64,000 nucleotides of DNA from an uncultured euryarchaeote (GTDB lineage Archaea; Thermoplasmatota; Poseidoniia; Poseidoniales; Poseidoniaceae): positions 66,780 through 130,779 of the forward strand of contig CAXFAS010000002.1 in NCBI GenBank assembly GCA_964001175.1, in the 5' to 3' direction. The translations under genes and the position numbers were made by a program. Below, piece after piece: positions 1 through 64,000 of the stretch; within the stretch, counting starts at the first letter, position 1, and every line of letters begins with the position of its first letter. Below the pieces are notes generated by a model, which was not told where the DNA came from, searched no databases, and was given only the letters and a program-made list of their open reading frames with translations.

Positions 1-93
1 GTTGAGGAAATGCGTGAAGATTTATCAAAGGTAATCAAGGAAGTAAAAGACATAATTGCAGAAAGAGCTGCTGAGGCTGGAGGTGAAGATTAA
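1..93 (+). CDS. 3' end of an upstream CDS cut by the window edge; function not assignable (possibly the flavoprotein partner of the next gene)
   Basis: Frame 1 is open from base 1 to TAA at 91-93 (VEEMREDLSKVIKEVKDIIAERAAEAGGED*). The stop overlaps the next ATG (TAATG), implying an operon. Confidence 0.5.
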   Translation, partial: VEEMREDLSKVIKEVKDIIAERAAEAGGED

Positions 94-860
94 TGTCTCT
101 AAAAGGTAGAAAGCAAGATTTTTTGATAACTCGCGGTGAGGGAGAATCCTCGAAAATGGAAGACTATGAAATCGAACTGGATGAAGGTATGGTCGTATTA
201 GATTGCGTCCATAAAATCCAATATGAACAAGAGCCAGATTTAGCAGTCAGATGGAATTGTAAAGCCGGAAAATGTGGTTCATGTTCTGCAGAAATAAACG
301 GTAAACCACGACTGATGTGTATGACTAGAATGAGTGATGTTGTCGCTGAAACTCCCGAAGGTCAACCCATTGAAATTAGACCAATGAAGGCTTTCCCGCA
401 CATCAAAGATTTAGTCACAGATGTATCATGGAATTATGAAATGGCTCAAAAAATAAAGCCAATAAAAGGGCCTGATGAGATGAATTGGGAATTTAATCAA
501 ATGGAAGCAGATAGAGTTCAACAATTTAGAGAATGTATAGAATGTTTCCTTTGTGTAAATACTTGTCACGTGTTAAGGGACCACGCTCAATTCGAAGATT
601 TCGCCGGACCAAGAAATCTAGTCAGGCTAGCCCAATATGAGATGCATCCGCTTGATATTGAGGATAGAGTTCCTGAAATAAAGAAAGAATTCGGTGTTGA
701 GTACTGTAATATTACTAGATGCTGTACTGAAGTTTGCCCTGCCGGTATTCAAATTACCGATGATGCAATTATTCAATTGAAGGAAAGAGTAGTTGACAGA
801 TATTATGACCCGCTCCAGAGAATCTGGCGTACCTTAACAAGGAAGAAAGTACGTTATTGA
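93..860 (+). CDS. sdhB: succinate dehydrogenase / fumarate reductase iron-sulfur subunit
   Basis: Three Cys clusters typical of SdhB/FrdB: CKAGKCGSC (2Fe-2S), CIECFLCVNTC, and CNITRCCTEVCP. Confidence 0.9.
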   Translation: MSLKGRKQDFLITRGEGESSKMEDYEIELDEGMVVLDCVHKIQYEQEPDLAVRWNCKAGKCGSCSAEINGKPRLMCMTRMSDVVAETPEGQPIEIRPMKAFPHIKDLVTDVSWNYEMAQKIKPIKGPDEMNWEFNQMEADRVQQFRECIECFLCVNTCHVLRDHAQFEDFAGPRNLVRLAQYEMHPLDIEDRVPEIKKEFGVEYCNITRCCTEVCPAGIQITDDAIIQLKERVVDRYYDPLQRIWRTLTRKKVRY

Positions 861-872
861 AGGCGATAATTG

Positions 873-1280
873 ATGTATACAATTGCCTTGGTAAAACATA
901 TTCTTTCAATTATTCTTGGAATATTCTTCATCAATGTGGGTATTGGTCATTTTATTGAACCAGAATGGTTTGAACCCATAGTACCTGCAATACTTGGAGA
1001 TCCAACATTTTGGGTTTTACTAACCGGTGCAATGGAAATTGCTCTTGGAATAGGAATTATTATTCCCCAAACAAGAAAATATTCTGGCCTTCTGATGACA
1101 CTATTCTTAATTGCAGTTTATTGGGCGAATTTGAACATGTGGGTAAATGATGTCCCACTTGAAGGAAAAACATTTGCTACTATTTGGCACATTTTACGAT
1201 TATTGGCCCAGTTTGTAATGATTATAGTCGCACTATGGGTAGGTGGATGGATTTCAAGAAAAGAGCAATCATCCGAATAA
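873..1280 (+). CDS. DoxX-like small integral membrane protein
   Basis: 135 aa with about 4 TM helices. The GIGHF..P..F..IVP...G.MEIALGIGII pattern resembles the DoxX-like family. ATG at 873; an in-frame TTG lies at 870. Confidence 0.5.
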   Translation: MYTIALVKHILSIILGIFFINVGIGHFIEPEWFEPIVPAILGDPTFWVLLTGAMEIALGIGIIIPQTRKYSGLLMTLFLIAVYWANLNMWVNDVPLEGKTFATIWHILRLLAQFVMIIVALWVGGWISRKEQSSE

Positions 1281-1294
1281 AAATAAAAAAAAGC

Positions 1295-1323
1295 CCCTCC
1301 AAAGACCTTGGTCTTTGAAGAGG
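1295..1323. terminator. hairpin between convergent genes, flanked by an A8/T8 run (candidate bidirectional terminator)
   Basis: CCTC-CAAAGAC-cttg-GTCTTTG-aa-GAGG stem-loop. On the minus strand (downstream of the MC1 gene) it is followed by TTTTTTTTATTTT. Confidence 0.5.
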
Positions 1324-1375
1324 CAATTGCATTCCTCGGAACACATTCATCTATATTTTAGCCGACGGGTTGAAC

Positions 1376-1639
1376 TCAAAGGTGTTCAATTCCGCTCTTT
1401 TTGACATTGGCCTTCTTGATCTTATCAGGTAGCCAGTCAGGGCCATTTGCAGGCTTGTCGACCATAGTGATGCTTCCGGTGAAGCAGTGGACACGCTTTG
1501 TGCCGCGCTCACGTAGGCGTATGTTCGTATGTCCGCGGGTTGCAGCTTTAAGGGCCGCTCCACGGGGTTGTTTGCTTGCAAAAACCTGGCTTGTATCTTT
1601 ACCGCCCTCCATTAGGACGAAATATTTCTTATCAGACAT
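1376..1639 (-). CDS. chromatin protein MC1 (non-histone chromosomal protein)
   Basis: MSDKKYFVLMEGG..FASKQPRGAALKAATRG..IRLRERGTKRVHCF..DKPANGPDWLPDKIKKANVKK matches the MC1 family pattern (KQPRQAALKAANRG / IRLRERGTKKVHVF). GGAGGT lies 8 nt upstream of the ATG at 1639. Confidence 0.85.
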   Translation of the reverse strand: MSDKKYFVLMEGGKDTSQVFASKQPRGAALKAATRGHTNIRLRERGTKRVHCFTGSITMVDKPANGPDWLPDKIKKANVKKSGIEHL

Positions 1640-1804
1640 TTTGGATAACCTCCGGTAGTTGTCCACACTGTACAGTATTTAGTATTTGCGCCGAAAAACC
1701 CGTTTACTGCGCCACATATGGCCCGCAAGACCCCATTCGAGACAGCATTTTGTGATTAGCATTGAGCAGTAATGCGTTTATTTTTAGAAATATTTTTCTT
1801 AATT

Positions 1805-2038
1805 TTATACATCAGCACCAGCTAGAGTTTTTGTGTTAATTACTCCCTTTACCGGTCTTATAGTTTCTACAACTGTTTTAGCAATCGTGGCTAAATCATT
1901 AGCAACTAATTTTACAATCAAATCATAATCACCAAATAAAACAGTAATGTCTTCAACATTATCAAAAGTTTTCATAATTTCGTAAACTTCCATTTCTAAT
2001 CCTGGTGAAACATTTATCAAAACATAACCTACTGCCAT
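1805..2038 (-). CDS. stand-alone Lrp/AsnC-type ligand-binding (RAM) domain protein
   Basis: About 78 aa, AVGYVLINV...VEDITVLFGDYDLIVKL...TIRPVKGVINTKTL, a typical AsnC C-terminal domain. Start is ambiguous (ATGs at 2038, 2047, 2056, 2071, 2083); 2038 has GAAGGT at good spacing. Confidence 0.6.
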   Translation of the reverse strand: MAVGYVLINVSPGLEMEVYEIMKTFDNVEDITVLFGDYDLIVKLVANDLATIAKTVVETIRPVKGVINTKTLAGADV

Positions 2039-2172
2039 AGTAATCATACCTTCCATAGATAGACAGCACATGAAACCTTCCAATAAACGGGGAAGTGAAA
2101 ATTCGTAAAATCACACTTAAAATGTAGCATTTTAGCGAACTTGATAAGTAAGACGGCCTTCTATGCCCACAT

Positions 2173-2799
2173 ATGCCGGAACTTTACATGGCCAGGACAT
2201 GCAAATGGGGTATAGTAAAGGTTGTAGGCGGCGATTTATGGGAGCATGAGGGTGACGTACTAATTACTCCTGCAAACAATCGTCTATCTGGAAGAGAAGG
2301 GTTAGATGCTATGGTTCATGCTAAGGCAGGAGAAGAATTAACTCAAGTTACTAGAAATATATGTTTAGAGATGAGGAAAATCAACGCCCCTCCATGTGCA
2401 GTAACAAATAATGTTGTAACAGAACCATTCGCTTTAAAAGATAAATTCAAGCATATTTTCCATGTTGTTGGACCCGATTGCCGCAGGCCAAATCAAGACG
2501 AGTCTCGAAGAGAATTATTGCCTCAAACGTATCATAACTTATTTGATCGAATTAAAGAAATGGACGATGTTAGGAAAATAGTATCTCCTCCTATTTCTAT
2601 GGGAATATTTGGTTATCCTCACAGAGAAGGTGCTAGAATTACATTGGAAGTTCTTCTAAGTCATCTAGACGGTGAAGAAGATCCAGGATTTGATGAATTT
2701 TTGATTGTGGTTAAAGAACGTAATTTCATTAGCAACATGCGTACAGTTTATCGTGAATCAGAAGATCAACTACCTGGCATTGATACTACTAATGAATAG
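2173..2799 (+). CDS. Macro domain protein (ADP-ribose binding / O-acetyl-ADP-ribose deacetylase-like)
   Basis: VKVVGGDLWEHEGDVLITPANNRLSGREGLDAMVHAKAG ... HVVGP ... SPPISMGIFGYP are canonical macro-domain motifs. Confidence 0.8.
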   Translation: MPELYMARTCKWGIVKVVGGDLWEHEGDVLITPANNRLSGREGLDAMVHAKAGEELTQVTRNICLEMRKINAPPCAVTNNVVTEPFALKDKFKHIFHVVGPDCRRPNQDESRRELLPQTYHNLFDRIKEMDDVRKIVSPPISMGIFGYPHREGARITLEVLLSHLDGEEDPGFDEFLIVVKERNFISNMRTVYRESEDQLPGIDTTNE

Positions 2800-2807
2800 G
2801 TGAAATA

Positions 2808-3656
2808 ATGGTCGACCTTGTATCAATGGTCGTCAGTAGTTTTCCTTCAGATAGGAGAACTTATGACAGTGTATTGATGCTATCTAATAGTGCTAGAAAA
2901 GTGAAATTGGTTGCTGAAGTAGTTCCCAAAGGGGTAGACCTTTCAATTATTACCAGTCAAAATAGAGTAGTAGAATCTCTTAAAGAGAGCAACATTGATG
3001 CTACAATTATCGATGAGAATTTGAGTTCAATAGGACTTGGAGTGTTGACACAGTTACATGATTTGATTCTTCAAGCCATGGGGGAAAGTAGAATTTCTAG
3101 AGGAGAGAGAATTCTAGTAGTTTTAGCTGAACCTATCGATGGAGTATTTTCAATAGATACTACTATGCTAAACGCTAATCGTTTTGCAAATTTAGCACAG
3201 GAAGTAGGTATTGAATTAGAAGTTTTGACTAAATCTATGGAACTTGCTAGGCATATCGCTAGTCGCGGCAGAGAGGGTCATGCAGTAGGTGCGATTTTTG
3301 CAATAGGTTCTCTGCCAATTTTGCGTAAACATTCTACAGCATTGGTACTAAACCCATTTAAGGGCCATAATAGTGAAAAAAGAAGTATTATATCCAAGGA
3401 TAATCATGAAACTTTTGCTGAGTTTGCTTGGTTGGATGGCGCTATTTTCTTCAATAAAGAGGGAATTGCAAGCGATGCAGGAAGATATATCCAAGTTCCA
3501 TCCGGAATAACTACCAAGTCTGGTGAAGGTGGGAGACACCTAGCAGCAAGAGCAATTTCTCAGTTGGCTGAATGTATCTCAATTTGTGTTTCTTCGTCAG
3601 GCAGTATTACTCTTTATGTTAATGGAAGAGATCGATATAAAGTCAAAATGAGTTAA
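2808..3656 (+). CDS. dacZ: DacZ-type diadenylate cyclase (DAC/DisA_N domain, C-terminal half)
   Basis: GAIFAIG, LDGAIFF (DGA motif) and GGRHLAA (variant of GTRHRAA). GGTGA lies 4 nt upstream of the ATG, which is 8 nt after the Macro stop. Confidence 0.7.
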   Translation: MVDLVSMVVSSFPSDRRTYDSVLMLSNSARKVKLVAEVVPKGVDLSIITSQNRVVESLKESNIDATIIDENLSSIGLGVLTQLHDLILQAMGESRISRGERILVVLAEPIDGVFSIDTTMLNANRFANLAQEVGIELEVLTKSMELARHIASRGREGHAVGAIFAIGSLPILRKHSTALVLNPFKGHNSEKRSIISKDNHETFAEFAWLDGAIFFNKEGIASDAGRYIQVPSGITTKSGEGGRHLAARAISQLAECISICVSSSGSITLYVNGRDRYKVKMS

Positions 3657-4202
3657 TCACTCAGACTCGTCGTTACTCAATTCATGGGGGTTTAACCCCT
3701 TTTCAGCAGTTTCCAATCTATGTGATACTATCTGAATCTCAATTTTAGCAGAATCAAGGGAGGCCGAGTTCAGGTTTCTCTTAATACTCTCTTTATTCCT
3801 TCTGATTGAAGCGATTCTTTGACTTCTATCTTTAGGCCTCAGTATCTCTCCACGTTGTGCCATTAGCCATTCTTCTAACAATGATTGCCCCCATTCGGGT
3901 GCACGTAAGTGGGCAGCAAAGATAATTTCTGAATTTCTATGTCTAAATCTAACTTTACCTTCTTTGGTTCTGAAAACTTGAATAGACCCTGGATTCCATC
4001 TTTCTTGAGGAATATGTAAATGATTTTGACAAATTAAATCTCCAGTGCTTTCTATCATAAAATCAACAATCAAAACACTATTATTCAATCTAATAAATAC
4101 TTGAGCAAATTCATCGCTAACGACCCACTCCTCGATTATTACTGGTTGTTGCCCCCATGTCTCCTCACACCATGCAAGGATTGCGGCTTCAAATGAGACC
4201 AT
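3657..4202 (-). CDS. hypothetical protein
   Basis: 181-aa ORF with no overlapping alternative and no recognisable motif. Basic/coiled C-terminal half. Confidence 0.5.
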   Translation of the reverse strand: MVSFEAAILAWCEETWGQQPVIIEEWVVSDEFAQVFIRLNNSVLIVDFMIESTGDLICQNHLHIPQERWNPGSIQVFRTKEGKVRFRHRNSEIIFAAHLRAPEWGQSLLEEWLMAQRGEILRPKDRSQRIASIRRNKESIKRNLNSASLDSAKIEIQIVSHRLETAEKGLNPHELSNDESE

Positions 4203-4282
4203 GATTAATCCTCATATCGATACTCTTTGAAGTTTGTTAAAAATTTGTTAAGGTTGAAAGTAAAGAACCGGTTGGACTACTC

Positions 4283-5740
4283 ATGGCAGCAAGTTGGGGG
4301 GCAATCCAAATAGATTGGACTCTGATTTTTATTTTGATAATAGCTTGGTATATTTTGTTGCGAAATTGGGAGAGAAATGGAGTTTTAGATAAGTGGAATG
4401 CCACTAGAGTCTTTGGAGTAATTCTAATGGTTAGAAGTAGCAAAGGCTTGAATTTTTTAGATAAAACCGCAAAGCCTCGTAAGTTTTGGAGAATATATGG
4501 CGAAATTTCTCTATGGGTTTGCATTTTCTCTATGCTCTTTGTAGGATTGATAATGATTATCGCATTTATTTCAGCTCTATTCTCTCCTCCGACAGCAGAC
4601 CCGCCTTCCGCAAGTGAACTCGTAGCAATTCCCGGAATTAATCCGATGATACCTCTAGGTTGGGGTATCCTTGCATTTGTTATTGCTTTAGTAATTCATG
4701 AATTTGGTCATGGTTTACAAGCCAGAGCGCATGGAATGAGGATTAGGTCATTTGGTTTACTTCAATTAGGTCCTCTGCCTTTAGGCGCTTTTGCTGAACC
4801 GCAGTATGAAGAATTGATGGGTGCGCCACCTAAAGAGAGAATGCGAATGTTCGCTTCAGGTCCAGCAACCAATATTTTTGCTGCATTCATCTGTCTTTTA
4901 ATGATTGGAGGATTAGCCGGTCAATTTGTAGCTTCGAATGACGATATACATGTTAGAGGAATTATACAAGATCAAGGTGCTTATGAAGCAGGTATGAAAC
5001 CGTGGGATACCATTGAATATATCGATGGTAAAGAAATTATTGGCTTGGATAGTTTCTATGAAATCATGGACGATTATTCTGCCAACGATACTGTAGTAAT
5101 TTCAGTTTTACACCAAGATGGAACCAGAGAAAACCTCAGTACAACTTTTTCAGACAAACATGATTATTACATTGACTTAGGATGGAGTGAATCAAATCTT
5201 GACTCTCTAAATATTTCAAAGGGCGATCCTTTTTTGGGCATTGAAGGAATTTCTGAAGGAACCGCTGGAATTGATAGAATTGCAGGACCTTTATCTCCTA
5301 GGTGGGACGGAAATTTTGTTCAAAAAGCATTGGTTCTACCTTTCCATACTTTGGGCTTGATGATTATTCCTTTTGAACTTCAAGGAGTATCTATGCATCC
5401 TTTCGAAGAGTCTCTTTTGCAAGCAGATGATGATGGTTTAGCCTCAATTATAGGTAAATCAGGATTGTTATTTTTAACCAATCTTTTCTTTTGGTTAATG
5501 TGGGTAAATATTCTATTGGGGTTCACCAATTTGATTCCTATGGTACCATTTGATGGCGGACATTTGTTTAGAGATTTATTACGTGGGATTTTGAAAACTA
5601 TACGAAGGATTGGTAAAAAGTTGAAAACTTGGGATTTGAATCCGATGTGGATTGAACATATTTCTAGTAAAGCCTCTAGTATCTCATCTCTTGCTTTACT
5701 TGGTATGATATTATTCATCTTGATAATTCCATATGTATGA
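4283..5740 (+). CDS. site-2 protease family (M50) intramembrane metalloprotease with PDZ domain
   Basis: HEFGHG (HExxH) in a TM helix, NLIPMVPFDGGH (LDG-type motif), and a PDZ-like segment GMKPWDTIEYIDGKEI. Confidence 0.85.
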   Translation: MAASWGAIQIDWTLIFILIIAWYILLRNWERNGVLDKWNATRVFGVILMVRSSKGLNFLDKTAKPRKFWRIYGEISLWVCIFSMLFVGLIMIIAFISALFSPPTADPPSASELVAIPGINPMIPLGWGILAFVIALVIHEFGHGLQARAHGMRIRSFGLLQLGPLPLGAFAEPQYEELMGAPPKERMRMFASGPATNIFAAFICLLMIGGLAGQFVASNDDIHVRGIIQDQGAYEAGMKPWDTIEYIDGKEIIGLDSFYEIMDDYSANDTVVISVLHQDGTRENLSTTFSDKHDYYIDLGWSESNLDSLNISKGDPFLGIEGISEGTAGIDRIAGPLSPRWDGNFVQKALVLPFHTLGLMIIPFELQGVSMHPFEESLLQADDDGLASIIGKSGLLFLTNLFFWLMWVNILLGFTNLIPMVPFDGGHLFRDLLRGILKTIRRIGKKLKTWDLNPMWIEHISSKASSISSLALLGMILFILIIPYV

Positions 5741-6412
5741 TTAAACACTCTTTCTTCTTGCCAATTCAGCAAAGATGTCAATTTGTGAAGGGAATTTTTG
5801 GTCCACTTCAAAATTTTCTGAAGTATGTTTTGATATGATGTTCATATCTGATTTTGAACTTCTTATCTTTAATTGATTAAAATTATATTTTTCTAAACCG
5901 GCTTGAGAGCACACTAATGCAATGAAATCATTTAATTTCATTCCTTTTTCCCAGTCTAGATAGGGTTTTCCCCGGTTAGTTTTCGGCAATGGTGGAATCA
6001 AGTGAGACAATTTTCTTAATTTTCCAGACAACCCTTCAATTTCGACTCTAAAAATACGCCATGAATCTCCTCTAACCCCCTTTAATCGATAAGCATACAA
6101 CGGCATTAATTTACATCTTTCACCTTCATAAACCATTGAATCATATTGATCTCTAGTTTGTCCTGAAAGATATATTTTTGATTTTTTCCTAGACTTAACT
6201 TCAATTGGAAAACAAATATCTCCACGTAGTGCAAGTAAATCACCAGAACCATCCATCCCCGAACCTGCAGCTCTAACAACTAAAAACGGACGCTTAAGAA
6301 TCAATCTCATCTTTAATTTCTCTTTTTCATCACATGAGCGAATGACTGATTCAACCCCTTTGGGAACGCCGGCTAGTACCTGCCTCAGTTCTCGTTCATA
6401 TTGGCTACTCAC
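5741..6412 (-). CDS. hjc: Hjc-type archaeal Holliday junction resolvase with ~90-aa C-terminal extension
   Basis: YERELRQVL...VVRAAGSG...GDLLAL...IEVKS reproduces the Hjc catalytic E...D...E-x-K pattern. 223 aa against about 130-140 aa typical. Confidence 0.7.
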   Translation of the reverse strand: MSSQYERELRQVLAGVPKGVESVIRSCDEKEKLKMRLILKRPFLVVRAAGSGMDGSGDLLALRGDICFPIEVKSRKKSKIYLSGQTRDQYDSMVYEGERCKLMPLYAYRLKGVRGDSWRIFRVEIEGLSGKLRKLSHLIPPLPKTNRGKPYLDWEKGMKLNDFIALVCSQAGLEKYNFNQLKIRSSKSDMNIISKHTSENFEVDQKFPSQIDIFAELARRKSV

Positions 6413-6534
6413 GAATATACATCATTGTCAAGCGTTTTTGATTACTTCGGTCTAATATGCGACTTTATGTTGATTTAATATGCAACGCATACCTGCGACG
6501 ATAGGTTTGTTGAGCATGACGATTTAGAAGGTAT

Positions 6535-7296
6535 ATGGCCAAGTTGGCGATTAGAACATCTAATTTCCAATTATCATATAAATTAATTAGAGAATTGAGG
6601 TCTAGGAAAATCAATTTCGAGGTTTTAGATCCGTCTGAAAAATTACCTACTAAGGATGTAATTTGGTTTGCTGAAAGTCACGAAGTATTAGAACAAGAAC
6701 ATTTAGGAAAAGCAATACCGACGAATATTGATACCATTGAAGAAAGTATTGATTTAGCATTACTAGTAATGAAAGGACTTAGAAATCCTAAGCAATTGAT
6801 ATTCGGTATTGATCCAGGCCCTTATCCAGGATTAGCTTGGCTGGCTGATGGTGTTTTTATTGGAGTTTCACAACTACAGTCTATTGAAGAGATTATAGAT
6901 AAAATAGTCTCAATCTCTAATCTGATTCATTGTCAATCTTTATTGATAAGGATTGGAGATGGAGATCCTCTAATTAGAGATAGAATAATCAATCTCTGTA
7001 TAAGGAATAACTGGAATATTGAGATTGTAGATGAAAGTAAAACATCTCGAGGATTACTTAGGCATAATCATTCAATTTCAGCATTAAGAATTTCTTCAAT
7101 GAGTGGAACTAGAGTTTGGGAATTACGCGATATTGAACCTTCTTCAGGACAAATTAAAGAGATTCAAAGACAAAGTCGTAAATTTAGTAACGGACTTTTC
7201 ACAATTTCTTTTGAGCAGGCTAAAATGGTTGCTAAAGGGCATTTTTCTTTACAAGAAGTGGTAAATAAAATGAATTATTCTTCTTCTGAAGAATGA
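6535..7296 (+). CDS. RNase H-fold, YqgF/RuvX-like putative nuclease with N-terminal extra domain
   Basis: LIFGIDPGPYPGLAWL (GxDxG first strand), LLIRIGDGDP, IEIVDESKTS (DE-x-x-T/S) and HSISALRI align by eye with the E. coli YqgF motifs. Confidence 0.45.
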   Translation: MAKLAIRTSNFQLSYKLIRELRSRKINFEVLDPSEKLPTKDVIWFAESHEVLEQEHLGKAIPTNIDTIEESIDLALLVMKGLRNPKQLIFGIDPGPYPGLAWLADGVFIGVSQLQSIEEIIDKIVSISNLIHCQSLLIRIGDGDPLIRDRIINLCIRNNWNIEIVDESKTSRGLLRHNHSISALRISSMSGTRVWELRDIEPSSGQIKEIQRQSRKFSNGLFTISFEQAKMVAKGHFSLQEVVNKMNYSSSEE

Positions 7297-8288
7297 ACAT
7301 ATTTTAGCATCTCAATTTTTATCTGTTCAGATTCAGGAGATTGTTCTAAGATATTTTTCAACCCTTTTTCTAAAATCCAAGGTGAAAATAATACTAGGCC
7401 AATAACTAATCCAAGGTAAATAAAAGAGGATTGAGGGACAAAACTTGCTCCTGGCGAATCGCCTCCACTGGCCATTAATTTAACAGAACCAAGCCATGGA
7501 ATCTCTCCTCCAGCAACGCCGATGAGCCATTCCTCTCTAACAGGGCCAGCAACTCCAGATTCACTATGGACTCCAGATGAGCCATTAACAGCTAAGCCGC
7601 CTTGATCTACTGAACATTGATTATTATCTCCTAATGTTAAGATTCCTGCATGCTTTGGTTGCCAATCCCAGACAACAAGAAAAGACTCAACATTGGCGTG
7701 TGCCATTCTTTTACAATCATAATAACCGGCTTTATCTCCATTGAAATGAATAGTTATTTTTTCTTGGTCTGATACATTAGTACCAGGTACATTCCATGTA
7801 AGGACACAAGTCCCCATTTCTCCATCAAGATCTATCGAGTGAGAATCCCATGTGCCGCCACTAGGGCAGTGTGCGGAATTATTATCGTCAGCTGTTGCAT
7901 TTCTATCCGGTGTCATAGTTTGACTTACTTCCACTCTAAGAATGGCACGATGAATGATAGGAGTTCCTGAATCGCCATTCTTTTGATAAATAATCACATC
8001 ACCTTCCATACCATGCATCTCATGTCCATAAGAAGAGTCTTGCGTTGAAGTCGCTTCAGCAAATGTAATAATATTTTCAAAAGATGTATCCTTTACAAGA
8101 ATCAAGTCTCCGGCATCAATACTTCCGATCTCGCCGTCGACCTCATGAATCATTGAAGAAGACTCTACAACTACCAATGGTGGCATTATTCCTGTGTGTG
8201 CCCAGAGCCCAACTACGAGAATGAATATCATTGCTGCAGCGAGAGTAATCTCACGCAGTAGGTTACCAAAAGGTGTTGATTCGGTCAA
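7275..8288 (-). CDS. archaeal/eukaryal-type signal peptidase I (S26B, Sec11-like) with large insertion and C-terminal TM
   Basis: N-terminal TM, then VESSSM (Ser box), GDLILV, IIHRAI (His box) and LTLGDNNQCSVD (GDNN box). Confidence 0.8.
   Translation of the reverse strand: MTESTPFGNLLREITLAAAMIFILVVGLWAHTGIMPPLVVVESSSMIHEVDGEIGSIDAGDLILVKDTSFENIITFAEATSTQDSSYGHEMHGMEGDVIIYQKNGDSGTPIIHRAILRVEVSQTMTPDRNATADDNNSAHCPSGGTWDSHSIDLDGEMGTCVLTWNVPGTNVSDQEKITIHFNGDKAGYYDCKRMAHANVESFLVVWDWQPKHAGILTLGDNNQCSVDQGGLAVNGSSGVHSESGVAGPVREEWLIGVAGGEIPWLGSVKLMASGGDSPGASFVPQSSFIYLGLVIGLVLFSPWILEKGLKNILEQSPESEQIKIEMLKYVHSSEEE
7277..7294. repeat. perfect 7-bp inverted repeat (ATTCTTC-ttct-GAAGAAT) spanning the two stop codons of convergent overlapping genes
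   Basis: Read directly. The left arm starts at the last base of TTA (the minus-gene stop, 7275-7277). The right arm ends at the first base of TGA (the plus-gene stop, 7294-7296). Confidence 0.9.
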
Positions 8289-8297
8289 TCAATCACC

Positions 8298-8684
8298 TCA
8301 TTTCATCTTTTTTAATCCTCTTTCTTGCAAGAATTCATTCCAACTTTCAGCATGTCCAGCGCCTAGTACCTTTGCAGCCTCATCACCCTCTGCACGTCTT
8401 CTCTTGAGTTCTGAAAGAGAATCTATTTCTTTTAATTCATCTAGAATCGATACGTAACCTTTCAAAGAAAGAAACTCAGGTGTGATTATCAGTAATAAAA
8501 TTCCAGATAAGACGCCAAAGCCTATTGCCGCACCTGTGAGGTCTCCCCATTCACTGCTATCCTGTAAGAATAATAGTTGGTATCCTGAGGCTAAAAATAG
8601 TAATAATGAGGCACCAAATCCAGTTGCACTCAACATTAGTTGCCTACCATGTTGTTTTTCCCAAATATCCGAAATTAAGCCCAT
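8298..8684 (-). CDS. small membrane protein, hypothetical
   Basis: 128 aa with two TM helices and a charged C-terminal helix. Sits 9 nt upstream of the signal peptidase gene on the same strand. Confidence 0.5.
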   Translation of the reverse strand: MGLISDIWEKQHGRQLMLSATGFGASLLLFLASGYQLLFLQDSSEWGDLTGAAIGFGVLSGILLLIITPEFLSLKGYVSILDELKEIDSLSELKRRRAEGDEAAKVLGAGHAESWNEFLQERGLKKMK

Positions 8685-8821
8685 AATGGTCCCCGCCTAA
8701 TCTAGCCACATGGGTTTTTATCTTTGACTTCTTTGATTGATTGTATTAACATTTAGGGGCATAATTGAATAGTAGTGTTTCCATCGCTAATTGTTAAGCG
8801 AGTGTTAATTGGGGCTAGACT

Positions 8822-11800
8822 ATGAATCGAGCAGTTTTTTTGGTATCATTATTTTTGTTATCAATCTCCTCACCATTGGCTGCAAGTTCCTATACTAATT
8901 CTCAATTCGACGACGGTTCGACATCTTTTGAACATGTATTTTCTTCATCTGGAGATGTTAATGCAGGTGAAATAACAATGCCTTATGGAGCAGATGTTAC
9001 TGAAGCATCGTTTACTTTCCGTGGTGAGGCTAGTCAAACTTCATGGATCAACTTTACATCTGATTCGGATTATGGCGGAACAGGAGATAATAATGGATAT
9101 ATTTCGGGCAATGTACCCAGCCCTTTCACCAGCGGATACAGATACTATCTAAATACTCAAAATCAAGGTATGGAGTTGCAGGGTAACCCTACAAATGTGG
9201 TAAATACATTATCTAGAACTGGTGATTTGGCATCCACTGGAAGTGCCATACACAATACAACTGGACAATTTGCAGCTTTAAGTGATCAAGGATATAATTC
9301 ATTATCATTAAAATATCCAGATTTCACTGTTAGTAGTTCTGCTTCTTGGGGCTATGTAGGAGTAGTACTGTTGTATGAGGATGAATATTTTGTTCTAAAG
9401 TACACTTCTAGTTATCCTAGTCAACAACCTACAATTTTACGAATCAATTCTACAACAGGTGCATACATAGGGACTGCAAGTATGAACACAGGTTCTTGTT
9501 CAGCAACTTCTACCAATTCACTTTTTTACAATATTTATGATGCAACAGTTTACGATGGTTCTATTTGGACTGTTCACTATACTTATTACACAGTCAACAA
9601 ATGGTCTGTAACAAAAACTGCAACTTCTTTATCTTGGAATTGTCAGAATACTTGGTATTCAAACGCTCAAGGATATATCAACGGAGTAGATTTTGACGAT
9701 AATACAGGAAAAATGTATCTTTCAACTTATAGTTATCAATCTGCAGATCATTATTTGCATGAGGTAGATTCAACCAATCCAACTTTGATTAATGGGACTT
9801 GGTCAATTGGTTCTGCTGCAGGAATAAAGAGCAGCTATGGGGCTGGTTTAGTTGTCAATTTACCGACCATAATCTATAATGAATACGATAGGTCAACATC
9901 AGGATACCCTAGCAGGCATTATTTCTTCAATTTCAATGGTATTTCCCCCATTTTAATGGGTTCAGAATCATTATCCAGTAGAGGCCATTATGGTCTAACT
10001 GATTCAGATGATGGAAGAATTCTATTTGTCTGCCATTACACTAGTTATTGTAGTAGTTCTTCAAGGAAAATCCATAGTTATGGTGATGGAACTGTAGAAT
10101 ATACCAATCCTACTACGCTTTCTTCTGAGATTATATCAGGCAGGACCCAAACGCTTTCCGCTTCAATTGATACAATGACACTGAAGAGTTTGGTTGGATA
10201 TATTCCAAGTGGTACTAATTTAGAAATTGAGTTATCAAATGACGGGGGTATGAACTGGGTTGGTGCATATGTAGGCCAATTAATTCAATTTCCTCAACTG
10301 GGTAATACTATTGATTGGAGAGTAGAATTAACTGCTTCAAATGGAGTTTCTCCGATTTTAGATTCAGTAGGAATTGAATATGTTGCAACTTATAGAACCA
10401 GTGGGTATTTTTATGCATACCAATATGTTGGTTCTGGTACATCATCAACAGTTGCTGCAACCTTAGACTGGTCAGGTTCAACCCCTACGGGTACCAATAT
10501 CCAAGTTAGTTTTGGAGCAGCCTCTTCTTCCTCATCTTGCTCATCCAGTTCATCAGGTGTCCAAACCTGGACAAAAACAGAATCAGGAGTCACAAAGCCA
10601 ATTTCTGGTTCAAGTTATTACCTATGTGTAAGAATTCAATTGACAACTTCTAATTCTGCAGTTACTCCATACATTACTGATTTGACAATTGCTCAACATT
10701 CGAATGCCCCATCTGAACCAGCACTACATATTGGTGGAGTTGAAGTTTGGAAAAGACTATCCAGTGAAGGGGCTTTGGTTGGAACCCAAAATGTGAGGAC
10801 TTCCGACGCGTCTAGTAGCATTATTTCTACATTGAATAATTTAATTCCCGATACTGGTTCTGGTATGTCTGTGATTCCTATTAATATCTCTTCTGAAAGT
10901 TCAGGGTTATTGTCTCTAGAACAATTCTCTATAACATATATCATGAGAACTGTAAATTTAGATATCGAGTTTGATGAACAAGAAGTACTTCATCCGAGAG
11001 TCGAGCCATACGAAGTTGTTACTAGACATATCATTGGGGAACAAGCAAGTCAAATGAATAGGGCAGAATTGACACTTCTTACTGATGTTGGATCAAATCC
11101 TGTATTAGAGTGGGAAAATGGAGATATTTTTCCGCCACCAAATGACCCTGATAATTATATTGAATTAGATCAGAGTTCTTGGTCTTCAACCAATAATGGA
11201 ATATTAGAGATTCATTGGAGATTTTCTGTAAATAGTGATTTCCCTGAGCAAGATGAAGTTAGGTTCAAAGCAGATTGTACTGATAACAGTGGAACAGATG
11301 GTTTTTCTCCGGTAGATTTGATTTCTAATGAAGCTGTATCAGTCAACCATTCCTATGGATTGGGATGGCTTAAGGTTAGAGATAATTCAGGATTAGTTGT
11401 ATCTGATGATGTACCTGATAATTCATGGATTGCAGGAGGGGAAACTGTCTTTTTCCAAGGTGCAATGTGGTATGTTGGAACTGAAGATGCTCCACTTGAC
11501 AATATGTTTGATGTTAGAGTCTCCAGAGAAGGATGGGTTGAAAGTAATGCTAGAGATACCAACAATAACAATGGAACTTTCTTTATTCCAATTACTATGC
11601 CTAATACTGACAAACCCGATGGATACACATTTGAAGTTCAAAACTTCAATGAAGTAAATCCTTCATTATCCATTCTTCCTAATAGCGACTGGTTTAGGAC
11701 CTTCAAAGTTGATGCGACTGCGCCTCTAAAGATTGACACAAGTCCTAAGGATGAAAGTTATGAAGCAGCAAATTATAATCAAGAAGTAAGGGTTTTGGTT

Positions 11801-13894
11801 AAAGACCAAGTTGGAAGTCCAATGGCTTTGACTCTAAATTATTGGGTTGAAGCAGACCATGATTTGAATAGAAATGGACAAGCAGAACTGGAAGAGTATG
11901 CAAAGATAGTAGTTGAGAACTATACCGATGCACCAAATAAATGGTTTGAAGCAGAAATTGATCATTCACGCAATCCTAACATGGGCAGAGTTTCTTACTT
12001 TTGGGATGGACATGATTTGGCAGGTAATTCGATGTATAGTGAATTTCAAGATTCCAATGGCGATACTCAAACTTATCAAACCTCATTCGGCTTCGATTAT
12101 GATGATGCGACATTCATAACAAGAAAAGATTCTGTTGCGGTATTTACTGGACTTGAATGGTTTGGTCATCAAGATGAACAACCTGTATATGCTGGAAAGA
12201 CACAGAAGATTTCATTTGGCTTTGTCGATGAAAATACAGTTATTGATTTCGAGCATATTTCGTTAGTATTTGATTTCGAAGGTCCAAACCCGATTAATGA
12301 TGCGCAAAGAATTTCTTATTCTGGCTTAAATGATACATTTTGGTCTGAAAGTCAATATCTAACTATTTTACCTTCCAGTAAAATGACACAGACTATCAAT
12401 TCATCTGGGTTGCCACTTATTTTAATTGACTTCATATTCAAGTTTGAATGGGATTGGCCAGATGAAGAAATGAGTGATTTAGTTCTGTTATTCAAAGAGA
12501 GAGGTTCTGAGATGGATACTCAAATTTTACTTATCGAACATACCTTCAAAGTTGAAAATGATTTAGTAATCGCTCCATCCGATTATTCTGTTTCGGATGT
12601 AAGTGAGCCTAGAGTTGGGGAAATTGCCGATGGAACTAGGGTTAGGAATGATGACCGCTTATCTTTCAGTGGTAGAGTTGTTTATGAAGGAAGTAATATC
12701 CCGATTCCTAGAGATATTGGTATCTTAGTTGAAGTCTTTGATGGTGAATTGATATGGAGCGATGGTTCATTGGGTGATGGTGGTGAGTTCTTAGTAGAAG
12801 TACCTCTTTCCTCCGCCCAATCTTTACAATCCTCTCCATCCCGTACATGTTTAATTTCTATTACCAACATACCAGGTGAAGGCGAAGATATGTCGAATCA
12901 ACTTGTTTCTACCACTCTACAAGTTATTGTTGATGATTCGTCTCCACGAGTAGTTCGTAGAATATCCCCGTTGAATGTTATCGACATATCACTTAATACT
13001 GATTTGACTAGTGTCCCAGTAGAATTTTCTGGGACTGAGGATGCTGATTTGACAGGTTCAATTCAAACTGTTCATTGGATAATGAAGGATTCTAGTAAAA
13101 CCATAACAATTGGTTCAGGTTCTACAATTTTAGGAATGCAGCAAGACGGACAAAATGTGATTTGGTCTGGGAATTTAGATTTAACAGATAATGGCAGAAT
13201 TATACCTAGGTCCGGAGATTTCGTTGGTTTCTATCTCACTGGATGGGATGCTGCCGGCAATCAATTCCCAGAAGTTTCGAATTCAGAAGCTAGTCCAATT
13301 CCAGAATTAGCACTAGATGATACTGATTTTGAACGGCAGTGGGTTAGACTTGGTAGTTTAGGACCAGAACTTAGCATTGAGAGTATCTCATTATCTGATG
13401 ATCACGTATCTCCAAATACCAAGGTAGAAATTGAAGTAATTATTCTCAACAAAGGTGGTTCCACAGATTCACCCTTCAAGGTTGCATTCTTTGCCGGAGA
13501 TACTGAAAAACCATTTGAAACAATTAATATTGCTGGAATTGGAGAAAATGAGAGGGTAATTGTATCAACCATATGGAAGGCTGAAGAAGTCGACAGAGTG
13601 AGAGTCGTGGTAGATTATGAAAATTTCATTATTGAAGTTAATGATGCCGACAATAGTGCTGAACACTCTATTGATGTTGCTTATTCAAAATACTTCGGTT
13701 GGATTGACGCCCCTAGAGAAAACCCACTAACTTGGATTTTTATTATCTTGACTTTAATCACTGTGACAGTAGTAATTTCTATTGCATCAAAAACCTCTCT
13801 TGACTTTTCAGATGGGGCGCTACAAGAAGACTATGGATGGGAAAATGAAGAGGATGAAGAAGATCTTGATGATTTAGAACATGAAGATTACTGA
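8822..13894 (+). CDS. giant secreted, C-terminally membrane-anchored surface protein (1690 aa) with CARDB-like domain
   Basis: Signal peptide MNRAVFLVSLFLLSISSPLAA|SS. CARDB-like segment LSIESISLSDDHVSPNTKVEIEVIILNKGG. C-terminal TM WIFIILTLITVTVVISIA plus acidic tail ENEEDEEDLDDLEHEDY. Confidence 0.8.
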   Translation: MNRAVFLVSLFLLSISSPLAASSYTNSQFDDGSTSFEHVFSSSGDVNAGEITMPYGADVTEASFTFRGEASQTSWINFTSDSDYGGTGDNNGYISGNVPSPFTSGYRYYLNTQNQGMELQGNPTNVVNTLSRTGDLASTGSAIHNTTGQFAALSDQGYNSLSLKYPDFTVSSSASWGYVGVVLLYEDEYFVLKYTSSYPSQQPTILRINSTTGAYIGTASMNTGSCSATSTNSLFYNIYDATVYDGSIWTVHYTYYTVNKWSVTKTATSLSWNCQNTWYSNAQGYINGVDFDDNTGKMYLSTYSYQSADHYLHEVDSTNPTLINGTWSIGSAAGIKSSYGAGLVVNLPTIIYNEYDRSTSGYPSRHYFFNFNGISPILMGSESLSSRGHYGLTDSDDGRILFVCHYTSYCSSSSRKIHSYGDGTVEYTNPTTLSSEIISGRTQTLSASIDTMTLKSLVGYIPSGTNLEIELSNDGGMNWVGAYVGQLIQFPQLGNTIDWRVELTASNGVSPILDSVGIEYVATYRTSGYFYAYQYVGSGTSSTVAATLDWSGSTPTGTNIQVSFGAASSSSSCSSSSSGVQTWTKTESGVTKPISGSSYYLCVRIQLTTSNSAVTPYITDLTIAQHSNAPSEPALHIGGVEVWKRLSSEGALVGTQNVRTSDASSSIISTLNNLIPDTGSGMSVIPINISSESSGLLSLEQFSITYIMRTVNLDIEFDEQEVLHPRVEPYEVVTRHIIGEQASQMNRAELTLLTDVGSNPVLEWENGDIFPPPNDPDNYIELDQSSWSSTNNGILEIHWRFSVNSDFPEQDEVRFKADCTDNSGTDGFSPVDLISNEAVSVNHSYGLGWLKVRDNSGLVVSDDVPDNSWIAGGETVFFQGAMWYVGTEDAPLDNMFDVRVSREGWVESNARDTNNNNGTFFIPITMPNTDKPDGYTFEVQNFNEVNPSLSILPNSDWFRTFKVDATAPLKIDTSPKDESYEAANYNQEVRVLVKDQVGSPMALTLNYWVEADHDLNRNGQAELEEYAKIVVENYTDAPNKWFEAEIDHSRNPNMGRVSYFWDGHDLAGNSMYSEFQDSNGDTQTYQTSFGFDYDDATFITRKDSVAVFTGLEWFGHQDEQPVYAGKTQKISFGFVDENTVIDFEHISLVFDFEGPNPINDAQRISYSGLNDTFWSESQYLTILPSSKMTQTINSSGLPLILIDFIFKFEWDWPDEEMSDLVLLFKERGSEMDTQILLIEHTFKVENDLVIAPSDYSVSDVSEPRVGEIADGTRVRNDDRLSFSGRVVYEGSNIPIPRDIGILVEVFDGELIWSDGSLGDGGEFLVEVPLSSAQSLQSSPSRTCLISITNIPGEGEDMSNQLVSTTLQVIVDDSSPRVVRRISPLNVIDISLNTDLTSVPVEFSGTEDADLTGSIQTVHWIMKDSSKTITIGSGSTILGMQQDGQNVIWSGNLDLTDNGRIIPRSGDFVGFYLTGWDAAGNQFPEVSNSEASPIPELALDDTDFERQWVRLGSLGPELSIESISLSDDHVSPNTKVEIEVIILNKGGSTDSPFKVAFFAGDTEKPFETINIAGIGENERVIVSTIWKAEEVDRVRVVVDYENFIIEVNDADNSAEHSIDVAYSKYFGWIDAPRENPLTWIFIILTLITVTVVISIASKTSLDFSDGALQEDYGWENEEDEEDLDDLEHEDY

Positions 13895-13970
13895 CCCTTT
13901 TTTGAATGATGATTACTACAAATCCTCAAAAGTGGTAGGCTAAAGGATACTACACAGGGGTGGGGAGAGT

Positions 13971-16900
13971 ATGTCAAATGTATTTTCTCTGCTTAATTCA
14001 AAACTTCACAATTGTCTAGATGAAAAAGGATGGAATGCTACACCGATTCAGGAACTTTCTATCCCCGAAATAATTGCTGGAAAAGATAGATTATTGATTG
14101 CACCAACAGGTTCAGGAAAAACTCTCTCTGCAGTTTTACCAATTATTCATAGGTGTTTAGAAGAAAATTGGGAGCCACTAGCAGTTCTTTACATAACGCC
14201 ATTAAGGGCTTTGAATAGAGATATAGATCGCAGACTTAATGAAATTGCTGAATCAGTTGGACTGAAAGTTGGAATTAGACACGGCGATACTACTCAAAGT
14301 GAGAGAACACGTCAGACTCGTAAACCACCTCATATTCTAGTGACAACTCCAGAAACATTTCAATTGATGTTCACTGGTAAGAATTTGAGAGAATTACTCA
14401 AAACGGTTAGGGCAGTAATTATTGATGAAGTTCATGATTTGGCTGCCAGTGAGAGAGGTTGGCAACTTTCAATTGGACTTTCAAGACTAGAAGCTCTATC
14501 CGGTAGAAAGGTTCAGAGAATAGGATTATCAGCAACAGTTGGCAATCCAGAAGATGTTTCAAAGTGGCTTTCCAGCGAAAATGGAGAACCTATTATTGCG
14601 ACAGGGCAGAGGACCACAGAATTAATTGTTGATACTTCTTTACCTATAGCAGAAGATGAAGTTGGTGGGATTGAGTTATCTTTGCCACCTAGGGCTCATG
14701 CAACATTTAGAGAGATGGTGGAAATAATCAGAGAAAGTCCTCCATGTTTACTTTTTGTGAATAGTCGTAATGACGCTGAAACCATTGCCAATAGATTGCA
14801 AAAGATGGCTCCTGATGTGAAGATTGGAGTTCATCATGGTTCATTAGCAACACAGACTAGAGTTGAGATGGAAGAACAACTTAGGACTGGAGAGATTTCA
14901 GGTTTGGTTTGTACATCTAGTCTCGAGTTGGGCATTGATGTTGGAAAAATAAGCCGTATAATTCAGATAAAGAGCCCACGTTCAGTTGATCGAATGTTAC
15001 AACGTGTCGGTAGAGCAGATCATCGTTTAGGAGGTATTGGAGTAGGAAATATCCTCGCTTGGGATTGTGATGAAATATCGGAATCAGCAGTTATCGCAGA
15101 ACGTGCAATGAAACAAGAGATAGAACCGGTAGAATGGAGGAAATCCCCCAAGGCAGTTGTAGCAAATCAGTTGGTAATGATGGCTCATTCTTTTGGTGCG
15201 TTTCCCATTGAAGAGGCTACTGAAATTCTATCTAATACTAATCAATTCAAGGATTGGACTAGGGAAAAAACCGAATCAATTCTAACTGTCCTTTCTGATG
15301 GATGGATTCTAAGGTTTACATCTAAACCAGAAGAATTACCATGGTATAGATGGCCTAAAGCAGTATATGAATTGGCTAGGCTTGAGAGCAAGCAACATTC
15401 ATTACCTGACGAAAGACCTTTATTTTCTATTCCCGATGAAGAAATAAGTGATGAAATTAAGAAAATCAAAGTCAAGGTCCCAAAAAGGTTCCAAAAAGGT
15501 TGGTTTTCTACTGCTGGAAGAACAAGACAATGGGTGACAAATCATCTTTCAATGATTCCAGATAAACAATCATACTTAGTTAGAGATAGTGTAACCAGGA
15601 AAAGTATTGGTTCAGTAGATGAAGCATTTGTTCTTTCATTAAATGACTCAGGTGAAGATGAAGATGGAACTACTCGCAGATTTGTAATAGCCGGAAGAAC
15701 ATGGATGATAATAGACGCAGATCCTGAGAAATCAGAGTTACTTGTAGTTCCAGTTTCAGATCAAGCAAAGGCTCCTCAGTGGGTTGGAGAATTGCCACCA
15801 GTACCTCCAGATATTGCTAGAGACATTGGTCGGTTGAGGGGCATAATTGCCGAAGACTTGGGAATCGATCTAAATGAGAACGATATCTCCAAAGATGAAA
15901 TTGATACAACGCAAATTTTCGATAGAAGAAAAACTCAGATATCGGATTACCCGCTAAATCAATACGCTTTAGGAATGCTAAGTGAAGAGATAGGTAACCA
16001 TGTTTCTGTAACGGGTAGTTTACCTACCGATAGAACAATTACAATTGAGGAAAGAAATGATGCAATAATAGTAAATTCATGCCATGGTTCGAAAATTAAT
16101 GAAACACTAGGTCATTTAATTTTGGCAATGGCATCTACCAAATCGGGACATTGGGGTAGGTTAATTGTTGAACCGACAAGAATTGGTTTACAAGCAAGTC
16201 AAGTCAAGGCAGAGGATATTGTAGGGTGGCTTAGAAATACCCCTCCAGAGGCATTAGAAGGATTGTTGAGTGTAACACTGCCTAATTCTAGACAGGTAAG
16301 GTGGAGATTTGCACAAGTTGCAAAAACATTTGGGATTCTTAGACACGGAGTAGATCCAAGAAAAATAAATCTTCAAGCACTACTCAAAAAATACCGAGGT
16401 ACTATAGTCATGGAAGAGGTTTTGGAAAAATTATTTTTTGAAAGAATGGACATCGATGGTTCGAAAGATGTGTTAAATGCAATTCAAAAAGATATCATTC
16501 AAATTGAGTTGACTCCTTCAGGGCCATTAGGGATTTCGAGACGCTCAAGCAGAGATCTGTTACTGCCTAATTGGGATAATGCTGCAGTTAGAGAAAAATT
16601 GAAGCTACGTTTAACCAATGAAAGAGCCGTTCTTAGTTGCTTAAAATGTAAGGCTAAAAAGCGATTTAGAGTTGCTAGATATCCCGATTTAAATGATAAG
16701 AATATTTGTCTAAAATGTAAAGGTACAATGCTTGCTTGTTCTAGAGAAGGAATAGAAAAAATGCTCGATTCATGGATTAATTCTGAAGATGAGGCGGATC
16801 AAGTTAGAATGGTTAAGAATGCAGAACTCATACAAAATCGAGGTTATGAAGGAATACTTTGCTTAATGGCACGAGGAGTGGGAGAAGCAACAGCACAACG

Positions 16901-17000
16901 TATTTTGAGGAAGGTTCAGAGAAATGATATTGATGGTTTGTTAAAAGCAATTCATAATGCTGAAATCGAATATGCTAGGACAAGAAGATTCTGGGGTTAG
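13971..17000 (+). CDS. lhr: Lhr-family ATP-dependent DEAD/DEAH-box helicase
   Basis: APTGSGKT (motif I), DEVH (motif II), [26 protein letters not shown]. About 500 aa of Lhr-type C-terminal region with a CLKCK...CLKCKG zinc ribbon. Confidence 0.85.
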
Positions 17001-18064
17001 TTAGCCGAATTTTGTAAATTTATTCTTTCTGCTGCTTCAACAACGTCTCCTTCCTGCCACCAATCAACAGCGATAAATGTCGGCCTCTTACCATGTTGAT
17101 TCCAACATTCGTTCGCCCTTTCTACCAAGAAATCAACATCATTTGCTTCATCTGCTTGAGTAGGGTCTGCGAGTCCAACAGCATTACTTAGCCAATTATT
17201 CATATGGTAAACTTGTTGGTTTCCGTCACCTCTAAGAACATCACAGTTCATTTCAGAAGTACTCCTTTCACCGAAATTTGTTGTCCAGCTGTGTGTTAAG
17301 AAATCATGTATCCAAGGATGATTTGAATCACTCCCCTGCTCCCAAAAAATAACTACATTTGTTTTTTGATCAATCATCGATTGTAGAGTAGGCCAAGGTT
17401 CATTCATCTCATGAATGAAAACCTTGTCCATAATTCCTGAATCAATAAAAACCTGTTCTAAATGTTCGGGCTGTACATAATTTTCAACCAATATTGTTAC
17501 CACATCTTGAGGTTCAGATTCAATTTTATCATTAAGACTTGAAAGCCAGTCAACTGCACTAACATTGCCGTAATGACAAGGGCTTGCGCCTCTGGAATCA
17601 TCACCATGACAAAGCTTGACTTTACCTTCAGTCTCGTCATTCAGAGTCTCATAATGTGTATCTATCATAAAAGCCCTAATTCCTGCCTGCCATTGTGGGT
17701 TTAGACCTGTCCGATGATTACTTGCAGGGTAAAATATGCCATCATCTTCTGTTGCAAATGCATTATGTGTTTCAGGGAATGTTACATTATCATATGTCCT
17801 TAGACAGAGAATCAACATTCCATTACATGGTTTAGTGGGTTCCGGCTCCGGTTCGGGCTCTGGTTCTGGCTCCGGTTCGGGCTCTGGTTCTGGCTCCGGT
17901 TCGGGCTCTGGTTCTGGCTCTGGTTCGGGCTCAGGTTCAGGCTCAGTGTCAATGGTTGAATCATCATTTTCAGATTGATTTTTTCCAAGAGGGTCGGTAG
18001 GATCAATACAGCCCGAGAGTAACATGAGTAAGACAACTAGTAGAGTATTGAGTGTCCGGCCCAT
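16997..18064 (-). CDS. lipoprotein with (Glu-Pro)18 stalk and PLC-like phosphodiesterase (PI-PLC X-domain-like) catalytic domain
   Basis: Lipobox LLSGC after a signal peptide, then (EP)18. [24 protein letters not shown]...[15 protein letters not shown] resembles PI-PLC-X-like phosphodiesterases. Confidence 0.6.
17837..17944 (-). repeat. in-frame tandem repeat: 18 x 6 bp (GAR CCN = Glu-Pro), with an exact 24-bp unit repeated three times
   Basis: Plus strand reads ggYtcN x18. GGCTCCGGTTCGGGCTCTGGTTCT occurs at 17843, 17867 and 17891. Confidence 0.95.
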
Positions 18065-18101
18065 GCACCTGCGATGATAATATAAGACATCAAATCAGCG
18101 G

Positions 18102-18545
18102 TCAAGAATCAACAGTTCTAACTGAAAGACCCGCTTCATTAATCATTGAGTTTGAAATATTAAAATCTTCAATCCACCTATCAGGGATTTTTCCGGGATT
18201 TGGATAGACAATTTCTTTTATTCCGGCTTGAATTAATGATCTAGCACAACGGGTGCATGGTGGCCAAGTTACATATGCAGTACTGCCCTTTAGTGATACA
18301 CCAATTCTTGCAGCATGCATAATTGCGTTTTCTTCGGCGTGACAAATCAATGGATATTTTTGTTCTCTATCAAGTAATCTTTCTTCATCATCTTTTATGC
18401 CTCGAGGAAATCCATTAAATCCAGTAGATCGAATTTCTCTGTCCTCTCCCACAACTACACATCCAACTTTTGTTGAGGGGTCTTTACTCCAATTAGCAAT
18501 ATGCTTGGCAAGTTCAATAAATCGTTGGTCCCATTTAACACTCAT
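18102..18545 (-). CDS. deoxycytidylate (dCMP) deaminase
   Basis: HAEENAI and PCTRCA zinc motifs, 147 aa. GGTGAGG lies just upstream of the ATG at 18545; the longer ORF starts at a GTG at 18560. Confidence 0.85.
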   Translation of the reverse strand: MSVKWDQRFIELAKHIANWSKDPSTKVGCVVVGEDREIRSTGFNGFPRGIKDDEERLLDREQKYPLICHAEENAIMHAARIGVSLKGSTAYVTWPPCTRCARSLIQAGIKEIVYPNPGKIPDRWIEDFNISNSMINEAGLSVRTVDS

Positions 18546-18579
18546 ACCCTCACCAAACACCTTACGAGGCCTTTACCTA

Positions 18580-19875
18580 TCATTGCTTCGGCAAAAGAGA
18601 AAGTTGTTCATCGCCATCTAATTCTAGGTATTGTAGAATATTTCCTTGAAGATATAGGGAACCAAGGCTTACAATTAGTCCATTTTCTGAAAGATCATTA
18701 GACCCAAGGAATTCTAGTGTTGATTGTACTTGTTCAAATTCAAATACATTCTTTGTAGGCCAACTAAAGCCACCTAAGATGTCTAAATCGACACCAGGAT
18801 ATCTACCGCCATGGGGCTTAGTTAAGCAAATTTTACAGGGTTCAATTTCATTACATAATCTAAAAATTAAATCCATCATCAAGTCTAATTCTTTTTGTGG
18901 CGAAGTGCCAAAAATTAGAGTCCACTTTAATTTTCCATCTATTACAGGAGCGGAAGATCTGATTATTTGTGTTAGTTCTGGCAGAATTCTTGCCAGCCCT
19001 GAAGGGTTATGGGCAGCATCAAGTAAATATGAATTTGAATTATGATTGAACTGTTGCAGCCTGGCAGGCCAATTCAACAAACTATCTGCATTTTCTAGCA
19101 TATTATTTGGTAGATTAATCGCAAGTAATACTTCATTAGCTAAAATTAGAGCTTCTTCACGAGTAGAAATACTATCAGGGATTTCGATAAATTTGGGTAA
19201 TGCAGGGAGTTTCTGCTCGTTCAAGTTGAAATTACCAGCATTTTGAGACTCATTTGATACCGCATTTCTAAATTCTTCATCATCCATATCTCTTACTATT
19301 ATCGGTTTGTTTGGCCTTGCAATAGCGGCCTTTTCTGATGCGATATCACCAATATTGTCTCCTAGAATATCAGTATGTTCAAGCGTTATAGATGTAAGAA
19401 GGCAAATATCAGCAGGAACACAACGTGTGGCATCTAATCTTCCTCCAAGCCCTGTTTCTAAAATTATTACTTCAACTTCAGATTTAAATGCACAAACCAA
19501 GGATACTAGAAATGTCACCTCAAAGAAGGTAAGATTAATCATATCTGACTTCTTTTCACCCACCGACAAACGATAAATTTGATTTAGTCCATAATCAAAT
19601 TCCTCTTTTGAAATAGGTTTACAGTTTATTCTAACTCTTTCTTCGACGCGTGATACATGAGGGGAAGTAAACATCAAGTTAGAGCATCCTGAAAGGGTGA
19701 GAGATGCAGACATTAGAGCGCATGCAGTGCCTTTACCATTACTTCCTGCGACATGTATTATCTTCTTGGTACGGAAATCTAAGTTTAACCTTTCAACCAT
19801 GGAAAAGGTATTTTTCAAATCTAGAGACATACCATTTTGCTTAGTCATTTCTAACCACCCCCTGATATCAGACAT
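18580..19875 (-). CDS. folC: folylpolyglutamate synthase / dihydrofolate synthase (Mur ligase family)
   Basis: HVAGSNGKGT P-loop, ETGLGGRLD, and LDAAHNP in the C-terminal domain. Confidence 0.85.
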   Translation of the reverse strand: MSDIRGWLEMTKQNGMSLDLKNTFSMVERLNLDFRTKKIIHVAGSNGKGTACALMSASLTLSGCSNLMFTSPHVSRVEERVRINCKPISKEEFDYGLNQIYRLSVGEKKSDMINLTFFEVTFLVSLVCAFKSEVEVIILETGLGGRLDATRCVPADICLLTSITLEHTDILGDNIGDIASEKAAIARPNKPIIVRDMDDEEFRNAVSNESQNAGNFNLNEQKLPALPKFIEIPDSISTREEALILANEVLLAINLPNNMLENADSLLNWPARLQQFNHNSNSYLLDAAHNPSGLARILPELTQIIRSSAPVIDGKLKWTLIFGTSPQKELDLMMDLIFRLCNEIEPCKICLTKPHGGRYPGVDLDILGGFSWPTKNVFEFEQVQSTLEFLGSNDLSENGLIVSLGSLYLQGNILQYLELDGDEQLSLLPKQ

Positions 19876-19936
19876 ATTCGCTCAAATTAGTCCATTCAGT
19901 TTTATTCAATAGCACCTCCGATTATATCGATTTATT

Positions 19937-19958
19937 TTCGCCCCCCTTAGGGGGCGAA
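19937..19958. repeat. perfect G+C-rich 9-bp inverted repeat TTCGCCCCC-ctta-GGGGGCGAA in a divergent promoter region
   Basis: Read directly. Lies between folC (minus, start 19875) and the presenilin-like gene (plus, first ATG 19975). Confidence 0.9.
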
Positions 19959-19974
19959 TCTCCGAGACACTCAA

Positions 19975-22197
19975 ATGCAACATAGACAACGCAATAGTAT
20001 GAGCGAACAGTTAGATGCCGGTTCCGGTGATAATCAAATCTCGCCAGAATTCGCTCAAATAGAAAAGGAATTATCGTCGGAAACTTCAGTTCTTTCATTG
20101 ATGAGAGAACAAATGAAATCAATGATGGGTATGATGTCCATGTTCGTCATAACTATTCTTATTTCATTATTCATCAGACCTTGGTATGACGTTGCAGAAT
20201 TACATGCTTTTGGTGAATCAGGTGCTACCCAGGCAAGATATATTTTTCTTGAACTGGTGATGATTTTTATTTTTACAGCCTTCGTTATCATGCTAGCTAG
20301 ATACAAAAAAGAGTGGCTGATAAAGTATGGTATAATGGGTGTATTAGCCATTGCTCTGATGTATACGACAGTCCCACTTGCTCATATGTTTGTTATTGAT
20401 TTTGATGTAGATGATTTTGAATATACTGATACATATGAGATAGAATCAGATTATTTAATTGATGTAGGCATGGACGGATTTATTACTCATGAACTACTTG
20501 GAAATAGTACCAACTGGGAAGATTCAATAAGTTTCTGGAACCAAGATAGTTTGTCTTCAGGACAACCACAGTGGACATACAATATGCCTAGGTTACCAGC
20601 TGACGATTCACAAACATTAACTGTGGTTAAGTCAGACGGTTATCTAACATTCTCAAATGGAGCATGGATTACTTCAATTGATATATCAAGTGGTGATATG
20701 ATTGAGAATTATGCTTGTCACTTTGTAGAAGATGGCCAAGTTACGATTGGTTTGCAGATTGGTGACGGATTAACAAGTTGTGATTTAGCTGTAATAGTTG
20801 ACATTGGCGTATACACATTTTCTTCTAATGGAGATGTTATATTCCATCGAACTTTTGAGAATAGCCCTGGAGTGATGGCTTTCCAAGCAAGGTGGGGATT
20901 GCCACCTAGTATCGATCTTAGAAACGAATTGATTGACGCTACGATGATCGAGCAAGAAAGAATGCTTCTCGTAACCGAATCAACCGCATTAGTTTTACAT
21001 TTAGAAGAAAATTCAGAGTCTTTGACAGTTGATATTCAGAAAATAATTTTCCAATATGAGAGTGAAAAGAACATTACAAGTGTAGATTTTGGTCATTCTC
21101 CTTGGTCGGAAAATAGTATTTCATCTAATATGGGTGATGAAGGATTTTTGATTGTAGGAGAAGATGATGGTACTATTTTGGGATGGGAATGGCAGGATAA
21201 TTTACCAAATGATGTAGGAGCCTTTACAGTTCAAGATAAGATGAACCTGGAAGGTTTTGTTGATTCTATTCAGAATGTTCAAATTACTGATTTAGATGAT
21301 TCTGGTTATACAGATTTACTAATTACCTCAAATGAAAATTCACATTGGCTTCACACCAAGATTTTGAAAAATAAGATTTCATTCCCAGTTGATGAAAATT
21401 TCTCTCTAGGTGTGTTTGCAAATAATAATTCAGATCAAATTGAATTTTACTCAATTAATGCTGACTCAAATTTTGAAATAACCAGCGGAGAAATTACTGA
21501 TGATATGTTTGCTTTAGAAGGATTACAATTGTATGAAGTTCCCTTTTACATAGGAATCTTTGTTGCAATTTTATTAATGATACTTCTCTATCTACATAGT
21601 GAATGGTATGTTGTTAACACTGTTGGAGTTTTAGTTGGGGCTGGAGTAATAGTTATGCTAGGTGTAGCATTTGTACCGACCTTGATTATAATATTCATGA
21701 TTCTTGCCGCAATATATGATGCATGGGCAGTTTACAAGTCTAAACATATGCTTGAACTTGCTGACACCATGATAGGTTTACAACTACCAATACTATTGGT
21801 CGCCCCTCAAGATAAAGGATACTCATTCAAGGATGAAAAAGTATCGATATCTGATAATAATCCGGTCGAACTACCTCCTATGTCTGAAATGCCAGGCAAG
21901 AAAGTTAAGGTCAAGAAAAATAAGGAAGCCATGTTTATGGGCCTTGGCGATGTTATTTTCCCAGGGATGCTGGTTCTATCTTCAGTACAATGGCTCGATT
22001 CTGATTATGGTTTTAAGATTGCAATGTTCACATTATTTGGTGGATTATTAGGATATTTTGCTTTGATGACCTATGTTGCTAGAGGTAAGGCACAAGCAGG
22101 TTTACCACTTCTTAACGGAGGAGCAATACTTGGATATTTCATCGGTGGATTAATTTTTGCCGGGACAACAATTTTTGAATTAGGAATTACATGGTAG
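19975..22197 (+). CDS. presenilin / signal-peptide-peptidase-type (A22, GxGD) intramembrane aspartyl protease with ~380-aa extracellular insertion
   Basis: AAIYDAWAVY (YD), FMGLGDVIFPG (GxGD) and GLPLLNGG (PAL-like) lie in the C-terminal 220 aa. Three TMs at the N-terminus. Start uncertain (ATGs at 19975 and 19999). Confidence 0.7.
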   Translation: MQHRQRNSMSEQLDAGSGDNQISPEFAQIEKELSSETSVLSLMREQMKSMMGMMSMFVITILISLFIRPWYDVAELHAFGESGATQARYIFLELVMIFIFTAFVIMLARYKKEWLIKYGIMGVLAIALMYTTVPLAHMFVIDFDVDDFEYTDTYEIESDYLIDVGMDGFITHELLGNSTNWEDSISFWNQDSLSSGQPQWTYNMPRLPADDSQTLTVVKSDGYLTFSNGAWITSIDISSGDMIENYACHFVEDGQVTIGLQIGDGLTSCDLAVIVDIGVYTFSSNGDVIFHRTFENSPGVMAFQARWGLPPSIDLRNELIDATMIEQERMLLVTESTALVLHLEENSESLTVDIQKIIFQYESEKNITSVDFGHSPWSENSISSNMGDEGFLIVGEDDGTILGWEWQDNLPNDVGAFTVQDKMNLEGFVDSIQNVQITDLDDSGYTDLLITSNENSHWLHTKILKNKISFPVDENFSLGVFANNNSDQIEFYSINADSNFEITSGEITDDMFALEGLQLYEVPFYIGIFVAILLMILLYLHSEWYVVNTVGVLVGAGVIVMLGVAFVPTLIIIFMILAAIYDAWAVYKSKHMLELADTMIGLQLPILLVAPQDKGYSFKDEKVSISDNNPVELPPMSEMPGKKVKVKKNKEAMFMGLGDVIFPGMLVLSSVQWLDSDYGFKIAMFTLFGGLLGYFALMTYVARGKAQAGLPLLNGGAILGYFIGGLIFAGTTIFELGITW

Positions 22198-22204
22198 GAT
22201 AAAT

Positions 22205-23497
22205 ATGCTTGGAATTCATATCTTTAGAGAACAACCGGATTTAATCCGTGCTGACCATGATAAGAGGGGAATAAACCATGATAAAATCGATCAAGTAATC
22301 GACCTTGACAAAAAATGGTTATCACTACAACATGAAACGAATCAACTGCGTCAAAAGAAAAACACTGCAGCCAAAGGAATTGGAGAGGCTAAAAAGTCTG
22401 GTGACAATGCTAGAGCCGAACAAATTTTGAATGAAGTTGCCAGTCTAGGTCAAGACATTTCAGTATTAGAAAAACAAACTGATGATACGCTTGAATTACG
22501 AGATAAAATCCGAATGTCTATTCCAAATATTCTTCATGATGATGTCCCAGTTGGGGCTGATGAATCGGGAAATACCTTGCATAGTGTACATGGTAAAAAA
22601 CCTGAATTTGATTTCCAACCTAGAACTCACAACGAACTTATTGAGATGAATAAGTGGGTTGACCTCAAAAGGGCTGCAAAAATAACAGGTAGTCGATTCT
22701 TTTTCCTTAAGGGTGATTTAGCCCGTTTAGAATTTGCTCTTCAACAATATGCTGTTGATTTCATAAGAAATAGAGGTTATACTTTTGTCCAACCGCCTGT
22801 AATGATGAATAGGCAATCATACGAGGGAGTTACAGACTTGGGTGACTTTGAAACTGTCATGTATGGTATTGAACCAGATGGTTACTATATGATTGCAACA
22901 TCTGAACATCCTCTTACTTCTATGTTCATGAGTGAGACTATTCCTGAGGAACAATTACCATTGAAAATAGTAGGAGTTTCTAATTGTTTTAGAAGAGAGG
23001 TTGGCTCTCACGGACAGTCAGATTTAGGAATTTGGCGAGTCCATCAGTTTACCAAAATTGAACAAATAATTATTTCGAAGCCAGAAGATTCATGGGAATT
23101 ACAGGAAGAATTATTGAAAAATTGTATTGATTTGTGGGATGAATTAGGAATTCACTACGAGGTTGTCAATATTTGTACTGGGGATATGGGTACAGTTGCT
23201 GCTAAGAAGTATGATCTCGAAGCTTGGATTCCAGGTGCTCAACAATACAAGGAGATAGTATCTTGTTCTAACTGTACTGACTATCAGGCTAACCGATTAC
23301 AGATTCGTTATGGGCAACCAGGTCATTCAGGGCAACCAATAGCACATACATTAAACTCAACTGCAGTAGCAACATCTAGGGCATTGGTTGCAATTATGGA
23401 ACAAAATCAACTAGAAGATGGAAGAGTTGTAATCCCACAGGTATTGAGACCACATATGGGTGGGCAAGAAATTCTTGAACCTTGTAATTGGGGATAA
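22205..23497 (+). CDS. serS: seryl-tRNA synthetase (bacterial/common type)
   Basis: N-terminal coiled-coil arm, class II motifs FRRE...G, TSEHPL, and TLNSTAVATSRALVAIMEQ. Confidence 0.95.
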   Translation: MLGIHIFREQPDLIRADHDKRGINHDKIDQVIDLDKKWLSLQHETNQLRQKKNTAAKGIGEAKKSGDNARAEQILNEVASLGQDISVLEKQTDDTLELRDKIRMSIPNILHDDVPVGADESGNTLHSVHGKKPEFDFQPRTHNELIEMNKWVDLKRAAKITGSRFFFLKGDLARLEFALQQYAVDFIRNRGYTFVQPPVMMNRQSYEGVTDLGDFETVMYGIEPDGYYMIATSEHPLTSMFMSETIPEEQLPLKIVGVSNCFRREVGSHGQSDLGIWRVHQFTKIEQIIISKPEDSWELQEELLKNCIDLWDELGIHYEVVNICTGDMGTVAAKKYDLEAWIPGAQQYKEIVSCSNCTDYQANRLQIRYGQPGHSGQPIAHTLNSTAVATSRALVAIMEQNQLEDGRVVIPQVLRPHMGGQEILEPCNWG

Positions 23498-25897
23498 TTA
23501 CAGTTCTAATAATCCTGCATCACGTATTGCTTTGAGATTCATATCTCCTGGTAATCCTAAGTCGACAGGCATCCCGCCGATGGTGACAATTATTCCTGTA
23601 AGGTGGGTAAATATACATGGAGGGAAGTCTCTTTCATCCTTATATTTGGACAATAACTTCCATCCATTGCTACCTTTTTCTTTTGCTTTATCTAGAGTAT
23701 CTTCCATCGAATGGGCAATCCACCCATTTGCCTTCCAAGCATGTCTTTGTAGGTCTTTAGTAACCAATGCTGGAGCTGGTGCAACTGTATGACGATATGG
23801 CCATGCTTGTACCCAATCAAGTCCAGAGTCAATTAACCATTCAATTCCGGTAGGTTCACTACTTGCAGAAATTGTTTCTCCTACAGATTCTAGATACCTA
23901 AGCAGACTTCTCAAGTGAGGATGTCTTGAACGCTCTTTTCCTAGGGATTCAGCGATATTTGTTGCAGTATTGATTCTTCCTTCATCTAAGTGGAGTAAAC
24001 TTCTAACTACCTCGCCATGAGACCATTTCTTAATATCATATTTCTTGATGAATCGCTCGATTAAGTTCAGTGCTTCTCCGGAACGACCCTCTAATCTCAA
24101 TCTAGCAACATCTCCTAAAATCAATAATTTGTCTTCGGGAGTATTTCTCATTTTTATCGATGAGACAGCAATATTTTGTTCGAATCTATTTATCAAATCA
24201 ATATTTCTTTTGGTTAGAGGATCGAGTGACAAGAGAGAAGCAACAGATGAATTTAGTTTCCTCTTTTTGGGTTGTAATAGTGAAGCAACCCACTTTAGTC
24301 TTGCAGATTCAACATCATCATCTGGAATCATTTGTAATCTAGGTTTTGCTTCAGCCAAGTCTCTTTGACTTAAACTAGCAGCGACCAAAATCAACCTTGC
24401 AATTTGCGCTTCTCGCCCGCCTCTTAATGCAAGAATGGAAACAGCATTATTTTCTGCATCATCCCAACGTCCCATAGCAGCATAAATCTCCATCATGGCA
24501 TCAGTTTTTCTAACCAAATCTAATCCTTCCAATTGCTCTCCATAACCTTCCATTACCGAATCGATTCTAACTAGGGCACGGTCCCAGTCATCTTCCATAA
24601 TCAGATTACGTATTGCCTTTTGTTTGAGATAAATCACGTCTTCCAATTGAGCCATTCTAGCACGGTCCTCTCCGACTGAAGCATCAAATGAAATATCTTC
24701 TAGACTAGAGCCAATCTTTCTAGAACGTGCCCAGATTACAATAAAAGCGACTTGACCACCAGATGATAGCATCCATGTCAATTCTTCAAGAGCATCTTTG
24801 GTTAATGTAGTACAAACACTATTTTCCCAAATTCCACATTGTTCTCCTTGGGGAAGAAAACTAGAATCCCAAAAGGTAATCATCGCTAAAGCAAGAAGAA
24901 GCATAGATTGACCAGCAAATCCAGTGAAGCAGAAATTCAAAACCTTGGCTTGTTGTGAACGTTCTGCTCTTAGAAGACGGCTATCTGCTAGTTTTATGCC
25001 ACCCTTCCCAGAAACATCTTGCACATCTAAGAACAGAATTCTAGCAACTTCATAGACAAATAAGAAACCGATAAGTGCTACGTTCATAAGCAGAAATAAT
25101 AGAACCATTGTGACCATTGGTACTCTAATTCCGTCTTCAGGTATGAATGAAAAAAGTTCAATTAAAGCGAAACCTAGAATTCCTCCTTCTTCCATTATCG
25201 ATGACTGTGGCCGGTATTCTGGAAGATTTAGGACACGATCTGAATGTGTGAACATATTCGGGTCTATTGATAGAGCTAGGATCGAAATAATAGTATTTAA
25301 TGCAACATATGGCATTGCTATAAGGTTGATATTAACGATTAAGGCTATTGCTTGTTGCTTTGCATTTGGCTTGTGATTATGGAAAGCTGAGGCCTCTCCC
25401 TTTGCGATTTTCTGAGAAGACTGTCTAAGTGCTTGCCAAGATGACCCTAATACTCTTCCATAAGCAAGAATTGCTGGAGAGAAAGCAAAGAATGTACAAA
25501 TGCTAAAGATTCTAAAACTAGGGACATCAAGAATATCAAGAACTAGTCCCAATACTAATACTAAAGCCATCCATAATATTGTTAATAACACATAAGAATA
25601 ACTTCTCCAAACATTTGAATCTTGCAGAGTAGCCTTTCCTTGCCCGATTGGCTTAATCACTTGAGCACCGAGTGATGAACCACTGGAAATTATTGCAGGA
25701 ATCGCAATAAAACATAATCCGATAGAAATTGATAATGCGTGGTAACCTTCCGAAAGGTCAAAATTAGTCATCATAAATTCAAAGAATAGAATTAAGGCAC
25801 CTGTTAAGGCAAAAAGGTAGGTAGTTACACCGAATCTCATACCTTGAGTTTTTAGCAGATTTTTCACATCTTCGACACTAGAAGTTACATTGTGCAC
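23498..25897 (-). CDS. polytopic membrane protein with cytoplasmic TPR-like helical-repeat domain, function unknown
   Basis: About 390 aa with multiple TM helices, then about 300 aa of TPR-like helical repeats (e.g. AMMEIYAAMGRWDDAENNAVSILAL), then a distinct ~110-aa C-terminal domain. The listed start is a GTG; the N-terminus is unresolved (see findings). Confidence 0.6.
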   Translation of the reverse strand: MHNVTSSVEDVKNLLKTQGMRFGVTTYLFALTGALILFFEFMMTNFDLSEGYHALSISIGLCFIAIPAIISSGSSLGAQVIKPIGQGKATLQDSNVWRSYSYVLLTILWMALVLVLGLVLDILDVPSFRIFSICTFFAFSPAILAYGRVLGSSWQALRQSSQKIAKGEASAFHNHKPNAKQQAIALIVNINLIAMPYVALNTIISILALSIDPNMFTHSDRVLNLPEYRPQSSIMEEGGILGFALIELFSFIPEDGIRVPMVTMVLLFLLMNVALIGFLFVYEVARILFLDVQDVSGKGGIKLADSRLLRAERSQQAKVLNFCFTGFAGQSMLLLALAMITFWDSSFLPQGEQCGIWENSVCTTLTKDALEELTWMLSSGGQVAFIVIWARSRKIGSSLEDISFDASVGEDRARMAQLEDVIYLKQKAIRNLIMEDDWDRALVRIDSVMEGYGEQLEGLDLVRKTDAMMEIYAAMGRWDDAENNAVSILALRGGREAQIARLILVAASLSQRDLAEAKPRLQMIPDDDVESARLKWVASLLQPKKRKLNSSVASLLSLDPLTKRNIDLINRFEQNIAVSSIKMRNTPEDKLLILGDVARLRLEGRSGEALNLIERFIKKYDIKKWSHGEVVRSLLHLDEGRINTATNIAESLGKERSRHPHLRSLLRYLESVGETISASSEPTGIEWLIDSGLDWVQAWPYRHTVAPAPALVTKDLQRHAWKANGWIAHSMEDTLDKAKEKGSNGWKLLSKYKDERDFPPCIFTHLTGIIVTIGGMPVDLGLPGDMNLKAIRDAGLLEL

Positions 25898-26068
25898 TTC
25901 ATACCTTTTTTCACCCGTTTGAAATGCTACTTGTAGCCCTCTTAGTTGTCTTGGAACTACTTGTGTCCAAAAAAGCCAAGAGGTAATTCCGGCAAGGAGG
26001 AAAGGGACCGCAATAATTGGAGAAATTTCATTTATTATTGGCGGTGCAGCGATATTATCACCTCAAAA

Positions 26069-28090
26069 TTAATCATCACTAACTGCTAGACTTGGGACCG
26101 GTATTTTGTTAGAAATTTCTTCTCCAATTTGAGAAATAAAATCATCCAGAGTAATTCCAGAGACTTGATCCCCATTTCTCGCTCTTAGGCTAACAGTACG
26201 ACTCTCTTGCTCACCGTCTCCTAGAATAATCATATATGCTGGTTGTAATTTTCTATGAGTTCGAATTTTCTTTCCAATAGTATCATCGCCATCATCTATT
26301 TCGACTCTAATATTATTTTCTTTCAGTACTCTTGCAACTTCATGTGCATACTCTTTATGTTTTTCAGAGATTGTAATGATATGGCATTGTGTAGGAGTTA
26401 ACCAAGTTGGGAATTTGCCAGCAAAATGTTCTATTAGAACACCACAAAATCGTTCCATTGAACCAAAAGGAGCACGATGAATCATTACTGGTCGATGTAA
26501 TTCTCCATCACTACCTTTGTAGGATAAATCAAATCTTTCTGGAAGATTATAGTCTACTTGAACGGTTCCCAATTGCCATTCTCTACCGATAACATCCTTG
26601 ACAACAAAGTCAATTTTTGGGCCATAAAAAGCAGCCTCTCCCTGCTCTTCGGACCAGTCAACTCCAAGGGATTCAGCTGCAGCACGACATGCATCTTCTG
26701 CTTTATCCCAACGTTCAGGTTCACCGACATATTTTGTAGAATCAGGGTCCCTGAGGCCTACTCTGACTCTATAATCTGTCATACCTAATTTGTCAAAAAT
26801 AATTTGTACAAGTTCGATACAACCCAACACTTCTTCAGCGATTTGATCCTCAGTAACGAATAAATGAGCATCATCCTGAGTGAATCCTCTAACACGAGTC
26901 ATTCCTGATATTTCTCCCGATTGTTCCCACCTGTATACAGTACCAAACTCAGCCAGTCTTAGTGGTAGATCTCTGTAGGAACGTGCCTTTGAAGAGTAGA
27001 TTTTGACGTGGTGAGGACAATTCATTGGTTTAAGCATGTATCCCTCAATATCACCAGTTTTCATCATATTTGATAATTCAGAGCATGAACAACCTTCATC
27101 GGATAATTTTTTCATCAAATCTCGCTCAACCAATGGTGGATATTGTGAGTCTTGATAGTAGGGGAAATGTCCAGAAGTTCTGTATAAATCTAACTTACCA
27201 ATATGTGGAGTAAATACTTGGGAATAACCTTGTCTTCGAAGGTGTAATCCAATAAAATCTTGTAATTCTTGTCTGACAATTGAGCCTCTTGGAGTCCATA
27301 AAATCAATCCTTGACCAACCTCTTCATCAATATGGAATAGTTGCAAATCTTTACCTAATTTTCTATGGTCTCTCTTCTTTGCTTCTTCCATTCTATGTAA
27401 AGTTGCTTTCAATGCATCTTTGGTTGGTTCTACAATTCCATAAATTCTAACCAATTGTTCTCTATCTTGGTCACCACGCCAATATGCTGAAGAAACACTT
27501 GTTAACTTACAAAACATCAGTCTAGAGGTATTTGGGACGTGTGGTCCAAGACAAAGGTCATACCATTCGCCTTGTTTGTAAATAGTAGATCCACCGCCAT
27601 CTTCGATTTTATCATTTATTATTTCTAATTTGTAGGGATTACTAATGAAGTGATTTTGCAATTCATCATCAGTTAATTCAATTCTTTCCACTGTCAAATT
27701 TTTCCTTGCTAATTCTTGCATTTTTTTCTGAATTGGTTTTAGGTCAGCCTCGGTAATTGGTTCCATTGCAAAATCGTAGTAAAATCCTCGTTCAATCGCG
27801 GGTCCAATAGTTGGTTTTGCTTCAGGATATAATTCCATTACTGCTTGGGCTAACAAGTGTGCAGCACTATGCCTTAGGATATGAATTCCTTCATCTGAAT
27901 TGGATAAAATTCCTTCAACATTGCACGACTCTTCTAATTGGTGTGACATGTCTTTCTCAATACCATCAACTCTAGCAGCCAAGCAGCCATGCTTCCTGCC
28001 AAGTGCATCAGTGACAACTTCAGCGCAAGTAATTCCCGAAACATACTCGTTTACAGTTCCATCAGGTAAAGTGATGTTAATCATAGCCAT
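26069..28090 (-). CDS. thrS: threonyl-tRNA synthetase, bacterial-type architecture (TGS + HxxxH editing domain + class II core + anticodon-binding)
   Basis: MAMINITLPDG (TGS), HSAAHLLAQAV (editing), CPHH, FRWEQSGE..GMTRVRGFTQDD, and HRAPFGSMERF. Confidence 0.95.
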   Translation of the reverse strand: MAMINITLPDGTVNEYVSGITCAEVVTDALGRKHGCLAARVDGIEKDMSHQLEESCNVEGILSNSDEGIHILRHSAAHLLAQAVMELYPEAKPTIGPAIERGFYYDFAMEPITEADLKPIQKKMQELARKNLTVERIELTDDELQNHFISNPYKLEIINDKIEDGGGSTIYKQGEWYDLCLGPHVPNTSRLMFCKLTSVSSAYWRGDQDREQLVRIYGIVEPTKDALKATLHRMEEAKKRDHRKLGKDLQLFHIDEEVGQGLILWTPRGSIVRQELQDFIGLHLRRQGYSQVFTPHIGKLDLYRTSGHFPYYQDSQYPPLVERDLMKKLSDEGCSCSELSNMMKTGDIEGYMLKPMNCPHHVKIYSSKARSYRDLPLRLAEFGTVYRWEQSGEISGMTRVRGFTQDDAHLFVTEDQIAEEVLGCIELVQIIFDKLGMTDYRVRVGLRDPDSTKYVGEPERWDKAEDACRAAAESLGVDWSEEQGEAAFYGPKIDFVVKDVIGREWQLGTVQVDYNLPERFDLSYKGSDGELHRPVMIHRAPFGSMERFCGVLIEHFAGKFPTWLTPTQCHIITISEKHKEYAHEVARVLKENNIRVEIDDGDDTIGKKIRTHRKLQPAYMIILGDGEQESRTVSLRARNGDQVSGITLDDFISQIGEEISNKIPVPSLAVSDD

Positions 28091-28224
28091 TATAGCCTCT
28101 CCTACAATATTGGGGGGGTCGCTTATCCTTCATGAAACCGCCGCACTAATTTCAATGTTAAGTGGTTAATTTTATGATGCTAGGAAGGGTAAGTATTGAA
28201 GAGTAGTAGGTTACAGATATTAAC

Positions 28225-31200
28225 ATGAGCAAGCGACTTGTTTCAACTATTATTGTTTCTTTTCTGATTGTTTGTTCCCCTCTTCTAGCATCCGCACAAA
28301 TTACTACAGCCGATGAACCTCAAATCAATGTCCTATGGATTCTAGATGATAGCGGAAATAATGCACATGCTTACAGAGTCACATTTTCTGATAATGCCTC
28401 TTATGAAGTCGATATTGAAATCGATCAAATTAGAAATGGCTCACAAATACCTACATACTTTCAACAGGAATGGAAGAGTATTGATTCAAATCGAGTAGTA
28501 GATATTTATGTTAATACAACTCTACTGTTGGGTGACGAAGTACATATTACAGTTCAAATCAATAGCGTTGACGGACAAATTATTGTCCCAGTAATCGGTG
28601 AAAGAGAAATTACTATCGGAACATGGAATCAACCTATGGATGACCATGAAATCATGTTATCTACGGTATGGGATTTAGACCAAGCCTATGACAATGATGA
28701 CGGTAATCAAGGGTTCTTCTTAGATTTTGAAGGTCAAGGCTGGCAAAAAAGAGAAGGGAATATTGTAAACTCATGGGAACTCGGGAATGGTTCTTTAATT
28801 ACTCTAGAATCCACCAATGGTTCGACAAATAATCTTTCACTTATTCTTGATTCGATTTGGAAAAATGAGACCATAGTTGGAGGGGTACTGACCACTCAAA
28901 TATTTGATGCAAGAGGGCATGGATTGCTAAGCTTAGTAGATGATGATGGAGAAACACAAACACATATTTTGGCTAATGTTTCTGATGCTTGGCTGAATCG
29001 TTCTATGGTTGGAGAGAGTATTTCAGAACGTCTAAGACTTGAGGCAACTGGTATTCTTAATGTTTCATCTATTGAGCAGTCGAATGAATCTTCGACAAAT
29101 ATTGATGGTGAAGTGAGTGTATTTTATCTTGAAACATGGGACGAGGACGGAGTCAGAAGACTACAGGATCAGCAATTTGAAGCATTGGCCGATTTAGTAA
29201 TCATTGAAGAAGGAACTAGATTAGATATCTCATTAGACGGTCTAACCTCATCAGAACGGTGGGAAGATGGTATTCGCACTTTGCATAAAGAGGAATTAAT
29301 TGGTAGTGGAACATTTGGATTTGAAGAACAAGACAACGAATCATCGGTAATGATTAACGGAACAATTTATGATTTCCATTCACTGATTGAAGATGGGTTG
29401 ACTAAAATCGATAATTTACATGTTGATGGTGATATCGCCGGAGACGTTCAAGGTTCATTTGGAATAGTTAGGTACATTGAGGAAACGGGTAATCAAGCAA
29501 ATGCTAGTGGTGAAGTTTTCTTAGTCAATGTCATTCATCAAGAAAGTTGGTTTAATCTGACTGGTGTCAATGGAGGAAATTTCTTTGACGGTGCTGGAAT
29601 AGGTGCTAATCATAATGAATCGTGGGATTATCAAGTAGTACAATCGGAATGGGATAATCGTACTGTTAGATTAGTTTGGGAAGAAACTGGCGCAGACGCA
29701 TCTAGCGGCGATGAATTACCCGAGAGAAGCCCAATTAGGATAGACGCGACTGCTCCTGAAGCGGAAGAAGGTTTAGGAAATATTACAATATCTAGAGAAA
29801 CAGGATTAATGCCTATTCCTATGATTCCAGGAGACAATATTAGGCTCAACGGCCAAGAAGGATTGGTACTAGTTGTTGAAGCAGAATCCCTTTCTAATGA
29901 CCCGAGAGATGGTCATAATTTCCATGTTGTCACTTGGACGGGGATCTACGAGGGTACTAGTGGAGGATATGCCTCTGGTGCAATAATTGACCAAGGTCCA
30001 CTCAAAGGTTTAATTTCAAGTGTAATTAGGACTCTAGAAATTCCGTTTGGAGAAGAAAATGAAACTGCATACCTTAACGAAACCCAGTTACTTGAGAGAG
30101 TCCTATCTCCTTCAGTAGTCACAATCGAGGAGAATTCTGCTCCGCAAATAGGAGAGATTTTCTTACAACAAGGAATAGTAATTGGAGAAGGTGGAAGCAG
30201 TTCATTATTAGTTGCAAATATTACTGATGTTGACTGGAATATTGACGATGTTGTAGCCGACTTAACACCTATCGGTGGAGGGTTAGTTGAGATGAATGAC
30301 AGAGGGTTAGATGGAGATCAGTCGGTTGGAGACGATATTTACTCAACGATAATTTTAGTTCCAGGATTGGAAATCGGTATTATTGAAATTACTATCACTG
30401 CTACCGATAAATTTGGTGTAACCTCACAAGGTGTTGGAGAAATAGAAGTAGTAAACCAAGCACCCCGATTAACTTCCGTTGAAATATTACCCAACGTCGG
30501 ATATCGAGGGACAGTATTGGTTGTAAATGCTGAAGCGTATGATGGTCATGGTGTCAGCAATATTAGTATCGATTTACGAAACTATGGCGGTGATTTAGTT
30601 CCATTAATTGATAATTCAGGGGTATGGGCTGGACAAATTTCAATACCTCAAGGTATGCCTCCAGGCTATCAATTCATTGAATTTATCTTAGAAGATGGAG
30701 TTGGAAAAATTGGGACATCAAGTGTTTGGTATCAAGATCAACCTAACAGTCTAGACCCAAGAGGTCCACATTACATTTCAGATGAGATTTCAGTGCCTGT
30801 GGAGATAAGAGTTCTGAATTCTGCACCCGAAATCACGGTTCCTGAAAATAAAATAATTTCTAGATCCGAATCAGTAACGACTGAAATATTAGAAATCCAA
30901 ATATTTGACGCGGATGGAGTTTTAAACGCAAGAGCAGATTTAGGAGTTTTTGCTCCTCTTGGTAATGATGGAGTTTGGACTACGATGTATGATGATGGAA
31001 CCAATGGCGATAGAGTAGCCAACGATGGTAATTTTTCCGTACAACTATCTGTCCGAAGTAGCACTCCACTTGGAACTCATGAAGTTCTAGTTCAAGCAGC
31101 TGATAATTACGATGTTGTAACCTCTCAAGTCCCAATTTCGATTACTGTTGAAGATCAAACCTCTATAGTCCCGGGACTTGAAGATGCTTCATTATCTACT

Positions 31201-31317
31201 GAAATGCTTTTAGGAATATTTGGAATTTTAGTAATTGCAATCATTGTAGTAAGTGCCATGTTGCTTAGAAACAAGGATGATGATGATTTAGGTGGAGACC
31301 GTTTCGGATTTGAATAA
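28225..31317 (+). CDS. large secreted, C-terminally anchored surface protein (1030 aa) with three tandem cadherin/Ig-like repeats
   Basis: Signal peptide ...CSPLLASA|QI. Repeats each begin N-S/Q-A-P (NSAPQI, NQAPRL, NSAPEI) and carry DxxGDxxxxDxxYS-type motifs. C-terminal TM LLGIFGILVIAIIVVSAMLL plus a charged tail. Confidence 0.75.
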   Translation: MSKRLVSTIIVSFLIVCSPLLASAQITTADEPQINVLWILDDSGNNAHAYRVTFSDNASYEVDIEIDQIRNGSQIPTYFQQEWKSIDSNRVVDIYVNTTLLLGDEVHITVQINSVDGQIIVPVIGEREITIGTWNQPMDDHEIMLSTVWDLDQAYDNDDGNQGFFLDFEGQGWQKREGNIVNSWELGNGSLITLESTNGSTNNLSLILDSIWKNETIVGGVLTTQIFDARGHGLLSLVDDDGETQTHILANVSDAWLNRSMVGESISERLRLEATGILNVSSIEQSNESSTNIDGEVSVFYLETWDEDGVRRLQDQQFEALADLVIIEEGTRLDISLDGLTSSERWEDGIRTLHKEELIGSGTFGFEEQDNESSVMINGTIYDFHSLIEDGLTKIDNLHVDGDIAGDVQGSFGIVRYIEETGNQANASGEVFLVNVIHQESWFNLTGVNGGNFFDGAGIGANHNESWDYQVVQSEWDNRTVRLVWEETGADASSGDELPERSPIRIDATAPEAEEGLGNITISRETGLMPIPMIPGDNIRLNGQEGLVLVVEAESLSNDPRDGHNFHVVTWTGIYEGTSGGYASGAIIDQGPLKGLISSVIRTLEIPFGEENETAYLNETQLLERVLSPSVVTIEENSAPQIGEIFLQQGIVIGEGGSSSLLVANITDVDWNIDDVVADLTPIGGGLVEMNDRGLDGDQSVGDDIYSTIILVPGLEIGIIEITITATDKFGVTSQGVGEIEVVNQAPRLTSVEILPNVGYRGTVLVVNAEAYDGHGVSNISIDLRNYGGDLVPLIDNSGVWAGQISIPQGMPPGYQFIEFILEDGVGKIGTSSVWYQDQPNSLDPRGPHYISDEISVPVEIRVLNSAPEITVPENKIISRSESVTTEILEIQIFDADGVLNARADLGVFAPLGNDGVWTTMYDDGTNGDRVANDGNFSVQLSVRSSTPLGTHEVLVQAADNYDVVTSQVPISITVEDQTSIVPGLEDASLSTEMLLGIFGILVIAIIVVSAMLLRNKDDDDLGGDRFGFE

Positions 31318-31336
31318 TTTCTTCAAGCGATAACGG

Positions 31337-31342
31337 TTTATA
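31337..31342 (+). promoter_or_regulatory. candidate archaeal TATA box for the tRNA gene
   Basis: TTTATA ends 28 nt upstream of tRNA position 1, the expected spacing for an archaeal TATA box. Confidence 0.4.
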
Positions 31343-31369
31343 CCTCCGTTCAGTGGGCGAGTTACATCT

Positions 31370-31444
31370 GCGAGCGTAGTGTAGTGGTTATCACCGGGCG
31401 TTGCCAACGCCTGAACCCGGGTTCGAGTCCCGGCGCTCGCACCA
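31370..31444 (+). tRNA. tRNA-Gly (anticodon GCC) with genomically encoded CCA
   Basis: Acceptor GCGAGCG/CGCTCGC. Anticodon arm GGGCG-TTGCCAA-CGCCT. T-arm CCGGG-TTCGAGT-CCCGG. Discriminator A followed by CCA. Confidence 0.9.
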
Positions 31445-31508
31445 AATTGATAGTAAGACAAATGGTAACCTTTAACGCCTGTCAGACTATGGCTAATTAG
31501 GGCTCGAT

Positions 31509-31832
31509 ATGACTGAACGACGAACAATTTTTGTTGGCAAGAAACCACTCCATGCATATGTGCGTGCAGTAGTAATGGCTATGGAAGCTGGAGATAGAAA
31601 CTTACAACTTGTAGCTAGGGGGGCAACTATCGGAAGAGCGGTAGATGTTGCCGAAGTTTGTAGAAGAAGGAGTGGATTTATTGCTCAAGGTTTACCTGAA
31701 GAAGTGGTGATTAAAGGCATAACCTGTGGCTCTGAAGTATTACCTACAGACGAAGGTAGAGAACGTACGGTAAGCGTCCTTCATATTGAGCTAGATGGAA
31801 TAGGTGAAATTCCTGTTCAAGAAGAAGAATGA
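31509..31832 (+). CDS. albA: Alba family DNA/RNA-binding protein
   Basis: IFVGKKPLHAYVRAVVMAM...LQLVARGATIGRAVDVAEV is a canonical Alba core. 107 aa. Confidence 0.9.
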   Translation: MTERRTIFVGKKPLHAYVRAVVMAMEAGDRNLQLVARGATIGRAVDVAEVCRRRSGFIAQGLPEEVVIKGITCGSEVLPTDEGRERTVSVLHIELDGIGEIPVQEEE

Positions 31833-32191
31833 TTGGCGAGAGATTTAATCCTCTTTTCAATTTCATTTGCTGTTTCTTCATAAACTGATAATTCATGCCC
31901 GACAGGGTCATCTAATCCCCAGTCTTGGTCAATTTTCATTGCTGGGCAATGAACTCCACAGCCCATTGAGATGACCATGTCATAATCGTCAGGAGAAAAT
32001 AAATCGACGCTCTTAGGTTTCATTCCATCGGTAGAGATTCCTTTCGAATTTAATACGATTTCAGCATTTACGGCAATATTCTTTGCTGGATGCGTCCCTG
32101 CTGAGTCCGCTTCATGGCCCATGGAACGGGCAATACCTTCAGCCATTTGTGAACGACAAGAATTTCCAACACAAACAAAGAGAAGTCGCAT
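31817..32191 (-). CDS. arsC: arsenate reductase / low-molecular-weight phosphotyrosine phosphatase family (ArsC, LMWP type)
   Basis: MRLLFVCVGNSCRSQMAEG (CX5R P-loop), GCGVHCP cysteine pair, WGLDDP. The ATG at 32191 is preferred over the upstream TTG at 32209. Confidence 0.8.
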   Translation of the reverse strand: MRLLFVCVGNSCRSQMAEGIARSMGHEADSAGTHPAKNIAVNAEIVLNSKGISTDGMKPKSVDLFSPDDYDMVISMGCGVHCPAMKIDQDWGLDDPVGHELSVYEETANEIEKRIKSLANHSSS

Positions 32192-32233
32192 GGTATTACT
32201 ACCTATCAAAGATATATAATTAATTTCTATATA

Positions 32234-32647
32234 TTGAATCTCAAATATTTTCTAGACCTATTATCTCGGACTGATATGAGAGGAATTCTAACAATCCAAC
32301 TGCTAAAAGGCAGTCTTGTATATTTTCTTCTTTATGCCTTATTATTTGCCTTACACATTGTATTTGCAGCCAATGATTATGAGATATTATTTAGATTGGT
32401 AGCAATTACTATCACTATAATCACTTTCTTTGTTGGAATTATGATTATTTATTTTGGAAATATTTTATCAAACAGAGTCACAGTAAACAGGTATTCTTGC
32501 GTAATATCCATTTTATTATCAATTGGACTAGGTTGGGCTTATTCAGAAATGAGTTGGACATTACAGATTATTTACTGGCCATTGGTGGCAATTTTTTGCC
32601 ATCTTTTAGTTGAAAGATTTTGGTTGGCAAAGCATGATTTGAAGTAG
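32234..32647 (+). CDS. small polytopic membrane protein, hypothetical
   Basis: About 4 TM helices. Start uncertain (TTG at 32234, ATG at 32279). Confidence 0.45.
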   Translation: MNLKYFLDLLSRTDMRGILTIQLLKGSLVYFLLYALLFALHIVFAANDYEILFRLVAITITIITFFVGIMIIYFGNILSNRVTVNRYSCVISILLSIGLGWAYSEMSWTLQIIYWPLVAIFCHLLVERFWLAKHDLK

Positions 32648-32667
32648 GTCTCTTATGTCTTATTACC

Positions 32668-33678
32668 ATGGCGGAATCACCGTTGTCAGTTCATGACCCT
32701 AATTCAGAGGCTGTTGCAGACCAAAAAGCATCTCCTCAACAGCAGAAACAGATGGAGCAGGCATATGCACAGATGAAAAGAAAAATGTCTATGCAGGAAA
32801 TTGGTAGAAAAATAAAACATAAGATCATGGTTTTATCTGGTAAAGGCGGAGTGGGAAAGTCTACAGTTTCAACAGGACTCGCACTATCTCTAGCACAAAG
32901 AGGACATTCAGTTGGAATTTTAGATATAGACATAACCGGCCCTAATGTCCCTAAAATGATGGGTCTCGATGGTAGAAGATTACATGTTGAGGAAGGTCGA
33001 ATTCATCCTGCACAAGGACATCTAGGCGTGAAAGTTATCTCAATGGCATTTTTACTTGAGGATGAAGATACTCCTGTTGTTTGGCGTGGGCCTATCAAAC
33101 TAGGTGCAATTCAACAATTCATTGGTGATGTCGAATGGGGGCAATTGGATTATCTAATCATTGACTTCCCTCCTGGGACGTCAGATGAACCTCTAACAGT
33201 TGCTCAATCATTACCTGATATAGATGGTATGGTAATTGTTACTACACCTCAAGACGTTGCTCTTTTAGATAGTAGAAAGTCGATTACTTTCTCGGAATCT
33301 TTGAAAGTTCCAGTTCTTGGTGTTGTAGAAAATATGAGCGGATATACCATAAGAGGAAATGGGCCTTCAAATTCCGAAGTGACAATATCGGGCCCAGGCG
33401 GTAAATCGCATAGCGCCACAACTGATGATGATGGAAACTTCAGTGTGATATTAGATATTTTCAAGCAGGGTGGAGGTAAATCCACCGCCGAAGAATTTGG
33501 AGTCCCATTCTTAGGAGCATTACCATTTGACCCAGGATTTGTTAGAGGTAGCGATGATGGAGTTCATCGTATTGTTAGCGAGCCTGATGGAGAATCAGCA
33601 ATTGCTTTTTCTAAGGTTGTAGATTCAATTATTGATCAAATCGGTAATTCTACAAGTTCCGGATTAGAGATTATTTGA
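32668..33678 (+). CDS. Mrp/NBP35/ApbC-family P-loop ATPase, cysteine-free variant
   Basis: VLSGKGGVGKST deviant Walker A, IIDFPPGTSDE, VVENMSG. The usual CxxC segment after ENMS is replaced by a Cys-free insert, and there are no Cys residues in the whole ORF. Confidence 0.85.
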   Translation: MAESPLSVHDPNSEAVADQKASPQQQKQMEQAYAQMKRKMSMQEIGRKIKHKIMVLSGKGGVGKSTVSTGLALSLAQRGHSVGILDIDITGPNVPKMMGLDGRRLHVEEGRIHPAQGHLGVKVISMAFLLEDEDTPVVWRGPIKLGAIQQFIGDVEWGQLDYLIIDFPPGTSDEPLTVAQSLPDIDGMVIVTTPQDVALLDSRKSITFSESLKVPVLGVVENMSGYTIRGNGPSNSEVTISGPGGKSHSATTDDDGNFSVILDIFKQGGGKSTAEEFGVPFLGALPFDPGFVRGSDDGVHRIVSEPDGESAIAFSKVVDSIIDQIGNSTSSGLEII

Positions 33679-33686
33679 GTGATTAC

Positions 33687-34040
33687 ATGTCCGATAATCC
33701 ACCTGAATTGATTAGACTTGAAAGAAGAGATTTAGATATGTTACTAACATATCAATCTGGAGAAGAATTCACAGTAACATATGATGACATTAGGTATTCT
33801 TGTCCTTGTGCGAAATGCTCTCCTCTTAGAAATGAAGATGAATCTAGTATGTCTCTTAGGAGGCAAATAGAAGCATTATCGCCAGAAAAGCCAAAGGTCA
33901 AAACAGTAGGCAAATACGCTCTTTCGTTTGAATGGGTTTCTGGCTGTTCTAGTGGCATTTATCGATTTGAAAGAATTTGGGCTCTAGCAAATAATCAAGA
34001 CCCCGATGATGGAAGAGCCTATGTGCATGGAGTATGGTAG
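33687..34040 (+). CDS. DUF971 (gamma-butyrobetaine hydroxylase N-terminal-like) small Cys-rich protein
   Basis: IRYSCPCAKCSP and GKYALSFEWVSGCSSGIYRF match the DUF971 pattern. An in-frame TTG at 33675 overlaps the Mrp stop (33676-33678). Confidence 0.7.
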   Translation: MSDNPPELIRLERRDLDMLLTYQSGEEFTVTYDDIRYSCPCAKCSPLRNEDESSMSLRRQIEALSPEKPKVKTVGKYALSFEWVSGCSSGIYRFERIWALANNQDPDDGRAYVHGVW

Positions 34041-34119
34041 CGAAATATCGCATTTTGTGTGAATATTTATGCGAGGGTTTGATGTATAATCATTATGCCG
34101 TAAACATGGAGGACATTCC

Positions 34120-36195
34120 ATGGATGGCATCTATCTCACTTGGATGATTAGTGCTTTAGCATTAGGTGTAATCCTTCTTCCAGTTTTTAAGCCACCTTGG
34201 ATGGAATTAAAATTAACGACCTTTGTTGATTTTTTCCGTAGATACTGGATTCATATCCTTATGCTATTTATGATTTATAATGCTAAAGACGGATTAGACC
34301 AAGTTGATCGAATCCTGATGGCAAATACAGGTCTAGATATGACGCCATGGATCTATGCTGTTGAAGGAGATTTAGTTTTACATCTTCAGCAATTCTTTGA
34401 AGCAGAATGGTTAACAACTCTTCTAACACATTTTTATGTTGCAGGTTTTATGTTCATATGTTATGTGTCTGTATTTTACTTTGCATATTTTGATGATAGA
34501 TGGATCTCTGATAGAGTGACACTAACTATCGCATGGGTCTATATTTTTGCAATTCCATTTTACCTATTCTTCAATGTTAGAGTTACAGGCGATTACATAC
34601 CTGAAATGGACACACTTGCCTATTCTTTAAATCCAGAAATTGCTGATTGGTTTAGAAGAATTGACCCATTTACTAATTGTATGCCTTCATTACATATTGG
34701 CGTACCTTTTTCAGTTTGGCTTTGTCTAAAGAGGTTTGATGAAGATGATAGATGGTCTTTGTATCGAAAAATAGTATTAGGATATACAATCTTGACTTGT
34801 TTCACAATTATATATCTCGGAATTCATTGGATTTTAGATATCATTGGTGGAATGTTAGTTGCTTCTGCTGCTGTCTCAATGGCAGAGAGGACTTCTACTT
34901 CATGGTGGAAAATTTTTGATGAAAGAACCATTAATTCTAGATTAGTTACAGTTTTAACCAACCCTAAGAAAGCGTTTTCCATAATTTCAAGCAAACTAAC
35001 TAAATTAGTTAAGACCTTCATTAAGCCTAAGGCCAAACAAACCGGAATACTTGCCATAGCTTTGATGATATTGGTGGTATCGGTCATCACTTGGGATTTG
35101 ACACATCAATCTCTTTCAGCAAGCGGCGCTGAAGCGCCTGAAGGGGCTTCTGCAGCAGATGGTTGGCTAGTTACTTTAGACAATAGAAGCGAACTTGGGG
35201 CCTTAATTTTAGTTCAAGATATCTCAAAAGTGGGTGAAGATGCTATTCAAGTAATTCAACCGTTAATGAATTTCAATTCCTCATATTCACTTGAAAGTTC
35301 AAACTTAGTAATGGCTAATGATACAGTTTTATTTGTTGTAGATGTCAATTATCCCGACCAAATTTTACTTGAATACCCGGTAAATAATCCTGAACAAGTT
35401 TTGATTACCTCAACCAACGATGAAGATGTTATTTTGATTCTATCTGGTGGAGAAATTTCTGCAATTTCATTGAGTGGTGAGGAAATCCAACTCGGAATTA
35501 CAGATCAAGATATCTCATTAATTTCTACTAATGGCTTAGAATATGCATACATAACACAGTCCAGTCAGACTTCGATAAATATTGGAAGAATTGGAACTTT
35601 AGGTTCTATTGCATATGAAATGAATGCAACTGCACCCGAAGAGCAAGATGAAGTATTGGAACAGTGGGGTACTCCTGTCGATATGATTAATGCTTCAATA
35701 ACACAGATTGAGTTTGATACATCGTACATAGTTTCGACAATTAATGTTAGTAGTGTGGATAGAATAGTTATTCTTGAAAGGACTTCAAATGAGCAATGGA
35801 TTGTTGGTGATGGGAAATATTCGGCTGTAGATCCTTCTCTTTCTAACGGAATACTTGCATGGTCTGGTTATGATCACCTTAATCCAACATTGCCTTTAGA
35901 TGAATATCTTGACGGAGAAATTTACTATTTGAATCTCACAACCAATTATACTCATACTCTAACATCTGATAAAATTAATCAGTGGGGGCCAATAGTTCTA
36001 GAAAATCACTTGGTATACTTTGAAGAAAGCGGAGATAGTTCTGTGATTAAGATACACTCTTGGACTCCAGAATTGAAAACATATTCCAATATTTTACTTC
36101 AAATAGGCTCTGTATTGGGTATTATCCTTGTATTTGTTCATCTCTCTCAAAGGCAACATGAGGCCAAAAAAGAACGTAGAGGAGAGGAAGAATGA
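34120..36195 (+). CDS. PAP2_3 / inositolphosphotransferase (Aur1-Ipt1)-like membrane enzyme fused to a ~350-aa extracellular domain and a terminal TM
   Basis: NCMPSLHIGVPF and IHWILDIIGGML resemble the PAP2_3 catalytic His/Asp motifs. Followed by a TM, a Ser/Thr/Asn-rich beta-type domain and a last TM. Confidence 0.55.
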   Translation: MDGIYLTWMISALALGVILLPVFKPPWMELKLTTFVDFFRRYWIHILMLFMIYNAKDGLDQVDRILMANTGLDMTPWIYAVEGDLVLHLQQFFEAEWLTTLLTHFYVAGFMFICYVSVFYFAYFDDRWISDRVTLTIAWVYIFAIPFYLFFNVRVTGDYIPEMDTLAYSLNPEIADWFRRIDPFTNCMPSLHIGVPFSVWLCLKRFDEDDRWSLYRKIVLGYTILTCFTIIYLGIHWILDIIGGMLVASAAVSMAERTSTSWWKIFDERTINSRLVTVLTNPKKAFSIISSKLTKLVKTFIKPKAKQTGILAIALMILVVSVITWDLTHQSLSASGAEAPEGASAADGWLVTLDNRSELGALILVQDISKVGEDAIQVIQPLMNFNSSYSLESSNLVMANDTVLFVVDVNYPDQILLEYPVNNPEQVLITSTNDEDVILILSGGEISAISLSGEEIQLGITDQDISLISTNGLEYAYITQSSQTSINIGRIGTLGSIAYEMNATAPEEQDEVLEQWGTPVDMINASITQIEFDTSYIVSTINVSSVDRIVILERTSNEQWIVGDGKYSAVDPSLSNGILAWSGYDHLNPTLPLDEYLDGEIYYLNLTTNYTHTLTSDKINQWGPIVLENHLVYFEESGDSSVIKIHSWTPELKTYSNILLQIGSVLGIILVFVHLSQRQHEAKKERRGEEE

Positions 36196-36197
36196 TT

Positions 36198-37373
36198 CTA
36201 TTTCTTTATGCTAAGCATTCTTTCAAGAGCGAGTAATGAACCTTTTTGGACATCTTCTGTAACTTTAATCTGATTTGGAATTTCACCTTCAGTTATTCTT
36301 TCAAGTACATCCATCAAATAGGCTGGGTGGATCATGTACATAGTTGAACATGGACAAATTTTATCATCCAAACACTCAATTTTTTTATCAGGATGTTCCT
36401 TGGCTAGTCGAGCAACCATATTGATTTCTGTTCCAATTGCAATTGAGGTACCTGGTGCTTGTTGTTGGACAAAATTTCTAATAAATTGTGTTGAACCATT
36501 TGTATCACTTGCGTCAACAGTCTCTCTAGGGCATTCAGGATGAACTACAACTAGACCGTCTGGGTTTTCTAGTCTAAATTGATCAATCTGCTCTACAGTG
36601 AATCTCTTGTGAACTGAGCAAAAACCATGCCATAAAATAAGCCTTGAATCATTTATTTGACGCCATCCTAATTCGTCTTTTTCTTCTCCTGGAGTCCATG
36701 TTGTCATCTTTTCAATCGGTATCCCCATTGCCAAACCAGTATTACGACCTAAGTGTTGGTCAGGGAAAAATAACACTTTACCATTTTTGCCTGCTCTATC
36801 AAATGCCCAATTTAGAATACCTTCAGCGTTGGAAGAAGTGCAAACAATGCCTCCATGTTCTCCAACAAATGCTTTCAATGCGGCACTAGAATTCATATAT
36901 GTAACAGGAATAAGATAATTTTCATTTTCTGGAACCGGAGAGTCTGGATTTTTACGATTTATAGGGTCTTTTAAATCAGAATTTTCGAGGAGTTCATTCC
37001 AACATCTGGTAACATCTGCCAAATTCGCCATATCAGCCATAGAACATCCTGCTCGAAGGTTCGGTAAAATTACAACTTGGTCATCATCAGTTAAGATATC
37101 CGCCGATTCTGCCATGAAGTGCACTCCACAAAATACAATAAATTTAGCAGAAGAATCAGCCGCTTTTTGGCTTAGCATGAAAGAATCTCCTAAAAAATCT
37201 GCATGCATCACTATACTATCTCTTTGATAGTGGTGACCAAGTATTAGCAAATCATCTCCCAGTTGTTGCCTCAATTCAGTTATCCTTTCAGAGATAACTT
37301 CTTCTTCAGGTGACAAGGAGGTATCCATAAAGTCAACCGAGCACATCGGTAATGAAATTGTCATCGCTTTCAA
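36198..37373 (-). CDS. nadA: quinolinate synthase
   Basis: ILGHHYQRD, FCGVHFMAESA, CSMA, VVHPECP and ICPCSTM (Fe-S cysteines). Confidence 0.9.
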   Translation of the reverse strand: MKAMTISLPMCSVDFMDTSLSPEEEVISERITELRQQLGDDLLILGHHYQRDSIVMHADFLGDSFMLSQKAADSSAKFIVFCGVHFMAESADILTDDDQVVILPNLRAGCSMADMANLADVTRCWNELLENSDLKDPINRKNPDSPVPENENYLIPVTYMNSSAALKAFVGEHGGIVCTSSNAEGILNWAFDRAGKNGKVLFFPDQHLGRNTGLAMGIPIEKMTTWTPGEEKDELGWRQINDSRLILWHGFCSVHKRFTVEQIDQFRLENPDGLVVVHPECPRETVDASDTNGSTQFIRNFVQQQAPGTSIAIGTEINMVARLAKEHPDKKIECLDDKICPCSTMYMIHPAYLMDVLERITEGEIPNQIKVTEDVQKGSLLALERMLSIKK

Positions 37374-37449
37374 CTATACCGAAAAAGTAATCCTTTTTCA
37401 ATGATTGTGAATAGGTGATTTTGATAAACTAAAGCATGAAGGGCTCGTT

Positions 37450-38133
37450 ATGGTCTTCCAACCGCAAGAGCAAATACATCTTGGTGCCGAGGCTGAAGTC
37501 TGGTCTGGTTCATGGATGGGCAAGCCAGCAGTTAAGAAAATTAGAAAAAAAAGAGGCTGGAGACATCCAAATTTGGAGAAGCGCCTTGGTTTTAGAAGAA
37601 TGTTATCAGAAGCGAGATTATTGATTCGAGCAAAGAAAGATGGATTAGAGGTCCCAGCTATTTGGGATTTAGACTTAGACGGTGGAATTATTGTTATGGA
37701 AAGATTACCTGGCAAGCCGCTAATTGATATTCTTAGAGACCAAAATACGAGTAAAGAAAATATTTCTAAAGCATTATTTAATTGTGGTTGTTTAGTTAGA
37801 AGACTACATCGATTGGCGATTACGCATGGAGATTTATCGACCAATAACTTTCTTGTTGATGATGACTTGAATTCCTATTTAGTGGATTTTGGTTTGGCTA
37901 CAATTGAATATGAAGTCGAACGTTTTGGCATAGACTTGCATGTAATCGATGAAATCCTTGGTGCCTCCCATCCTTCAATTAAGGGGGGAATTGACATTTT
38001 CATTGATGGTTATTTAGAAGAGGAAAAAAGATTGGGCCCACCTACAGAGTTGTCGGGAGGAAAGGTTCCAACTGCCGAATCGGTAGTAAAAAGACTTGAA
38101 CAAGTACGTTCAAGAGTTAGATATCATGGTTAG
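37450..38133 (+). CDS. bud32: Bud32 / Kae1-associated RIO-type protein kinase (KEOPS subunit), stand-alone
   Basis: GAEAEVW, HGDLSTNNFLV catalytic loop, DFGL. About 227 aa. Confidence 0.8.
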   Translation: MVFQPQEQIHLGAEAEVWSGSWMGKPAVKKIRKKRGWRHPNLEKRLGFRRMLSEARLLIRAKKDGLEVPAIWDLDLDGGIIVMERLPGKPLIDILRDQNTSKENISKALFNCGCLVRRLHRLAITHGDLSTNNFLVDDDLNSYLVDFGLATIEYEVERFGIDLHVIDEILGASHPSIKGGIDIFIDGYLEEEKRLGPPTELSGGKVPTAESVVKRLEQVRSRVRYHG

Positions 38134-38552
38134 TCATCAACTAATAATCTTATTTCTTCAATACTTCTAAGTTCTGCAAGATAAATTTGCTCAATCGAGT
38201 CATAAAGGTCCTGTTCATCAGATCTCTCTATTATTTCCAATAATTCACCGTAAACTTCAGCAGCTTTTGCCTCTGTTTCAAGTGAATAATTTAGCATATC
38301 TTTGTAATTTGTAGTGTGAATTATTTGGTGCACATTTCTTTCTGTAACTGGAATACCCCCGAGTTGAACAATTCCTTTTCGTACAATATCAGCATGTTCA
38401 ATCGATTCAGTCATTTCGGTATTGAACATTGGAGATAATTGTAATCGATGTATTCCTTTTACATTAGCGGAGTAGTGAGCATACATATTTATCGCCCTCA
38501 ACTCCCAGCCAAGTGCTAGGTTCATTTTTTCAATAATATTATTATTTGTCAT
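38130..38552 (-). CDS. ferritin-like (bacterioferritin/Dps-family) di-iron four-helix protein
   Basis: LALGWELRAINMY, ESIEHAD (ExxH), ETEAKAAE, LAELRSIEE. 140 aa. Confidence 0.65.
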   Translation of the reverse strand: MTNNNIIEKMNLALGWELRAINMYAHYSANVKGIHRLQLSPMFNTEMTESIEHADIVRKGIVQLGGIPVTERNVHQIIHTTNYKDMLNYSLETEAKAAEVYGELLEIIERSDEQDLYDSIEQIYLAELRSIEEIRLLVDD

Positions 38553-38638
38553 GGTATCAAATCTTAGGGCATCCGAAACTATTATGCCTCGCCCTGCCCC
38601 GAATATCCATCTGTTAACCAGTACTTAAGGTGTAGGTT

Positions 38639-39013
38639 TTAAGAACTCAATAATTTATCTCCAATAATCCACCCGAGCCATGCTAAAATAGGACATAAGG
38701 TAAAAGTCAAAATAAGGTAAATACTTGCTGAAGATGTATTTCCATCTTGAAGCATCTCTATGGTTTCTACCGAGAATGCTGACATTGTTGTAAATGAGCC
38801 GATAATACCGACTCCTAGAAATAGAGCAAGTTCTGTAGAAATGAGGCTTTGAGATACACTTAATGCTACTATTCCTAGAATAAAAGAACCAATAACATTT
38901 ACTGATATAGTAGCAATTGGAAATGAATCATATGTTATCCATGAACTGATAGCATAACGAAGACTTGCCCCAATACTACCTCCTAATGCAACTAGACCGA
39001 TTTGTTGTAGCAT
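38639..39013 (-). CDS. crcB: fluoride ion channel CrcB/Fluc
   Basis: MLQQIGLVALGGSIGASLRY and GIIGSFTTMSAF are typical CrcB motifs. The ATG at 39013 gives about 124 aa; the longer ORF to 39172 would overlap the divergent gene. Confidence 0.8.
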   Translation of the reverse strand: MLQQIGLVALGGSIGASLRYAISSWITYDSFPIATISVNVIGSFILGIVALSVSQSLISTELALFLGVGIIGSFTTMSAFSVETIEMLQDGNTSSASIYLILTFTLCPILAWLGWIIGDKLLSS

Positions 39014-39113
39014 ACTTGGGGCTGAGGTATTTTTGTTTTCAATACTATGTGAAAATAAATGTAAAAAGCCATATTTAGGGTAGACATGATAATCACCATC
39101 TACTAGCAGTAAC

Positions 39114-39779
39114 ATGAGCCGATTGATTTGGTTTTTGACCGGCAATAAGGGAAAGGTCAATGAAGCCAGCAAATATTTAGTACCTTTAGGCTACGAAGTG
39201 CGCCAATTAGAGGTAAACCCTGATACGATTATTGAACCTCAGTTAGACAACCTAAATGATGTTGCAATGTCTAAAATTGAACAAGCTATACTTCATTTGC
39301 CAGGCGGAGTCAATAGCCAAGATATGTTGATGGTCGAAGACGCAGGTCTTTTCATCGATTCATTAGGAGGTTTTCCAGGAGTTTATTCTTCATATGTTCA
39401 TGAAACCTTAGGCTGTGAAGGAATTATTCGTCTCCTCTCTCACCTTCAGACTGAAGACAGTGTAAGATTAGCCAAACTAAGATCAGCAGAGTTTAGAGCA
39501 GTGGCAGTTTTATGGAAGCAGGGCAAGATATTTGTCGGGTCCGGAACATGTACTGGCTACATAGGACAAAAAATAGTCGAAGAGAATGGTTTTGGATATG
39601 ACCCAATTTTTGTTCCGTTTGATTTAGACTCAAATGGTAAATCATTGTCGGCCGGAGAATATGGAGAAATTAGCACCCATGGAATGCCATTTGGGGGTGT
39701 TGAAATGGACACTAAGAAAAAATTCAGTCATAGGACTCGTGCATTAAACGACTTGGTTAACCAATTGCCATCAGCATGA
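39114..39779 (+). CDS. rdgB: non-canonical purine NTP pyrophosphatase (HAM1/RdgB/ITPase)
   Basis: FLTGNKGKVNEA, EDAGLFIDSLGGFPGVYS, GFGYDPIF, FSHRTRAL. Confidence 0.85.
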   Translation: MSRLIWFLTGNKGKVNEASKYLVPLGYEVRQLEVNPDTIIEPQLDNLNDVAMSKIEQAILHLPGGVNSQDMLMVEDAGLFIDSLGGFPGVYSSYVHETLGCEGIIRLLSHLQTEDSVRLAKLRSAEFRAVAVLWKQGKIFVGSGTCTGYIGQKIVEENGFGYDPIFVPFDLDSNGKSLSAGEYGEISTHGMPFGGVEMDTKKKFSHRTRALNDLVNQLPSA

Positions 39780-39797
39780 TAAGTTAGGAACAATTGC

Positions 39798-40724
39798 ATG
39801 GTGGTGAGGGAAATGGGTTTCGCACGAAATGTATCGGCTTTGATTGCCCTTTCCTGTGGATTATACTATCTCACTTCAGCATCCAGTTTAACTGATGATG
39901 GAAAGTGGACTTTGATTGGAATAACCTTCTTGTTCACAATAATTTGGGTTATGCTTGGCAATCGTTCACCCCGAAGAGTCCCAGTTCCTGTATCTCATGA
40001 ACATGAAGTGGAATCTCAAGATGAGGAAGAAGAAATTGTTGAACAAGCAAATATTCCTGAACCAGTTACTGAAGAATCTCTAGACGGCGCGACACTTAGA
40101 GAGAGAAAATTAGCTAAGATAAAGGCTAGTGAACTCGAGAGACAACAGTTAGAGGACTCTGAAGAAGATGACTTTGTATCAATTGAAGAAGTCGAAGTAG
40201 AACTCGAAGAGTTGCATACTGCAGATGAATATGTAGTTGAAATTAGTCCTGAATCAGTAGAGGACGCTGATATTGAAGTAACTGTATCTAATCGTAGAAT
40301 TCAACATCAAGAGATTAGAGAAAGAATAGAGAAGAGGCGTCGAGGCCAATTAGCAGAAATTAGGGCATCAACAGTTAGGATGTGGGAAGAGCATACTGCT
40401 GGAGAAGATTTAGTCGCAGTATTACAAGATCCAAACCATGGCCAAACTGTTTTAATTGAGCCAGAGAATCCTAAACCAGGGCATATTTATGGCGCTACAT
40501 TTGTTAGAATTAACGATACTCAAATATTGAAATTGAGGACTCCATTAGATGATGGATTTGAAGAGGTTGAGAAGAAACCGAGTCTACCACCTCTAGTCGG
40601 TCCAGATGGAATGCCTTTACCTCCTCTACCTGGAATGGAAAATTTACCTTTACCTCCATTACCAGAACCACCTACTTCTGCAAGCGGGGCCTTGGCTGCG
40701 TTGAAGGAAGAAATGGAAGATTGA
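39798..40724 (+). CDS. membrane-anchored acidic protein with polyproline C-terminus, hypothetical
   Basis: Two N-terminal TMs, a long Glu/Asp-rich region, and C-terminal LPPLVGPDGMPLPPLPGMENLPLPPLPEPP. Confidence 0.5.
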   Translation: MVVREMGFARNVSALIALSCGLYYLTSASSLTDDGKWTLIGITFLFTIIWVMLGNRSPRRVPVPVSHEHEVESQDEEEEIVEQANIPEPVTEESLDGATLRERKLAKIKASELERQQLEDSEEDDFVSIEEVEVELEELHTADEYVVEISPESVEDADIEVTVSNRRIQHQEIRERIEKRRRGQLAEIRASTVRMWEEHTAGEDLVAVLQDPNHGQTVLIEPENPKPGHIYGATFVRINDTQILKLRTPLDDGFEEVEKKPSLPPLVGPDGMPLPPLPGMENLPLPPLPEPPTSASGALAALKEEMED

Positions 40725-40737
40725 CGAGGCTATATTA

Positions 40738-41460
40738 ATGGAATCAATCAATCATAATAGCCAAAAAAAATCTTCACACCATCAGAAGTTAGCTCTTTGG
40801 GGATTATTCTTAGTAGCCATTGCTCCAAGTATTTCAGTGATAACAGGATTCGCATTAAAAGCCGGATTTATAGCAATTATAGTATTTATTTTTACTAAAA
40901 TTTGGATTTTTGGATTACCTGCTTTTTGGTACCTAAAGATAGAGAAGGGAAAGTTTTCACTTTCTATACCTAAAAATGGAGGGTGGAAGGAATCATTTTT
41001 ACTCGGTTTAGGGATGCTTGTAGTTATTTTCATCGCTTATTTCATTCTAGGTGAAAAAATGCTGAAACCTGAAGATCTGAACGAAATTTTAGATTCTGTA
41101 GGTTTGACAGTGGCTTGGAAATTTGCATTGGCAATTTTCTTTTGGGTATTCATAAATTCAGTTCTAGAGGAATATGTTTTCAGATGGTTCATAACTTCTA
41201 AAATCGAGCAATTAACCGGAGGGGTTTGGCTCCCGATATTTATTTCTGCAGGCATTTTTACAATTCATCACACTATAGCACTAGCCTTCTTCATTGACCC
41301 ATTAGGAAATTTCATCGCATCTTTAGGAGTATTTATTGGAGGTTCAATTTTTTCTTGGTTATATCTTCGTTATCGAAGTATTTGGATTGCTTGGCTTGCT
41401 CACGCGATTGCAGATATAGCAATATTCACTATTGCTTGGCACTTAGTCATCGGCTTTTGA
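40738..41460 (+). CDS. CPBP-family (CAAX/Abi) intramembrane glutamic endopeptidase
   Basis: EEYVFRW (EExxxR), FTIHHT (FxxxH) and HAIAD (HxxxD), with multiple TMs. Confidence 0.8.
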   Translation: MESINHNSQKKSSHHQKLALWGLFLVAIAPSISVITGFALKAGFIAIIVFIFTKIWIFGLPAFWYLKIEKGKFSLSIPKNGGWKESFLLGLGMLVVIFIAYFILGEKMLKPEDLNEILDSVGLTVAWKFALAIFFWVFINSVLEEYVFRWFITSKIEQLTGGVWLPIFISAGIFTIHHTIALAFFIDPLGNFIASLGVFIGGSIFSWLYLRYRSIWIAWLAHAIADIAIFTIAWHLVIGF

Positions 41461-42306
41461 TTATCGATGCTTCCATTCCGGAGTTTCACGATTAAGAAAT
41501 GCTTGAACACCTATTTCTTGATCTTCAGTATCAAAAATTTTGGCAAAATAGTCTGCTTCAACCGCAATACCTTCTTCTAAGCCTACTTCTAAGGCCGCTC
41601 TAATTACTGTTTTAGCAACAGCCATAGTACTCGAAGATTTACTGGAAATTAATTTGGCCATATTGATGGTAAATTCATATAATTCATCAGGAGAAACAAC
41701 ATGATTGACTAAACCAATTCTATTCGCTTCATTTGCATCTACCATCTCACCGGTCATGATTAATTCCATTGCTTTTCCATACCCTAGAAGTTTGACAAGT
41801 CTCTGAGTTGCTCCATAGCCTGGTATTAATCCTAGATTAATTTCAGGGGTTCCAAATTTAGATCGTTCACTTGCAATTCTTATGTCACAAGAACAAGCAA
41901 CTTCACAACCGCCACCAAGAGCAAATCCATCAATCATTGCAATTGTTGGCTTGCTGAGAGACCAAAGTGCTTCAACAGCATTATTCGAAAATTTAACCTT
42001 GATTTCATCGCTTTTCTTTCCTACAAATTCAGTAATATCCGCACCAGCAACAAAAGAATGCGGCTTCGCTCTTTTTCCTTCTTCTGGAGTTAACGGCTTC
42101 GCTCCAGTTAATACAACGCATCGTACAGAATCATCAGATTCGACCCATTGACAAATTTTCTTGATAGAATCCATTACCTCAGAATTCAACGAATTCAGTT
42201 TATTTGGTCGATTAATGGTTATCAATGCCACATTCCCTAGGTTAGAATTTTCTTCATCAGATGGAATCAATTCGACATTTACAACTTCGCTTTCTGGTAC
42301 GGCCAT
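41461..42306 (-). CDS. enoyl-CoA hydratase/isomerase (crotonase) family
   Basis: FVAGADI, AMIDGFALGGGCEVA, PEINLGLIPGYGATQRL. Confidence 0.85.
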   Translation of the reverse strand: MAVPESEVVNVELIPSDEENSNLGNVALITINRPNKLNSLNSEVMDSIKKICQWVESDDSVRCVVLTGAKPLTPEEGKRAKPHSFVAGADITEFVGKKSDEIKVKFSNNAVEALWSLSKPTIAMIDGFALGGGCEVACSCDIRIASERSKFGTPEINLGLIPGYGATQRLVKLLGYGKAMELIMTGEMVDANEANRIGLVNHVVSPDELYEFTINMAKLISSKSSSTMAVAKTVIRAALEVGLEEGIAVEADYFAKIFDTEDQEIGVQAFLNRETPEWKHR

Positions 42307-42390
42307 AGCAACCCCACAAGGATTGACTTCATGATATATGCGACGTTATGTTAAACCAATAGTAAAAAGTAAAGCATTCTTCGGTTGAAC

Positions 42391-43170
42391 ATGGGTGAAT
42401 CAAATACTCCTTTAGTAAAGGCAGTAGATATGGCTAAGAAATACGGTGATTTCATTGCATTACATCCCTTGAATGTGGAAGTTCACTCAGGAGAATTCTT
42501 CGGAGTTTTTGGACCTAATGGTGCAGGTAAATCTACTTTCATAAAGTTACTGACAGGGCAATTAAAACCGAGTAAAGGTTTGATTGAAGTACTTGGAATC
42601 AATGCTGTTGGCGATCCTCAAAAACTCAAAGCAAACATAGGAATAGTTCCTGAATCCGAGTCTCCACCATCATTTCTTACACCAGTTGAATTTCTAGAGT
42701 TTGTTGCTAAATTACGAAATATTGATGACTATAAGGGGCAAGTCGAATATTGGCTTGATTGGTTTGGATTAGAAGAAAAAAGGAATACGATGTGTAAGGA
42801 TTTGTCTAAAGGACAAAGACAGAAAGTAATGCTCTCTGCGGCTTTTATTCACAAACCAAAACTATTATTTTTAGATGAGCCATTTGCTAATTTAGACCCG
42901 ATTTATCAACGAAAATGTAGACAGTGGTTATTAGATCATGTCAATGAAGGCGGGACAATTTTTCTTTGTTCACATGTTTTAGAAATGGCTGAGAGAATGT
43001 GCAATAGGATGGCTATAATTAATGATGGAAAAGTTCTTGCAGCAGGTTCAGTTAGTGATTTGAAGTTATCAAATAAAGAAACTTTGGAAGATGTATTCAT
43101 AAGATTAGTTGGACGTTCGATAGAAGATGTTGAACGTATAAATGAAGAAGGTATCTCAGAGGAGGAGTAG
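42391..43170 (+). CDS. ABC transporter ATP-binding protein
   Basis: GPNGAGKST (Walker A), LSKGQRQK (signature), LLFLDEP (Walker B). An in-frame TTG at 42385 is also possible. Confidence 0.9.
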   Translation: MGESNTPLVKAVDMAKKYGDFIALHPLNVEVHSGEFFGVFGPNGAGKSTFIKLLTGQLKPSKGLIEVLGINAVGDPQKLKANIGIVPESESPPSFLTPVEFLEFVAKLRNIDDYKGQVEYWLDWFGLEEKRNTMCKDLSKGQRQKVMLSAAFIHKPKLLFLDEPFANLDPIYQRKCRQWLLDHVNEGGTIFLCSHVLEMAERMCNRMAIINDGKVLAAGSVSDLKLSNKETLEDVFIRLVGRSIEDVERINEEGISEEE

Positions 43171-43181
43171 AACTGGCTAAA

Positions 43182-44867
43182 ATGATAATATCTTCCAAGC
43201 ATTGGGATGATGTTAATTTTACCGAGCCAAGAGAGAGTCTAGGTACCAGTTCTCATGGGCAGAATCTTCTAACTCCAATCCGTGGTTGGAAATCATTCAA
43301 AGCAACTTTCAAAGTAATGTTCAAGGAGGAGTTTAGGAAAAACATTGAATTTGCCAAGGCTCGTCAAATAATCCTATTTCCGCTATTACTTTCCTTAATC
43401 ACGATGATTTCAACAGTCGGATTACAATTTTTAGTAGGCGATTCAGCTGCTCAAACTAGTGATATTGAATCTAAAACCTTTACTTGGCAAGAGTTGCGAT
43501 TTGCTCTTCATCTTCCTCTACTAATGTTCAGTTTAGGGATGGGGACATTTGCATTTATGGGCCGAGATGCTCTGATTAGAAGAACAGGAACTAAGAATTT
43601 CCTCCTTGCTTCTCCTGCATTACAACCATTACCAAATTCAATTGCTCATTATGTTTACTTCATCAAAGATTTATGTTTTTATGTTCTACTTATTCTGTCA
43701 CCGATAATTTTTGGAATGTTCTTGGGTATTTGTCTTGAATCGATTGCATCAATCAAAACTCCTCTCGAATTTTCTAGTTTGCCATGGACATGGATTGCTA
43801 TGACTATAACGCTGGCCCAGGGCTTAGTTTTCTCCTTTTTGGCATCTGCACTGTGGATGCGAGGTAGACCTTACACAATTTTGGGTCCGATATTCATTGT
43901 TATTTTTGGTATTCTAGCAGGTGTTGGAATTGTTGATTTAGATTGGATTTTACTTGGTTTGAAAGTTCAATCTTCTCAGAGCTTTTCAATTGCCTTTATT
44001 TCTTTAGTCGCCTGCTTGGCATTAGGTTTTCTTTCATCTAAATTAATCATTGATGATTTTGATGTTAGTGTGGTCGAAAAAGGAGACATGCTTGAACCCA
44101 TATATCAAAGATTGAATTTTTTGGGCAAGGGCGATGTAAGGCTAATAGTGGCAAAAGAGTTCGTCGATCTTTTTCGCTCTGGTTCGATTAAAAAGATGAC
44201 AGTATCTTATGCAATACCACTATTGGTTCTACTTGGAATGGCTTGGTTAATCGATTTTGCCGAGGCTCCAATCCCGATAAATCTGTTATCTTATGCGCCA
44301 TTTCTTGGATTCTTTGGTTTCAACTTCTATTCATGGCTAACTATTTTAGATTCCCCGGAATTCATGAATGGGTTGCCATTACGCGTTCCACAATTAATTA
44401 GAGCCAAGGTTATTGTATATTTCTTAGCTACTTCTTGGATATCCTTGATTTTCATTATTTTAATGGCGTGGCGTTTGGATGAGTGGGCTTCATTGCCGAC
44501 CAGTATCATCGTTATGTTTGCAAATTCGATTTATATTGTAGCATTGACTGCTTATCTAATGGGATTAAGGCCAAATCAAGCAATATTTGATGCTTCAATT
44601 ATGATTTGGTTTTGGATCGGCACGGTTCTTCCACTACTCGGATTATTCTTACTTTCATTTACTCAAGGAGATGTTTCATTGTATGGTAATTGGTGGGAGC
44701 GAGCATCTCAAGATGGTTTAGCTGCAACAGCTGCGATGTATGATGAAAGTTTAGTTCAGCAAGGATATATGGGTATGATTTTAATTTCTATTGGATTACT
44801 ATTTGCTTCAGCACTTTTATGGAAATTAATGGATAGACGATGGGGCAAAACTCATTTCATCAATTAA
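43182..44867 (+). CDS. large polytopic membrane protein, probable permease partner of the ABC ATPase
   Basis: 561 aa with at least 10 TM helices. Starts 11 nt after the ATPase stop. No specific motif recognised. Confidence 0.5.
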   Translation: MIISSKHWDDVNFTEPRESLGTSSHGQNLLTPIRGWKSFKATFKVMFKEEFRKNIEFAKARQIILFPLLLSLITMISTVGLQFLVGDSAAQTSDIESKTFTWQELRFALHLPLLMFSLGMGTFAFMGRDALIRRTGTKNFLLASPALQPLPNSIAHYVYFIKDLCFYVLLILSPIIFGMFLGICLESIASIKTPLEFSSLPWTWIAMTITLAQGLVFSFLASALWMRGRPYTILGPIFIVIFGILAGVGIVDLDWILLGLKVQSSQSFSIAFISLVACLALGFLSSKLIIDDFDVSVVEKGDMLEPIYQRLNFLGKGDVRLIVAKEFVDLFRSGSIKKMTVSYAIPLLVLLGMAWLIDFAEAPIPINLLSYAPFLGFFGFNFYSWLTILDSPEFMNGLPLRVPQLIRAKVIVYFLATSWISLIFIILMAWRLDEWASLPTSIIVMFANSIYIVALTAYLMGLRPNQAIFDASIMIWFWIGTVLPLLGLFLLSFTQGDVSLYGNWWERASQDGLAATAAMYDESLVQQGYMGMILISIGLLFASALLWKLMDRRWGKTHFIN

Positions 44868-44926
44868 TCTACTTTAGAATAAAAATTTAGGGGTTATATT
44901 AAGGGCGTCCGCCTTGACGAGAAATC

Positions 44927-45478
44927 ATGGGAAGAGTCCTTGCTGTGTGTGGTTTACCAGGTTCAGGGAAAGGTGAATTTGCATCAGTTATGGAAAGAAA
45001 TAAAATTCCTATTTTATCGATGGGTGATATGGTTAGAGCCGAAGTTTCAAGACTCGGATTAGAAGAGTCTCCAGGAATTTTTGGTGAAATTGCTGCACAA
45101 TTACGAGCCGAGTTTGGAGATGATGTTCTTGCAAAGAGACTTTGCAATGCGGTTGATGAATTACTTGATACAAATGATATTATTTTGATTGAAGGGCTTA
45201 GAGGAACTGCTGAATTTGATTTATTCAGTTCACGCTGGGGTGAGAAGTTTTCAACAATAGCCATTACTGCATCTCGCGAGATTCGGTTTGAACGAACTCA
45301 AACAAGAGGTCGTTCTGAGGATGGAGATATATCTGCCTTTGAAATTAGAGAAAAACGTGAAACCGGCTGGGGATTAGATGTTTTGATAGAGAGCGCTGAT
45401 ATCACTCTTCCCAACGAATCGAACCTTGAAGAATTTCATAATATGTGTCACAACTGGCTTCAAGAAATTAGAAATTGA
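44927..45478 (+). CDS. small P-loop nucleotide kinase-fold protein (archaeal UPF0200 / dephospho-CoA-kinase-like)
   Basis: VLAVCGLPGSGKGEF Walker A, SMGDMVRAEV, IEGLRG, RGRSEDGD. Confidence 0.5.
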   Translation: MGRVLAVCGLPGSGKGEFASVMERNKIPILSMGDMVRAEVSRLGLEESPGIFGEIAAQLRAEFGDDVLAKRLCNAVDELLDTNDIILIEGLRGTAEFDLFSSRWGEKFSTIAITASREIRFERTQTRGRSEDGDISAFEIREKRETGWGLDVLIESADITLPNESNLEEFHNMCHNWLQEIRN

Positions 45479-45596
45479 AAAGAAATCTCTTGGCTTTTTG
45501 TTTTGTAACGCAGGGCGACGATTTTCTTGTTAAATTTCAGCGAAGTGTTATAGTCGGCCGATGCGTGTGCTAGAATGCTTCGGCGAGGGATGATGT

Positions 45597-47120
45597 ATGG
45601 CGCGAAAAAGAGGGAGTAGAGGCAAACGCCAGAGAGCCCAGCAAAGAGCACAGTATGATGAACTGGATAAATACCCAGTTTTGCCACCTCATGCTTTCGC
45701 CAGAGTAGTCAGAGATAGGCAGACATTGAACATCATTTATCAGATTATTGAACCGCCCATGACGAAGAAAGAACAAGAGTATAGAGACGAGATTATGGAT
45801 ATTTTTATTCGTTCTCTTACTGCAAACATCGAAGAGATTGATGCTAATCCGGAAGCATATATCAGAACTGCAATGGATAAAGTAATCAAGTCATATGGTA
45901 TGAAAATAAATAAAAAATCCAAGTCTAAAATCTTCTATTATCTTCGAAGAGACCTGATCGGATATGGTCAAATGGATGTTTTGATGAATGATGCTAACGT
46001 TGAAGATATTTCCTGTGATGGTACCAATGTACCTATATTTGCTTATCACCGTAAATTCGAATCCGTCGAAACAACTTGTGTTTGGCCTAATGACGATTTA
46101 TTAGAATCATATGTAATTAAACTGGCGCAGAGGTGTGGCAAGCATATTTCAGTTGCAGACCCACTTCTCGATGCAACATTGATGGATGGTTCTAGAATTG
46201 TAATGAAACTTGGCCATGAAGTTTCTACTCGAGGTTCTTCGTTCTGTATTCGTAGATTCAAAGATGATCCTTTTTCGCCTGCAGATATTATTGCATTTAG
46301 AACAATGTCATCATTGATGGTCGCTTATCTTTGGATTGCTTTCCAAAATGAAGTTCCAATGCTGTTTGTAGGCGGTACCGCATCTGGTAAAACTACTACT
46401 CTAAACGCTATGTGTATCTTCATTCCATGGCAAATGAAAATTGTTTCAATCGAATCTACTCGTGAAGTTAACATTCCTCAGCCAAACTGGGTCCCTGGTC
46501 TTACAAGACAAGGTTTTGGTGGAGAATCAACCGAGGGTGTAATTGGTGAGTTCGAACTACTAAAAGCCGCTCTTCGTGAACGGCCAGAGTATATCATCGT
46601 GGGAGAAATTCGTGGTGCTGAGGCATATGTTCTATTCCAAGCCATGGCAACAGGACACTGTGCTTATTCGACAGTTCACGCCGATTCAGTACCATCTTTA
46701 GTTCACAGGCTTGAAAACAAACCCATCGATATTCCTCGTGTTCTTCTTCCTGCTCTAGAAGCCTGTTCGATTCAGATTCAAACAAGAATTAACGGAAAGC
46801 GTGTTAGAAGAACAAAGCAACTTGTAGAGATTGTTGGTATCGACCCTAACTCACTTGAAGTGATCACCAATGAAGTATTTAGATGGGATGTCACTACAGA
46901 TGACTTCATTTTCAGCGGTAAATCCTATGTTCTTGAGAAAATCATGGTTAAGTTGAATTACTCCCAAGACGATATGAGGAGAGAACTCAGGACTAGAAAG
47001 AGAATACTTGAGTGGATGGTTTTGAATGATATTAGGAAGGCTGACCAAGTGTCACAGATCGTTACAGAATATTATGTGAGACCTAATGAGATTTTAGCAC
47101 GTGTTGACGGACTACGTTGA
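45597..47120 (+). CDS. FlaI/ArlI-PilB-like type II/IV secretion-family ATPase
   Basis: VGGTASGKTTTLNA (Walker A), EYIIVGEIRGAEA (Walker B / Asp box), ATGHCAYSTVHA (His box). Confidence 0.9.
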   Translation: MARKRGSRGKRQRAQQRAQYDELDKYPVLPPHAFARVVRDRQTLNIIYQIIEPPMTKKEQEYRDEIMDIFIRSLTANIEEIDANPEAYIRTAMDKVIKSYGMKINKKSKSKIFYYLRRDLIGYGQMDVLMNDANVEDISCDGTNVPIFAYHRKFESVETTCVWPNDDLLESYVIKLAQRCGKHISVADPLLDATLMDGSRIVMKLGHEVSTRGSSFCIRRFKDDPFSPADIIAFRTMSSLMVAYLWIAFQNEVPMLFVGGTASGKTTTLNAMCIFIPWQMKIVSIESTREVNIPQPNWVPGLTRQGFGGESTEGVIGEFELLKAALRERPEYIIVGEIRGAEAYVLFQAMATGHCAYSTVHADSVPSLVHRLENKPIDIPRVLLPALEACSIQIQTRINGKRVRRTKQLVEIVGIDPNSLEVITNEVFRWDVTTDDFIFSGKSYVLEKIMVKLNYSQDDMRRELRTRKRILEWMVLNDIRKADQVSQIVTEYYVRPNEILARVDGLR

Positions 47121-47132
47121 TGAGGGGATTTT

Positions 47133-48152
47133 ATGGAATTAACCGCTTGGCAGAGATTCTGTAATAGAATCCTAGGTAGGTTGGTTAAGAAGAGAGCCAG
47201 AAGGGATAAAAATCTCTCCGACAATCTAGTCAAAGGTTCAATGGGAATTATGCCCGAGGTATACTTGTCGACTGTAATCATGACCTCTATGGCCATTCTT
47301 CTAATTTGTTGGGGCCTAGTATCTCTTTTCTTTATTCCCGAAATAGGAGTAATTGCTTTTTGGGAAGGTTTGCAAGACCCAGCCACAATAAATCCTTGCT
47401 TAGATTGGGAATATTGGGAGCCAGAATTGGTAGATAAATCAAAACCTGGCAATGGGTGTCCGGATTATGCAACTAGAGTTTTCCCACCTTTCTTGGAGGT
47501 TCTAATCATTGGTCTTGGAGGAATAATTATTCCTTATTCTGGATACTTATTAGTTCGAGGTGGGGCAAAGCGTGAAGCAGCACGTAGAGGTTCTCAAATT
47601 GAAAAGTACCTTCCATATGCTGCATCTTACACTGCTGCAATGTCTGCAGCAAATGCGACACCTGCGAAAATTTTCCGTTCATTGGCCATGAATAGAGATA
47701 TTTACGGCGATGTTGCGGACGATGCTGGTTTGATTTATCGCGACGTAACCTTACTTGGGTACGACTTAATCACAGCCATAAAAATGAGTGTAGATAGAGC
47801 CGCTTCGGTTTGGCTGACGGAGTTTTTCCAAGGAATGGTAGGTACATTAACAGCCGGAGGACATCTGAAATTATACTTCTTGAACAGGGCAGAACATTAC
47901 ATGAGGGAAAATAGAACTAGACTTCAACAATTCCTAGAGTCGATTGCTTTGCTTGCAGAATCATACATTGTAGTCGCTGTAGCAATGCCTCTGTTTTTGA
48001 TAGTCATGCTGGTAATTATGTTCTGGGTTTCTGGTTCTGGCGCCCAAATGTCTGAAGGTATGCTATATGGCATTGTTTTAGGATTCATTCCGATGATTCA
48101 CGTTGCATATGCAGTATTAGTTTACACCAGCAGTAAGGAACAAGAGATGTAG
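47133..48152 (+). CDS. FlaJ/TadB-TadC-like platform protein, single T2SSF domain (first of two)
   Basis: KYLPYAASYTAAMSAANATPAKIFRSLA...IYGDVADDAGLIYRDVTLLGYDLITAIK is a T2SSF-type cytoplasmic domain flanked by TMs. GAGGGG lies 6 nt upstream of the ATG. Confidence 0.75.
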   Translation: MELTAWQRFCNRILGRLVKKRARRDKNLSDNLVKGSMGIMPEVYLSTVIMTSMAILLICWGLVSLFFIPEIGVIAFWEGLQDPATINPCLDWEYWEPELVDKSKPGNGCPDYATRVFPPFLEVLIIGLGGIIIPYSGYLLVRGGAKREAARRGSQIEKYLPYAASYTAAMSAANATPAKIFRSLAMNRDIYGDVADDAGLIYRDVTLLGYDLITAIKMSVDRAASVWLTEFFQGMVGTLTAGGHLKLYFLNRAEHYMRENRTRLQQFLESIALLAESYIVVAVAMPLFLIVMLVIMFWVSGSGAQMSEGMLYGIVLGFIPMIHVAYAVLVYTSSKEQEM

Positions 48153-48163
48153 GGGGTGATTCA

Positions 48164-49783
48164 ATGGCTAAAAAGAAGAAGAAATTGGTTGTTGAATTAG
48201 ATTTACCTAAGGACGATAAAACATTGAAGAATCTATACATCATACTTTTCTTTTCAATTATAATCGGGCTTTCATCTGGGATTATGTGGGCGACTAATTC
48301 CGGTTTTATACCGACTACCAACGGAGAGCCCATGTTCACAAATATTTACTGTGGAGCGACTTCTTCGGATGAAGCTGGCAATAGTTACCAAGATGAATTC
48401 AATTCAGCGCAAAAACCATCTTACAAAGCAAATGAATCATGTGCGATTTTGAGAGATAGTCCCGATCAGTTAACATGGTCTGAACAACCTTGGGTAGATT
48501 TCCAGTCGAAAGGAAAAACATTTGATGTTCCTGGGATTTCAGCCGAAGATAAAATAGGAGTTGTAGTTGAACAACCATTAGAAATGACTTGTGATGTTTT
48601 GGCAAACCAACCAACAGAATATACAGCAGCGATTCGTGATTCGGATGGCAATACTATTCGATTCTTCAACGGGACCACCGGTAAATCCAGCGATGTATGT
48701 TTGATTGAAATAGAAAATATTGATCCTGGTGAAAATTACCAAGTGGTGTTCTTTTCCGCTCAAGAAGGTCAAGAATTATCATCTGCAGAATTTGAAATAA
48801 CAGTGGACTATTATGATGGAATACCTGCAAATATGAATAATAAGTCATTTTGGCTTGGCCCAAAAGTAGAACTTGGACCATTTGATTTTAGACCTACAAT
48901 TTTCCTCAATTTCTTTGGATTAACATTCTTTTTCTTAATATATCCCGCTTCTTTTTATTGGGAAAGAGTTGAGAAAAAGAAAAATGAAGTTGAAGAAAAA
49001 TTCCCAGACTTCCTTAGAGATATGGCCGAGTATTGGAAAGGGGGTTTATCCATGACAGTGGCGGTCCAAACTTTAGCTAAATCAGAATATGGGGCGCTAA
49101 ATGACGAAGTTAAGAAGATGTCTGATCAGTTGAGTTGGGGGATTAAATTCAGTGATGTCATCAAACAATTCTCTGAGCGTGTAGGTACTCCATTGGTCAA
49201 GAGGGCTATCACCTTGATTGCTGAGGCTGATAGAGCAGGTGGAAAGATTTCGGATATTCTTGTTACTGCAGCGAACGACTCTCGAGAGATTAAGTTCCTA
49301 GAAGGAGAAAGAAGAAGAGCAATTGGTTCGTATATCGCTGTTATTTGGACCTCCTATTTCGTTTTCTTAGGGGTTATCACCCTATTAGGTAGAATCTTTA
49401 TTCCTGCTATTGCTAAATCAAACTCGGGTGATGAAGGGTCAGGAGACTCTGGTGGTGCTAATATTGGAAACATGACAATTAGGTCAATTGACCCACTTTT
49501 CTTCGTTACAGTATTCTATTACGGTGTGACCATGCAGGCGATTGGAAATGGGTCGATGGCTGGCTTAATGGCTAATGGTCGTTTTTCAGCAGGTTTCAAA
49601 CATTCAGGGATGATGATTATTGCTGCTTTGATTGCATTCAATTTACTTGTATTCAATCCTGAACTAATTGGTGATTCTGCTTATGAAATTACTAAATCAA
49701 TTACCACCTCAAAAGCATCCTACACGGTTGGATTAAACCCTTCAGGTGGAGCATTTATTCCAACTCCAATGAAGTGGGGTTGA
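48164..49783 (+). CDS. FlaJ/TadB-TadC-like platform protein, single T2SSF domain (second of two) with ~230-aa extracytoplasmic insertion
   Basis: FPDFLRDMAEYWKGGLSMTVAVQTLAK...GALNDEVKKMSDQLSWGIKFSDVIKQF is T2SSF-like. N-terminal TM followed by a Cys-containing soluble domain. GGGGTGAT lies 4 nt upstream of the ATG. Confidence 0.7.
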   Translation: MAKKKKKLVVELDLPKDDKTLKNLYIILFFSIIIGLSSGIMWATNSGFIPTTNGEPMFTNIYCGATSSDEAGNSYQDEFNSAQKPSYKANESCAILRDSPDQLTWSEQPWVDFQSKGKTFDVPGISAEDKIGVVVEQPLEMTCDVLANQPTEYTAAIRDSDGNTIRFFNGTTGKSSDVCLIEIENIDPGENYQVVFFSAQEGQELSSAEFEITVDYYDGIPANMNNKSFWLGPKVELGPFDFRPTIFLNFFGLTFFFLIYPASFYWERVEKKKNEVEEKFPDFLRDMAEYWKGGLSMTVAVQTLAKSEYGALNDEVKKMSDQLSWGIKFSDVIKQFSERVGTPLVKRAITLIAEADRAGGKISDILVTAANDSREIKFLEGERRRAIGSYIAVIWTSYFVFLGVITLLGRIFIPAIAKSNSGDEGSGDSGGANIGNMTIRSIDPLFFVTVFYYGVTMQAIGNGSMAGLMANGRFSAGFKHSGMMIIAALIAFNLLVFNPELIGDSAYEITKSITTSKASYTVGLNPSGGAFIPTPMKWG

Positions 49784-49787
49784 TAAT

Positions 49788-50228
49788 TTGCGTAAAGATG
49801 AAAATGCCCAAGTTCATATCCTTGAGATGTTGACATTATTTTGGCTTTTTTTTATGTCTGCCACCTTTTTGATAAGAATTGACGTTCCTGATTCACCATC
49901 AATTGCCCATGATTCTTCATTGGAAACAGCGGGGGAATCTGCCTTCTTGTATGGCTTAGGGCTTGACGCAGAAGTTGAAGGGGAAAATCGGTTGGCTGAA
50001 TTACTCAATAATAGTGATTTTGATGGAACCTGTGAACTTCTTCAAGAGGCTATTGCTAGTGGCAAGGAAGGTAATTGCTGGTTAGCTAAGAATAGTGCAA
50101 CATCATCGCCATATGGCCTAGTTGGTTCTCCTTCAGGTTCCACTTTTGCTGTTCATAAATTAGTAGTAGTCGATGGTGATTTATGGACTATTACCCTAGA
50201 TATTTGGAGTACCGGAGGTGGTGCTTGA
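49788..50228 (+). CDS. candidate type IV pilin-like protein (class III signal-peptide-like N-terminus)
   Basis: N-terminus (TTG start) RKDENAQVHILEMLTLFWLFFMSATFLI has a charged head, A-Q, then a hydrophobic helix with Glu, as in archaeal prepilins. GGGG lies upstream. Confidence 0.4.
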   Translation: MRKDENAQVHILEMLTLFWLFFMSATFLIRIDVPDSPSIAHDSSLETAGESAFLYGLGLDAEVEGENRLAELLNNSDFDGTCELLQEAIASGKEGNCWLAKNSATSSPYGLVGSPSGSTFAVHKLVVVDGDLWTITLDIWSTGGGA

Positions 50229-50671
50229 TGTATCTAAGAGAGAAAAATTGTACCGATAGGGATGCAGCACAAATGCTTCTTGCAACAGGTGTAGTACTAC
50301 TTCTTTCACTTCTTTCTATGGCTGTATTCAGTGTTAAAGTTGCTGGAATTACTCAGTCTAACGATCCTTCTTCAAATGGTGTGATTCAAACTACTGATGA
50401 AGTGATTGACGCAATCCCATTACTGATTGAACATCGTACAATTACTTGGATTAATGCAGGTGTTGAAAGAATTGAAGCAGCTGAACTTTCAGTCGATAGT
50501 GTACATGATGATTTATTGCACCATGGTGAATTAAGGGGTGTTGAGGTTAAAATTCTTGATTTTATAGTATCTGATGTTGATGGAACAACATTGTTAGTAA
50601 CAGGGGAGTTAGGCATATCAGATAGTAGTTCAACACTTAGAACAAATATTTCATTCACTATTTCTGCTTAG
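50228..50671 (+). CDS. candidate type IV pilin-like protein (second)
   Basis: ATG overlaps the previous stop (TGATG) and GGAGGTGGTG lies 4 nt upstream. N-terminus MYLREKNCTDRDAAQMLLATGVVLLLSLLSMAVF follows the same charged-AQ-hydrophobic design. Confidence 0.4.
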   Translation: MYLREKNCTDRDAAQMLLATGVVLLLSLLSMAVFSVKVAGITQSNDPSSNGVIQTTDEVIDAIPLLIEHRTITWINAGVERIEAAELSVDSVHDDLLHHGELRGVEVKILDFIVSDVDGTTLLVTGELGISDSSSTLRTNISFTISA

Positions 50672-51365
50672 TACGGTTTTCATTCCATGCTAAGTCAAGT
50701 AGATGTTCAATTCGTTCAGCATCATCTTTGACTCTTGAGATATCAACTATGGGCCAATTTGAAATCTTAGACCTCTCAAGTAAACCTTCTTGAATACTCC
50801 TTATTCTAGAGAAGTTAGCTAGATATCTGTCCGCTCTTCTAAAGGAATTTGCATCTCTTGAGCGGAGCATCTCTTGATGCTTATTTTCTTCACCAACCGC
50901 TAAAATTACCCCTAGGGCTATTCCCCCAGCATCTCTCCAAGGGGCCAGTAATTTTTCACTTGGGACAATATGTACACCTTCCAATAACAAATCGATTCCC
51001 TCTCGCAATGCACGATTTATGGTAGCCTCAATTCCTGATTCAACGGACTGACATGTATCCAGCCAATCGATAATAGGATCATTCGCTGAACCGATTGAGA
51101 AGGACGAACGGTGAAGGGCCGATTGTGCACCTTCTTGGTCACAACTTCTCATAATTTCACGAATTGCATCTGTTGATATTATTCTAGCGAATTTGCTTTT
51201 TGCAGCGATTTTGAGAGAAGCCGTAGATTTACCAGATCCAGTTGCTCCAGCAATAATTAGTAAGCGGGGGGCACGGTCTGCGATAGTTCTAGCAGTTGCT
51301 TGAGCCATCCCCACCTTACGCGCCATGTATTGCTTTGAGTGGTCTTTACTCATGAGTGTTGTCAC
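50658..51365 (-). CDS. 2-phosphoglycerate kinase-like P-loop protein
   Basis: IIAGATGSGKST, IISTDAIREIMR, LLLEGVHIVP match the archaeal 2-PGK family pattern. Confidence 0.6.
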   Translation of the reverse strand: MTTLMSKDHSKQYMARKVGMAQATARTIADRAPRLLIIAGATGSGKSTASLKIAAKSKFARIISTDAIREIMRSCDQEGAQSALHRSSFSIGSANDPIIDWLDTCQSVESGIEATINRALREGIDLLLEGVHIVPSEKLLAPWRDAGGIALGVILAVGEENKHQEMLRSRDANSFRRADRYLANFSRIRSIQEGLLERSKISNWPIVDISRVKDDAERIEHLLDLAWNENRTKQK

Positions 51366-51443
51366 ATTAATTTAGAAATTATTGCTTTTTTGAAGTATTC
51401 AATCGAAGCGAATACCTTTGAACGGTCACTTCATGGATGGTTT

Positions 51444-52880
51444 ATGAGCGCACAAAAAATGCTGATTGGCGGACAATGGGTTGATAGTGGAAATGGGGAT
51501 ACAAGCAACGTAATCAACCCTGCAAATGACGAGGTTATAGCGACAGTACCTAAGGCCACAATTCAAGATGTTGAAGATTGTATATTTGCATCTCGTAATG
51601 CCTTCTTAGATTCTTCTTGGAAAAACATGGACCCTGCACAAAGAGGCAGAATCCTCAATAAAATGGCTGCAGCAACTTATTCCAATGCCAAAGAATTAGC
51701 CAAAATAGAATCGGAAAATAACGGTAAGACTTTTCGTGAAGCATTGTCTGAAATTCGTTATGGAGCATGGACATTGGAATATTTCGCTGGACTTTCAGAT
51801 AAGATTGAAGGAAGTACTATTCCAGTTCCAGGAAATAGGTTGAACTATACATTAAGACAACCTTTAGGAGTTACTGCTCATATCGTTCCTTGGAATTTCC
51901 CACTTCAATTAGCCATTCGTTCCATTGCTCCTGCTCTAGCAGCAGGTTGTACAGTAATTGCTAAACCTGCTTCTTGGACTCCACTATCATTACTGGCTTG
52001 GGCTAGAAAAATGGAGGAGGCTGAAGTGGGTCTTCCTTCAGGAGTGTTACAGGTTATTACTGGTTCAGGTGGATTGATCGGTGATGCTTTAGCAGGACAT
52101 TCAGGAATAGATGGCGTCGTGTTAACTGGCGGTGTGCCAACGGGTCAAACAGTTATGGCAAAGGCTAGTGAGAATCTTACACCAGTTACTCTTGAACTTG
52201 GGGGTAAAGGTGCAAATATTGTATTCCCTGATGCTAATTTAAAATATGCAGCTAAGGCAATTTGTTTTGGAATTTTTATGAATGCTGGACAGATGTGCTG
52301 GGCTGGTTCAAGATTAATAGTACACGAGGATGTTCATGATGAACTGGTTGATGCAGTAGTTGCTGAAGTAGCAAAATGGAAAGTTGGGCCTGGAATGGAA
52401 GAAGGTGTAAGAATTGGAAGTTTGGTACACAAGAATCATCGTGATGAGGTAATAGAAAAGTTACATTCTGGTCTAAAAATGGGCGGCACTGTAGTTTGTG
52501 GAGGAAATCCGTTAGAAGGCGAAGGGGCTTTTATGGAAGCAACAGTTGTAACAGATGTTTCATCTGAAAATATCCTGTTCAAAGATGAGTTATTCGGGCC
52601 TGTATTATCAGTCACCAAGTTTACTGAAGATTCAGAGGCTCTTGAACTTGCTAATGATACCCCATTTGGATTATTAAATGGGATATGGACAAATAATCTA
52701 AGTCGTGCTCATAATTTAGCTAGAGATGTACAATCTGGAATGGTTTCAATCAATGAGTATCCAATTACTTTCCCTCAAACCGCATTTACAGGTTGGAAAC
52801 AATCTGGAATTGGAATTGAACAAAGCCAAGATGCACTTAGATTTTATACCAAAGTCAAGAATGTAAATATCAAACTTTGA
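51444..52880 (+). CDS. NAD(P)-dependent aldehyde dehydrogenase
   Basis: IVPWNFPL, LELGGKGANIV (catalytic Glu), FMNAGQMCWAGSR (catalytic Cys), ELFGPV. ATG at 51444 (MSAQKMLIGGQWV). Confidence 0.9.
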   Translation: MSAQKMLIGGQWVDSGNGDTSNVINPANDEVIATVPKATIQDVEDCIFASRNAFLDSSWKNMDPAQRGRILNKMAAATYSNAKELAKIESENNGKTFREALSEIRYGAWTLEYFAGLSDKIEGSTIPVPGNRLNYTLRQPLGVTAHIVPWNFPLQLAIRSIAPALAAGCTVIAKPASWTPLSLLAWARKMEEAEVGLPSGVLQVITGSGGLIGDALAGHSGIDGVVLTGGVPTGQTVMAKASENLTPVTLELGGKGANIVFPDANLKYAAKAICFGIFMNAGQMCWAGSRLIVHEDVHDELVDAVVAEVAKWKVGPGMEEGVRIGSLVHKNHRDEVIEKLHSGLKMGGTVVCGGNPLEGEGAFMEATVVTDVSSENILFKDELFGPVLSVTKFTEDSEALELANDTPFGLLNGIWTNNLSRAHNLARDVQSGMVSINEYPITFPQTAFTGWKQSGIGIEQSQDALRFYTKVKNVNIKL

Positions 52881-52889
52881 GGTGAAATT

Positions 52890-53672
52890 TTGACGATTGA
52901 AATCGAAGATTTAGAAATAGGAATTCGTAAAATTAAGATGGCAGGACAAAGTTCTGCACAGTCTTTTTCCTTAGAATTTTTACCAAGTATTGCTGATGCG
53001 ATCGATAAAGCTTTGAGAGATGTCTCAGTAAAAGCGATTATACTTACTGGAGAAGGTAAATTCTTTTCTGCGGGAGCAGATATTAACGCCTTCGCCAAAT
53101 CTATCGAGGATGGTAATTCACCACAATTAATACGTGATTTAACTGGCATTTTACACCCATTACTGATTAGAATGCGCCAATCACCGACAATTTCTGTCGC
53201 TGCAATTAATGGTGCATGTGCGGGTGGAGGCCTTGGTTTGGCCCTTGCCTGTGATTTCCGTATCGGTTCAAGTAATGCTAAAATGGCAGCCTCTTATTCA
53301 GGTATGGGTTTATCTCCTGATGGAGGGACAACATGGCTTCTTCCAAGATTAGTTGGTGTTCAAAAAAGTCGTAAATTTTTCTTGGAGAATTCAATTTGGT
53401 CTGCTCAACAAGCAGTTGATTATGGTGCAATTGACGAACTTGTTGAACCTTCTAAATTAATCGAAAGAAGTTGCGAAGTTGCTCAAAAATGTAGTTCTTG
53501 GGGCATGCATAGTAAGGAGGCTACAAAACATCTACTCGATGTGCAATCGGTAAATGACTTTGAGACACATCTAATGCATGAGAGGACATTAATTGAAGCA
53601 GCAGGTACGACAAATGACTTCAAAGAAGGGGTATCCGCTTTTCTCGAAAAGAGAAAACCAAAGTTTGATTGA
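52890..53672 (+). CDS. enoyl-CoA hydratase/isomerase (crotonase) family
   Basis: FSAGADI, AAINGACAGGGLGLALACD. TTG start with GAGGTGA 5 nt upstream. Confidence 0.8.
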   Translation: MTIEIEDLEIGIRKIKMAGQSSAQSFSLEFLPSIADAIDKALRDVSVKAIILTGEGKFFSAGADINAFAKSIEDGNSPQLIRDLTGILHPLLIRMRQSPTISVAAINGACAGGGLGLALACDFRIGSSNAKMAASYSGMGLSPDGGTTWLLPRLVGVQKSRKFFLENSIWSAQQAVDYGAIDELVEPSKLIERSCEVAQKCSSWGMHSKEATKHLLDVQSVNDFETHLMHERTLIEAAGTTNDFKEGVSAFLEKRKPKFD

Positions 53673-54560
53673 TCACTCCGGTATATCAGTTTCTTCAGCG
53701 CTTCCACTGGACCAATCATAAATCCCTTTACCGGATTTTTTACCTAATCTTCCTTGGGAAACTAATTTCTCAAGAAGTGGATGAGGTGTGTAAGAGTCAT
53801 CATTGAAAGACTCTTTCAAATTTAACAGTATATCTCTTCTAACATCTAATCCAACTAAATCAGTTAATGCCAATGGGCCCATTGGATGCTTATATCCAAG
53901 AACCATTGCAGTATCGATATCCTTTGCACTTGCAACACCATCAGCAAGCATCCTGATCGCTTCATTTCCAAGTACGACTCCAAGTCTAGAAGTTGCAAAA
54001 CCTGGGACATCGTTGACTAAAATAGTAGTTTTACCCATAATTTCTCCAGCAGTAGTCGCAGAATTTATTGTTTCATCTGAGCATGAGTCGTGCTTGATTA
54101 ATTCAAGTAATTTCATAATTGGAACTGGATTGAAGAAATGCATTCCAATTACTTTTTCAGGTTTTCCAGAAGCCTCAGCAATTTTGCTAATCGATAGTGA
54201 TGAAGTATTGGTTCCAAGGATACATTCTGGCTTTGTCAAAGAACCCAAGCGTTGGAAAATATCACATTTTAGATCCATGATTTCAGGAACTGCTTCAATA
54301 ACCATATCGGCATTCTTCACAGCGTCAGAGAGGTCTGACACTGGGAATAAATTTGCAGCCCATTGTTCTTTTTGTTGCTCAGTTGTTTTTCCTCTAGCAA
54401 TACCTTTATTCCAGAAAGAATCAATATTATTCATTCCTCTTTCCAAACCATCACTGAACGCATCGAAAAGATTTGTTTTCCAGCCACTCTGGGCACATAC
54501 CTGGGCAATACCAGCACCCATTGTTCCAGCACCAATTACAGCAACAGTCCTAATCTCCAT
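53673..54560 (-). CDS. 3-hydroxyacyl-CoA / 3-hydroxybutyryl-CoA dehydrogenase
   Basis: VAVIGAGTMGAGIAQV Rossmann motif, GTNTSSLS, HFFNPVPIMKLLE, PGFATSRL. Confidence 0.9.
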   Translation of the reverse strand: MEIRTVAVIGAGTMGAGIAQVCAQSGWKTNLFDAFSDGLERGMNNIDSFWNKGIARGKTTEQQKEQWAANLFPVSDLSDAVKNADMVIEAVPEIMDLKCDIFQRLGSLTKPECILGTNTSSLSISKIAEASGKPEKVIGMHFFNPVPIMKLLELIKHDSCSDETINSATTAGEIMGKTTILVNDVPGFATSRLGVVLGNEAIRMLADGVASAKDIDTAMVLGYKHPMGPLALTDLVGLDVRRDILLNLKESFNDDSYTPHPLLEKLVSQGRLGKKSGKGIYDWSSGSAEETDIPE

Positions 54561-54582
54561 GTCTGCTCCACTACGAGAGACT

Positions 54583-55506
54583 TCATGATGATTGCTTGAA
54601 CTTGGTAGGTTTACTCTGGGCTAAAATTACTCCTCCGACAATTAAGATAAACGAAAGAAGAAGTGATGTTCCTAACTTTTCATCAAGAAGTAAATATCCA
54701 CTGAAAATTCCAAATGGTGGAACTAAGTATACGTATAGAGCACTTTTTCCTGCTCCGATAGTTAATATCCCATCAGCAAACCAAACATATGATATCACAG
54801 TAGAGAAAACTGCAAGGAACACCATCGCTATCCAGCTTTCATTACTGGGGTCTGGAATTCCATGTTGGAATGTTTCAATAAACATGATTGGAGTTAAGAA
54901 AATCAATCCGGCAACAGAAGACCAAACAGTCAACTGTAGCGGAGTCAGATTGGCTTCTCTATTTTCTGCAGGTGTAATCATTGCTTTTTTCATCAAAATA
55001 GTATTACATGCCCAAGAGAATGCTGCACCAGCAATTAGAATATCACCAATCGCTCTACTAGTGAAAGAAATATCGACATTAGGTGAATAATAGAATAATA
55101 TTCCCACCCCAGTAAGTCCTAATCCTAAACCAATTGCTAGTCTGTAAGTCATTTTTTCACCTAAGAAGAAAATTGCTAAGATTGCTGTAAACAATGGGTT
55201 GAAGGTTATCATTAAAGATGCATCACCAGCAGCGGTGTATTGCATTCCATACATGAAAAATGCTTGATATACACAGGTCGAAAAGAATCCGATTAAAGCT
55301 AACCTCTTCCATTCATTTCTTGTTGGGATAACCCACTGCTTTGAGAAATATAGTAATACCAAGAATAGTAATACAGCAATTACATACCTAATCCATGATG
55401 CGACAAATGGTTCAATATCATTGGCAATTACTCTTCCAGCAGGCCAACCAAATCCCCAGATTGCTGCAACAATTAATAGTTTGAAATGAGTTAGAACATT
55501 TTTCAT
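54583..55506 (-). CDS. EamA/DMT-superfamily transporter
   Basis: 307 aa with about 10 TMs, a two-fold EamA-like repeat, and N-terminal WGFGWPAGR. Confidence 0.75.
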   Translation of the reverse strand: MKNVLTHFKLLIVAAIWGFGWPAGRVIANDIEPFVASWIRYVIAVLLFLVLLYFSKQWVIPTRNEWKRLALIGFFSTCVYQAFFMYGMQYTAAGDASLMITFNPLFTAILAIFFLGEKMTYRLAIGLGLGLTGVGILFYYSPNVDISFTSRAIGDILIAGAAFSWACNTILMKKAMITPAENREANLTPLQLTVWSSVAGLIFLTPIMFIETFQHGIPDPSNESWIAMVFLAVFSTVISYVWFADGILTIGAGKSALYVYLVPPFGIFSGYLLLDEKLGTSLLLSFILIVGGVILAQSKPTKFKQSS

Positions 55507-56051
55507 TCAAATCGCTCCAAACCTAATTGGAGCATTCTTGCTCTAGGCAATCCAATTTCAGGAAGCCCTTTGGCAGGTGCGTAAATTTTCAAACCTTCTA
55601 TTCTAGAAACAAATAATCCATAACTAGCCATATCATCGGGTCGATAAGGGGTGTCAAGTCCCATTTTTGTTAATGTCTCACATGCCTTTTCAGTATAGAT
55701 TGGATATAGATTAGTAGAAAAGTGAACCCATTCAGAAATTCTCTTTGTATCTAGATTATCTAAAGTTAGAAGGTGTTCCAGTAGTGATACATCTGGATAA
55801 TTAATAGTCTGTAAGATCATCTCAATTTCCATCATGATGTCTTCAGGCCATACTTGAGGTTCCCTTTTGGACCATTTTTCTGAGATGAATACATGCTCAA
55901 TAGATGCTTTTTCTTGTATTGAAAATATTGCTTTAGCGTAGTGTTCATCCTCAATGGTATCGGCTACAAGACCGGGTAATTCCGAATAGAAACGTTCACA
56001 CTTTTCAGTGTCTATTCCATACAATGATACAGGAATCATGCTATCCCTCAA
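55503..56051 (-). CDS. hypothetical protein, translationally coupled between the di-iron oxygenase and the transporter
   Basis: 182-aa soluble ORF. Its stop overlaps the EamA start by 4 nt. It starts 5 nt after the oxygenase stop. Confidence 0.5.
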   Translation of the reverse strand: MRDSMIPVSLYGIDTEKCERFYSELPGLVADTIEDEHYAKAIFSIQEKASIEHVFISEKWSKREPQVWPEDIMMEIEMILQTINYPDVSLLEHLLTLDNLDTKRISEWVHFSTNLYPIYTEKACETLTKMGLDTPYRPDDMASYGLFVSRIEGLKIYAPAKGLPEIGLPRARMLQLGLERFE

Positions 56052-56056
56052 GGAAT

Positions 56057-57217
56057 TTATGCAGAGGCGCCAATACCAGACTCTATTTGACGAGTAGACA
56101 TTGGCTTATTGGCAATCCATTCTTTCTCGAAAAGTTGTTTTAACAATTCTTCATCTTCTTTTGTAGGTAGATTGTTATTGATGTAATTTTGCCATTCTTC
56201 ATCAGAACCTTCAAATTTAGAGCCATCGGTATTGTGTCTTTGTTTTTTGGTAACTCCAATATCTCTGTTGAAGTTTTCATGAGGAACATAGAGCTTTATG
56301 GCGCCTTCAGGCAAGTATTTGTTTAGTTTTTCAACTTCTCTAACTATTTCTTCATGATAGTGACCTCTTGCTTCTTCGTTTAGAGTTTCTTTGTCGACTT
56401 CAATTCCAGATTCCAATTTCTTTCTTTCATCCCATCTTCCTTTAATTCCCCAGACATAAGCCCAGTGAGCCGAAGAAGATGCATCTACTCCGAATAGGTC
56501 ATGAGCAGTGGATGCCCACTTGTTGATATATCTTTGAAGTAAGTCCAGAGGAATTACGCCTGCCTTGATTATTCTTCTAAGGCCATTAGATCCAGTTCCA
56601 AGGTGGAATGATTCCTCCTTAAGCATAGGACCCATGGAGGCTGCCAATGGTTTGAATGCAGATGTTGAGAGCATTCCCAATTGGAATTTGCCATCTCTAT
56701 CTACAAACATAGTGTAGCAGAAGAAGTCTAACCAGTGCGGCATTGGTCTGTTGAATGCACCAAGTAATCTGTCTCCATCTTGTGCATTTCTCTCCAATAG
56801 TTTCTGAGCCTCACGGCGTCCTTGTTGACCAAAGTATGTCATCAACAGATATGCCATTTGCCATCCATGTCTTTGTTCTTCAGCCATAATCCTAGCAGCA
56901 GCATATCTGTCATAATCAGTTGGTGCCGTGGCTAGAAGGTGTCTTTGTTGTTCAACCGATGCAAATTCAGTGTCGCCTTGAACAGTAATCATAGTGATTA
57001 GAGCATCACGCATACTTTGGTGAGGAACTTGAAGGGATCTTTCCCACTTTGCTCTGCCTCCATAATCGCCATATTCGATGGTATCACCTGCTCTATCCCA
57101 GTCGAACTGAATAGAAAGGTCGAAATCACCTAACCAGCTTTTATCGAATCCAACTCTATCTTGCCATTCTTCAAAGTTTGCAATCCAGTCTTCCCATGTT
57201 GTCGGTAGGTTGTCCAT
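56057..57217 (-). CDS. PaaA/BoxB-family ferritin-fold di-iron oxygenase-like protein
   Basis: Two ExxH motifs in predicted helices: IMAEEQRHGWQM and GPMLKEESFHLGTG (compare E. coli PaaA ...DEAGHG... and ...CKEESFHQRQG). Confidence 0.6.
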   Translation of the reverse strand: MDNLPTTWEDWIANFEEWQDRVGFDKSWLGDFDLSIQFDWDRAGDTIEYGDYGGRAKWERSLQVPHQSMRDALITMITVQGDTEFASVEQQRHLLATAPTDYDRYAAARIMAEEQRHGWQMAYLLMTYFGQQGRREAQKLLERNAQDGDRLLGAFNRPMPHWLDFFCYTMFVDRDGKFQLGMLSTSAFKPLAASMGPMLKEESFHLGTGSNGLRRIIKAGVIPLDLLQRYINKWASTAHDLFGVDASSSAHWAYVWGIKGRWDERKKLESGIEVDKETLNEEARGHYHEEIVREVEKLNKYLPEGAIKLYVPHENFNRDIGVTKKQRHNTDGSKFEGSDEEWQNYINNNLPTKEDEELLKQLFEKEWIANKPMSTRQIESGIGASA

Positions 57218-57267
57218 GACAATGGGATAGAGGGGTTATCCTTATTGTCTTTGCGAACATGTTCGTA

Positions 57268-57882
57268 TCAAACAAATATCTCTTGGTAATACTTGTCGAT
57301 AACCTTGCATTCTATGGAATGTAACATTACTGAAAGAGTCGACTTGGAGATTCCTAATTCTACAGATAAATCTGTTAGCGTTATTTTCCTTGGTGCAGCC
57401 CAATATCCTCTACGTAAAGCTAATTCAAAGACTTCTCTTTGCCTAGAAGTGAGTAGTTTTTCTTGATTTGAACGAGTTGACTTAAGTCTCATCTGAATTT
57501 TTTGTAATTCTATTTCTTTTACCAATTGTTTGGCTTGCTCAGTTGAACATTGAATGGTCCAGTCAGCCCAACCGTCTATTACATCGAAAGGAGTTCTTGG
57601 AACCACGCCAACTATTCTAAGAGGTTTGATGAAACCACCTCCACCGCTAGCTATTGTTACACTTGCTTTATTGTCGCCAAGAAAATTAACCCTCTCAACA
57701 CCTCTCAAGTTTTCTAAGTCTGATAGTAATTCTTGTTCAGCAGCAATTTGTGCAGTTCCTCTGCCTTTTCCTAATGGCATTGTTTCTATTATCTGTAAAA
57801 CCGTATTTGGATTATTCCTTGTTACTTCACCAGCCCAATGATCGTCAGGTAGGCGAACTTCAATTCTAACAATTTGAGACAT
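57268..57882 (-). CDS. HTH_10 (Bat-type) DNA-binding transcriptional regulator
   Basis: C-terminal LTSRQREVFELALRRGYWAAPRKITLTDLSVELGISKSTLSVMLHSIECKV. The ATG at 57882 avoids overlap with glpX. Confidence 0.65.
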   Translation of the reverse strand: MSQIVRIEVRLPDDHWAGEVTRNNPNTVLQIIETMPLGKGRGTAQIAAEQELLSDLENLRGVERVNFLGDNKASVTIASGGGGFIKPLRIVGVVPRTPFDVIDGWADWTIQCSTEQAKQLVKEIELQKIQMRLKSTRSNQEKLLTSRQREVFELALRRGYWAAPRKITLTDLSVELGISKSTLSVMLHSIECKVIDKYYQEIFV

Positions 57883-57886
57883 GTAA

Positions 57887-58843
57887 TCACAGACTATGGA
57901 TACGATCGTGCCTTGATAGTTGTTTACTTTCAACATCAATCATTTCTGAGAAGGTCGATACAGTACCATTACTGTTCATTTTTACGCCAGGCAAATAACC
58001 ATCACATACTCCGGATGCAACAAAAATAGCATCTTCGGATTTACACAAATCTTTAGCATCCCATAATCTTGTTAAATCATCATTAACCATGTTTTTTGCT
58101 CTAGCCTTCTCTTCATCGGAACGAAATACGAGTCGCCCTTCAAAAACTCCTCCGATACCTCTGATTGCAGTGGCGGTAATGACTCCTTCAGGTGCCGCCC
58201 CTATTCCAAGTAACATGTCGTGTTCTCCTTCAGGTCTTGCAGCCCATAGTGCAGCGGAAATATCCCCGTCTCCAAGAAGATGTAATTGAGCGCCCATACT
58301 CTTTACTTCTTTGAATAAATCATTGTGCCTTGGCCTATCCAGGGCAATTATTCTAACCTCTTCAATAGGTTTATCCAGTACTGAAGCAACTTGCTCAATA
58401 TTGTATGCAACCCCGCCATCGAGGCTTATGTGACCTTCCATTTCTGGGCCTGCAGCAATTTTATCCATGTAACAATCAGGTGCATGTAGCAGAGTACCTC
58501 TTGGTGCGGCTGCAAGTACAGCAATAGAATTGGGTAAGTTATCTGCACAGTTATTGGTACACTCTAGTGGATCAACTGCAATATCTATTGCAGCGACATC
58601 TGGATTGCCAATTTCACATCCGAGTTGTTCTCCAATGTACAGCATAGGTGCTTCATCTCTTTCTCCTTCACCTATTGCAACTCTTCCATCGAATGGGACA
58701 TTATCAAAAGTAATCCTCATGGCTTCTACAGCAGCTGCGTCAGCAGCCATCTTATCGCCCTTACCTCGCCATTTTGCGCTTGCTATTGCCGCTTGATCTA
58801 CGGCTTCTAAGAAATGATTTGCTAGGTCGGAAACTCTTCCCAT
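57887..58843 (-). CDS. glpX: class II fructose-1,6-bisphosphatase (GlpX type)
   Basis: AIASAKWRGKGDKMAADAAAVEAMR, AIGEGERDEAP, DIAVDPLECT, GDGDISAAL. Confidence 0.9.
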   Translation of the reverse strand: MGRVSDLANHFLEAVDQAAIASAKWRGKGDKMAADAAAVEAMRITFDNVPFDGRVAIGEGERDEAPMLYIGEQLGCEIGNPDVAAIDIAVDPLECTNNCADNLPNSIAVLAAAPRGTLLHAPDCYMDKIAAGPEMEGHISLDGGVAYNIEQVASVLDKPIEEVRIIALDRPRHNDLFKEVKSMGAQLHLLGDGDISAALWAARPEGEHDMLLGIGAAPEGVITATAIRGIGGVFEGRLVFRSDEEKARAKNMVNDDLTRLWDAKDLCKSEDAIFVASGVCDGYLPGVKMNSNGTVSTFSEMIDVESKQLSRHDRIHSL

Positions 58844-58888
58844 GGACGAATGCTGACGCGTCTATTCCATCAATGAAGCGGTCGTAAC

Positions 58889-59341
58889 TTATTTTGTTGA
58901 TTTGAATTTTTCAACAACCTGTATTTGAGAAATAATTGTATCTGGATATTGGCCATTACTGTCCTTTTCCAATGATTTAACCATATCTAGAGCACAAAGA
59001 AGACCGGCGCTTACACCGGTTAACGCTTCCATCTCAATGCCAGTTTTATAGTGTGCAGAAACTGTTACTGTACAGCGTAAATTATCGCCTTCCCATGACC
59101 ATTCAACATTGCAACCCTCTAAAGGAATAGGATGACAGTGTGGAATTATTCTCGGAGTTTCCTTTACCGCTTGAATAGCAGCAATGGTTGAAGCTTGAAG
59201 AACATCTCCTTTAGCGACACGATTATTCTTTATTGCATCAACAGAATCTGTAGAGAGTTTTAGTAATCCTGTGGCTGTCGCCCTTCTTTTGACGTTTGGC
59301 TTATCTCCAATTTCTACTATCGCATCAATTTTCTCATTCAT
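58889..59341 (-). CDS. moaC: cyclic pyranopterin monophosphate synthase accessory protein MoaC
   Basis: AKGDVLQASTIAAIQAVKETPRIIPHCHPIPL, KTGIEMEALTGVSAGLLCALDMVKS. Confidence 0.9.
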   Translation of the reverse strand: MNEKIDAIVEIGDKPNVKRRATATGLLKLSTDSVDAIKNNRVAKGDVLQASTIAAIQAVKETPRIIPHCHPIPLEGCNVEWSWEGDNLRCTVTVSAHYKTGIEMEALTGVSAGLLCALDMVKSLEKDSNGQYPDTIISQIQVVEKFKSTK

Positions 59342-59352
59342 TTAAACACATC

Positions 59353-59778
59353 CTAACCTAATCCTGCTTTCCACTGAACACCTTTGTCAGTAACTTCTTT
59401 TTTCCAGAGTGGGGCTTGCTTTTTCAATTCATCTATCAGCCATTCACAAGCCTTGAATGCAGGTTTTCTGTGTGCACTACCGACATGTATAGCTACTATA
59501 TCTTCACTTGCTTTGACAATTCCAACTCTATGAGCCATCGCTACGCTAAGAACTTGAAAGTTTTCTATTGCTTGGACGGCTAATTGATTTAGAACGATGG
59601 GTAGTCTTTCTAACCAAGCATCGAATTCTAATTGTATGACATTTGAATCATCGTTCTTCGATCTAGTAATCCCTAAAAAAGATACAACTGCACCGCAACC
59701 GTCAAGATTCATTCTACTTTTTAGTCCATCGGCATCAATAGTATCATGGGCATTTTCAATCAAAATATGCCCGGTCAT
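59353..59778 (-). CDS. moaE: molybdopterin synthase catalytic subunit MoaE
   Basis: GAVVSFLGITR, AHRVGIV, VGSAHRKPAFKACEWLIDELKKQAPLWKKE. Alternative ATG at 59799. Confidence 0.85.
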   Translation of the reverse strand: MTGHILIENAHDTIDADGLKSRMNLDGCGAVVSFLGITRSKNDDSNVIQLEFDAWLERLPIVLNQLAVQAIENFQVLSVAMAHRVGIVKASEDIVAIHVGSAHRKPAFKACEWLIDELKKQAPLWKKEVTDKGVQWKAGLG

Positions 59779-59830
59779 GTGTCTGCGAAGTAAACGCATA
59801 ATTCAAACCTCACTCATACATGCGACAATC

Positions 59831-61084
59831 ATGAGCGGAGATGAGCCGGTACAAATCATGGGGGCGGGGCTTTCAGGATTAGCGGCTGCAACTATACTTG
59901 CTAAAGCAGGTAGAGAAGTACATGTTCACGATATTAGAAATGATTCAGGTGCCCGTTTTGACGGTGATTTCCAAGCCTTGGAAAATTGGAGTATGGGTGT
60001 TGATTTCTTCGAACAATTGAAGGAATGGGGATTTGATACGGAGGAGTTTAAAGCAACAGAATTTAATGTAGTAGATTTGATTCATCCTGATGATAAAATC
60101 ACTCAAGCCGAATCTGCTAAAGTTGCTTACAGAATAGTTGAAAGAGGCACCTCATCTCACACTATTGACCAAGGAATCAAACGTCAAGCAATCGCTGCTG
60201 GAGTAAAAATCCACTATAAATCCAGAGTTAAAGAAGAAGATTGCCATATTATCGCCTGTGGTCCTAAGGGTACATCAGCTGTCGCTTATGGGGAGATTTT
60301 TGAAACAGACCATCCTAACCATATAGGCTTTCAATTGAATGATAAATTAGCGCCAGGGGCTTATTCTTATCTGATTATAATCGATGGTATCGGTCTAATA
60401 TGCACTTGTCTTTGGAGGAAACAGAAGAAAAGTGATAGGTTCTTGAACGAAACAATTGCTTGGTATGAAAGAAATTATCCAAATTTAAATCGTAAACCAA
60501 TCAAACGAGTTGGAGGGAAAGGAGATTTTACAATTAACCGTAACTACAAGCAAGATGGACGTTACTATGTTGGTGAATCCGGAGGGCTTCAAGATTTCAT
60601 GTGGGGATTTGGAATGAGAATGGCTGTTTGGTCTGGGGTGCTTGCCGCCAAAGATATTCTTGGAGAATGTGACTACGAAGTTGAAGTTAGGAAGCAACTA
60701 ATGCCTTATGTTAGGACTAGCGTTTCTAATAGATGGCTCATGAATAGAGTCGGAGATAGAATGTTCAAAAGAATGTGCACAAATTGGATGAAAGATCAAA
60801 AGAAACGTGGCGATGGTTTAATTTGGATTGGAAAATTATTCCAGCCAACATTTTTCAAGAAATTACTTTACCACTTTGTTACTCCTTTCATGCTGAAAAA
60901 AGACCCTAAATCTATGGGTAGGGGAGTTAAGAGAATGCCATTTAGAAAAGCGAAAAAGCGAGATTACTGGGTACAGTCAGAAGCAGCAGAAGATGTTGCT
61001 AAACAATGGGATTTAATTCGGCGTAAGGGGGGAAATACTTCCTTTGAGGAAGATTCCGATTCTCCCTCGATTCCGAGTAAATAG
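59831..61084 (+). CDS. FAD-dependent oxidoreductase (geranylgeranyl-reductase / aromatic-hydroxylase-like fold) with basic C-terminal extension
   Basis: IMGAGLSGLAAATILAKAGREVHVHD dinucleotide-binding motif. The ATG at 59831 avoids the moaE antisense overlap of the longer ORF. Confidence 0.65.
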   Translation: MSGDEPVQIMGAGLSGLAAATILAKAGREVHVHDIRNDSGARFDGDFQALENWSMGVDFFEQLKEWGFDTEEFKATEFNVVDLIHPDDKITQAESAKVAYRIVERGTSSHTIDQGIKRQAIAAGVKIHYKSRVKEEDCHIIACGPKGTSAVAYGEIFETDHPNHIGFQLNDKLAPGAYSYLIIIDGIGLICTCLWRKQKKSDRFLNETIAWYERNYPNLNRKPIKRVGGKGDFTINRNYKQDGRYYVGESGGLQDFMWGFGMRMAVWSGVLAAKDILGECDYEVEVRKQLMPYVRTSVSNRWLMNRVGDRMFKRMCTNWMKDQKKRGDGLIWIGKLFQPTFFKKLLYHFVTPFMLKKDPKSMGRGVKRMPFRKAKKRDYWVQSEAAEDVAKQWDLIRRKGGNTSFEEDSDSPSIPSK

Positions 61085-61125
61085 TGTGCGATTTGTTCTT
61101 AATGTATCTCCTTTTGGCTTAATTT

Positions 61126-61992
61126 ATGAGCGACCTTTATGGATTGAAACTGGAGCCTATGGCTAATAAATTAGTAAATTACGGAGTAACAAATAATGGA
61201 ATTGCAGTTATTGAACTGACTTCTGATTCAGCGGGTGCGCCGCTTGAAGGTCCAAACGACCGTTCCCCTAACACATATACTCACGGAATGATGCGTGATA
61301 TTGATGAAGCGATTGTTAAAGCGAGATTCGATGATGATGTCACCTGTATTGTTCTAACTGGAAATGGTGCCTCTTTCTTTTCTGCCGGAGCATCCATCCA
61401 GATGCTTAACAGTGTCACTCCTGGTTTCAAGTATAATTTCTGCCTACACGCTAATGAGACCCTTTCTCGTCTTGAACAAACTGCAAAATTAGTTATCTGT
61501 GCGATTAACGGTCATGCAGTTGGTGGTGGTCTAGAAATTGCTATGGCTGCAGATATCAGAATTGCAAGAAAAAATGCTGGTAAAGTCGGACTTCCTGAAA
61601 TAAACCTCGGAGTTTTAGCAGGAACTGGTGGGACTGCACGTTTAACAAGATTAATCGGAAAAGCAAAAGCGCTTGAGATGATGGTTACTGGCGAACTAAT
61701 GTCTTTCGAGGATGCACATTCTTGCAATCTAATTAATCATATTTGGGAAGGTAGTCCTGAGGATTTCAGAAGAGATATTCTTGATTGGTGCTCTCAATTC
61801 ACACTTCCAAATAAGGCTGTTAAGGCTGTAGGTAATATCAAGAGGTCTTGTCAAACAGGTCCTGAGATTCCTTTCGAATACCATTTGGCATTAGAGAGAG
61901 AGTTACAGGCTGCATTGTTTAACAGTAGTGATGCTAAGGAAGGAATTGCAGCATACGTAGAAAAGAGAGTTGCGAACTTCACTGGAAACTGA
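61126..61992 (+). CDS. enoyl-CoA hydratase/isomerase (crotonase) family
   Basis: FFSAGASI, AINGHAVGGGLEIAMAAD, PEINLGVLAGTGGTARL. Confidence 0.85.
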   Translation: MSDLYGLKLEPMANKLVNYGVTNNGIAVIELTSDSAGAPLEGPNDRSPNTYTHGMMRDIDEAIVKARFDDDVTCIVLTGNGASFFSAGASIQMLNSVTPGFKYNFCLHANETLSRLEQTAKLVICAINGHAVGGGLEIAMAADIRIARKNAGKVGLPEINLGVLAGTGGTARLTRLIGKAKALEMMVTGELMSFEDAHSCNLINHIWEGSPEDFRRDILDWCSQFTLPNKAVKAVGNIKRSCQTGPEIPFEYHLALERELQAALFNSSDAKEGIAAYVEKRVANFTGN

Positions 61993-62011
61993 ACCAATAA
62001 TAGGTGATAAA

Positions 62012-62941
62012 ATGTCAAAATACCATGTTCCAGCAGATGTTCCTGACGAGTTAGTAGGGACATTCATTCAAAATATGGATGCAGCTACTGCTGGTACAGG
62101 TAAGATGAACCTATTTGCATGTGATCAGAAAATTGAACACTTGAATGATGATTTTTATGATGGTGATGAGGTCATACCTTTGTCTTCTAATGACCCTGAG
62201 CATTTATTTCAGATTGGTCAGAGATGTCATGAGGAAGGTACAATTGGTGTTCTTGCAGGACAATTAGGTTTGATTTCTCACTATGCAAGAGATTATCCTG
62301 AAATTCCTTATTTGGTAAAATTAAATTCTAAATCTCACCTAGTTAAGAAGGGTCAGAGAGATCCAATCTCTCAAGCATTGTGGGATATGGATGATGTAAT
62401 GTCTCTAGTTCACAATGGCATAAATGTTGTTGGAATAGGTTACACAATTTACGTAGGTAGTGAATTTGAGCATGAAATGCTTTCTGAAGCAGCACAATTT
62501 ATTCGTCAAGCTCATGAGTTGGGTATGATTTCAGTTGTTTGGATGTATCCGCGAGGTAAGGCGGTAAGCGATGAGAAAGATCCACAATTAATCTCCGGTG
62601 CTGCTGGAGTTGCGACTTGTATTGGTGCGGACTTTGCCAAAGTTAACTATCCTACTGCATGGGAAGGTATGACGCCATCGGAATCTCTTGCAGTTGCTTC
62701 ACAAGCCTCTGGTCGGACAGGAATTATTTGTTCAGGTGGAGGTTCATTACCTCCAGAGCAGTTCCTTCAGAGATTGTGGGACCAGATGAATACCGGTGGT
62801 TGCAGAGGTGCTGCTACTGGACGTAATATTCATCAAAAGGAAACCGAAGAGGCAGTAAGAATGACTGCTGCATGCCATGCAATAATTTGCGAGGAAGCTT
62901 CTGTCGAAACAGCACTTTCAATATTTAATGGAGTTCAATAG
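62012..62941 (+). CDS. fbaB: class I fructose-bisphosphate aldolase, FbaB/DhnA type
   Basis: YLVKLNSKSH, GYTIYVGSEFE, AHELGMISVVWMYPRG, GADFAKVNYP parallel E. coli FbaB (FLVKLN, GATIYFGSE, AHELGM). GGTGA lies 4 nt upstream of the ATG. Confidence 0.8.
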   Translation: MSKYHVPADVPDELVGTFIQNMDAATAGTGKMNLFACDQKIEHLNDDFYDGDEVIPLSSNDPEHLFQIGQRCHEEGTIGVLAGQLGLISHYARDYPEIPYLVKLNSKSHLVKKGQRDPISQALWDMDDVMSLVHNGINVVGIGYTIYVGSEFEHEMLSEAAQFIRQAHELGMISVVWMYPRGKAVSDEKDPQLISGAAGVATCIGADFAKVNYPTAWEGMTPSESLAVASQASGRTGIICSGGGSLPPEQFLQRLWDQMNTGGCRGAATGRNIHQKETEEAVRMTAACHAIICEEASVETALSIFNGVQ

Positions 62942-62971
62942 TTCCAAAAAAGATAACCTTTACCGGTAGTT

Positions 62972-64000
62972 ATGGTGGAGATAAATCCTGACATCACAAA
63001 AGCCAGGACTTTATCTTCAAATTATTATACTGATAGTAAAATTTTTGATGATATTTTATCAAAATTCGGAAGTTATTGGCAATATGTTGGGCATACTTCT
63101 CAATTCGAAGACGGTATGGTAAAACCCTTGAAAATTGGTAATGAGCAAGTAATTATTTCGAAAACTGCAGATAATTTCTATTGTTTTTCAAATGTATGTA
63201 CGCATAGGGGGATGATTTTGTTAGGCGAAGAGGATTGCAAAAAAGCATTGATCTGCCCATATCACGGGAGAACATTTTCTATTGATGGAAAATTCAAGAA
63301 TATGCCAGAATTTGAAAAAGCTGAAAATTTTCCTACTGCTAAGGATGATCTTTCTCAGTTTAATATCAATATTTGGGGAAATATGCTCTTTACACTAATC
63401 AATCCAGAAAAAGAAACCAATAGTTGGTTTGATCATATTCAACAGAGAATGTCGTTTTTGGATATTGAAAATTTTTCATATGACTCCTCTAGAGAACGGA
63501 AATATACTATCAATGCAAATTGGATTCTTTACGTAGACAATTATCTAGAAGGATTTCACATCCCTTTTGTCCATAAAGAATTAAACAAGGCTTTGGATTA
63601 TGGTCAATATGAAACAGAATTGTTCACTGGTGGGGTATTACAAGTTGGTATTGCTGAAGATGGAGTGAATAGTTTTGATATACCAAAGGGACATCCAGAC
63701 TTTGGCAAAAATGTAGCTGCTTACTATTGGTGGGTTTATCCTAATTTAATGTTGAACTTTTACCCTTGGGGACTTTCAATGAATGTTATTAATCCGATTT
63801 CAGAAAGTGAAACAGAAGTTAGATATTATGGATTTGTTAATGATGAAGAATTATTGGGTCAAGGTGCAGGTGCTGATTTAGATAAAGTGGAACTAGAAGA
63901 TCAGTTCGTGGTTGAATCATGCCAAAAAGGAATGATGTCAAGTAATTATGATCATGGGAGATATTCCCCCACAATGGAGAGAGGTTTGCATCACTTTCAC
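62972..64000 (+). CDS. Rieske [2Fe-2S] non-heme-iron oxygenase alpha subunit, 3'-truncated by window edge
   Basis: CTHRG...CPYHG Rieske motif and DNYLEGFHIPFVH mononuclear-iron motif. Frame open from the ATG at 62972 to the end of the window (343 codons). Confidence 0.8.
   Translation, partial: MVEINPDITKARTLSSNYYTDSKIFDDILSKFGSYWQYVGHTSQFEDGMVKPLKIGNEQVIISKTADNFYCFSNVCTHRGMILLGEEDCKKALICPYHGRTFSIDGKFKNMPEFEKAENFPTAKDDLSQFNINIWGNMLFTLINPEKETNSWFDHIQQRMSFLDIENFSYDSSRERKYTINANWILYVDNYLEGFHIPFVHKELNKALDYGQYETELFTGGVLQVGIAEDGVNSFDIPKGHPDFGKNVAAYYWWVYPNLMLNFYPWGLSMNVINPISESETEVRYYGFVNDEELLGQGAGADLDKVELEDQFVVESCQKGMMSSNYDHGRYSPTMERGLHHFH

Follow-up and report, generated by a model that had tools for sequence, protein, structure and literature searches.

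An archaeal presenilin-type intramembrane protease with a predicted β-propeller in its TM3–TM4 loop

The forward strand of the window (the whole 64,000-nucleotide stretch of DNA that was analysed) encodes, at positions 19975–22197 (+), an A22 intramembrane aspartyl protease with a large acidic domain inserted into its transmembrane core. The protein is the sole presenilin homologue (PSH, family A22) in a Marine Group IIa archaeon, a member of Candidatus Poseidoniaceae. Its protease core is complete, with nine helices of the GxGD type, both catalytic aspartates, and a PAL-type motif, and the inserted domain is predicted to fold into a β-propeller. The propeller may control what the PSH cuts. 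As the original prediction had suspected, searches of the literature found no paper that describes a propeller within the core of an archaeal PSH.

Gene and protease core

The gene, inserted propeller included, is a single open reading frame of 740 residues counted from the first ATG, and it ends with the TAG stop codon at positions 22195–22197 (+). The frame is present as originally predicted, but its true start is probably at 19999 rather than 19975, since methionine 9 (19999–20001, +) is invariant in 36 relatives, in contrast to residues 1–8, which show no conservation. The N-terminal tail (residues 1–38; 19975–20088, +) is little conserved and predicted to be disordered or cytoplasmic. The gene is flanked by a divergent upstream FolC/Mur-ligase-like gene (18580–19875, −) and, beginning 7 nucleotides past the PSH stop codon, by serS for seryl-tRNA synthetase (22205–23497, +), both named from their translations. 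The linkage to folC is kept across the order, and that to serS is kept across Poseidoniales by insert-bearing PSHs and plain PSHs, which lack the insert, alike. Both neighbours are housekeeping genes and give no hint at the function of the PSH. A profile search of the source genome gave one PSH copy, and no second copy of the propeller was found there. The possibility that a second, plain PSH performs housekeeping in the source genome was rejected from the same search.

Membership of the A22/PSH family, which had been proposed from the motifs, was confirmed by matches well above the curated cut-offs of Pfam PF06550 (SPP; E = 1.4e-49 in two stretches, 169.5 bits against a cut-off of 23.9) and NCBIfam NF041679 (PSH equivalog; 211.3 bits against a cut-off of 125). 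By curated profiles, PSH/MCMJR1 of Methanoculleus marisnigri (PDB 4HYC/4HYG; MEROPS A22) belongs to the same family, and residues 530–730 of the protein described here align to residues 110–294 of the 4HYC chain with an E value of 1.5e-29 (3.8e-38 for the profile). All the catalytic motifs that had been claimed (YD, GxGD, and the PAL-like P-x-L) align with the family profiles and with this solved structure. The first catalytic aspartate is D582 in AAIYDAW of TM6 (YD, residues 581–582), which aligns to D162 of 4HYC (LAVYDA). The second, D659 in the GLGD motif of TM7 (residues 656–659; 21940–21951, +), aligns to D220 (GMGD), and the PAL-type motif GLPLL at the start of TM9 (residues 709–713; 22099–22113) aligns to GLPPL. 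Both catalytic aspartates are invariant across 94 diverse homologues, in which the three motifs are invariant or close to it and P711 of GLPLL is at least 90% conserved. A reading of the protein as a pseudo-protease was rejected. Judged by family membership and motifs, the core is a putative intramembrane protease.

Hydropathy and the AF2 model agree on 3 + 6 transmembrane helices. TM1–TM3 (residues 39–140; 20089–20394, +), with helices 39–73, 87–109, and 113–140, cover SPP profile positions 1–80. TM4–TM6 (residues 521–588; 21535–21738, +) carry the catalytic YD (Y581, D582) at positions 21715–21720, and TM7–TM9 occupy residues 657–734 (21943–22176, +). The long TM6–TM7 loop (residues 589–656) contains 11 K/R and is predicted to be cytoplasmic. 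It comprises a TM6a-like helix (591–601) and two strands (607–611 and 652–656) on either side of a Lys-rich, disordered, cytoplasmic loop (613–650), all encoded at 21739–21942 (+).

The inserted domain and its membrane orientation

The genome search matched profile positions 1–80 to residues ~54–135 and positions 92–281 to residues 524–728, in one frame without stops; therefore, the insert stands in place of a TM3–TM4 loop of ~10 residues. This location, which the original prediction had reached by counting helices, is confirmed by the split profile matches and by comparison of the junctions with those of plain PSHs. The inserted ectodomain (residues 141–520; 20395–21534, +) contains 69 D/E and 12 K/R, with a net charge of −57, and lacks any TM-like segment.

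The structure of the protein was predicted using AF2. The first model, calculated from an alignment of 36 close homologues, had an insert with pLDDT of ~85 and a poor membrane core (pLDDT 40–60; pTM 0.53). It was replaced by a second model, based on an alignment of 94 diverse sequences, with a mean pLDDT of 85 and a pTM of 0.70. In the second model, the all-beta insert of 30–32 strands and the core both reach pLDDT of ~90, and the model reproduces the TM6a helix along with the strand on each side of the cytoplasmic loop. The top Foldseek matches of the insert in the PDB are all propellers, mostly seven-bladed, with target-normalised TM-scores of at most 0.60; DDB1 BPB, Swd1, RACK1, the clathrin terminal domain, and Pex7 are among them. 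The blade count and the domain orientation are based on DSSP strings and fold matches only. Composition, AF2 models, and Foldseek matches agree with the soluble, acidic, β-rich, and propeller-like domain first described from the sequence, and the β-propeller of approximately seven blades is a model-based prediction rather than an experimental structure. When the PDB was searched with the sequence and with profiles, the core matched PSH alone, and the insert had no significant match. The insert contains just two cysteines, Cys248 and Cys269 (20716–20781, +), which may form a disulfide in blade 3. Both are invariant in the archaeon's own family, and C269 reaches at least 90% conservation across the order. 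The GHSPWS loop (residues 373–378; 21091–21108, +) is conserved in the own family as well as in two sister-family genera, g11 and g19.

The FG-GAP link claimed for the insert is tentative: it draws on one loop and a weak profile–profile match to FG-GAP-bearing inserts of other Thermoplasmatota, and Pfam gives no hit. The loop, ITDLDDSGYTDLLITS (residues 437–452; 21283–21330, +), is an FG-GAP-type hairpin between two strands and has the form D-x-D-x-S-G-x-x-D (D439-x-D441-x-S443-G444-x-x-D447). The insert has one such putative Ca-binding hairpin, and the remaining blades are without it. In the own family the loop is conserved; the sister family has a degenerate form (DDQRDGRTD or DCCSGGSND). 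Pfam searches with the isolated insert gave no family up to E = 10, FG-GAP/VCBS (PF01839, PF13517) included, and those with the inserts of ten divergent relatives gave only FG-GAP_3 (0.046) and Beta-prop_BBS7 (0.074). Group B PSHs, which belong to other Thermoplasmatota and bear FG-GAP/VCBS inserts (for example P0176; P0294, 'Thermoplasmata archaeon'; and P0295, 'Methanomassiliicoccales archaeon'), have inserts at the same TM3–TM4 site that are likewise acidic, soluble, and of similar size (270–375 residues). Unlike the Poseidoniales insert, they have recorded Pfam matches to FG-GAP, VCBS, BBS2_Mid, or Itfg2 and a strong internal repeat of ~47 residues (98.8%), whereas no internal repeat is detectable in the Poseidoniales insert (0.3%). 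The full-length profile match between the two kinds of insert is weak, at 52–68%: hhalign gave a probability of 68% (E 4.7e-5, 240 columns) for the Poseidoniales insert against the FG-GAP-bearing PSH inserts, and 52% with the sister-family insert profile as an intermediate. The match is strongest along the D-x-D-x-(D/S)-G-x-x-D loop, and the ITDLDDSGYTDLLITS hairpin is the best-aligned part against the FG-GAP/VCBS inserts of other Thermoplasmatota.

The share of K+R is 17/127 (13%) in segments predicted to be inside and 13/424 (3%) in those predicted to be outside; in short loops only, there are six inside and one outside. This distribution follows the positive-inside rule and supports the extracellular placement of the insert that had been proposed. 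We infer that the propeller lies on the outer membrane face, where it extends from the outer ends of TM3 and TM4, and that the N-terminus and the Lys-rich TM6–TM7 loop are cytoplasmic, as in presenilin. An inverted, eukaryotic-SPP-like topology would place the propeller in the cytoplasm. SPP indeed has the opposite orientation to presenilin (PMC2947513), and the top fold matches of the insert are WD40-like propellers, which in eukaryotes are mostly cytoplasmic. However, we consider the inverted topology very unlikely, since the positive-inside rule strongly favours the opposite orientation, and the Lys-rich TM6–TM7 loop corresponds to the cytosolic loop of presenilin. Furthermore, the insert has 3% K+R, four N-x-S/T sequons, and a conserved Cys pair, and the group B inserts are similar to secreted FG-GAP/VCBS proteins.

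Conservation, loss, and recurrence of inserts

The propeller-in-PSH layout is one gene conserved across the order Poseidoniales. There are more than 1000 long homologues, the best 120 of which have identities of 51–94% and are nearly all full length. Split profile matches in uninterrupted frames occur in all eight genera of the own family. The N-terminal helices with the ectodomain and the C-terminal protease are not separate genes divided by a frameshift or stop, as one stop-free frame was found across the listed genomes of the order. It is scarcely conceivable that the long frame is an artefact, produced by assembly or frameshift fusion of two genes, or a mobile or intein-like insertion. The identical uninterrupted frame is present in independent assemblies and metagenomes, complete single-contig genomes among them, and the insert is a conserved folded domain without intein or transposase signal. 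Fusion artefact, intein, and mobile insert were rejected on these grounds.

The plain PSHs (n = 21) form one 100/100 clade, which is nested in the tree within the insert-bearing PSHs and is sister to g11 and g19 at 97/94. Plain and insert-bearing PSHs occupy the same folC|PSH-serS locus, and in the plain forms the junction is clean and the core is retained. The propeller was lost in situ in one clean event, in the common ancestor of those sister-family genera that have small genomes, and it is an accessory module of the PSH. The plain clade comprises genera g12–g15, g17, g21, and g22, and inserts are present in the own family and in g10, g11, g16, and g18–g20. Because the propeller is missing from a whole clade, the PSH works without it, and thus a gate or receptor role is not essential. 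The identity of the insert is 15–33%, compared with 41–77% for the core, which indicates that the propeller evolves much (several times) faster than the core. Only eight insert positions, mostly structural, are conserved order-wide, and no conserved surface patch marking a binding site is evident in the insert across the order.

A survey of archaeal homologues found soluble acidic inserts at the same PSH loop in at least ten further families of Thermoplasmatota. Many can be recognised as FG-GAP/VCBS propellers, and one group shows no sequence relationship. Profile–profile comparison gave no relation between the inserts of the B5 group and the Poseidoniales insert (<1%). The starred branches of the global PSH core tree, which is poorly resolved outside Poseidoniales, force at least three insert changes.

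Proposed function and comparison with known systems

The best explanation overall, which we regard as reasonably probable, is that the propeller is a cis-acting ectodomain module of the PSH core that governs substrate access. The propeller would select the single-pass membrane proteins that gain access to the active site. As a steric gate, comparable to nicastrin and the RseP PDZ tandem, it could let through short-stub substrates alone; as a receptor, it could instead dock particular surface proteins. The core would then cleave inside the transmembrane helix of the substrate, as PSH alone does in vitro. In published structures of γ-secretase with substrates, the stub of the substrate ectodomain exits the binding channel near the outer ends of TM3 and TM4, and by analogy the propeller would adjoin this exit. 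PSH cuts APP C99 without partners (review PMC13507816), and no physiological substrates are known for any archaeal PSH (PMC2947513).

Alternatively, the propeller may sense a ligand or ion, for example Ca2+ through the D-x-D-x-S-G-x-x-D loop or a glycan, and act as an allosteric switch of the protease. The single FG-GAP-type loop keeps its form order-wide while all other propeller repeat signal has been lost, and the propeller emerges straight from core helices TM3 and TM4; therefore, its movements could pass to the core. Nevertheless, we find such a sensor unlikely: the putative Ca ligands vary in the sister family, no pocket residues are conserved across the order, and the gene, which lies between folC and serS, has no linked transcription factor that could be a partner and no linked anti-sigma-like substrate. 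A PSH with a sensor propeller would be a one-component regulated-intramembrane-proteolysis signalling device, not a substrate filter.

The propeller could also act independently of proteolysis. It might, for instance, serve in adhesion or as a scaffold of the cell envelope, with the nine-helix core as a mere membrane anchor. The fast evolution of the insert resembles that of many surface proteins, the related group B inserts match free-standing FG-GAP/VCBS surface proteins, and the core survives the loss of the propeller. However, the ectodomain is found at exactly the same PSH loop in at least 13 family-level lineages, sequence-unrelated inserts among them, and this points to a functional link with the protease. 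In insert-bearing PSHs, the catalytic residues also stay invariant, and we consider the role as a scaffold quite improbable.

A broader proposal can be made, although we doubt it more than we believe it. Thermoplasmatota may have arrived, separately from eukaryotes, at counterparts of presenilin plus nicastrin in a single chain, in which the TM3–TM4 ectodomain controls entry, with at least two sequence-unrelated recruitments in different lineages and one loss in a streamlined lineage. Ectodomain gating would then be a recurrent solution for GxGD proteases, and the TM3–TM4 loop would be the position from which substrate entry is controlled. The choice of substrates by presenilin-type proteases and the contribution of the nicastrin ectodomain are still debated, and γ-secretase, as a four-protein complex, is difficult to work with. 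A prokaryotic PSH that has its ectodomain in the same single chain would offer a simple test system for ectodomain gating, and the natural same-locus orthologues with and without the propeller would provide a cleaner comparison. Few archaea of the surface ocean are more abundant than those of Marine Group II, which carry numerous large, anchored surface proteins. Comparison with the propeller-less clade would help to find candidate substrates or partners of the PSH.

The nine-helix core of MCMJR1 is also found in the PSH described here. MCMJR1 is 301 residues long and has a short TM3–TM4 loop, whereas here 380 propeller residues are located at that loop. RseP-type site-2 proteases (M50) carry periplasmic PDZ domains, a proposed size-exclusion filter, in an extracytoplasmic loop of the core; they differ from this PSH in being zinc metalloproteases, in the PDZ fold, and in the loop used. 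SPPL2a/b/c are eukaryotic A22 proteases with their own luminal PA ectodomain, which is an N-terminal addition after the signal peptide and not a core insertion, and they have SPP-type topology. γ-Secretase (presenilin plus nicastrin) likewise combines a presenilin-type core with a large ectodomain above the membrane. The fold of nicastrin is aminopeptidase-like, and no nicastrin chain is present among the 50 listed Foldseek matches of the insert. Nicastrin is a separate single-pass subunit, whereas the ectodomain here is a propeller in the same chain, and the resemblance is a functional analogy only, with no homology implied. According to the citation of reference 196 in PMC13507816, nicastrin is held to sterically exclude substrates with long ectodomains. 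The PSH model further shows the TM6a helix, together with the two strands that in presenilin pair with the substrate.

The presenilin-type core and its insert

The gene at 19975–22197 on the forward strand is a single open reading frame of 740 residues. The protein matches PF06550 of Pfam, the SPP/presenilin homologue family (E 1.4e-49), and NF041679, the NCBIfam equivalog of archaeal presenilin homologues (PSHs; 211 bits, where the cut-off is 125), each in two separate stretches. A profile search of the genome placed profile positions 1–80 on residues ~54–135 and positions 92–281 on residues 524–728, in one frame with no stops between them. Residues 530–730 align with residues 110–294 of the chain of 4HYC, the solved PSH structure from Methanoculleus marisnigri (E 1.5e-29; profile 3.8e-38). 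The first catalytic motif, AAIYDAW, lies over LAVYDAI (D162), the second, GLGD, over GMGD (D220), and GLPLL over GLPPL. The residues of YD, GLGD and GLPLL show no or almost no variation across 94 diverse homologues. The protein has every feature of the PSH family that is defined by sequence. Annotation pipelines had already named it a PSH, with the insert unmentioned. Translation probably does not begin at the annotated first ATG (19975): M9 (19999) does not vary among 36 relatives, whose residues 1–8 are not conserved.

The insert (residues 141–520; 20395–21534, forward strand) lies between TM3 and TM4, where classical PSHs have a loop of 2–20 residues. It contains 69 Asp or Glu residues, 12 Lys or Arg, two cysteines and four N-x-S/T sequons, and no hydrophobic segment was found in it. 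An AlphaFold2 model calculated from 36 close homologues had a pLDDT of ~85 in the insert and a poor membrane core. A second model, calculated from 94 sequences including plain PSHs, which lack the insert, and other insert-bearing PSHs, reached a mean pLDDT of 85 and a pTM of 0.70. It contains three helices before the insert (residues 39–73, 87–109 and 113–140), an all-beta domain of 30–32 strands (152–507), three further helices (521–540, 544–565 and 568–588, the last bearing YD), a short helix (591–601), a strand (607–611), a disordered lysine-rich loop, a second strand (652–656) and three C-terminal helices (657–673, bearing GLGD, 679–702 and 706–734). In this model, the short helix corresponds to TMD6a of presenilin and the two strands to its substrate-pairing strands beta1 and beta2, as described in PMC13507816. 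The 50 matches listed by Foldseek against the PDB were beta-propellers only, mostly seven-bladed (DDB1 BPB, Swd1, RACK1, clathrin terminal domain and Pex7), with BamB also among them and a best target-normalised TM-score of 0.60. Seven four-stranded blades and a two-stranded neck would fit the predicted strand count.

When the inside and outside segments are delimited by the helix ends of the AlphaFold2 model, the 127 residues predicted inside contain 17 Lys and Arg, versus 13 in the 424 residues predicted outside; in the short loops only, the counts are six and one. The distribution agrees with that of presenilin, in which the N-terminus and the TM6–TM7 loop are cytosolic, and so places the propeller very probably outside the cell. 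The conserved cysteine pair and the sequons of the insert agree with this placement. An inverted topology, against which the same charges speak, is poorly supported.

Conservation and loss of the propeller in Poseidoniales

Over 1000 long homologues came up in a word-indexed search. Of these, the 120 best are nearly all full length (716–768 residues) and 51–94% identical, and several are already named as PSHs of Candidatus Poseidoniaceae. A PSH is present in 147 of 151 genomes searched in the order. Split profile matches in uninterrupted frames of ~700–830 residues occur in all eight genera of Poseidoniaceae and in the sole genus of the second family, which refutes the reading of the long frame as an artefact. 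The genome studied has one PSH copy, and a search of it found no further copy of the propeller.

The order folC(−), PSH(+), serS(+), with folC as the divergent upstream neighbour and the seryl-tRNA synthetase gene downstream, is kept across all Poseidoniales (18580–23497 in the window; loci L003–L037 in relatives). Since serS begins 7 nt past the PSH stop in the window, the two genes are probably co-transcribed. The AT-rich stretch between the divergent folC and PSH genes contains a perfect G+C-rich palindrome (cgcccccc tta gggggcg; 19937–19958), ~17 nt ahead of the first ATG. The lipoprotein-like ORF at 16997–18064 on the reverse strand has a run of ~18 Glu-Pro dipeptides after its N-terminal Cys, and adjoins a dCMP-deaminase-like gene in relatives too (76–86% identity; L003–L005).

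Within the third family of the order, genera g10, g11, g16 and g18–g20 retain the insert (genomes of 1.6–2.2 Mb), and genera g12–g15, g17, g21 and g22 have a contiguous, plain PSH (genomes of 1.2–1.7 Mb, open frames of ~290–500 residues). A maximum-likelihood tree of the core, calculated with the insert removed from 30 third-family loci together with Poseidoniaceae and outgroup sequences, placed 21 of 21 plain PSHs in one clade (support 100/100), sister to the insert-bearing g11 and g19 (97/94). The insert-bearing g18 and Poseidoniaceae fall outside this grouping. Direct matches link the insert of the window to those of g11 and g19 (E 5e-11 to 1e-6), and the g18 inserts match the family profile over the full length (99.8%), so the insert is older than the divergence of the two families. 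The folC(−)|PSH(+)–serS(+) arrangement is identical in plain and insert-bearing genomes, and the TM3–TM4 junction of plain PSHs is clean. It follows that the propeller was deleted once, in situ, in the common ancestor of the genera with small genomes. The propeller is an accessory module outside the catalytic machine. One 1.6-Mb MAG of g22 (G087) holds three separate plain copies, on contigs C6, C32 and C41, where other genomes have one; they could be paralogues or come from a bin of mixed strains.

Divergence of the insert and inserts elsewhere in Thermoplasmatota

For the same sequence pairs, identity is 15–33% in the insert versus 41–77% in the core. Only W200, G240, C269, P310, G373, G395, G399 and D439 of the insert are at least 90% conserved over both families. 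The GHSPWS loop (residues 373–378) is retained in Poseidoniaceae, g11 and g19. The D-x-D-x-S-G-x-x-D hairpin (439–447) is retained in Poseidoniaceae and degenerate elsewhere; that the propeller is an allosteric sensor of a ligand or Ca2+ is unlikely. The conservation pattern suits a surface-exposed scaffold or recognition domain rather than an enzyme. A surface function unconnected with proteolysis is slightly less probable still than a sensor.

Among 1.84 billion representatives, an exhaustive HMMER search gave 587 relatives; in the complete ones the TM3–TM4 distance is bimodal, 2–20 or 190–407 residues. A search of 201 genomes of the phylum gave split matches in at least ten families outside the order (f7, f10, f16, f18, f35, f37, f39, f42, f43 and f44), whose genomes are mostly 2–5 Mb in size. 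PSHs of the sister order in the same class are plain, with frames of 300–337 residues. Family f6 lacks a PSH in 17 of 17 listed genomes (98–99% complete, 1.3–1.9 Mb); most other families have one.

A large set of insert-bearing PSHs from 'Thermoplasmata' and 'Methanomassiliicoccales' archaea, group B, has recorded Pfam matches to FG-GAP, VCBS, BBS2_Mid or Itfg2 in its inserts, which also match free-standing FG-GAP/VCBS proteins. These inserts have a strong internal repeat of ~47 residues (98.8%). The profile of the Poseidoniales insert, which belongs to that fold class, has none (0.3%), so its blade sequence memory has been completely lost. The two types match weakly (68% and 52% probability), best along the hairpin at residues 437–449, and a relationship between them is only suggestive. 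Another set, B5, from Thermoplasmata/Thermoplasmatota MAGs (P0179, P0208, P0219, P0225, P0238 and P0259), has a soluble insert of 277–340 residues at the TM3–TM4 loop, which has no Pfam match and is not detectably related to the inserts of Poseidoniales or those of the FG-GAP/VCBS type. In two clusters the insert is ~190 residues long (P0150 and P0221). Inserts of every type are soluble and acidic. The global PSH core tree is too poorly resolved for insert origins to be counted.

Proposed role of the propeller

A full-text literature search found no description of the propeller-bearing PSH architecture; the original paper on MCMJR1, the PSH of M. marisnigri, and a review of archaeal membrane proteases present the compact nine-TM form only. 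The protease family, the propeller fold and the principle of ectodomain control of intramembrane proteolysis are already known; their combination and the position of the insert were found in none of the literature searched.

The GxGD protease core is intact, and the propeller is inserted, conserved, dispensable and fast-evolving. It would stand outside the cell, anchored to TM3 and TM4 at their outer ends. In structures of gamma-secretase with substrates, the substrate helix is ringed by TM2, TM3 and TM5, so the propeller would sit beside the exit of the ectodomain stub of the substrate. Because of this placement, we favour a propeller that may act in cis as a gate or receptor for substrate ectodomains. 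In such a role, the propeller would be analogous, not homologous, to the PDZ tandem of RseP. The same would hold for nicastrin in gamma-secretase, for which PMC13507816 (its reference 196) gives steric hindrance.

Follow-up and report, generated by a model that had tools for sequence, protein, structure and literature searches.

A compact operon of Marine Group II archaea encoding a secretion ATPase, a split platform and two prepilin-like proteins, probably a reduced clade 2 type IV filament machine

The locus lies in a 64-kb stretch of DNA (64,000 nt, hereafter the window) from a Candidatus Poseidoniaceae (Marine Group IIa, MGIIa) archaeon. Five closely packed open reading frames span positions 45597-50671 of its + strand:

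45479..45596, + strand: upstream intergenic region of 118 nt with a presumed promoter and a GAGGG ribosome-binding site
45597..47120, + strand: PilB/FlaI-family secretion ATPase, 507 aa (Pfam T2SSE, 8.8e-26)
47133..48152, + strand: N-half platform protein (TadC/ArlJ N-terminal half), 339 aa (Pfam T2SSF, 1.2e-11)
48164..49783, + strand: C-half platform protein, 539 aa (Pfam T2SSF, 1.8e-13)
49788..50228, + strand: small protein 1, prepilin-like, 146 aa, TTG start, divergent DUF7288 member
50228..50671, + strand: small protein 2, prepilin-like, 147 aa, tentatively DUF7261-like

The gaps within the operon measure, in order, 12, 11, 4 and -1 nt, and purine-rich motifs (GAGGG, GAGGGG, GGGGGTGAT, GGGG and GGAGGTGGTG) stand 5-10 nt 5' of the respective starts; an earlier reading of the bare DNA (the sequence-only reading) had already described the tight packing and a purine-rich ribosome-binding site for each gene. 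The upstream region is the sole sizeable same-strand gap ahead of the five genes, which are spaced by at most 12 nt, and may hold the promoter. For small protein 2, whose mechanical open reading frame begins at 50183, the ATG at 50228 was preferred because the ribosome-binding site and the orthologues agree with it; this start overlaps the TGA of small protein 1 as TGATG. The sequence-only reading had proposed an ATPase of FlaI/PilB type, a platform encoded by two single-T2SSF genes and two small prepilin-like genes. These roles were recovered as well, and the profile searches it had suggested found T2SSE in the ATPase and a single T2SSF domain in either platform protein.

In 64 of 64 MGII species-representative loci of sufficient length, all five genes occur in the same order, and most MGII loci retain the flanking genes of the window. 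Measured against the closest species representative, dN ranges from 0.018 to 0.139 across the five genes at saturated synonymous sites, with the ATPase at 0.018 compared to 0.057-0.075 for the flanking housekeeping genes. All five are under purifying selection, and their conservation in every one of these loci, together with the low dN at saturated synonymous sites, puts them far beyond chance. The same core is present in MGIII, where weakly matching DUF7289-like (8.8e-5) and DUF7266-like (6.6e-3) genes lie upstream of the ATPase.

The translated ATPase retains intact Walker A (GGTASGKTT) and Walker B (YIIVGEIRG) motifs as well as an intact His box (ATGHCAYSTVHA), and has a weak Pfam match to PilB3_C; its homologues bear PilB3-like Pfam domains, and identity is 82-98% within MGII and 57% to MGIII. 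Among solved structures in the PDB, the closest is Archaeoglobus fulgidus GspE (AF0659, 2OAP) with 403 bits and an alignment of near full length (residues 24-502), followed by FlaI (265 bits) and CpaF (125 bits). AF0659 (gi 11498267) is listed as Clade_2 in Table S2 and the tree of Makarova et al. (2016). The top plasmid matches are haloarchaeal ATPases of 42-44% identity, and in both plasmid loci inspected (L081 and L082) the ATPase gene adjoins genes for DUF7288, DUF7266 and DUF7289 proteins. Placed by best-match scores, the MGII ATPase belongs to the euryarchaeal clade 2 (afGspE/PilB3-like) of that survey.

The two platform proteins match the N-half and the C-half of ArlJ profiles, respectively, and have 4-5 transmembrane segments each in a TM scan (about four helices in the N-half protein). 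The T2SSF domain of the N-half protein (residues 166-292) aligns to positions 68-223 of a 555-position ArlJ profile and that of the C-half protein (residues 283-407) to positions 312-449. Between TM1 and TM2, the C-half protein carries an insert (43-245, about 200 aa) that varies among lineages, contains four cysteines and is predicted to be extracytoplasmic, with a weak SpaA/prealbumin-like match at 157-216 (0.012); the insert is shorter in the 427-aa MGIII orthologue, and the C-half protein has no sequence relative in the PDB. The N-half gene ends in a stop codon ahead of the C-half gene in 76 of 76 loci, and the reading frames of the two differ in 47 of them. The split is genuine, and the possibility that one gene was broken by an assembly error, raised in the sequence-only reading itself, is ruled out. 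That reading had also taken the split as the bacterial Tad arrangement, which does not hold, as all clade 1 (Epd) loci and many clade 2 euryarchaeal loci contain two tadC genes (Makarova et al., 2016; PMC4858521); since clade 2 systems are also split, a split platform alone is no mark of Tad/Epd ancestry.

Queried singly, neither small protein has a Pfam match. Small protein 1 consists of a 7-aa leader, an invariant A/G|Q-x-H-x-x-E junction, a hydrophobic helix of about 20 aa and an alpha/beta globular domain with two cysteines invariant in MGII. Among 39 distinct orthologue N-termini, A/G at -1, Q at +1, H at +3 and E at +6 are each found in 39. A profile search of 1.84e9 representatives yielded 71 matches and reached the proteins P0353, P0361 and P0368 at E-values of 1e-11 to 2e-6, which themselves exceed the gathering score of Pfam DUF7288 (PF23959; 34.6, 28.7 and 27.7 bits vs. 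27). Via these intermediates, and thus by a transitive link, small protein 1 can be assigned to DUF7288 as a divergent member; direct hhalign comparison with a haloarchaeal DUF7288 protein is weak (E 8e-4, probability 24.5%). Its AF2 model (pLDDT 75) shows a TM helix at 5-28, three helices and a four-stranded sheet; no PDB structure matches the model significantly (best E 0.014).

Small protein 2 has a 14-aa leader followed by an invariant A/G|Q-M/L-L-L-x-x-G junction and a hydrophobic helix, with G/A at -1, Q at +1 and G at +7 in all 43 distinct orthologue N-termini. DUF7261 matches, weak and sub-threshold, were obtained for 7 of 15 members (best 6e-3), and hhalign against a haloarchaeal DUF7261-like protein gave E 6.5e-5 and a probability of 64%, the likeness being mainly N-terminal. 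In the plasmid locus L081 and in three unrelated metagenome contigs (L084-L086), the DUF7288-like gene is followed by one for a protein whose N-terminus reads [AG]Q[LMI]L; in L086, two single-T2SSF genes precede the pair. The DUF7261-like assignment of small protein 2 is tentative; AF2 run on its sequence alone gave a poor model (pLDDT 48.6).

Every orthologue of either small protein has the leader, the invariant [AG]-Q junction and the hydrophobic helix, and a regular-expression scan for class III-like N-termini in six frames of the window gave only these two as credible cases. At -2 of the putative cleavage site, K, R, D or E occurs in 18 of 39 (small protein 1) and 20 of 43 (small protein 2) distinct N-termini; in the present window the residues are N and A, respectively, and the strict FlaFind rule fails for both. 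Acidic residues near the putative cut site make these leaders unusual. Pfam scans of essentially all open reading frames of at least 120 aa found no archaellin, FlaF/G/H, Peptidase_A24 or FleN/MinD in the window, in agreement with the sequence-only reading, and no PilA/DUF7266-type major pilin. DUF7287, DUF7266 (the probable major pilin) and DUF7289 proteins were likewise not found in the MGII locus or the window. The only GxGD-type protease in the window is a presenilin-type SPP (19975-22197).

The closest known counterparts are PilB4-type systems of clade 2 (Makarova et al., 2016, Fig. 4B), e.g., the plasmid locus L081 of Halobaculum halophilum with the order ATPase, TadC, DUF7287, DUF7288 (MRAQAHTLE), DUF7261-like (RAQMFLIGG), DUF7266 and DUF7289. 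Both systems share a same-clade FlaI-family ATPase and a T2SSF platform, followed downstream in the same order by a DUF7288 protein (Q-x-H-x-L-E) and an A-Q-M-x-L-x-x-G protein. The haloarchaeal N-termini quoted in the sequence-only reading (RAQAHTLE and RGQL-type) are real, the Halobaculum DUF7288 protein starting with MRAQAHTLEG and the next one containing ERAQMFLIGG. However, the MGII locus holds only two of the five pilin-like genes, lacking those for DUF7287, DUF7266 and DUF7289; its platform is split, in contrast to the fused 679-aa haloarchaeal protein, and has the additional insert predicted to be extracytoplasmic, and its ATPase lacks the N- and C-terminal extensions of the 989-aa haloarchaeal enzyme. 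In A. fulgidus, source of the best-matching ATPase structure, the platform is fused and the pilin set lies at a separate locus. Aciduliprofundum boonei, also of the Thermoplasmatota, shares the ATPase (FlaI) and two half-size TadC genes (332 and 290 aa), but features an arCOG02911 pilin and a second ATPase in place of the DUF7288/DUF7261-like pair.

With bacterial Tad (Flp) and Methanococcus Epd systems, the MGII locus shares a platform of two single-T2SSF genes and the lack of a retraction ATPase gene, and the +1 Gln past the putative cleavage site reportedly resembles that of EppA substrates. Yet the ATPase scores 128 bits against the TadA-family model of NCBIfam (cut-off 373), its CpaF score lies far below that of afGspE and below that of FlaI, and small protein 1 carries its glutamate at +6, not +5. 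Neither locus nor window contains a 50-70-aa Flp/Epd-type major pilin, a TadZ/FlaH-like ATPase, an EppA/TadV peptidase or a secretin. The label 'Tad/Epd-like' given in the sequence-only reading was consequently rejected.

Taken together, we consider it probable that the operon encodes a type IV filament machine of MGII that is a reduced form of the euryarchaeal clade 2 (PilB4/afGspE) type, with the small proteins as minor or priming pilins and the major pilin and peptidase encoded elsewhere. In such a machine, the N-half and C-half proteins, products of a gene fission common to MGII, MGIII and other lineages, would form a heteromeric platform to whose cytoplasmic T2SSF domains a hexameric PilB-like ATPase binds, and ATP hydrolysis would raise pilin-like subunits from the membrane to build a helical fibre. 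The small proteins, translated together, would be preproteins with class III signal peptides, cut by a prepilin peptidase encoded elsewhere after the invariant Ala/Gly to expose the invariant Gln; most likely they would start or cap the fibre, and a bulk subunit, if any, would be supplied in trans. Consistent with such roles, N-termini of the small-protein type are in some lineages fused to adhesin-type domains (DUF2341, CARDB), or the protein is far longer (533 aa in L077). Counting against a pilus are the lack of prepilin peptidase, major-pilin and FleN/MinD genes in the window, the -2 residues and acidic leaders of the small proteins, the weak family assignment of small protein 2 and the missing PDB match of the small protein 1 model; moreover, a filament on MGII cells has to our knowledge never been seen. 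The pilin-locus proteins arCOG04652 and arCOG06552 of A. fulgidus were predicted to be of the pilin family (Makarova et al., 2016) and could, going by gene order and size only, be equated with DUF7288 and DUF7261. In Haloferax volcanii, deletion of pilB1-C1, an operon linked to clade 2-type pilins by Makarova et al., causes an adhesion defect (PMC6491452).

An alternative option, which we regard as unlikely but as one to be weighed, is a pseudopilus machine in which ATPase and split platform build a short membrane-proximal stub from the two small proteins only, placing or releasing other surface proteins (bindosome- or T2SS-like) or serving DNA uptake without a long adhesive fibre. The presence of only two pilin-like genes, with no major-pilin family gene in locus or window, would fit such a stub, as would the predicted extracytoplasmic position of the C-half insert. 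The locus is moreover kept in every MGII locus examined, including the Thalassarchaeaceae (MGIIb), which have genomes of about 1.4 Mb and are mostly free-living (PMC6864105), and the ATPase evolves 3-4 times slower than the neighbouring housekeeping genes, suggesting a core instead of a conditional role. The Sulfolobus bindosome (BasEF with BasABC) likewise combines a few small pilin-like proteins with an ATPase and a platform and is not known to form a long fibre, and BasE is the second-best NCBIfam match of the ATPase. However, its 190 bits (cut-off 1000) and the 27 and 20 bits for BasF (cut-off 1300) are far under the family cut-offs, the surroundings of the MGII locus showed no class III sugar-binding proteins, and identity with the bindosome was rejected. 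The large surface proteins of the window carry Sec-type signals, not class III; the adjoining syntenic ABC system is exporter-like, without a substrate-binding protein, and stands in a synteny that MGIII has lost and that is looser in some MGIIb loci; and relatives in other lineages accompany full pilin sets and adhesin fusions. Less probable still is a self-contained pilus with small proteins 1 and 2 as the structural subunits of a two-pilin filament and no need of further pilins. Both genes are always present in the compact, translationally coupled (TGATG) operon, both proteins (about 140 aa) are within the size range of major pilins, and the model of small protein 1 combines an N-terminal helix and an alpha/beta head in a pilin-like layout. 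Against this, haloarchaeal and Archaeoglobus loci pair the homologues with a separate predicted major pilin, arCOG03926 (probably equivalent to DUF7266), in MGIII the same core is still accompanied by DUF7266-like and DUF7289-like genes, and elsewhere the family's N-termini are fused to large domains resembling adhesins, as is typical of minor or tip pilins.

That the locus is part or a remnant of an archaellum (ArlI/ArlJ) appears highly improbable. The archaellum (ArlB/F/G/H/I/J) does share homologous ATPase and platform families as well as class III-type subunits, JGI and UniRef annotations name the ATPase homologues FlaI, and the ArlI equivalog NF058587 is the best NCBIfam match of the ATPase. 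Its score of 396 bits is, however, under the cut-off of 550, afGspE outscores FlaI among the solved structures, and the platform is split. No archaellin, ArlF, ArlG, ArlH, ArlCDE or ArlX gene lies in the window, which covers 45 kb upstream and 13 kb downstream of the locus, and most MGII loci share these flanks. A separate flaB/H/I/J locus has been reported for MGIIa genomes; it is mostly missing from the Thalassarchaeaceae (PMC6864105; PMC6461757), in which the present locus occurs. An archaellum operon, already discounted in the sequence-only reading, was rejected on the sub-threshold ArlI score and the missing archaellin and ArlF/G/H genes.

The clade 2 filament machine remains our preferred reading. 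The suggestion of a functionally uncharacterised system stands insofar as no experimental study exists; its novelty was overstated, as the class had already been catalogued. The MGII locus belongs to this catalogued, functionally unstudied euryarchaeal pilus class, and its likely role would be adhesion to surfaces or particles or cell-cell contact, not swimming.

Five same-strand open reading frames at window positions 45597-50671 (+) are separated by gaps of only 12, 11, 4 and -1 nt, and each carries its own purine-rich Shine-Dalgarno-like motif, in agreement with the tight packing described by the sequence-only reading. As, in addition, a 118-nt intergenic region lies 5' of the first gene and the 3' end of the last gene overlaps a convergent gene by 14 nt, the five genes look like one operon. 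The proposed FlaI/PilB-family ATPase and the two genes with a single T2SSF domain each were likewise recovered by T2SSE and T2SSF HMM matches (Pfam).

Genes of the operon (window 45597-50671), in order
Gene 1, + strand, 507 aa: ATPase of the T2SSE family (Pfam, 8.8e-26); Walker A, Walker B and His-box motifs intact
Gene 2, + strand, 339 aa: N-half platform protein with one T2SSF domain, aligning to the N-terminal half of ArlJ/FlaJ profiles
Gene 3, + strand, 539 aa: C-half platform protein with one T2SSF domain, aligning to the C-terminal half of ArlJ/FlaJ profiles
Gene 4, 49788-50228, + strand, 146 aa from a TTG start: small protein 1, no family match of its own in direct Pfam and NCBIfam scans
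Gene 5, 50228-50671, + strand, 147 aa from the ATG at 50228: small protein 2, no family match of its own in the same scans

Pfam searches of essentially all other window ORFs of at least 120 aa revealed no archaellin, ArlF/G/H, Peptidase_A24 or FleN/MinD, confirming the earlier statement that archaellin, FlaF/G/H and prepilin peptidase genes are missing from the window. A six-frame scan of the window (GC content ~38%) for class III-like N-termini singled out genes 4 and 5 alone.

The class of the system was approached via its ATPase, whose best match among solved structures is the Archaeoglobus fulgidus GspE AF0659 (2OAP; 403 bits over residues 24-502), compared to 265 bits for Sulfolobus FlaI and 125 bits for Caulobacter CpaF. 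It reaches 396 bits with the NCBIfam ArlI equivalog model, below the cut-off of 550, and its scores with the TadA-family and BasE models are far under the respective cut-offs. AF0659 (gi 11498267) was assigned to clade 2 of the archaeal ATPase classification together with ATPases of Aciduliprofundum (Makarova et al., 2016; PMC4858521), and this clade corresponds to the "halo pilus" group of Denise et al. (2019). The Aciduliprofundum clade 2 ATPases also adjoin two half-size TadC genes. Judging from the match scores and the classification of AF0659, the system is predicted to be neither an archaellum nor Tad/Epd-like, but to belong to the euryarchaeal clade 2. The initial label "Tad/Epd-like" consequently had to be abandoned in view of the low CpaF and TadA-family scores, while the claim that this is not an archaellum operon is upheld by the ArlI score and the lack of archaellin and ArlF/G/H genes in the window, so that an archaellum reading of the locus is effectively excluded.

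A split platform had been taken as a mark of bacterial Tad systems; this does not hold, since two tadC genes occur in many clade 2 loci (Makarova et al., 2016; PMC4858521). Moreover, the platform pair of Tad/Epd systems has been ascribed to gene fission, and pairs were noted in "some archaeal systems" (Denise et al., 2019). The split itself is genuine: a stop codon closes the N-half ahead of the C-half in all 76 loci featuring both halves, which excludes one gene broken by an assembly or sequencing error, and the halves lie in different reading frames in 47 of them. It is also found in Marine Group III (MGIII; locus L073), in a high-GC Thermoplasmata MAG (L077) and in an unrelated low-GC metagenome contig (L086), and in haloarchaeal relatives the platform is fused, with both T2SSF domains in one protein of 679 aa. 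The C-half comprises a basic cytoplasmic N-terminus, a first TM segment, an insert of ~200 aa, a second TM segment, the T2SSF domain and further TM segments; the insert, which is shorter in MGIII, contains four cysteines, is predicted to be extracytoplasmic and shows a weak prealbumin/SpaA-like match.

Both small proteins feature highly conserved N-termini. In small protein 1, A/G at -1, Q at +1, H at +3 and E at +6 are present in 39/39 distinct orthologue N-termini, and the Q-x-H-x-x-E motif is followed by a hydrophobic stretch of ~20 residues. Small protein 2 displays G/A at -1, Q at +1 and G at +7 in all 43 distinct N-termini, again followed by a hydrophobic stretch, and the MGIII counterparts read K-G-Q-M-H-V-L-E and N-K-A-Q-L-L-L, respectively. 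Such a layout is that expected of class III (prepilin) signal peptides, at which the proteins would be cleaved. The layout anticipated from sequence is present in the orthologues, but the window copies fail the strict FlaFind rule because their -2 residue is N (small protein 1) and A (small protein 2); K/R/D/E occupies this position in only about half of the orthologues of both proteins. Many public calls of small protein 1 (P0132-P0137, P0131 and P0146-P0150) are 133 or 124 aa long and begin at an internal Met, probably due to the true start often being TTG or GTG. Such calls lack the leader and the Q-x-H-x-x-E motif, and signal-peptide-based pilin surveys would therefore miss small protein 1.

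An AlphaFold2 model of small protein 1 (15-sequence alignment, pLDDT 75) places a helix at the N-terminus (residues 5-28) and predicts, in addition, three short helices and a four-stranded sheet; a Foldseek search of the PDB gave no significant match, the best E being 0.014 and the matches amounting to noise from ribosomal proteins and dynein light chains. For small protein 2, modelling from the single sequence gave a structure too poor to use (pLDDT 48.6). C82 and C97 of small protein 1 are invariant in all aligned Marine Group II (MGII) orthologues and missing in MGIII and more distant relatives, and could be joined by a lineage-specific disulfide within the globular head.

A search for small protein 1 homologues with a diverse alignment listed close MGII relatives alone, all "hypothetical" and without Pfam domains, and did not reach haloarchaea. 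The link to DUF7288 was made by searching 1.84 billion representative proteins exhaustively with a profile, which returned only 71 matches, and by Pfam scans of the weakest ones: the weakest full-length matches have the Q-x-H-x-x-E start and a W-Y/H-E-x-R end in common, and three of these score above the Pfam gathering threshold of DUF7288. Haloarchaeal loci were found by tblastn of the ATPase against plasmids, e.g., in Halobaculum halophilum, where the order is ATPase (989 aa), fused TadC, DUF7287, DUF7288, DUF7261-like, DUF7266 and DUF7289. Here, the DUF7288 protein begins with MRAQAHTLEG and the DUF7261-like protein contains ..ERAQMFLIGG.., the same motifs as in the haloarchaeal N-termini named in the sequence-only reading (..RAQAHTLE.., ..RGQL..-type). 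Small protein 2, which occupies the same position as the DUF7261-like protein directly after DUF7288, weakly resembles it, as indicated by sub-threshold DUF7261 matches in 7 of 15 members and an hhalign E of 6.5e-5 to the haloarchaeal protein. In other metagenome contigs, too, the DUF7288-like gene is followed by one for a protein whose N-terminus reads [AG]Q[LMI]L.

A literature search on DUF7266, DUF7287, DUF7288 and DUF7289 found no paper. However, a pilin locus of A. fulgidus comprising arCOG06117, arCOG04652, arCOG06552, arCOG03926 (the predicted major pilin) and arCOG02911 has been described (Makarova et al., 2016; PMC4858521); by order and size, we infer that these probably equal DUF7287, DUF7288, DUF7261, DUF7266 and DUF7289, respectively. 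In MGIII, weak DUF7289-like and DUF7266-like genes lie 5' of the ATPase, neither of which is found in the MGII locus. In other lineages, a homologue of small protein 2 reaches 533 aa (L077:12772-14373), and in L084 (144-1994 and 2998-5520) DUF7266 is combined with DUF2341 in a 616-aa protein and DUF7287 with CARDB in one of at least 841 aa; such pilin-like N-termini with large C-terminal domains suggest tip adhesins.

Homologues of the ATPase number in the thousands at 80-98% identity, labelled Candidatus Poseidoniaceae, Poseidoniales or "marine group II/III euryarchaeote". Scanning one genome per GTDB species gave 584 relatives, from which 80 loci were kept, covering MGIIa and MGIIb at 82-98% ATPase identity and MGIII at ~57%. 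In 64/64 MGII loci of sufficient length, the genes stand in the order ATPase, N-half, C-half, small protein 1, small protein 2 (tblastn with the five proteins and neighbours), with identities dropping along the operon from 82-98% (ATPase) to 54-93% (N-half), 47-85% (C-half), 35-86% (small protein 1) and 32-77% (small protein 2). Compared to the closest species representative, the ATPase has a dN of 0.018, the N-half and C-half have values of 0.045 and 0.104, and small proteins 1 and 2 of 0.073 and 0.139, next to 0.057 for the neighbouring ABC ATPase and 0.075 for the aldehyde dehydrogenase; dS is saturated (>1.4), so only dN is comparable. By this measure, the ATPase is the slowest-evolving gene of the neighbourhood, and as dN is low while synonymous sites are saturated, all five are genuine genes on which purifying selection acts. 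In MGIII, the orthologous ATPase (L073:9821-12049) comprises 742 aa and ends in a K-, E- and R-rich tail of ~240 aa, which is missing from the MGII protein.

Apart from the operon, several further features were found in the window.

Other features of the window
2808-3656, + strand: DisA-type diadenylate cyclase (DAC) domain protein (1.3e-10)
8822-13894, + strand: very large predicted surface protein, 1690 aa, with CARDB domain, Sec-type signal peptide, C-terminal TM anchor and acidic tail
16997-18064, - strand: lipoprotein-like protein with a long (Glu-Pro)n repeat right after the signal/lipobox region
19975-22197, + strand: 740-aa protein, last ~200 residues presenilin-type signal-peptide peptidase (PF06550, 1.4e-49), first ~520 without family match
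28225-31317, + strand: very large predicted surface protein, 1030 aa, no Pfam match, with Sec-type signal peptide, C-terminal TM anchor and acidic tail
41461-42306 (-), 51339-54560 and 61126-61992: fatty-acid beta-oxidation-type genes (three enoyl-CoA hydratases, 3-hydroxyacyl-CoA dehydrogenase, aldehyde dehydrogenase)
42385-45478, + strand: ABC ATPase, ~12-TM 561-aa protein without Pfam family and 183-aa AAA_17/adenylate-kinase-like protein, directly upstream of the operon

The block at 42385-45478 adjoins the operon in nearly all MGII loci, is displaced by ~7 kb in two of them (L054 and L055) and is absent in MGIII. A bindosome-like link of this ABC transporter to the pilus genes was set aside, as a binding protein is lacking and synteny breaks in MGIII and some MGIIb loci. 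The protein at 19975-22197 is a GxGD-type intramembrane protease and not a prepilin peptidase; belonging to another family (PF06550) and with no evidence of a link, it was rejected as processing peptidase. The two very large surface proteins are without class III signals and are possible adhesins or S-layer-type proteins. The beta-oxidation-type genes around the operon bear no relation to the pilus system, and the DAC domain suggests c-di-AMP signalling in the source archaeon.

By homology with known type IV filament machines, a hexamer of the ATPase would engage the cytoplasmic T2SSF domains of the N-half/C-half platform and drive membrane-embedded, peptidase-processed subunits into a fibre likely serving adhesion, with the prepilin peptidase and any major pilin presumably encoded outside the window. 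Small proteins 1 and 2 are best read as putative minor or priming pilins, because, in haloarchaea and Archaeoglobus, proteins related to them occur beside a predicted major pilin of its own and related N-termini are fused to adhesin-type domains elsewhere (L077, L084); that the two would form a self-contained two-pilin fibre of their own appears very unlikely. Experiments have given a single, indirect hint on this pilin class: adhesion is reduced in Haloferax volcanii upon loss of pilB1-C1, an operon tied to clade 2-type pilins (PMC6491452).

We regard a pseudopilus-type, non-adhesive role of the locus as unlikely; speaking for it are the absence of a major pilin gene, the very slow evolution of the ATPase and the occurrence of the locus in Thalassarchaeaceae (MGIIb), a reduced-genome family mostly without archaellum genes. 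In its full form, to which we give slightly less credence, the minimal MGII/MGIII machine (ATPase, fissioned platform with extracellular domain and two pilin-like proteins) would build a short pseudopilus instead of an adhesive pilus and fulfil a core cell-envelope role, e.g., in surface-protein placement, secretion or DNA uptake. Such a role would explain both the slow ATPase and the presence of the operon in every examined MGII locus, including those of the reduced, non-archaellated MGIIb. If true, the most abundant surface archaea of the ocean would possess a functionally distinct class of archaeal type IV filament.

Altogether, the locus is an MGII/MGIII member of a catalogued, functionally unstudied clade 2 type IV pilus class, reduced to two pilins and with its platform fissioned. 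It does not constitute a novel type of machine, as the class was catalogued in 2016 and split platforms were described before; the earlier description as an uncharacterised system is correct with regard to function, but not to class.

MGII are the most abundant archaea of ocean surface waters and, to our knowledge, no member has been brought into culture. The locus may bear on an ecological question, the manner of their attachment to particles or phytoplankton. In published MGII genomics, "flagella" genes (flaI, flaJ) are treated as an adhesion/motility trait dividing MGIIa from MGIIb (PMC6461757; PMC6864105), with flaB/H/I/J loci in all MGIIa MAGs and just one MGIIb MAG, and "additional" flaJ, flaI and tadC genes in MGIIa (Orellana et al.; PMC6864105). 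The locus described here contains neither FlaH nor archaellins and is present in MGIIa, MGIIb and MGIII, and consequently represents a system distinct from the archaellum, with which marker-based flaI/flaJ counts or KEGG-style annotation can conflate it. With five genes and two candidate subunits, it offers a compact target for heterologous expression, metaproteomics and cryo-ET, and is both ecologically relevant and testable.
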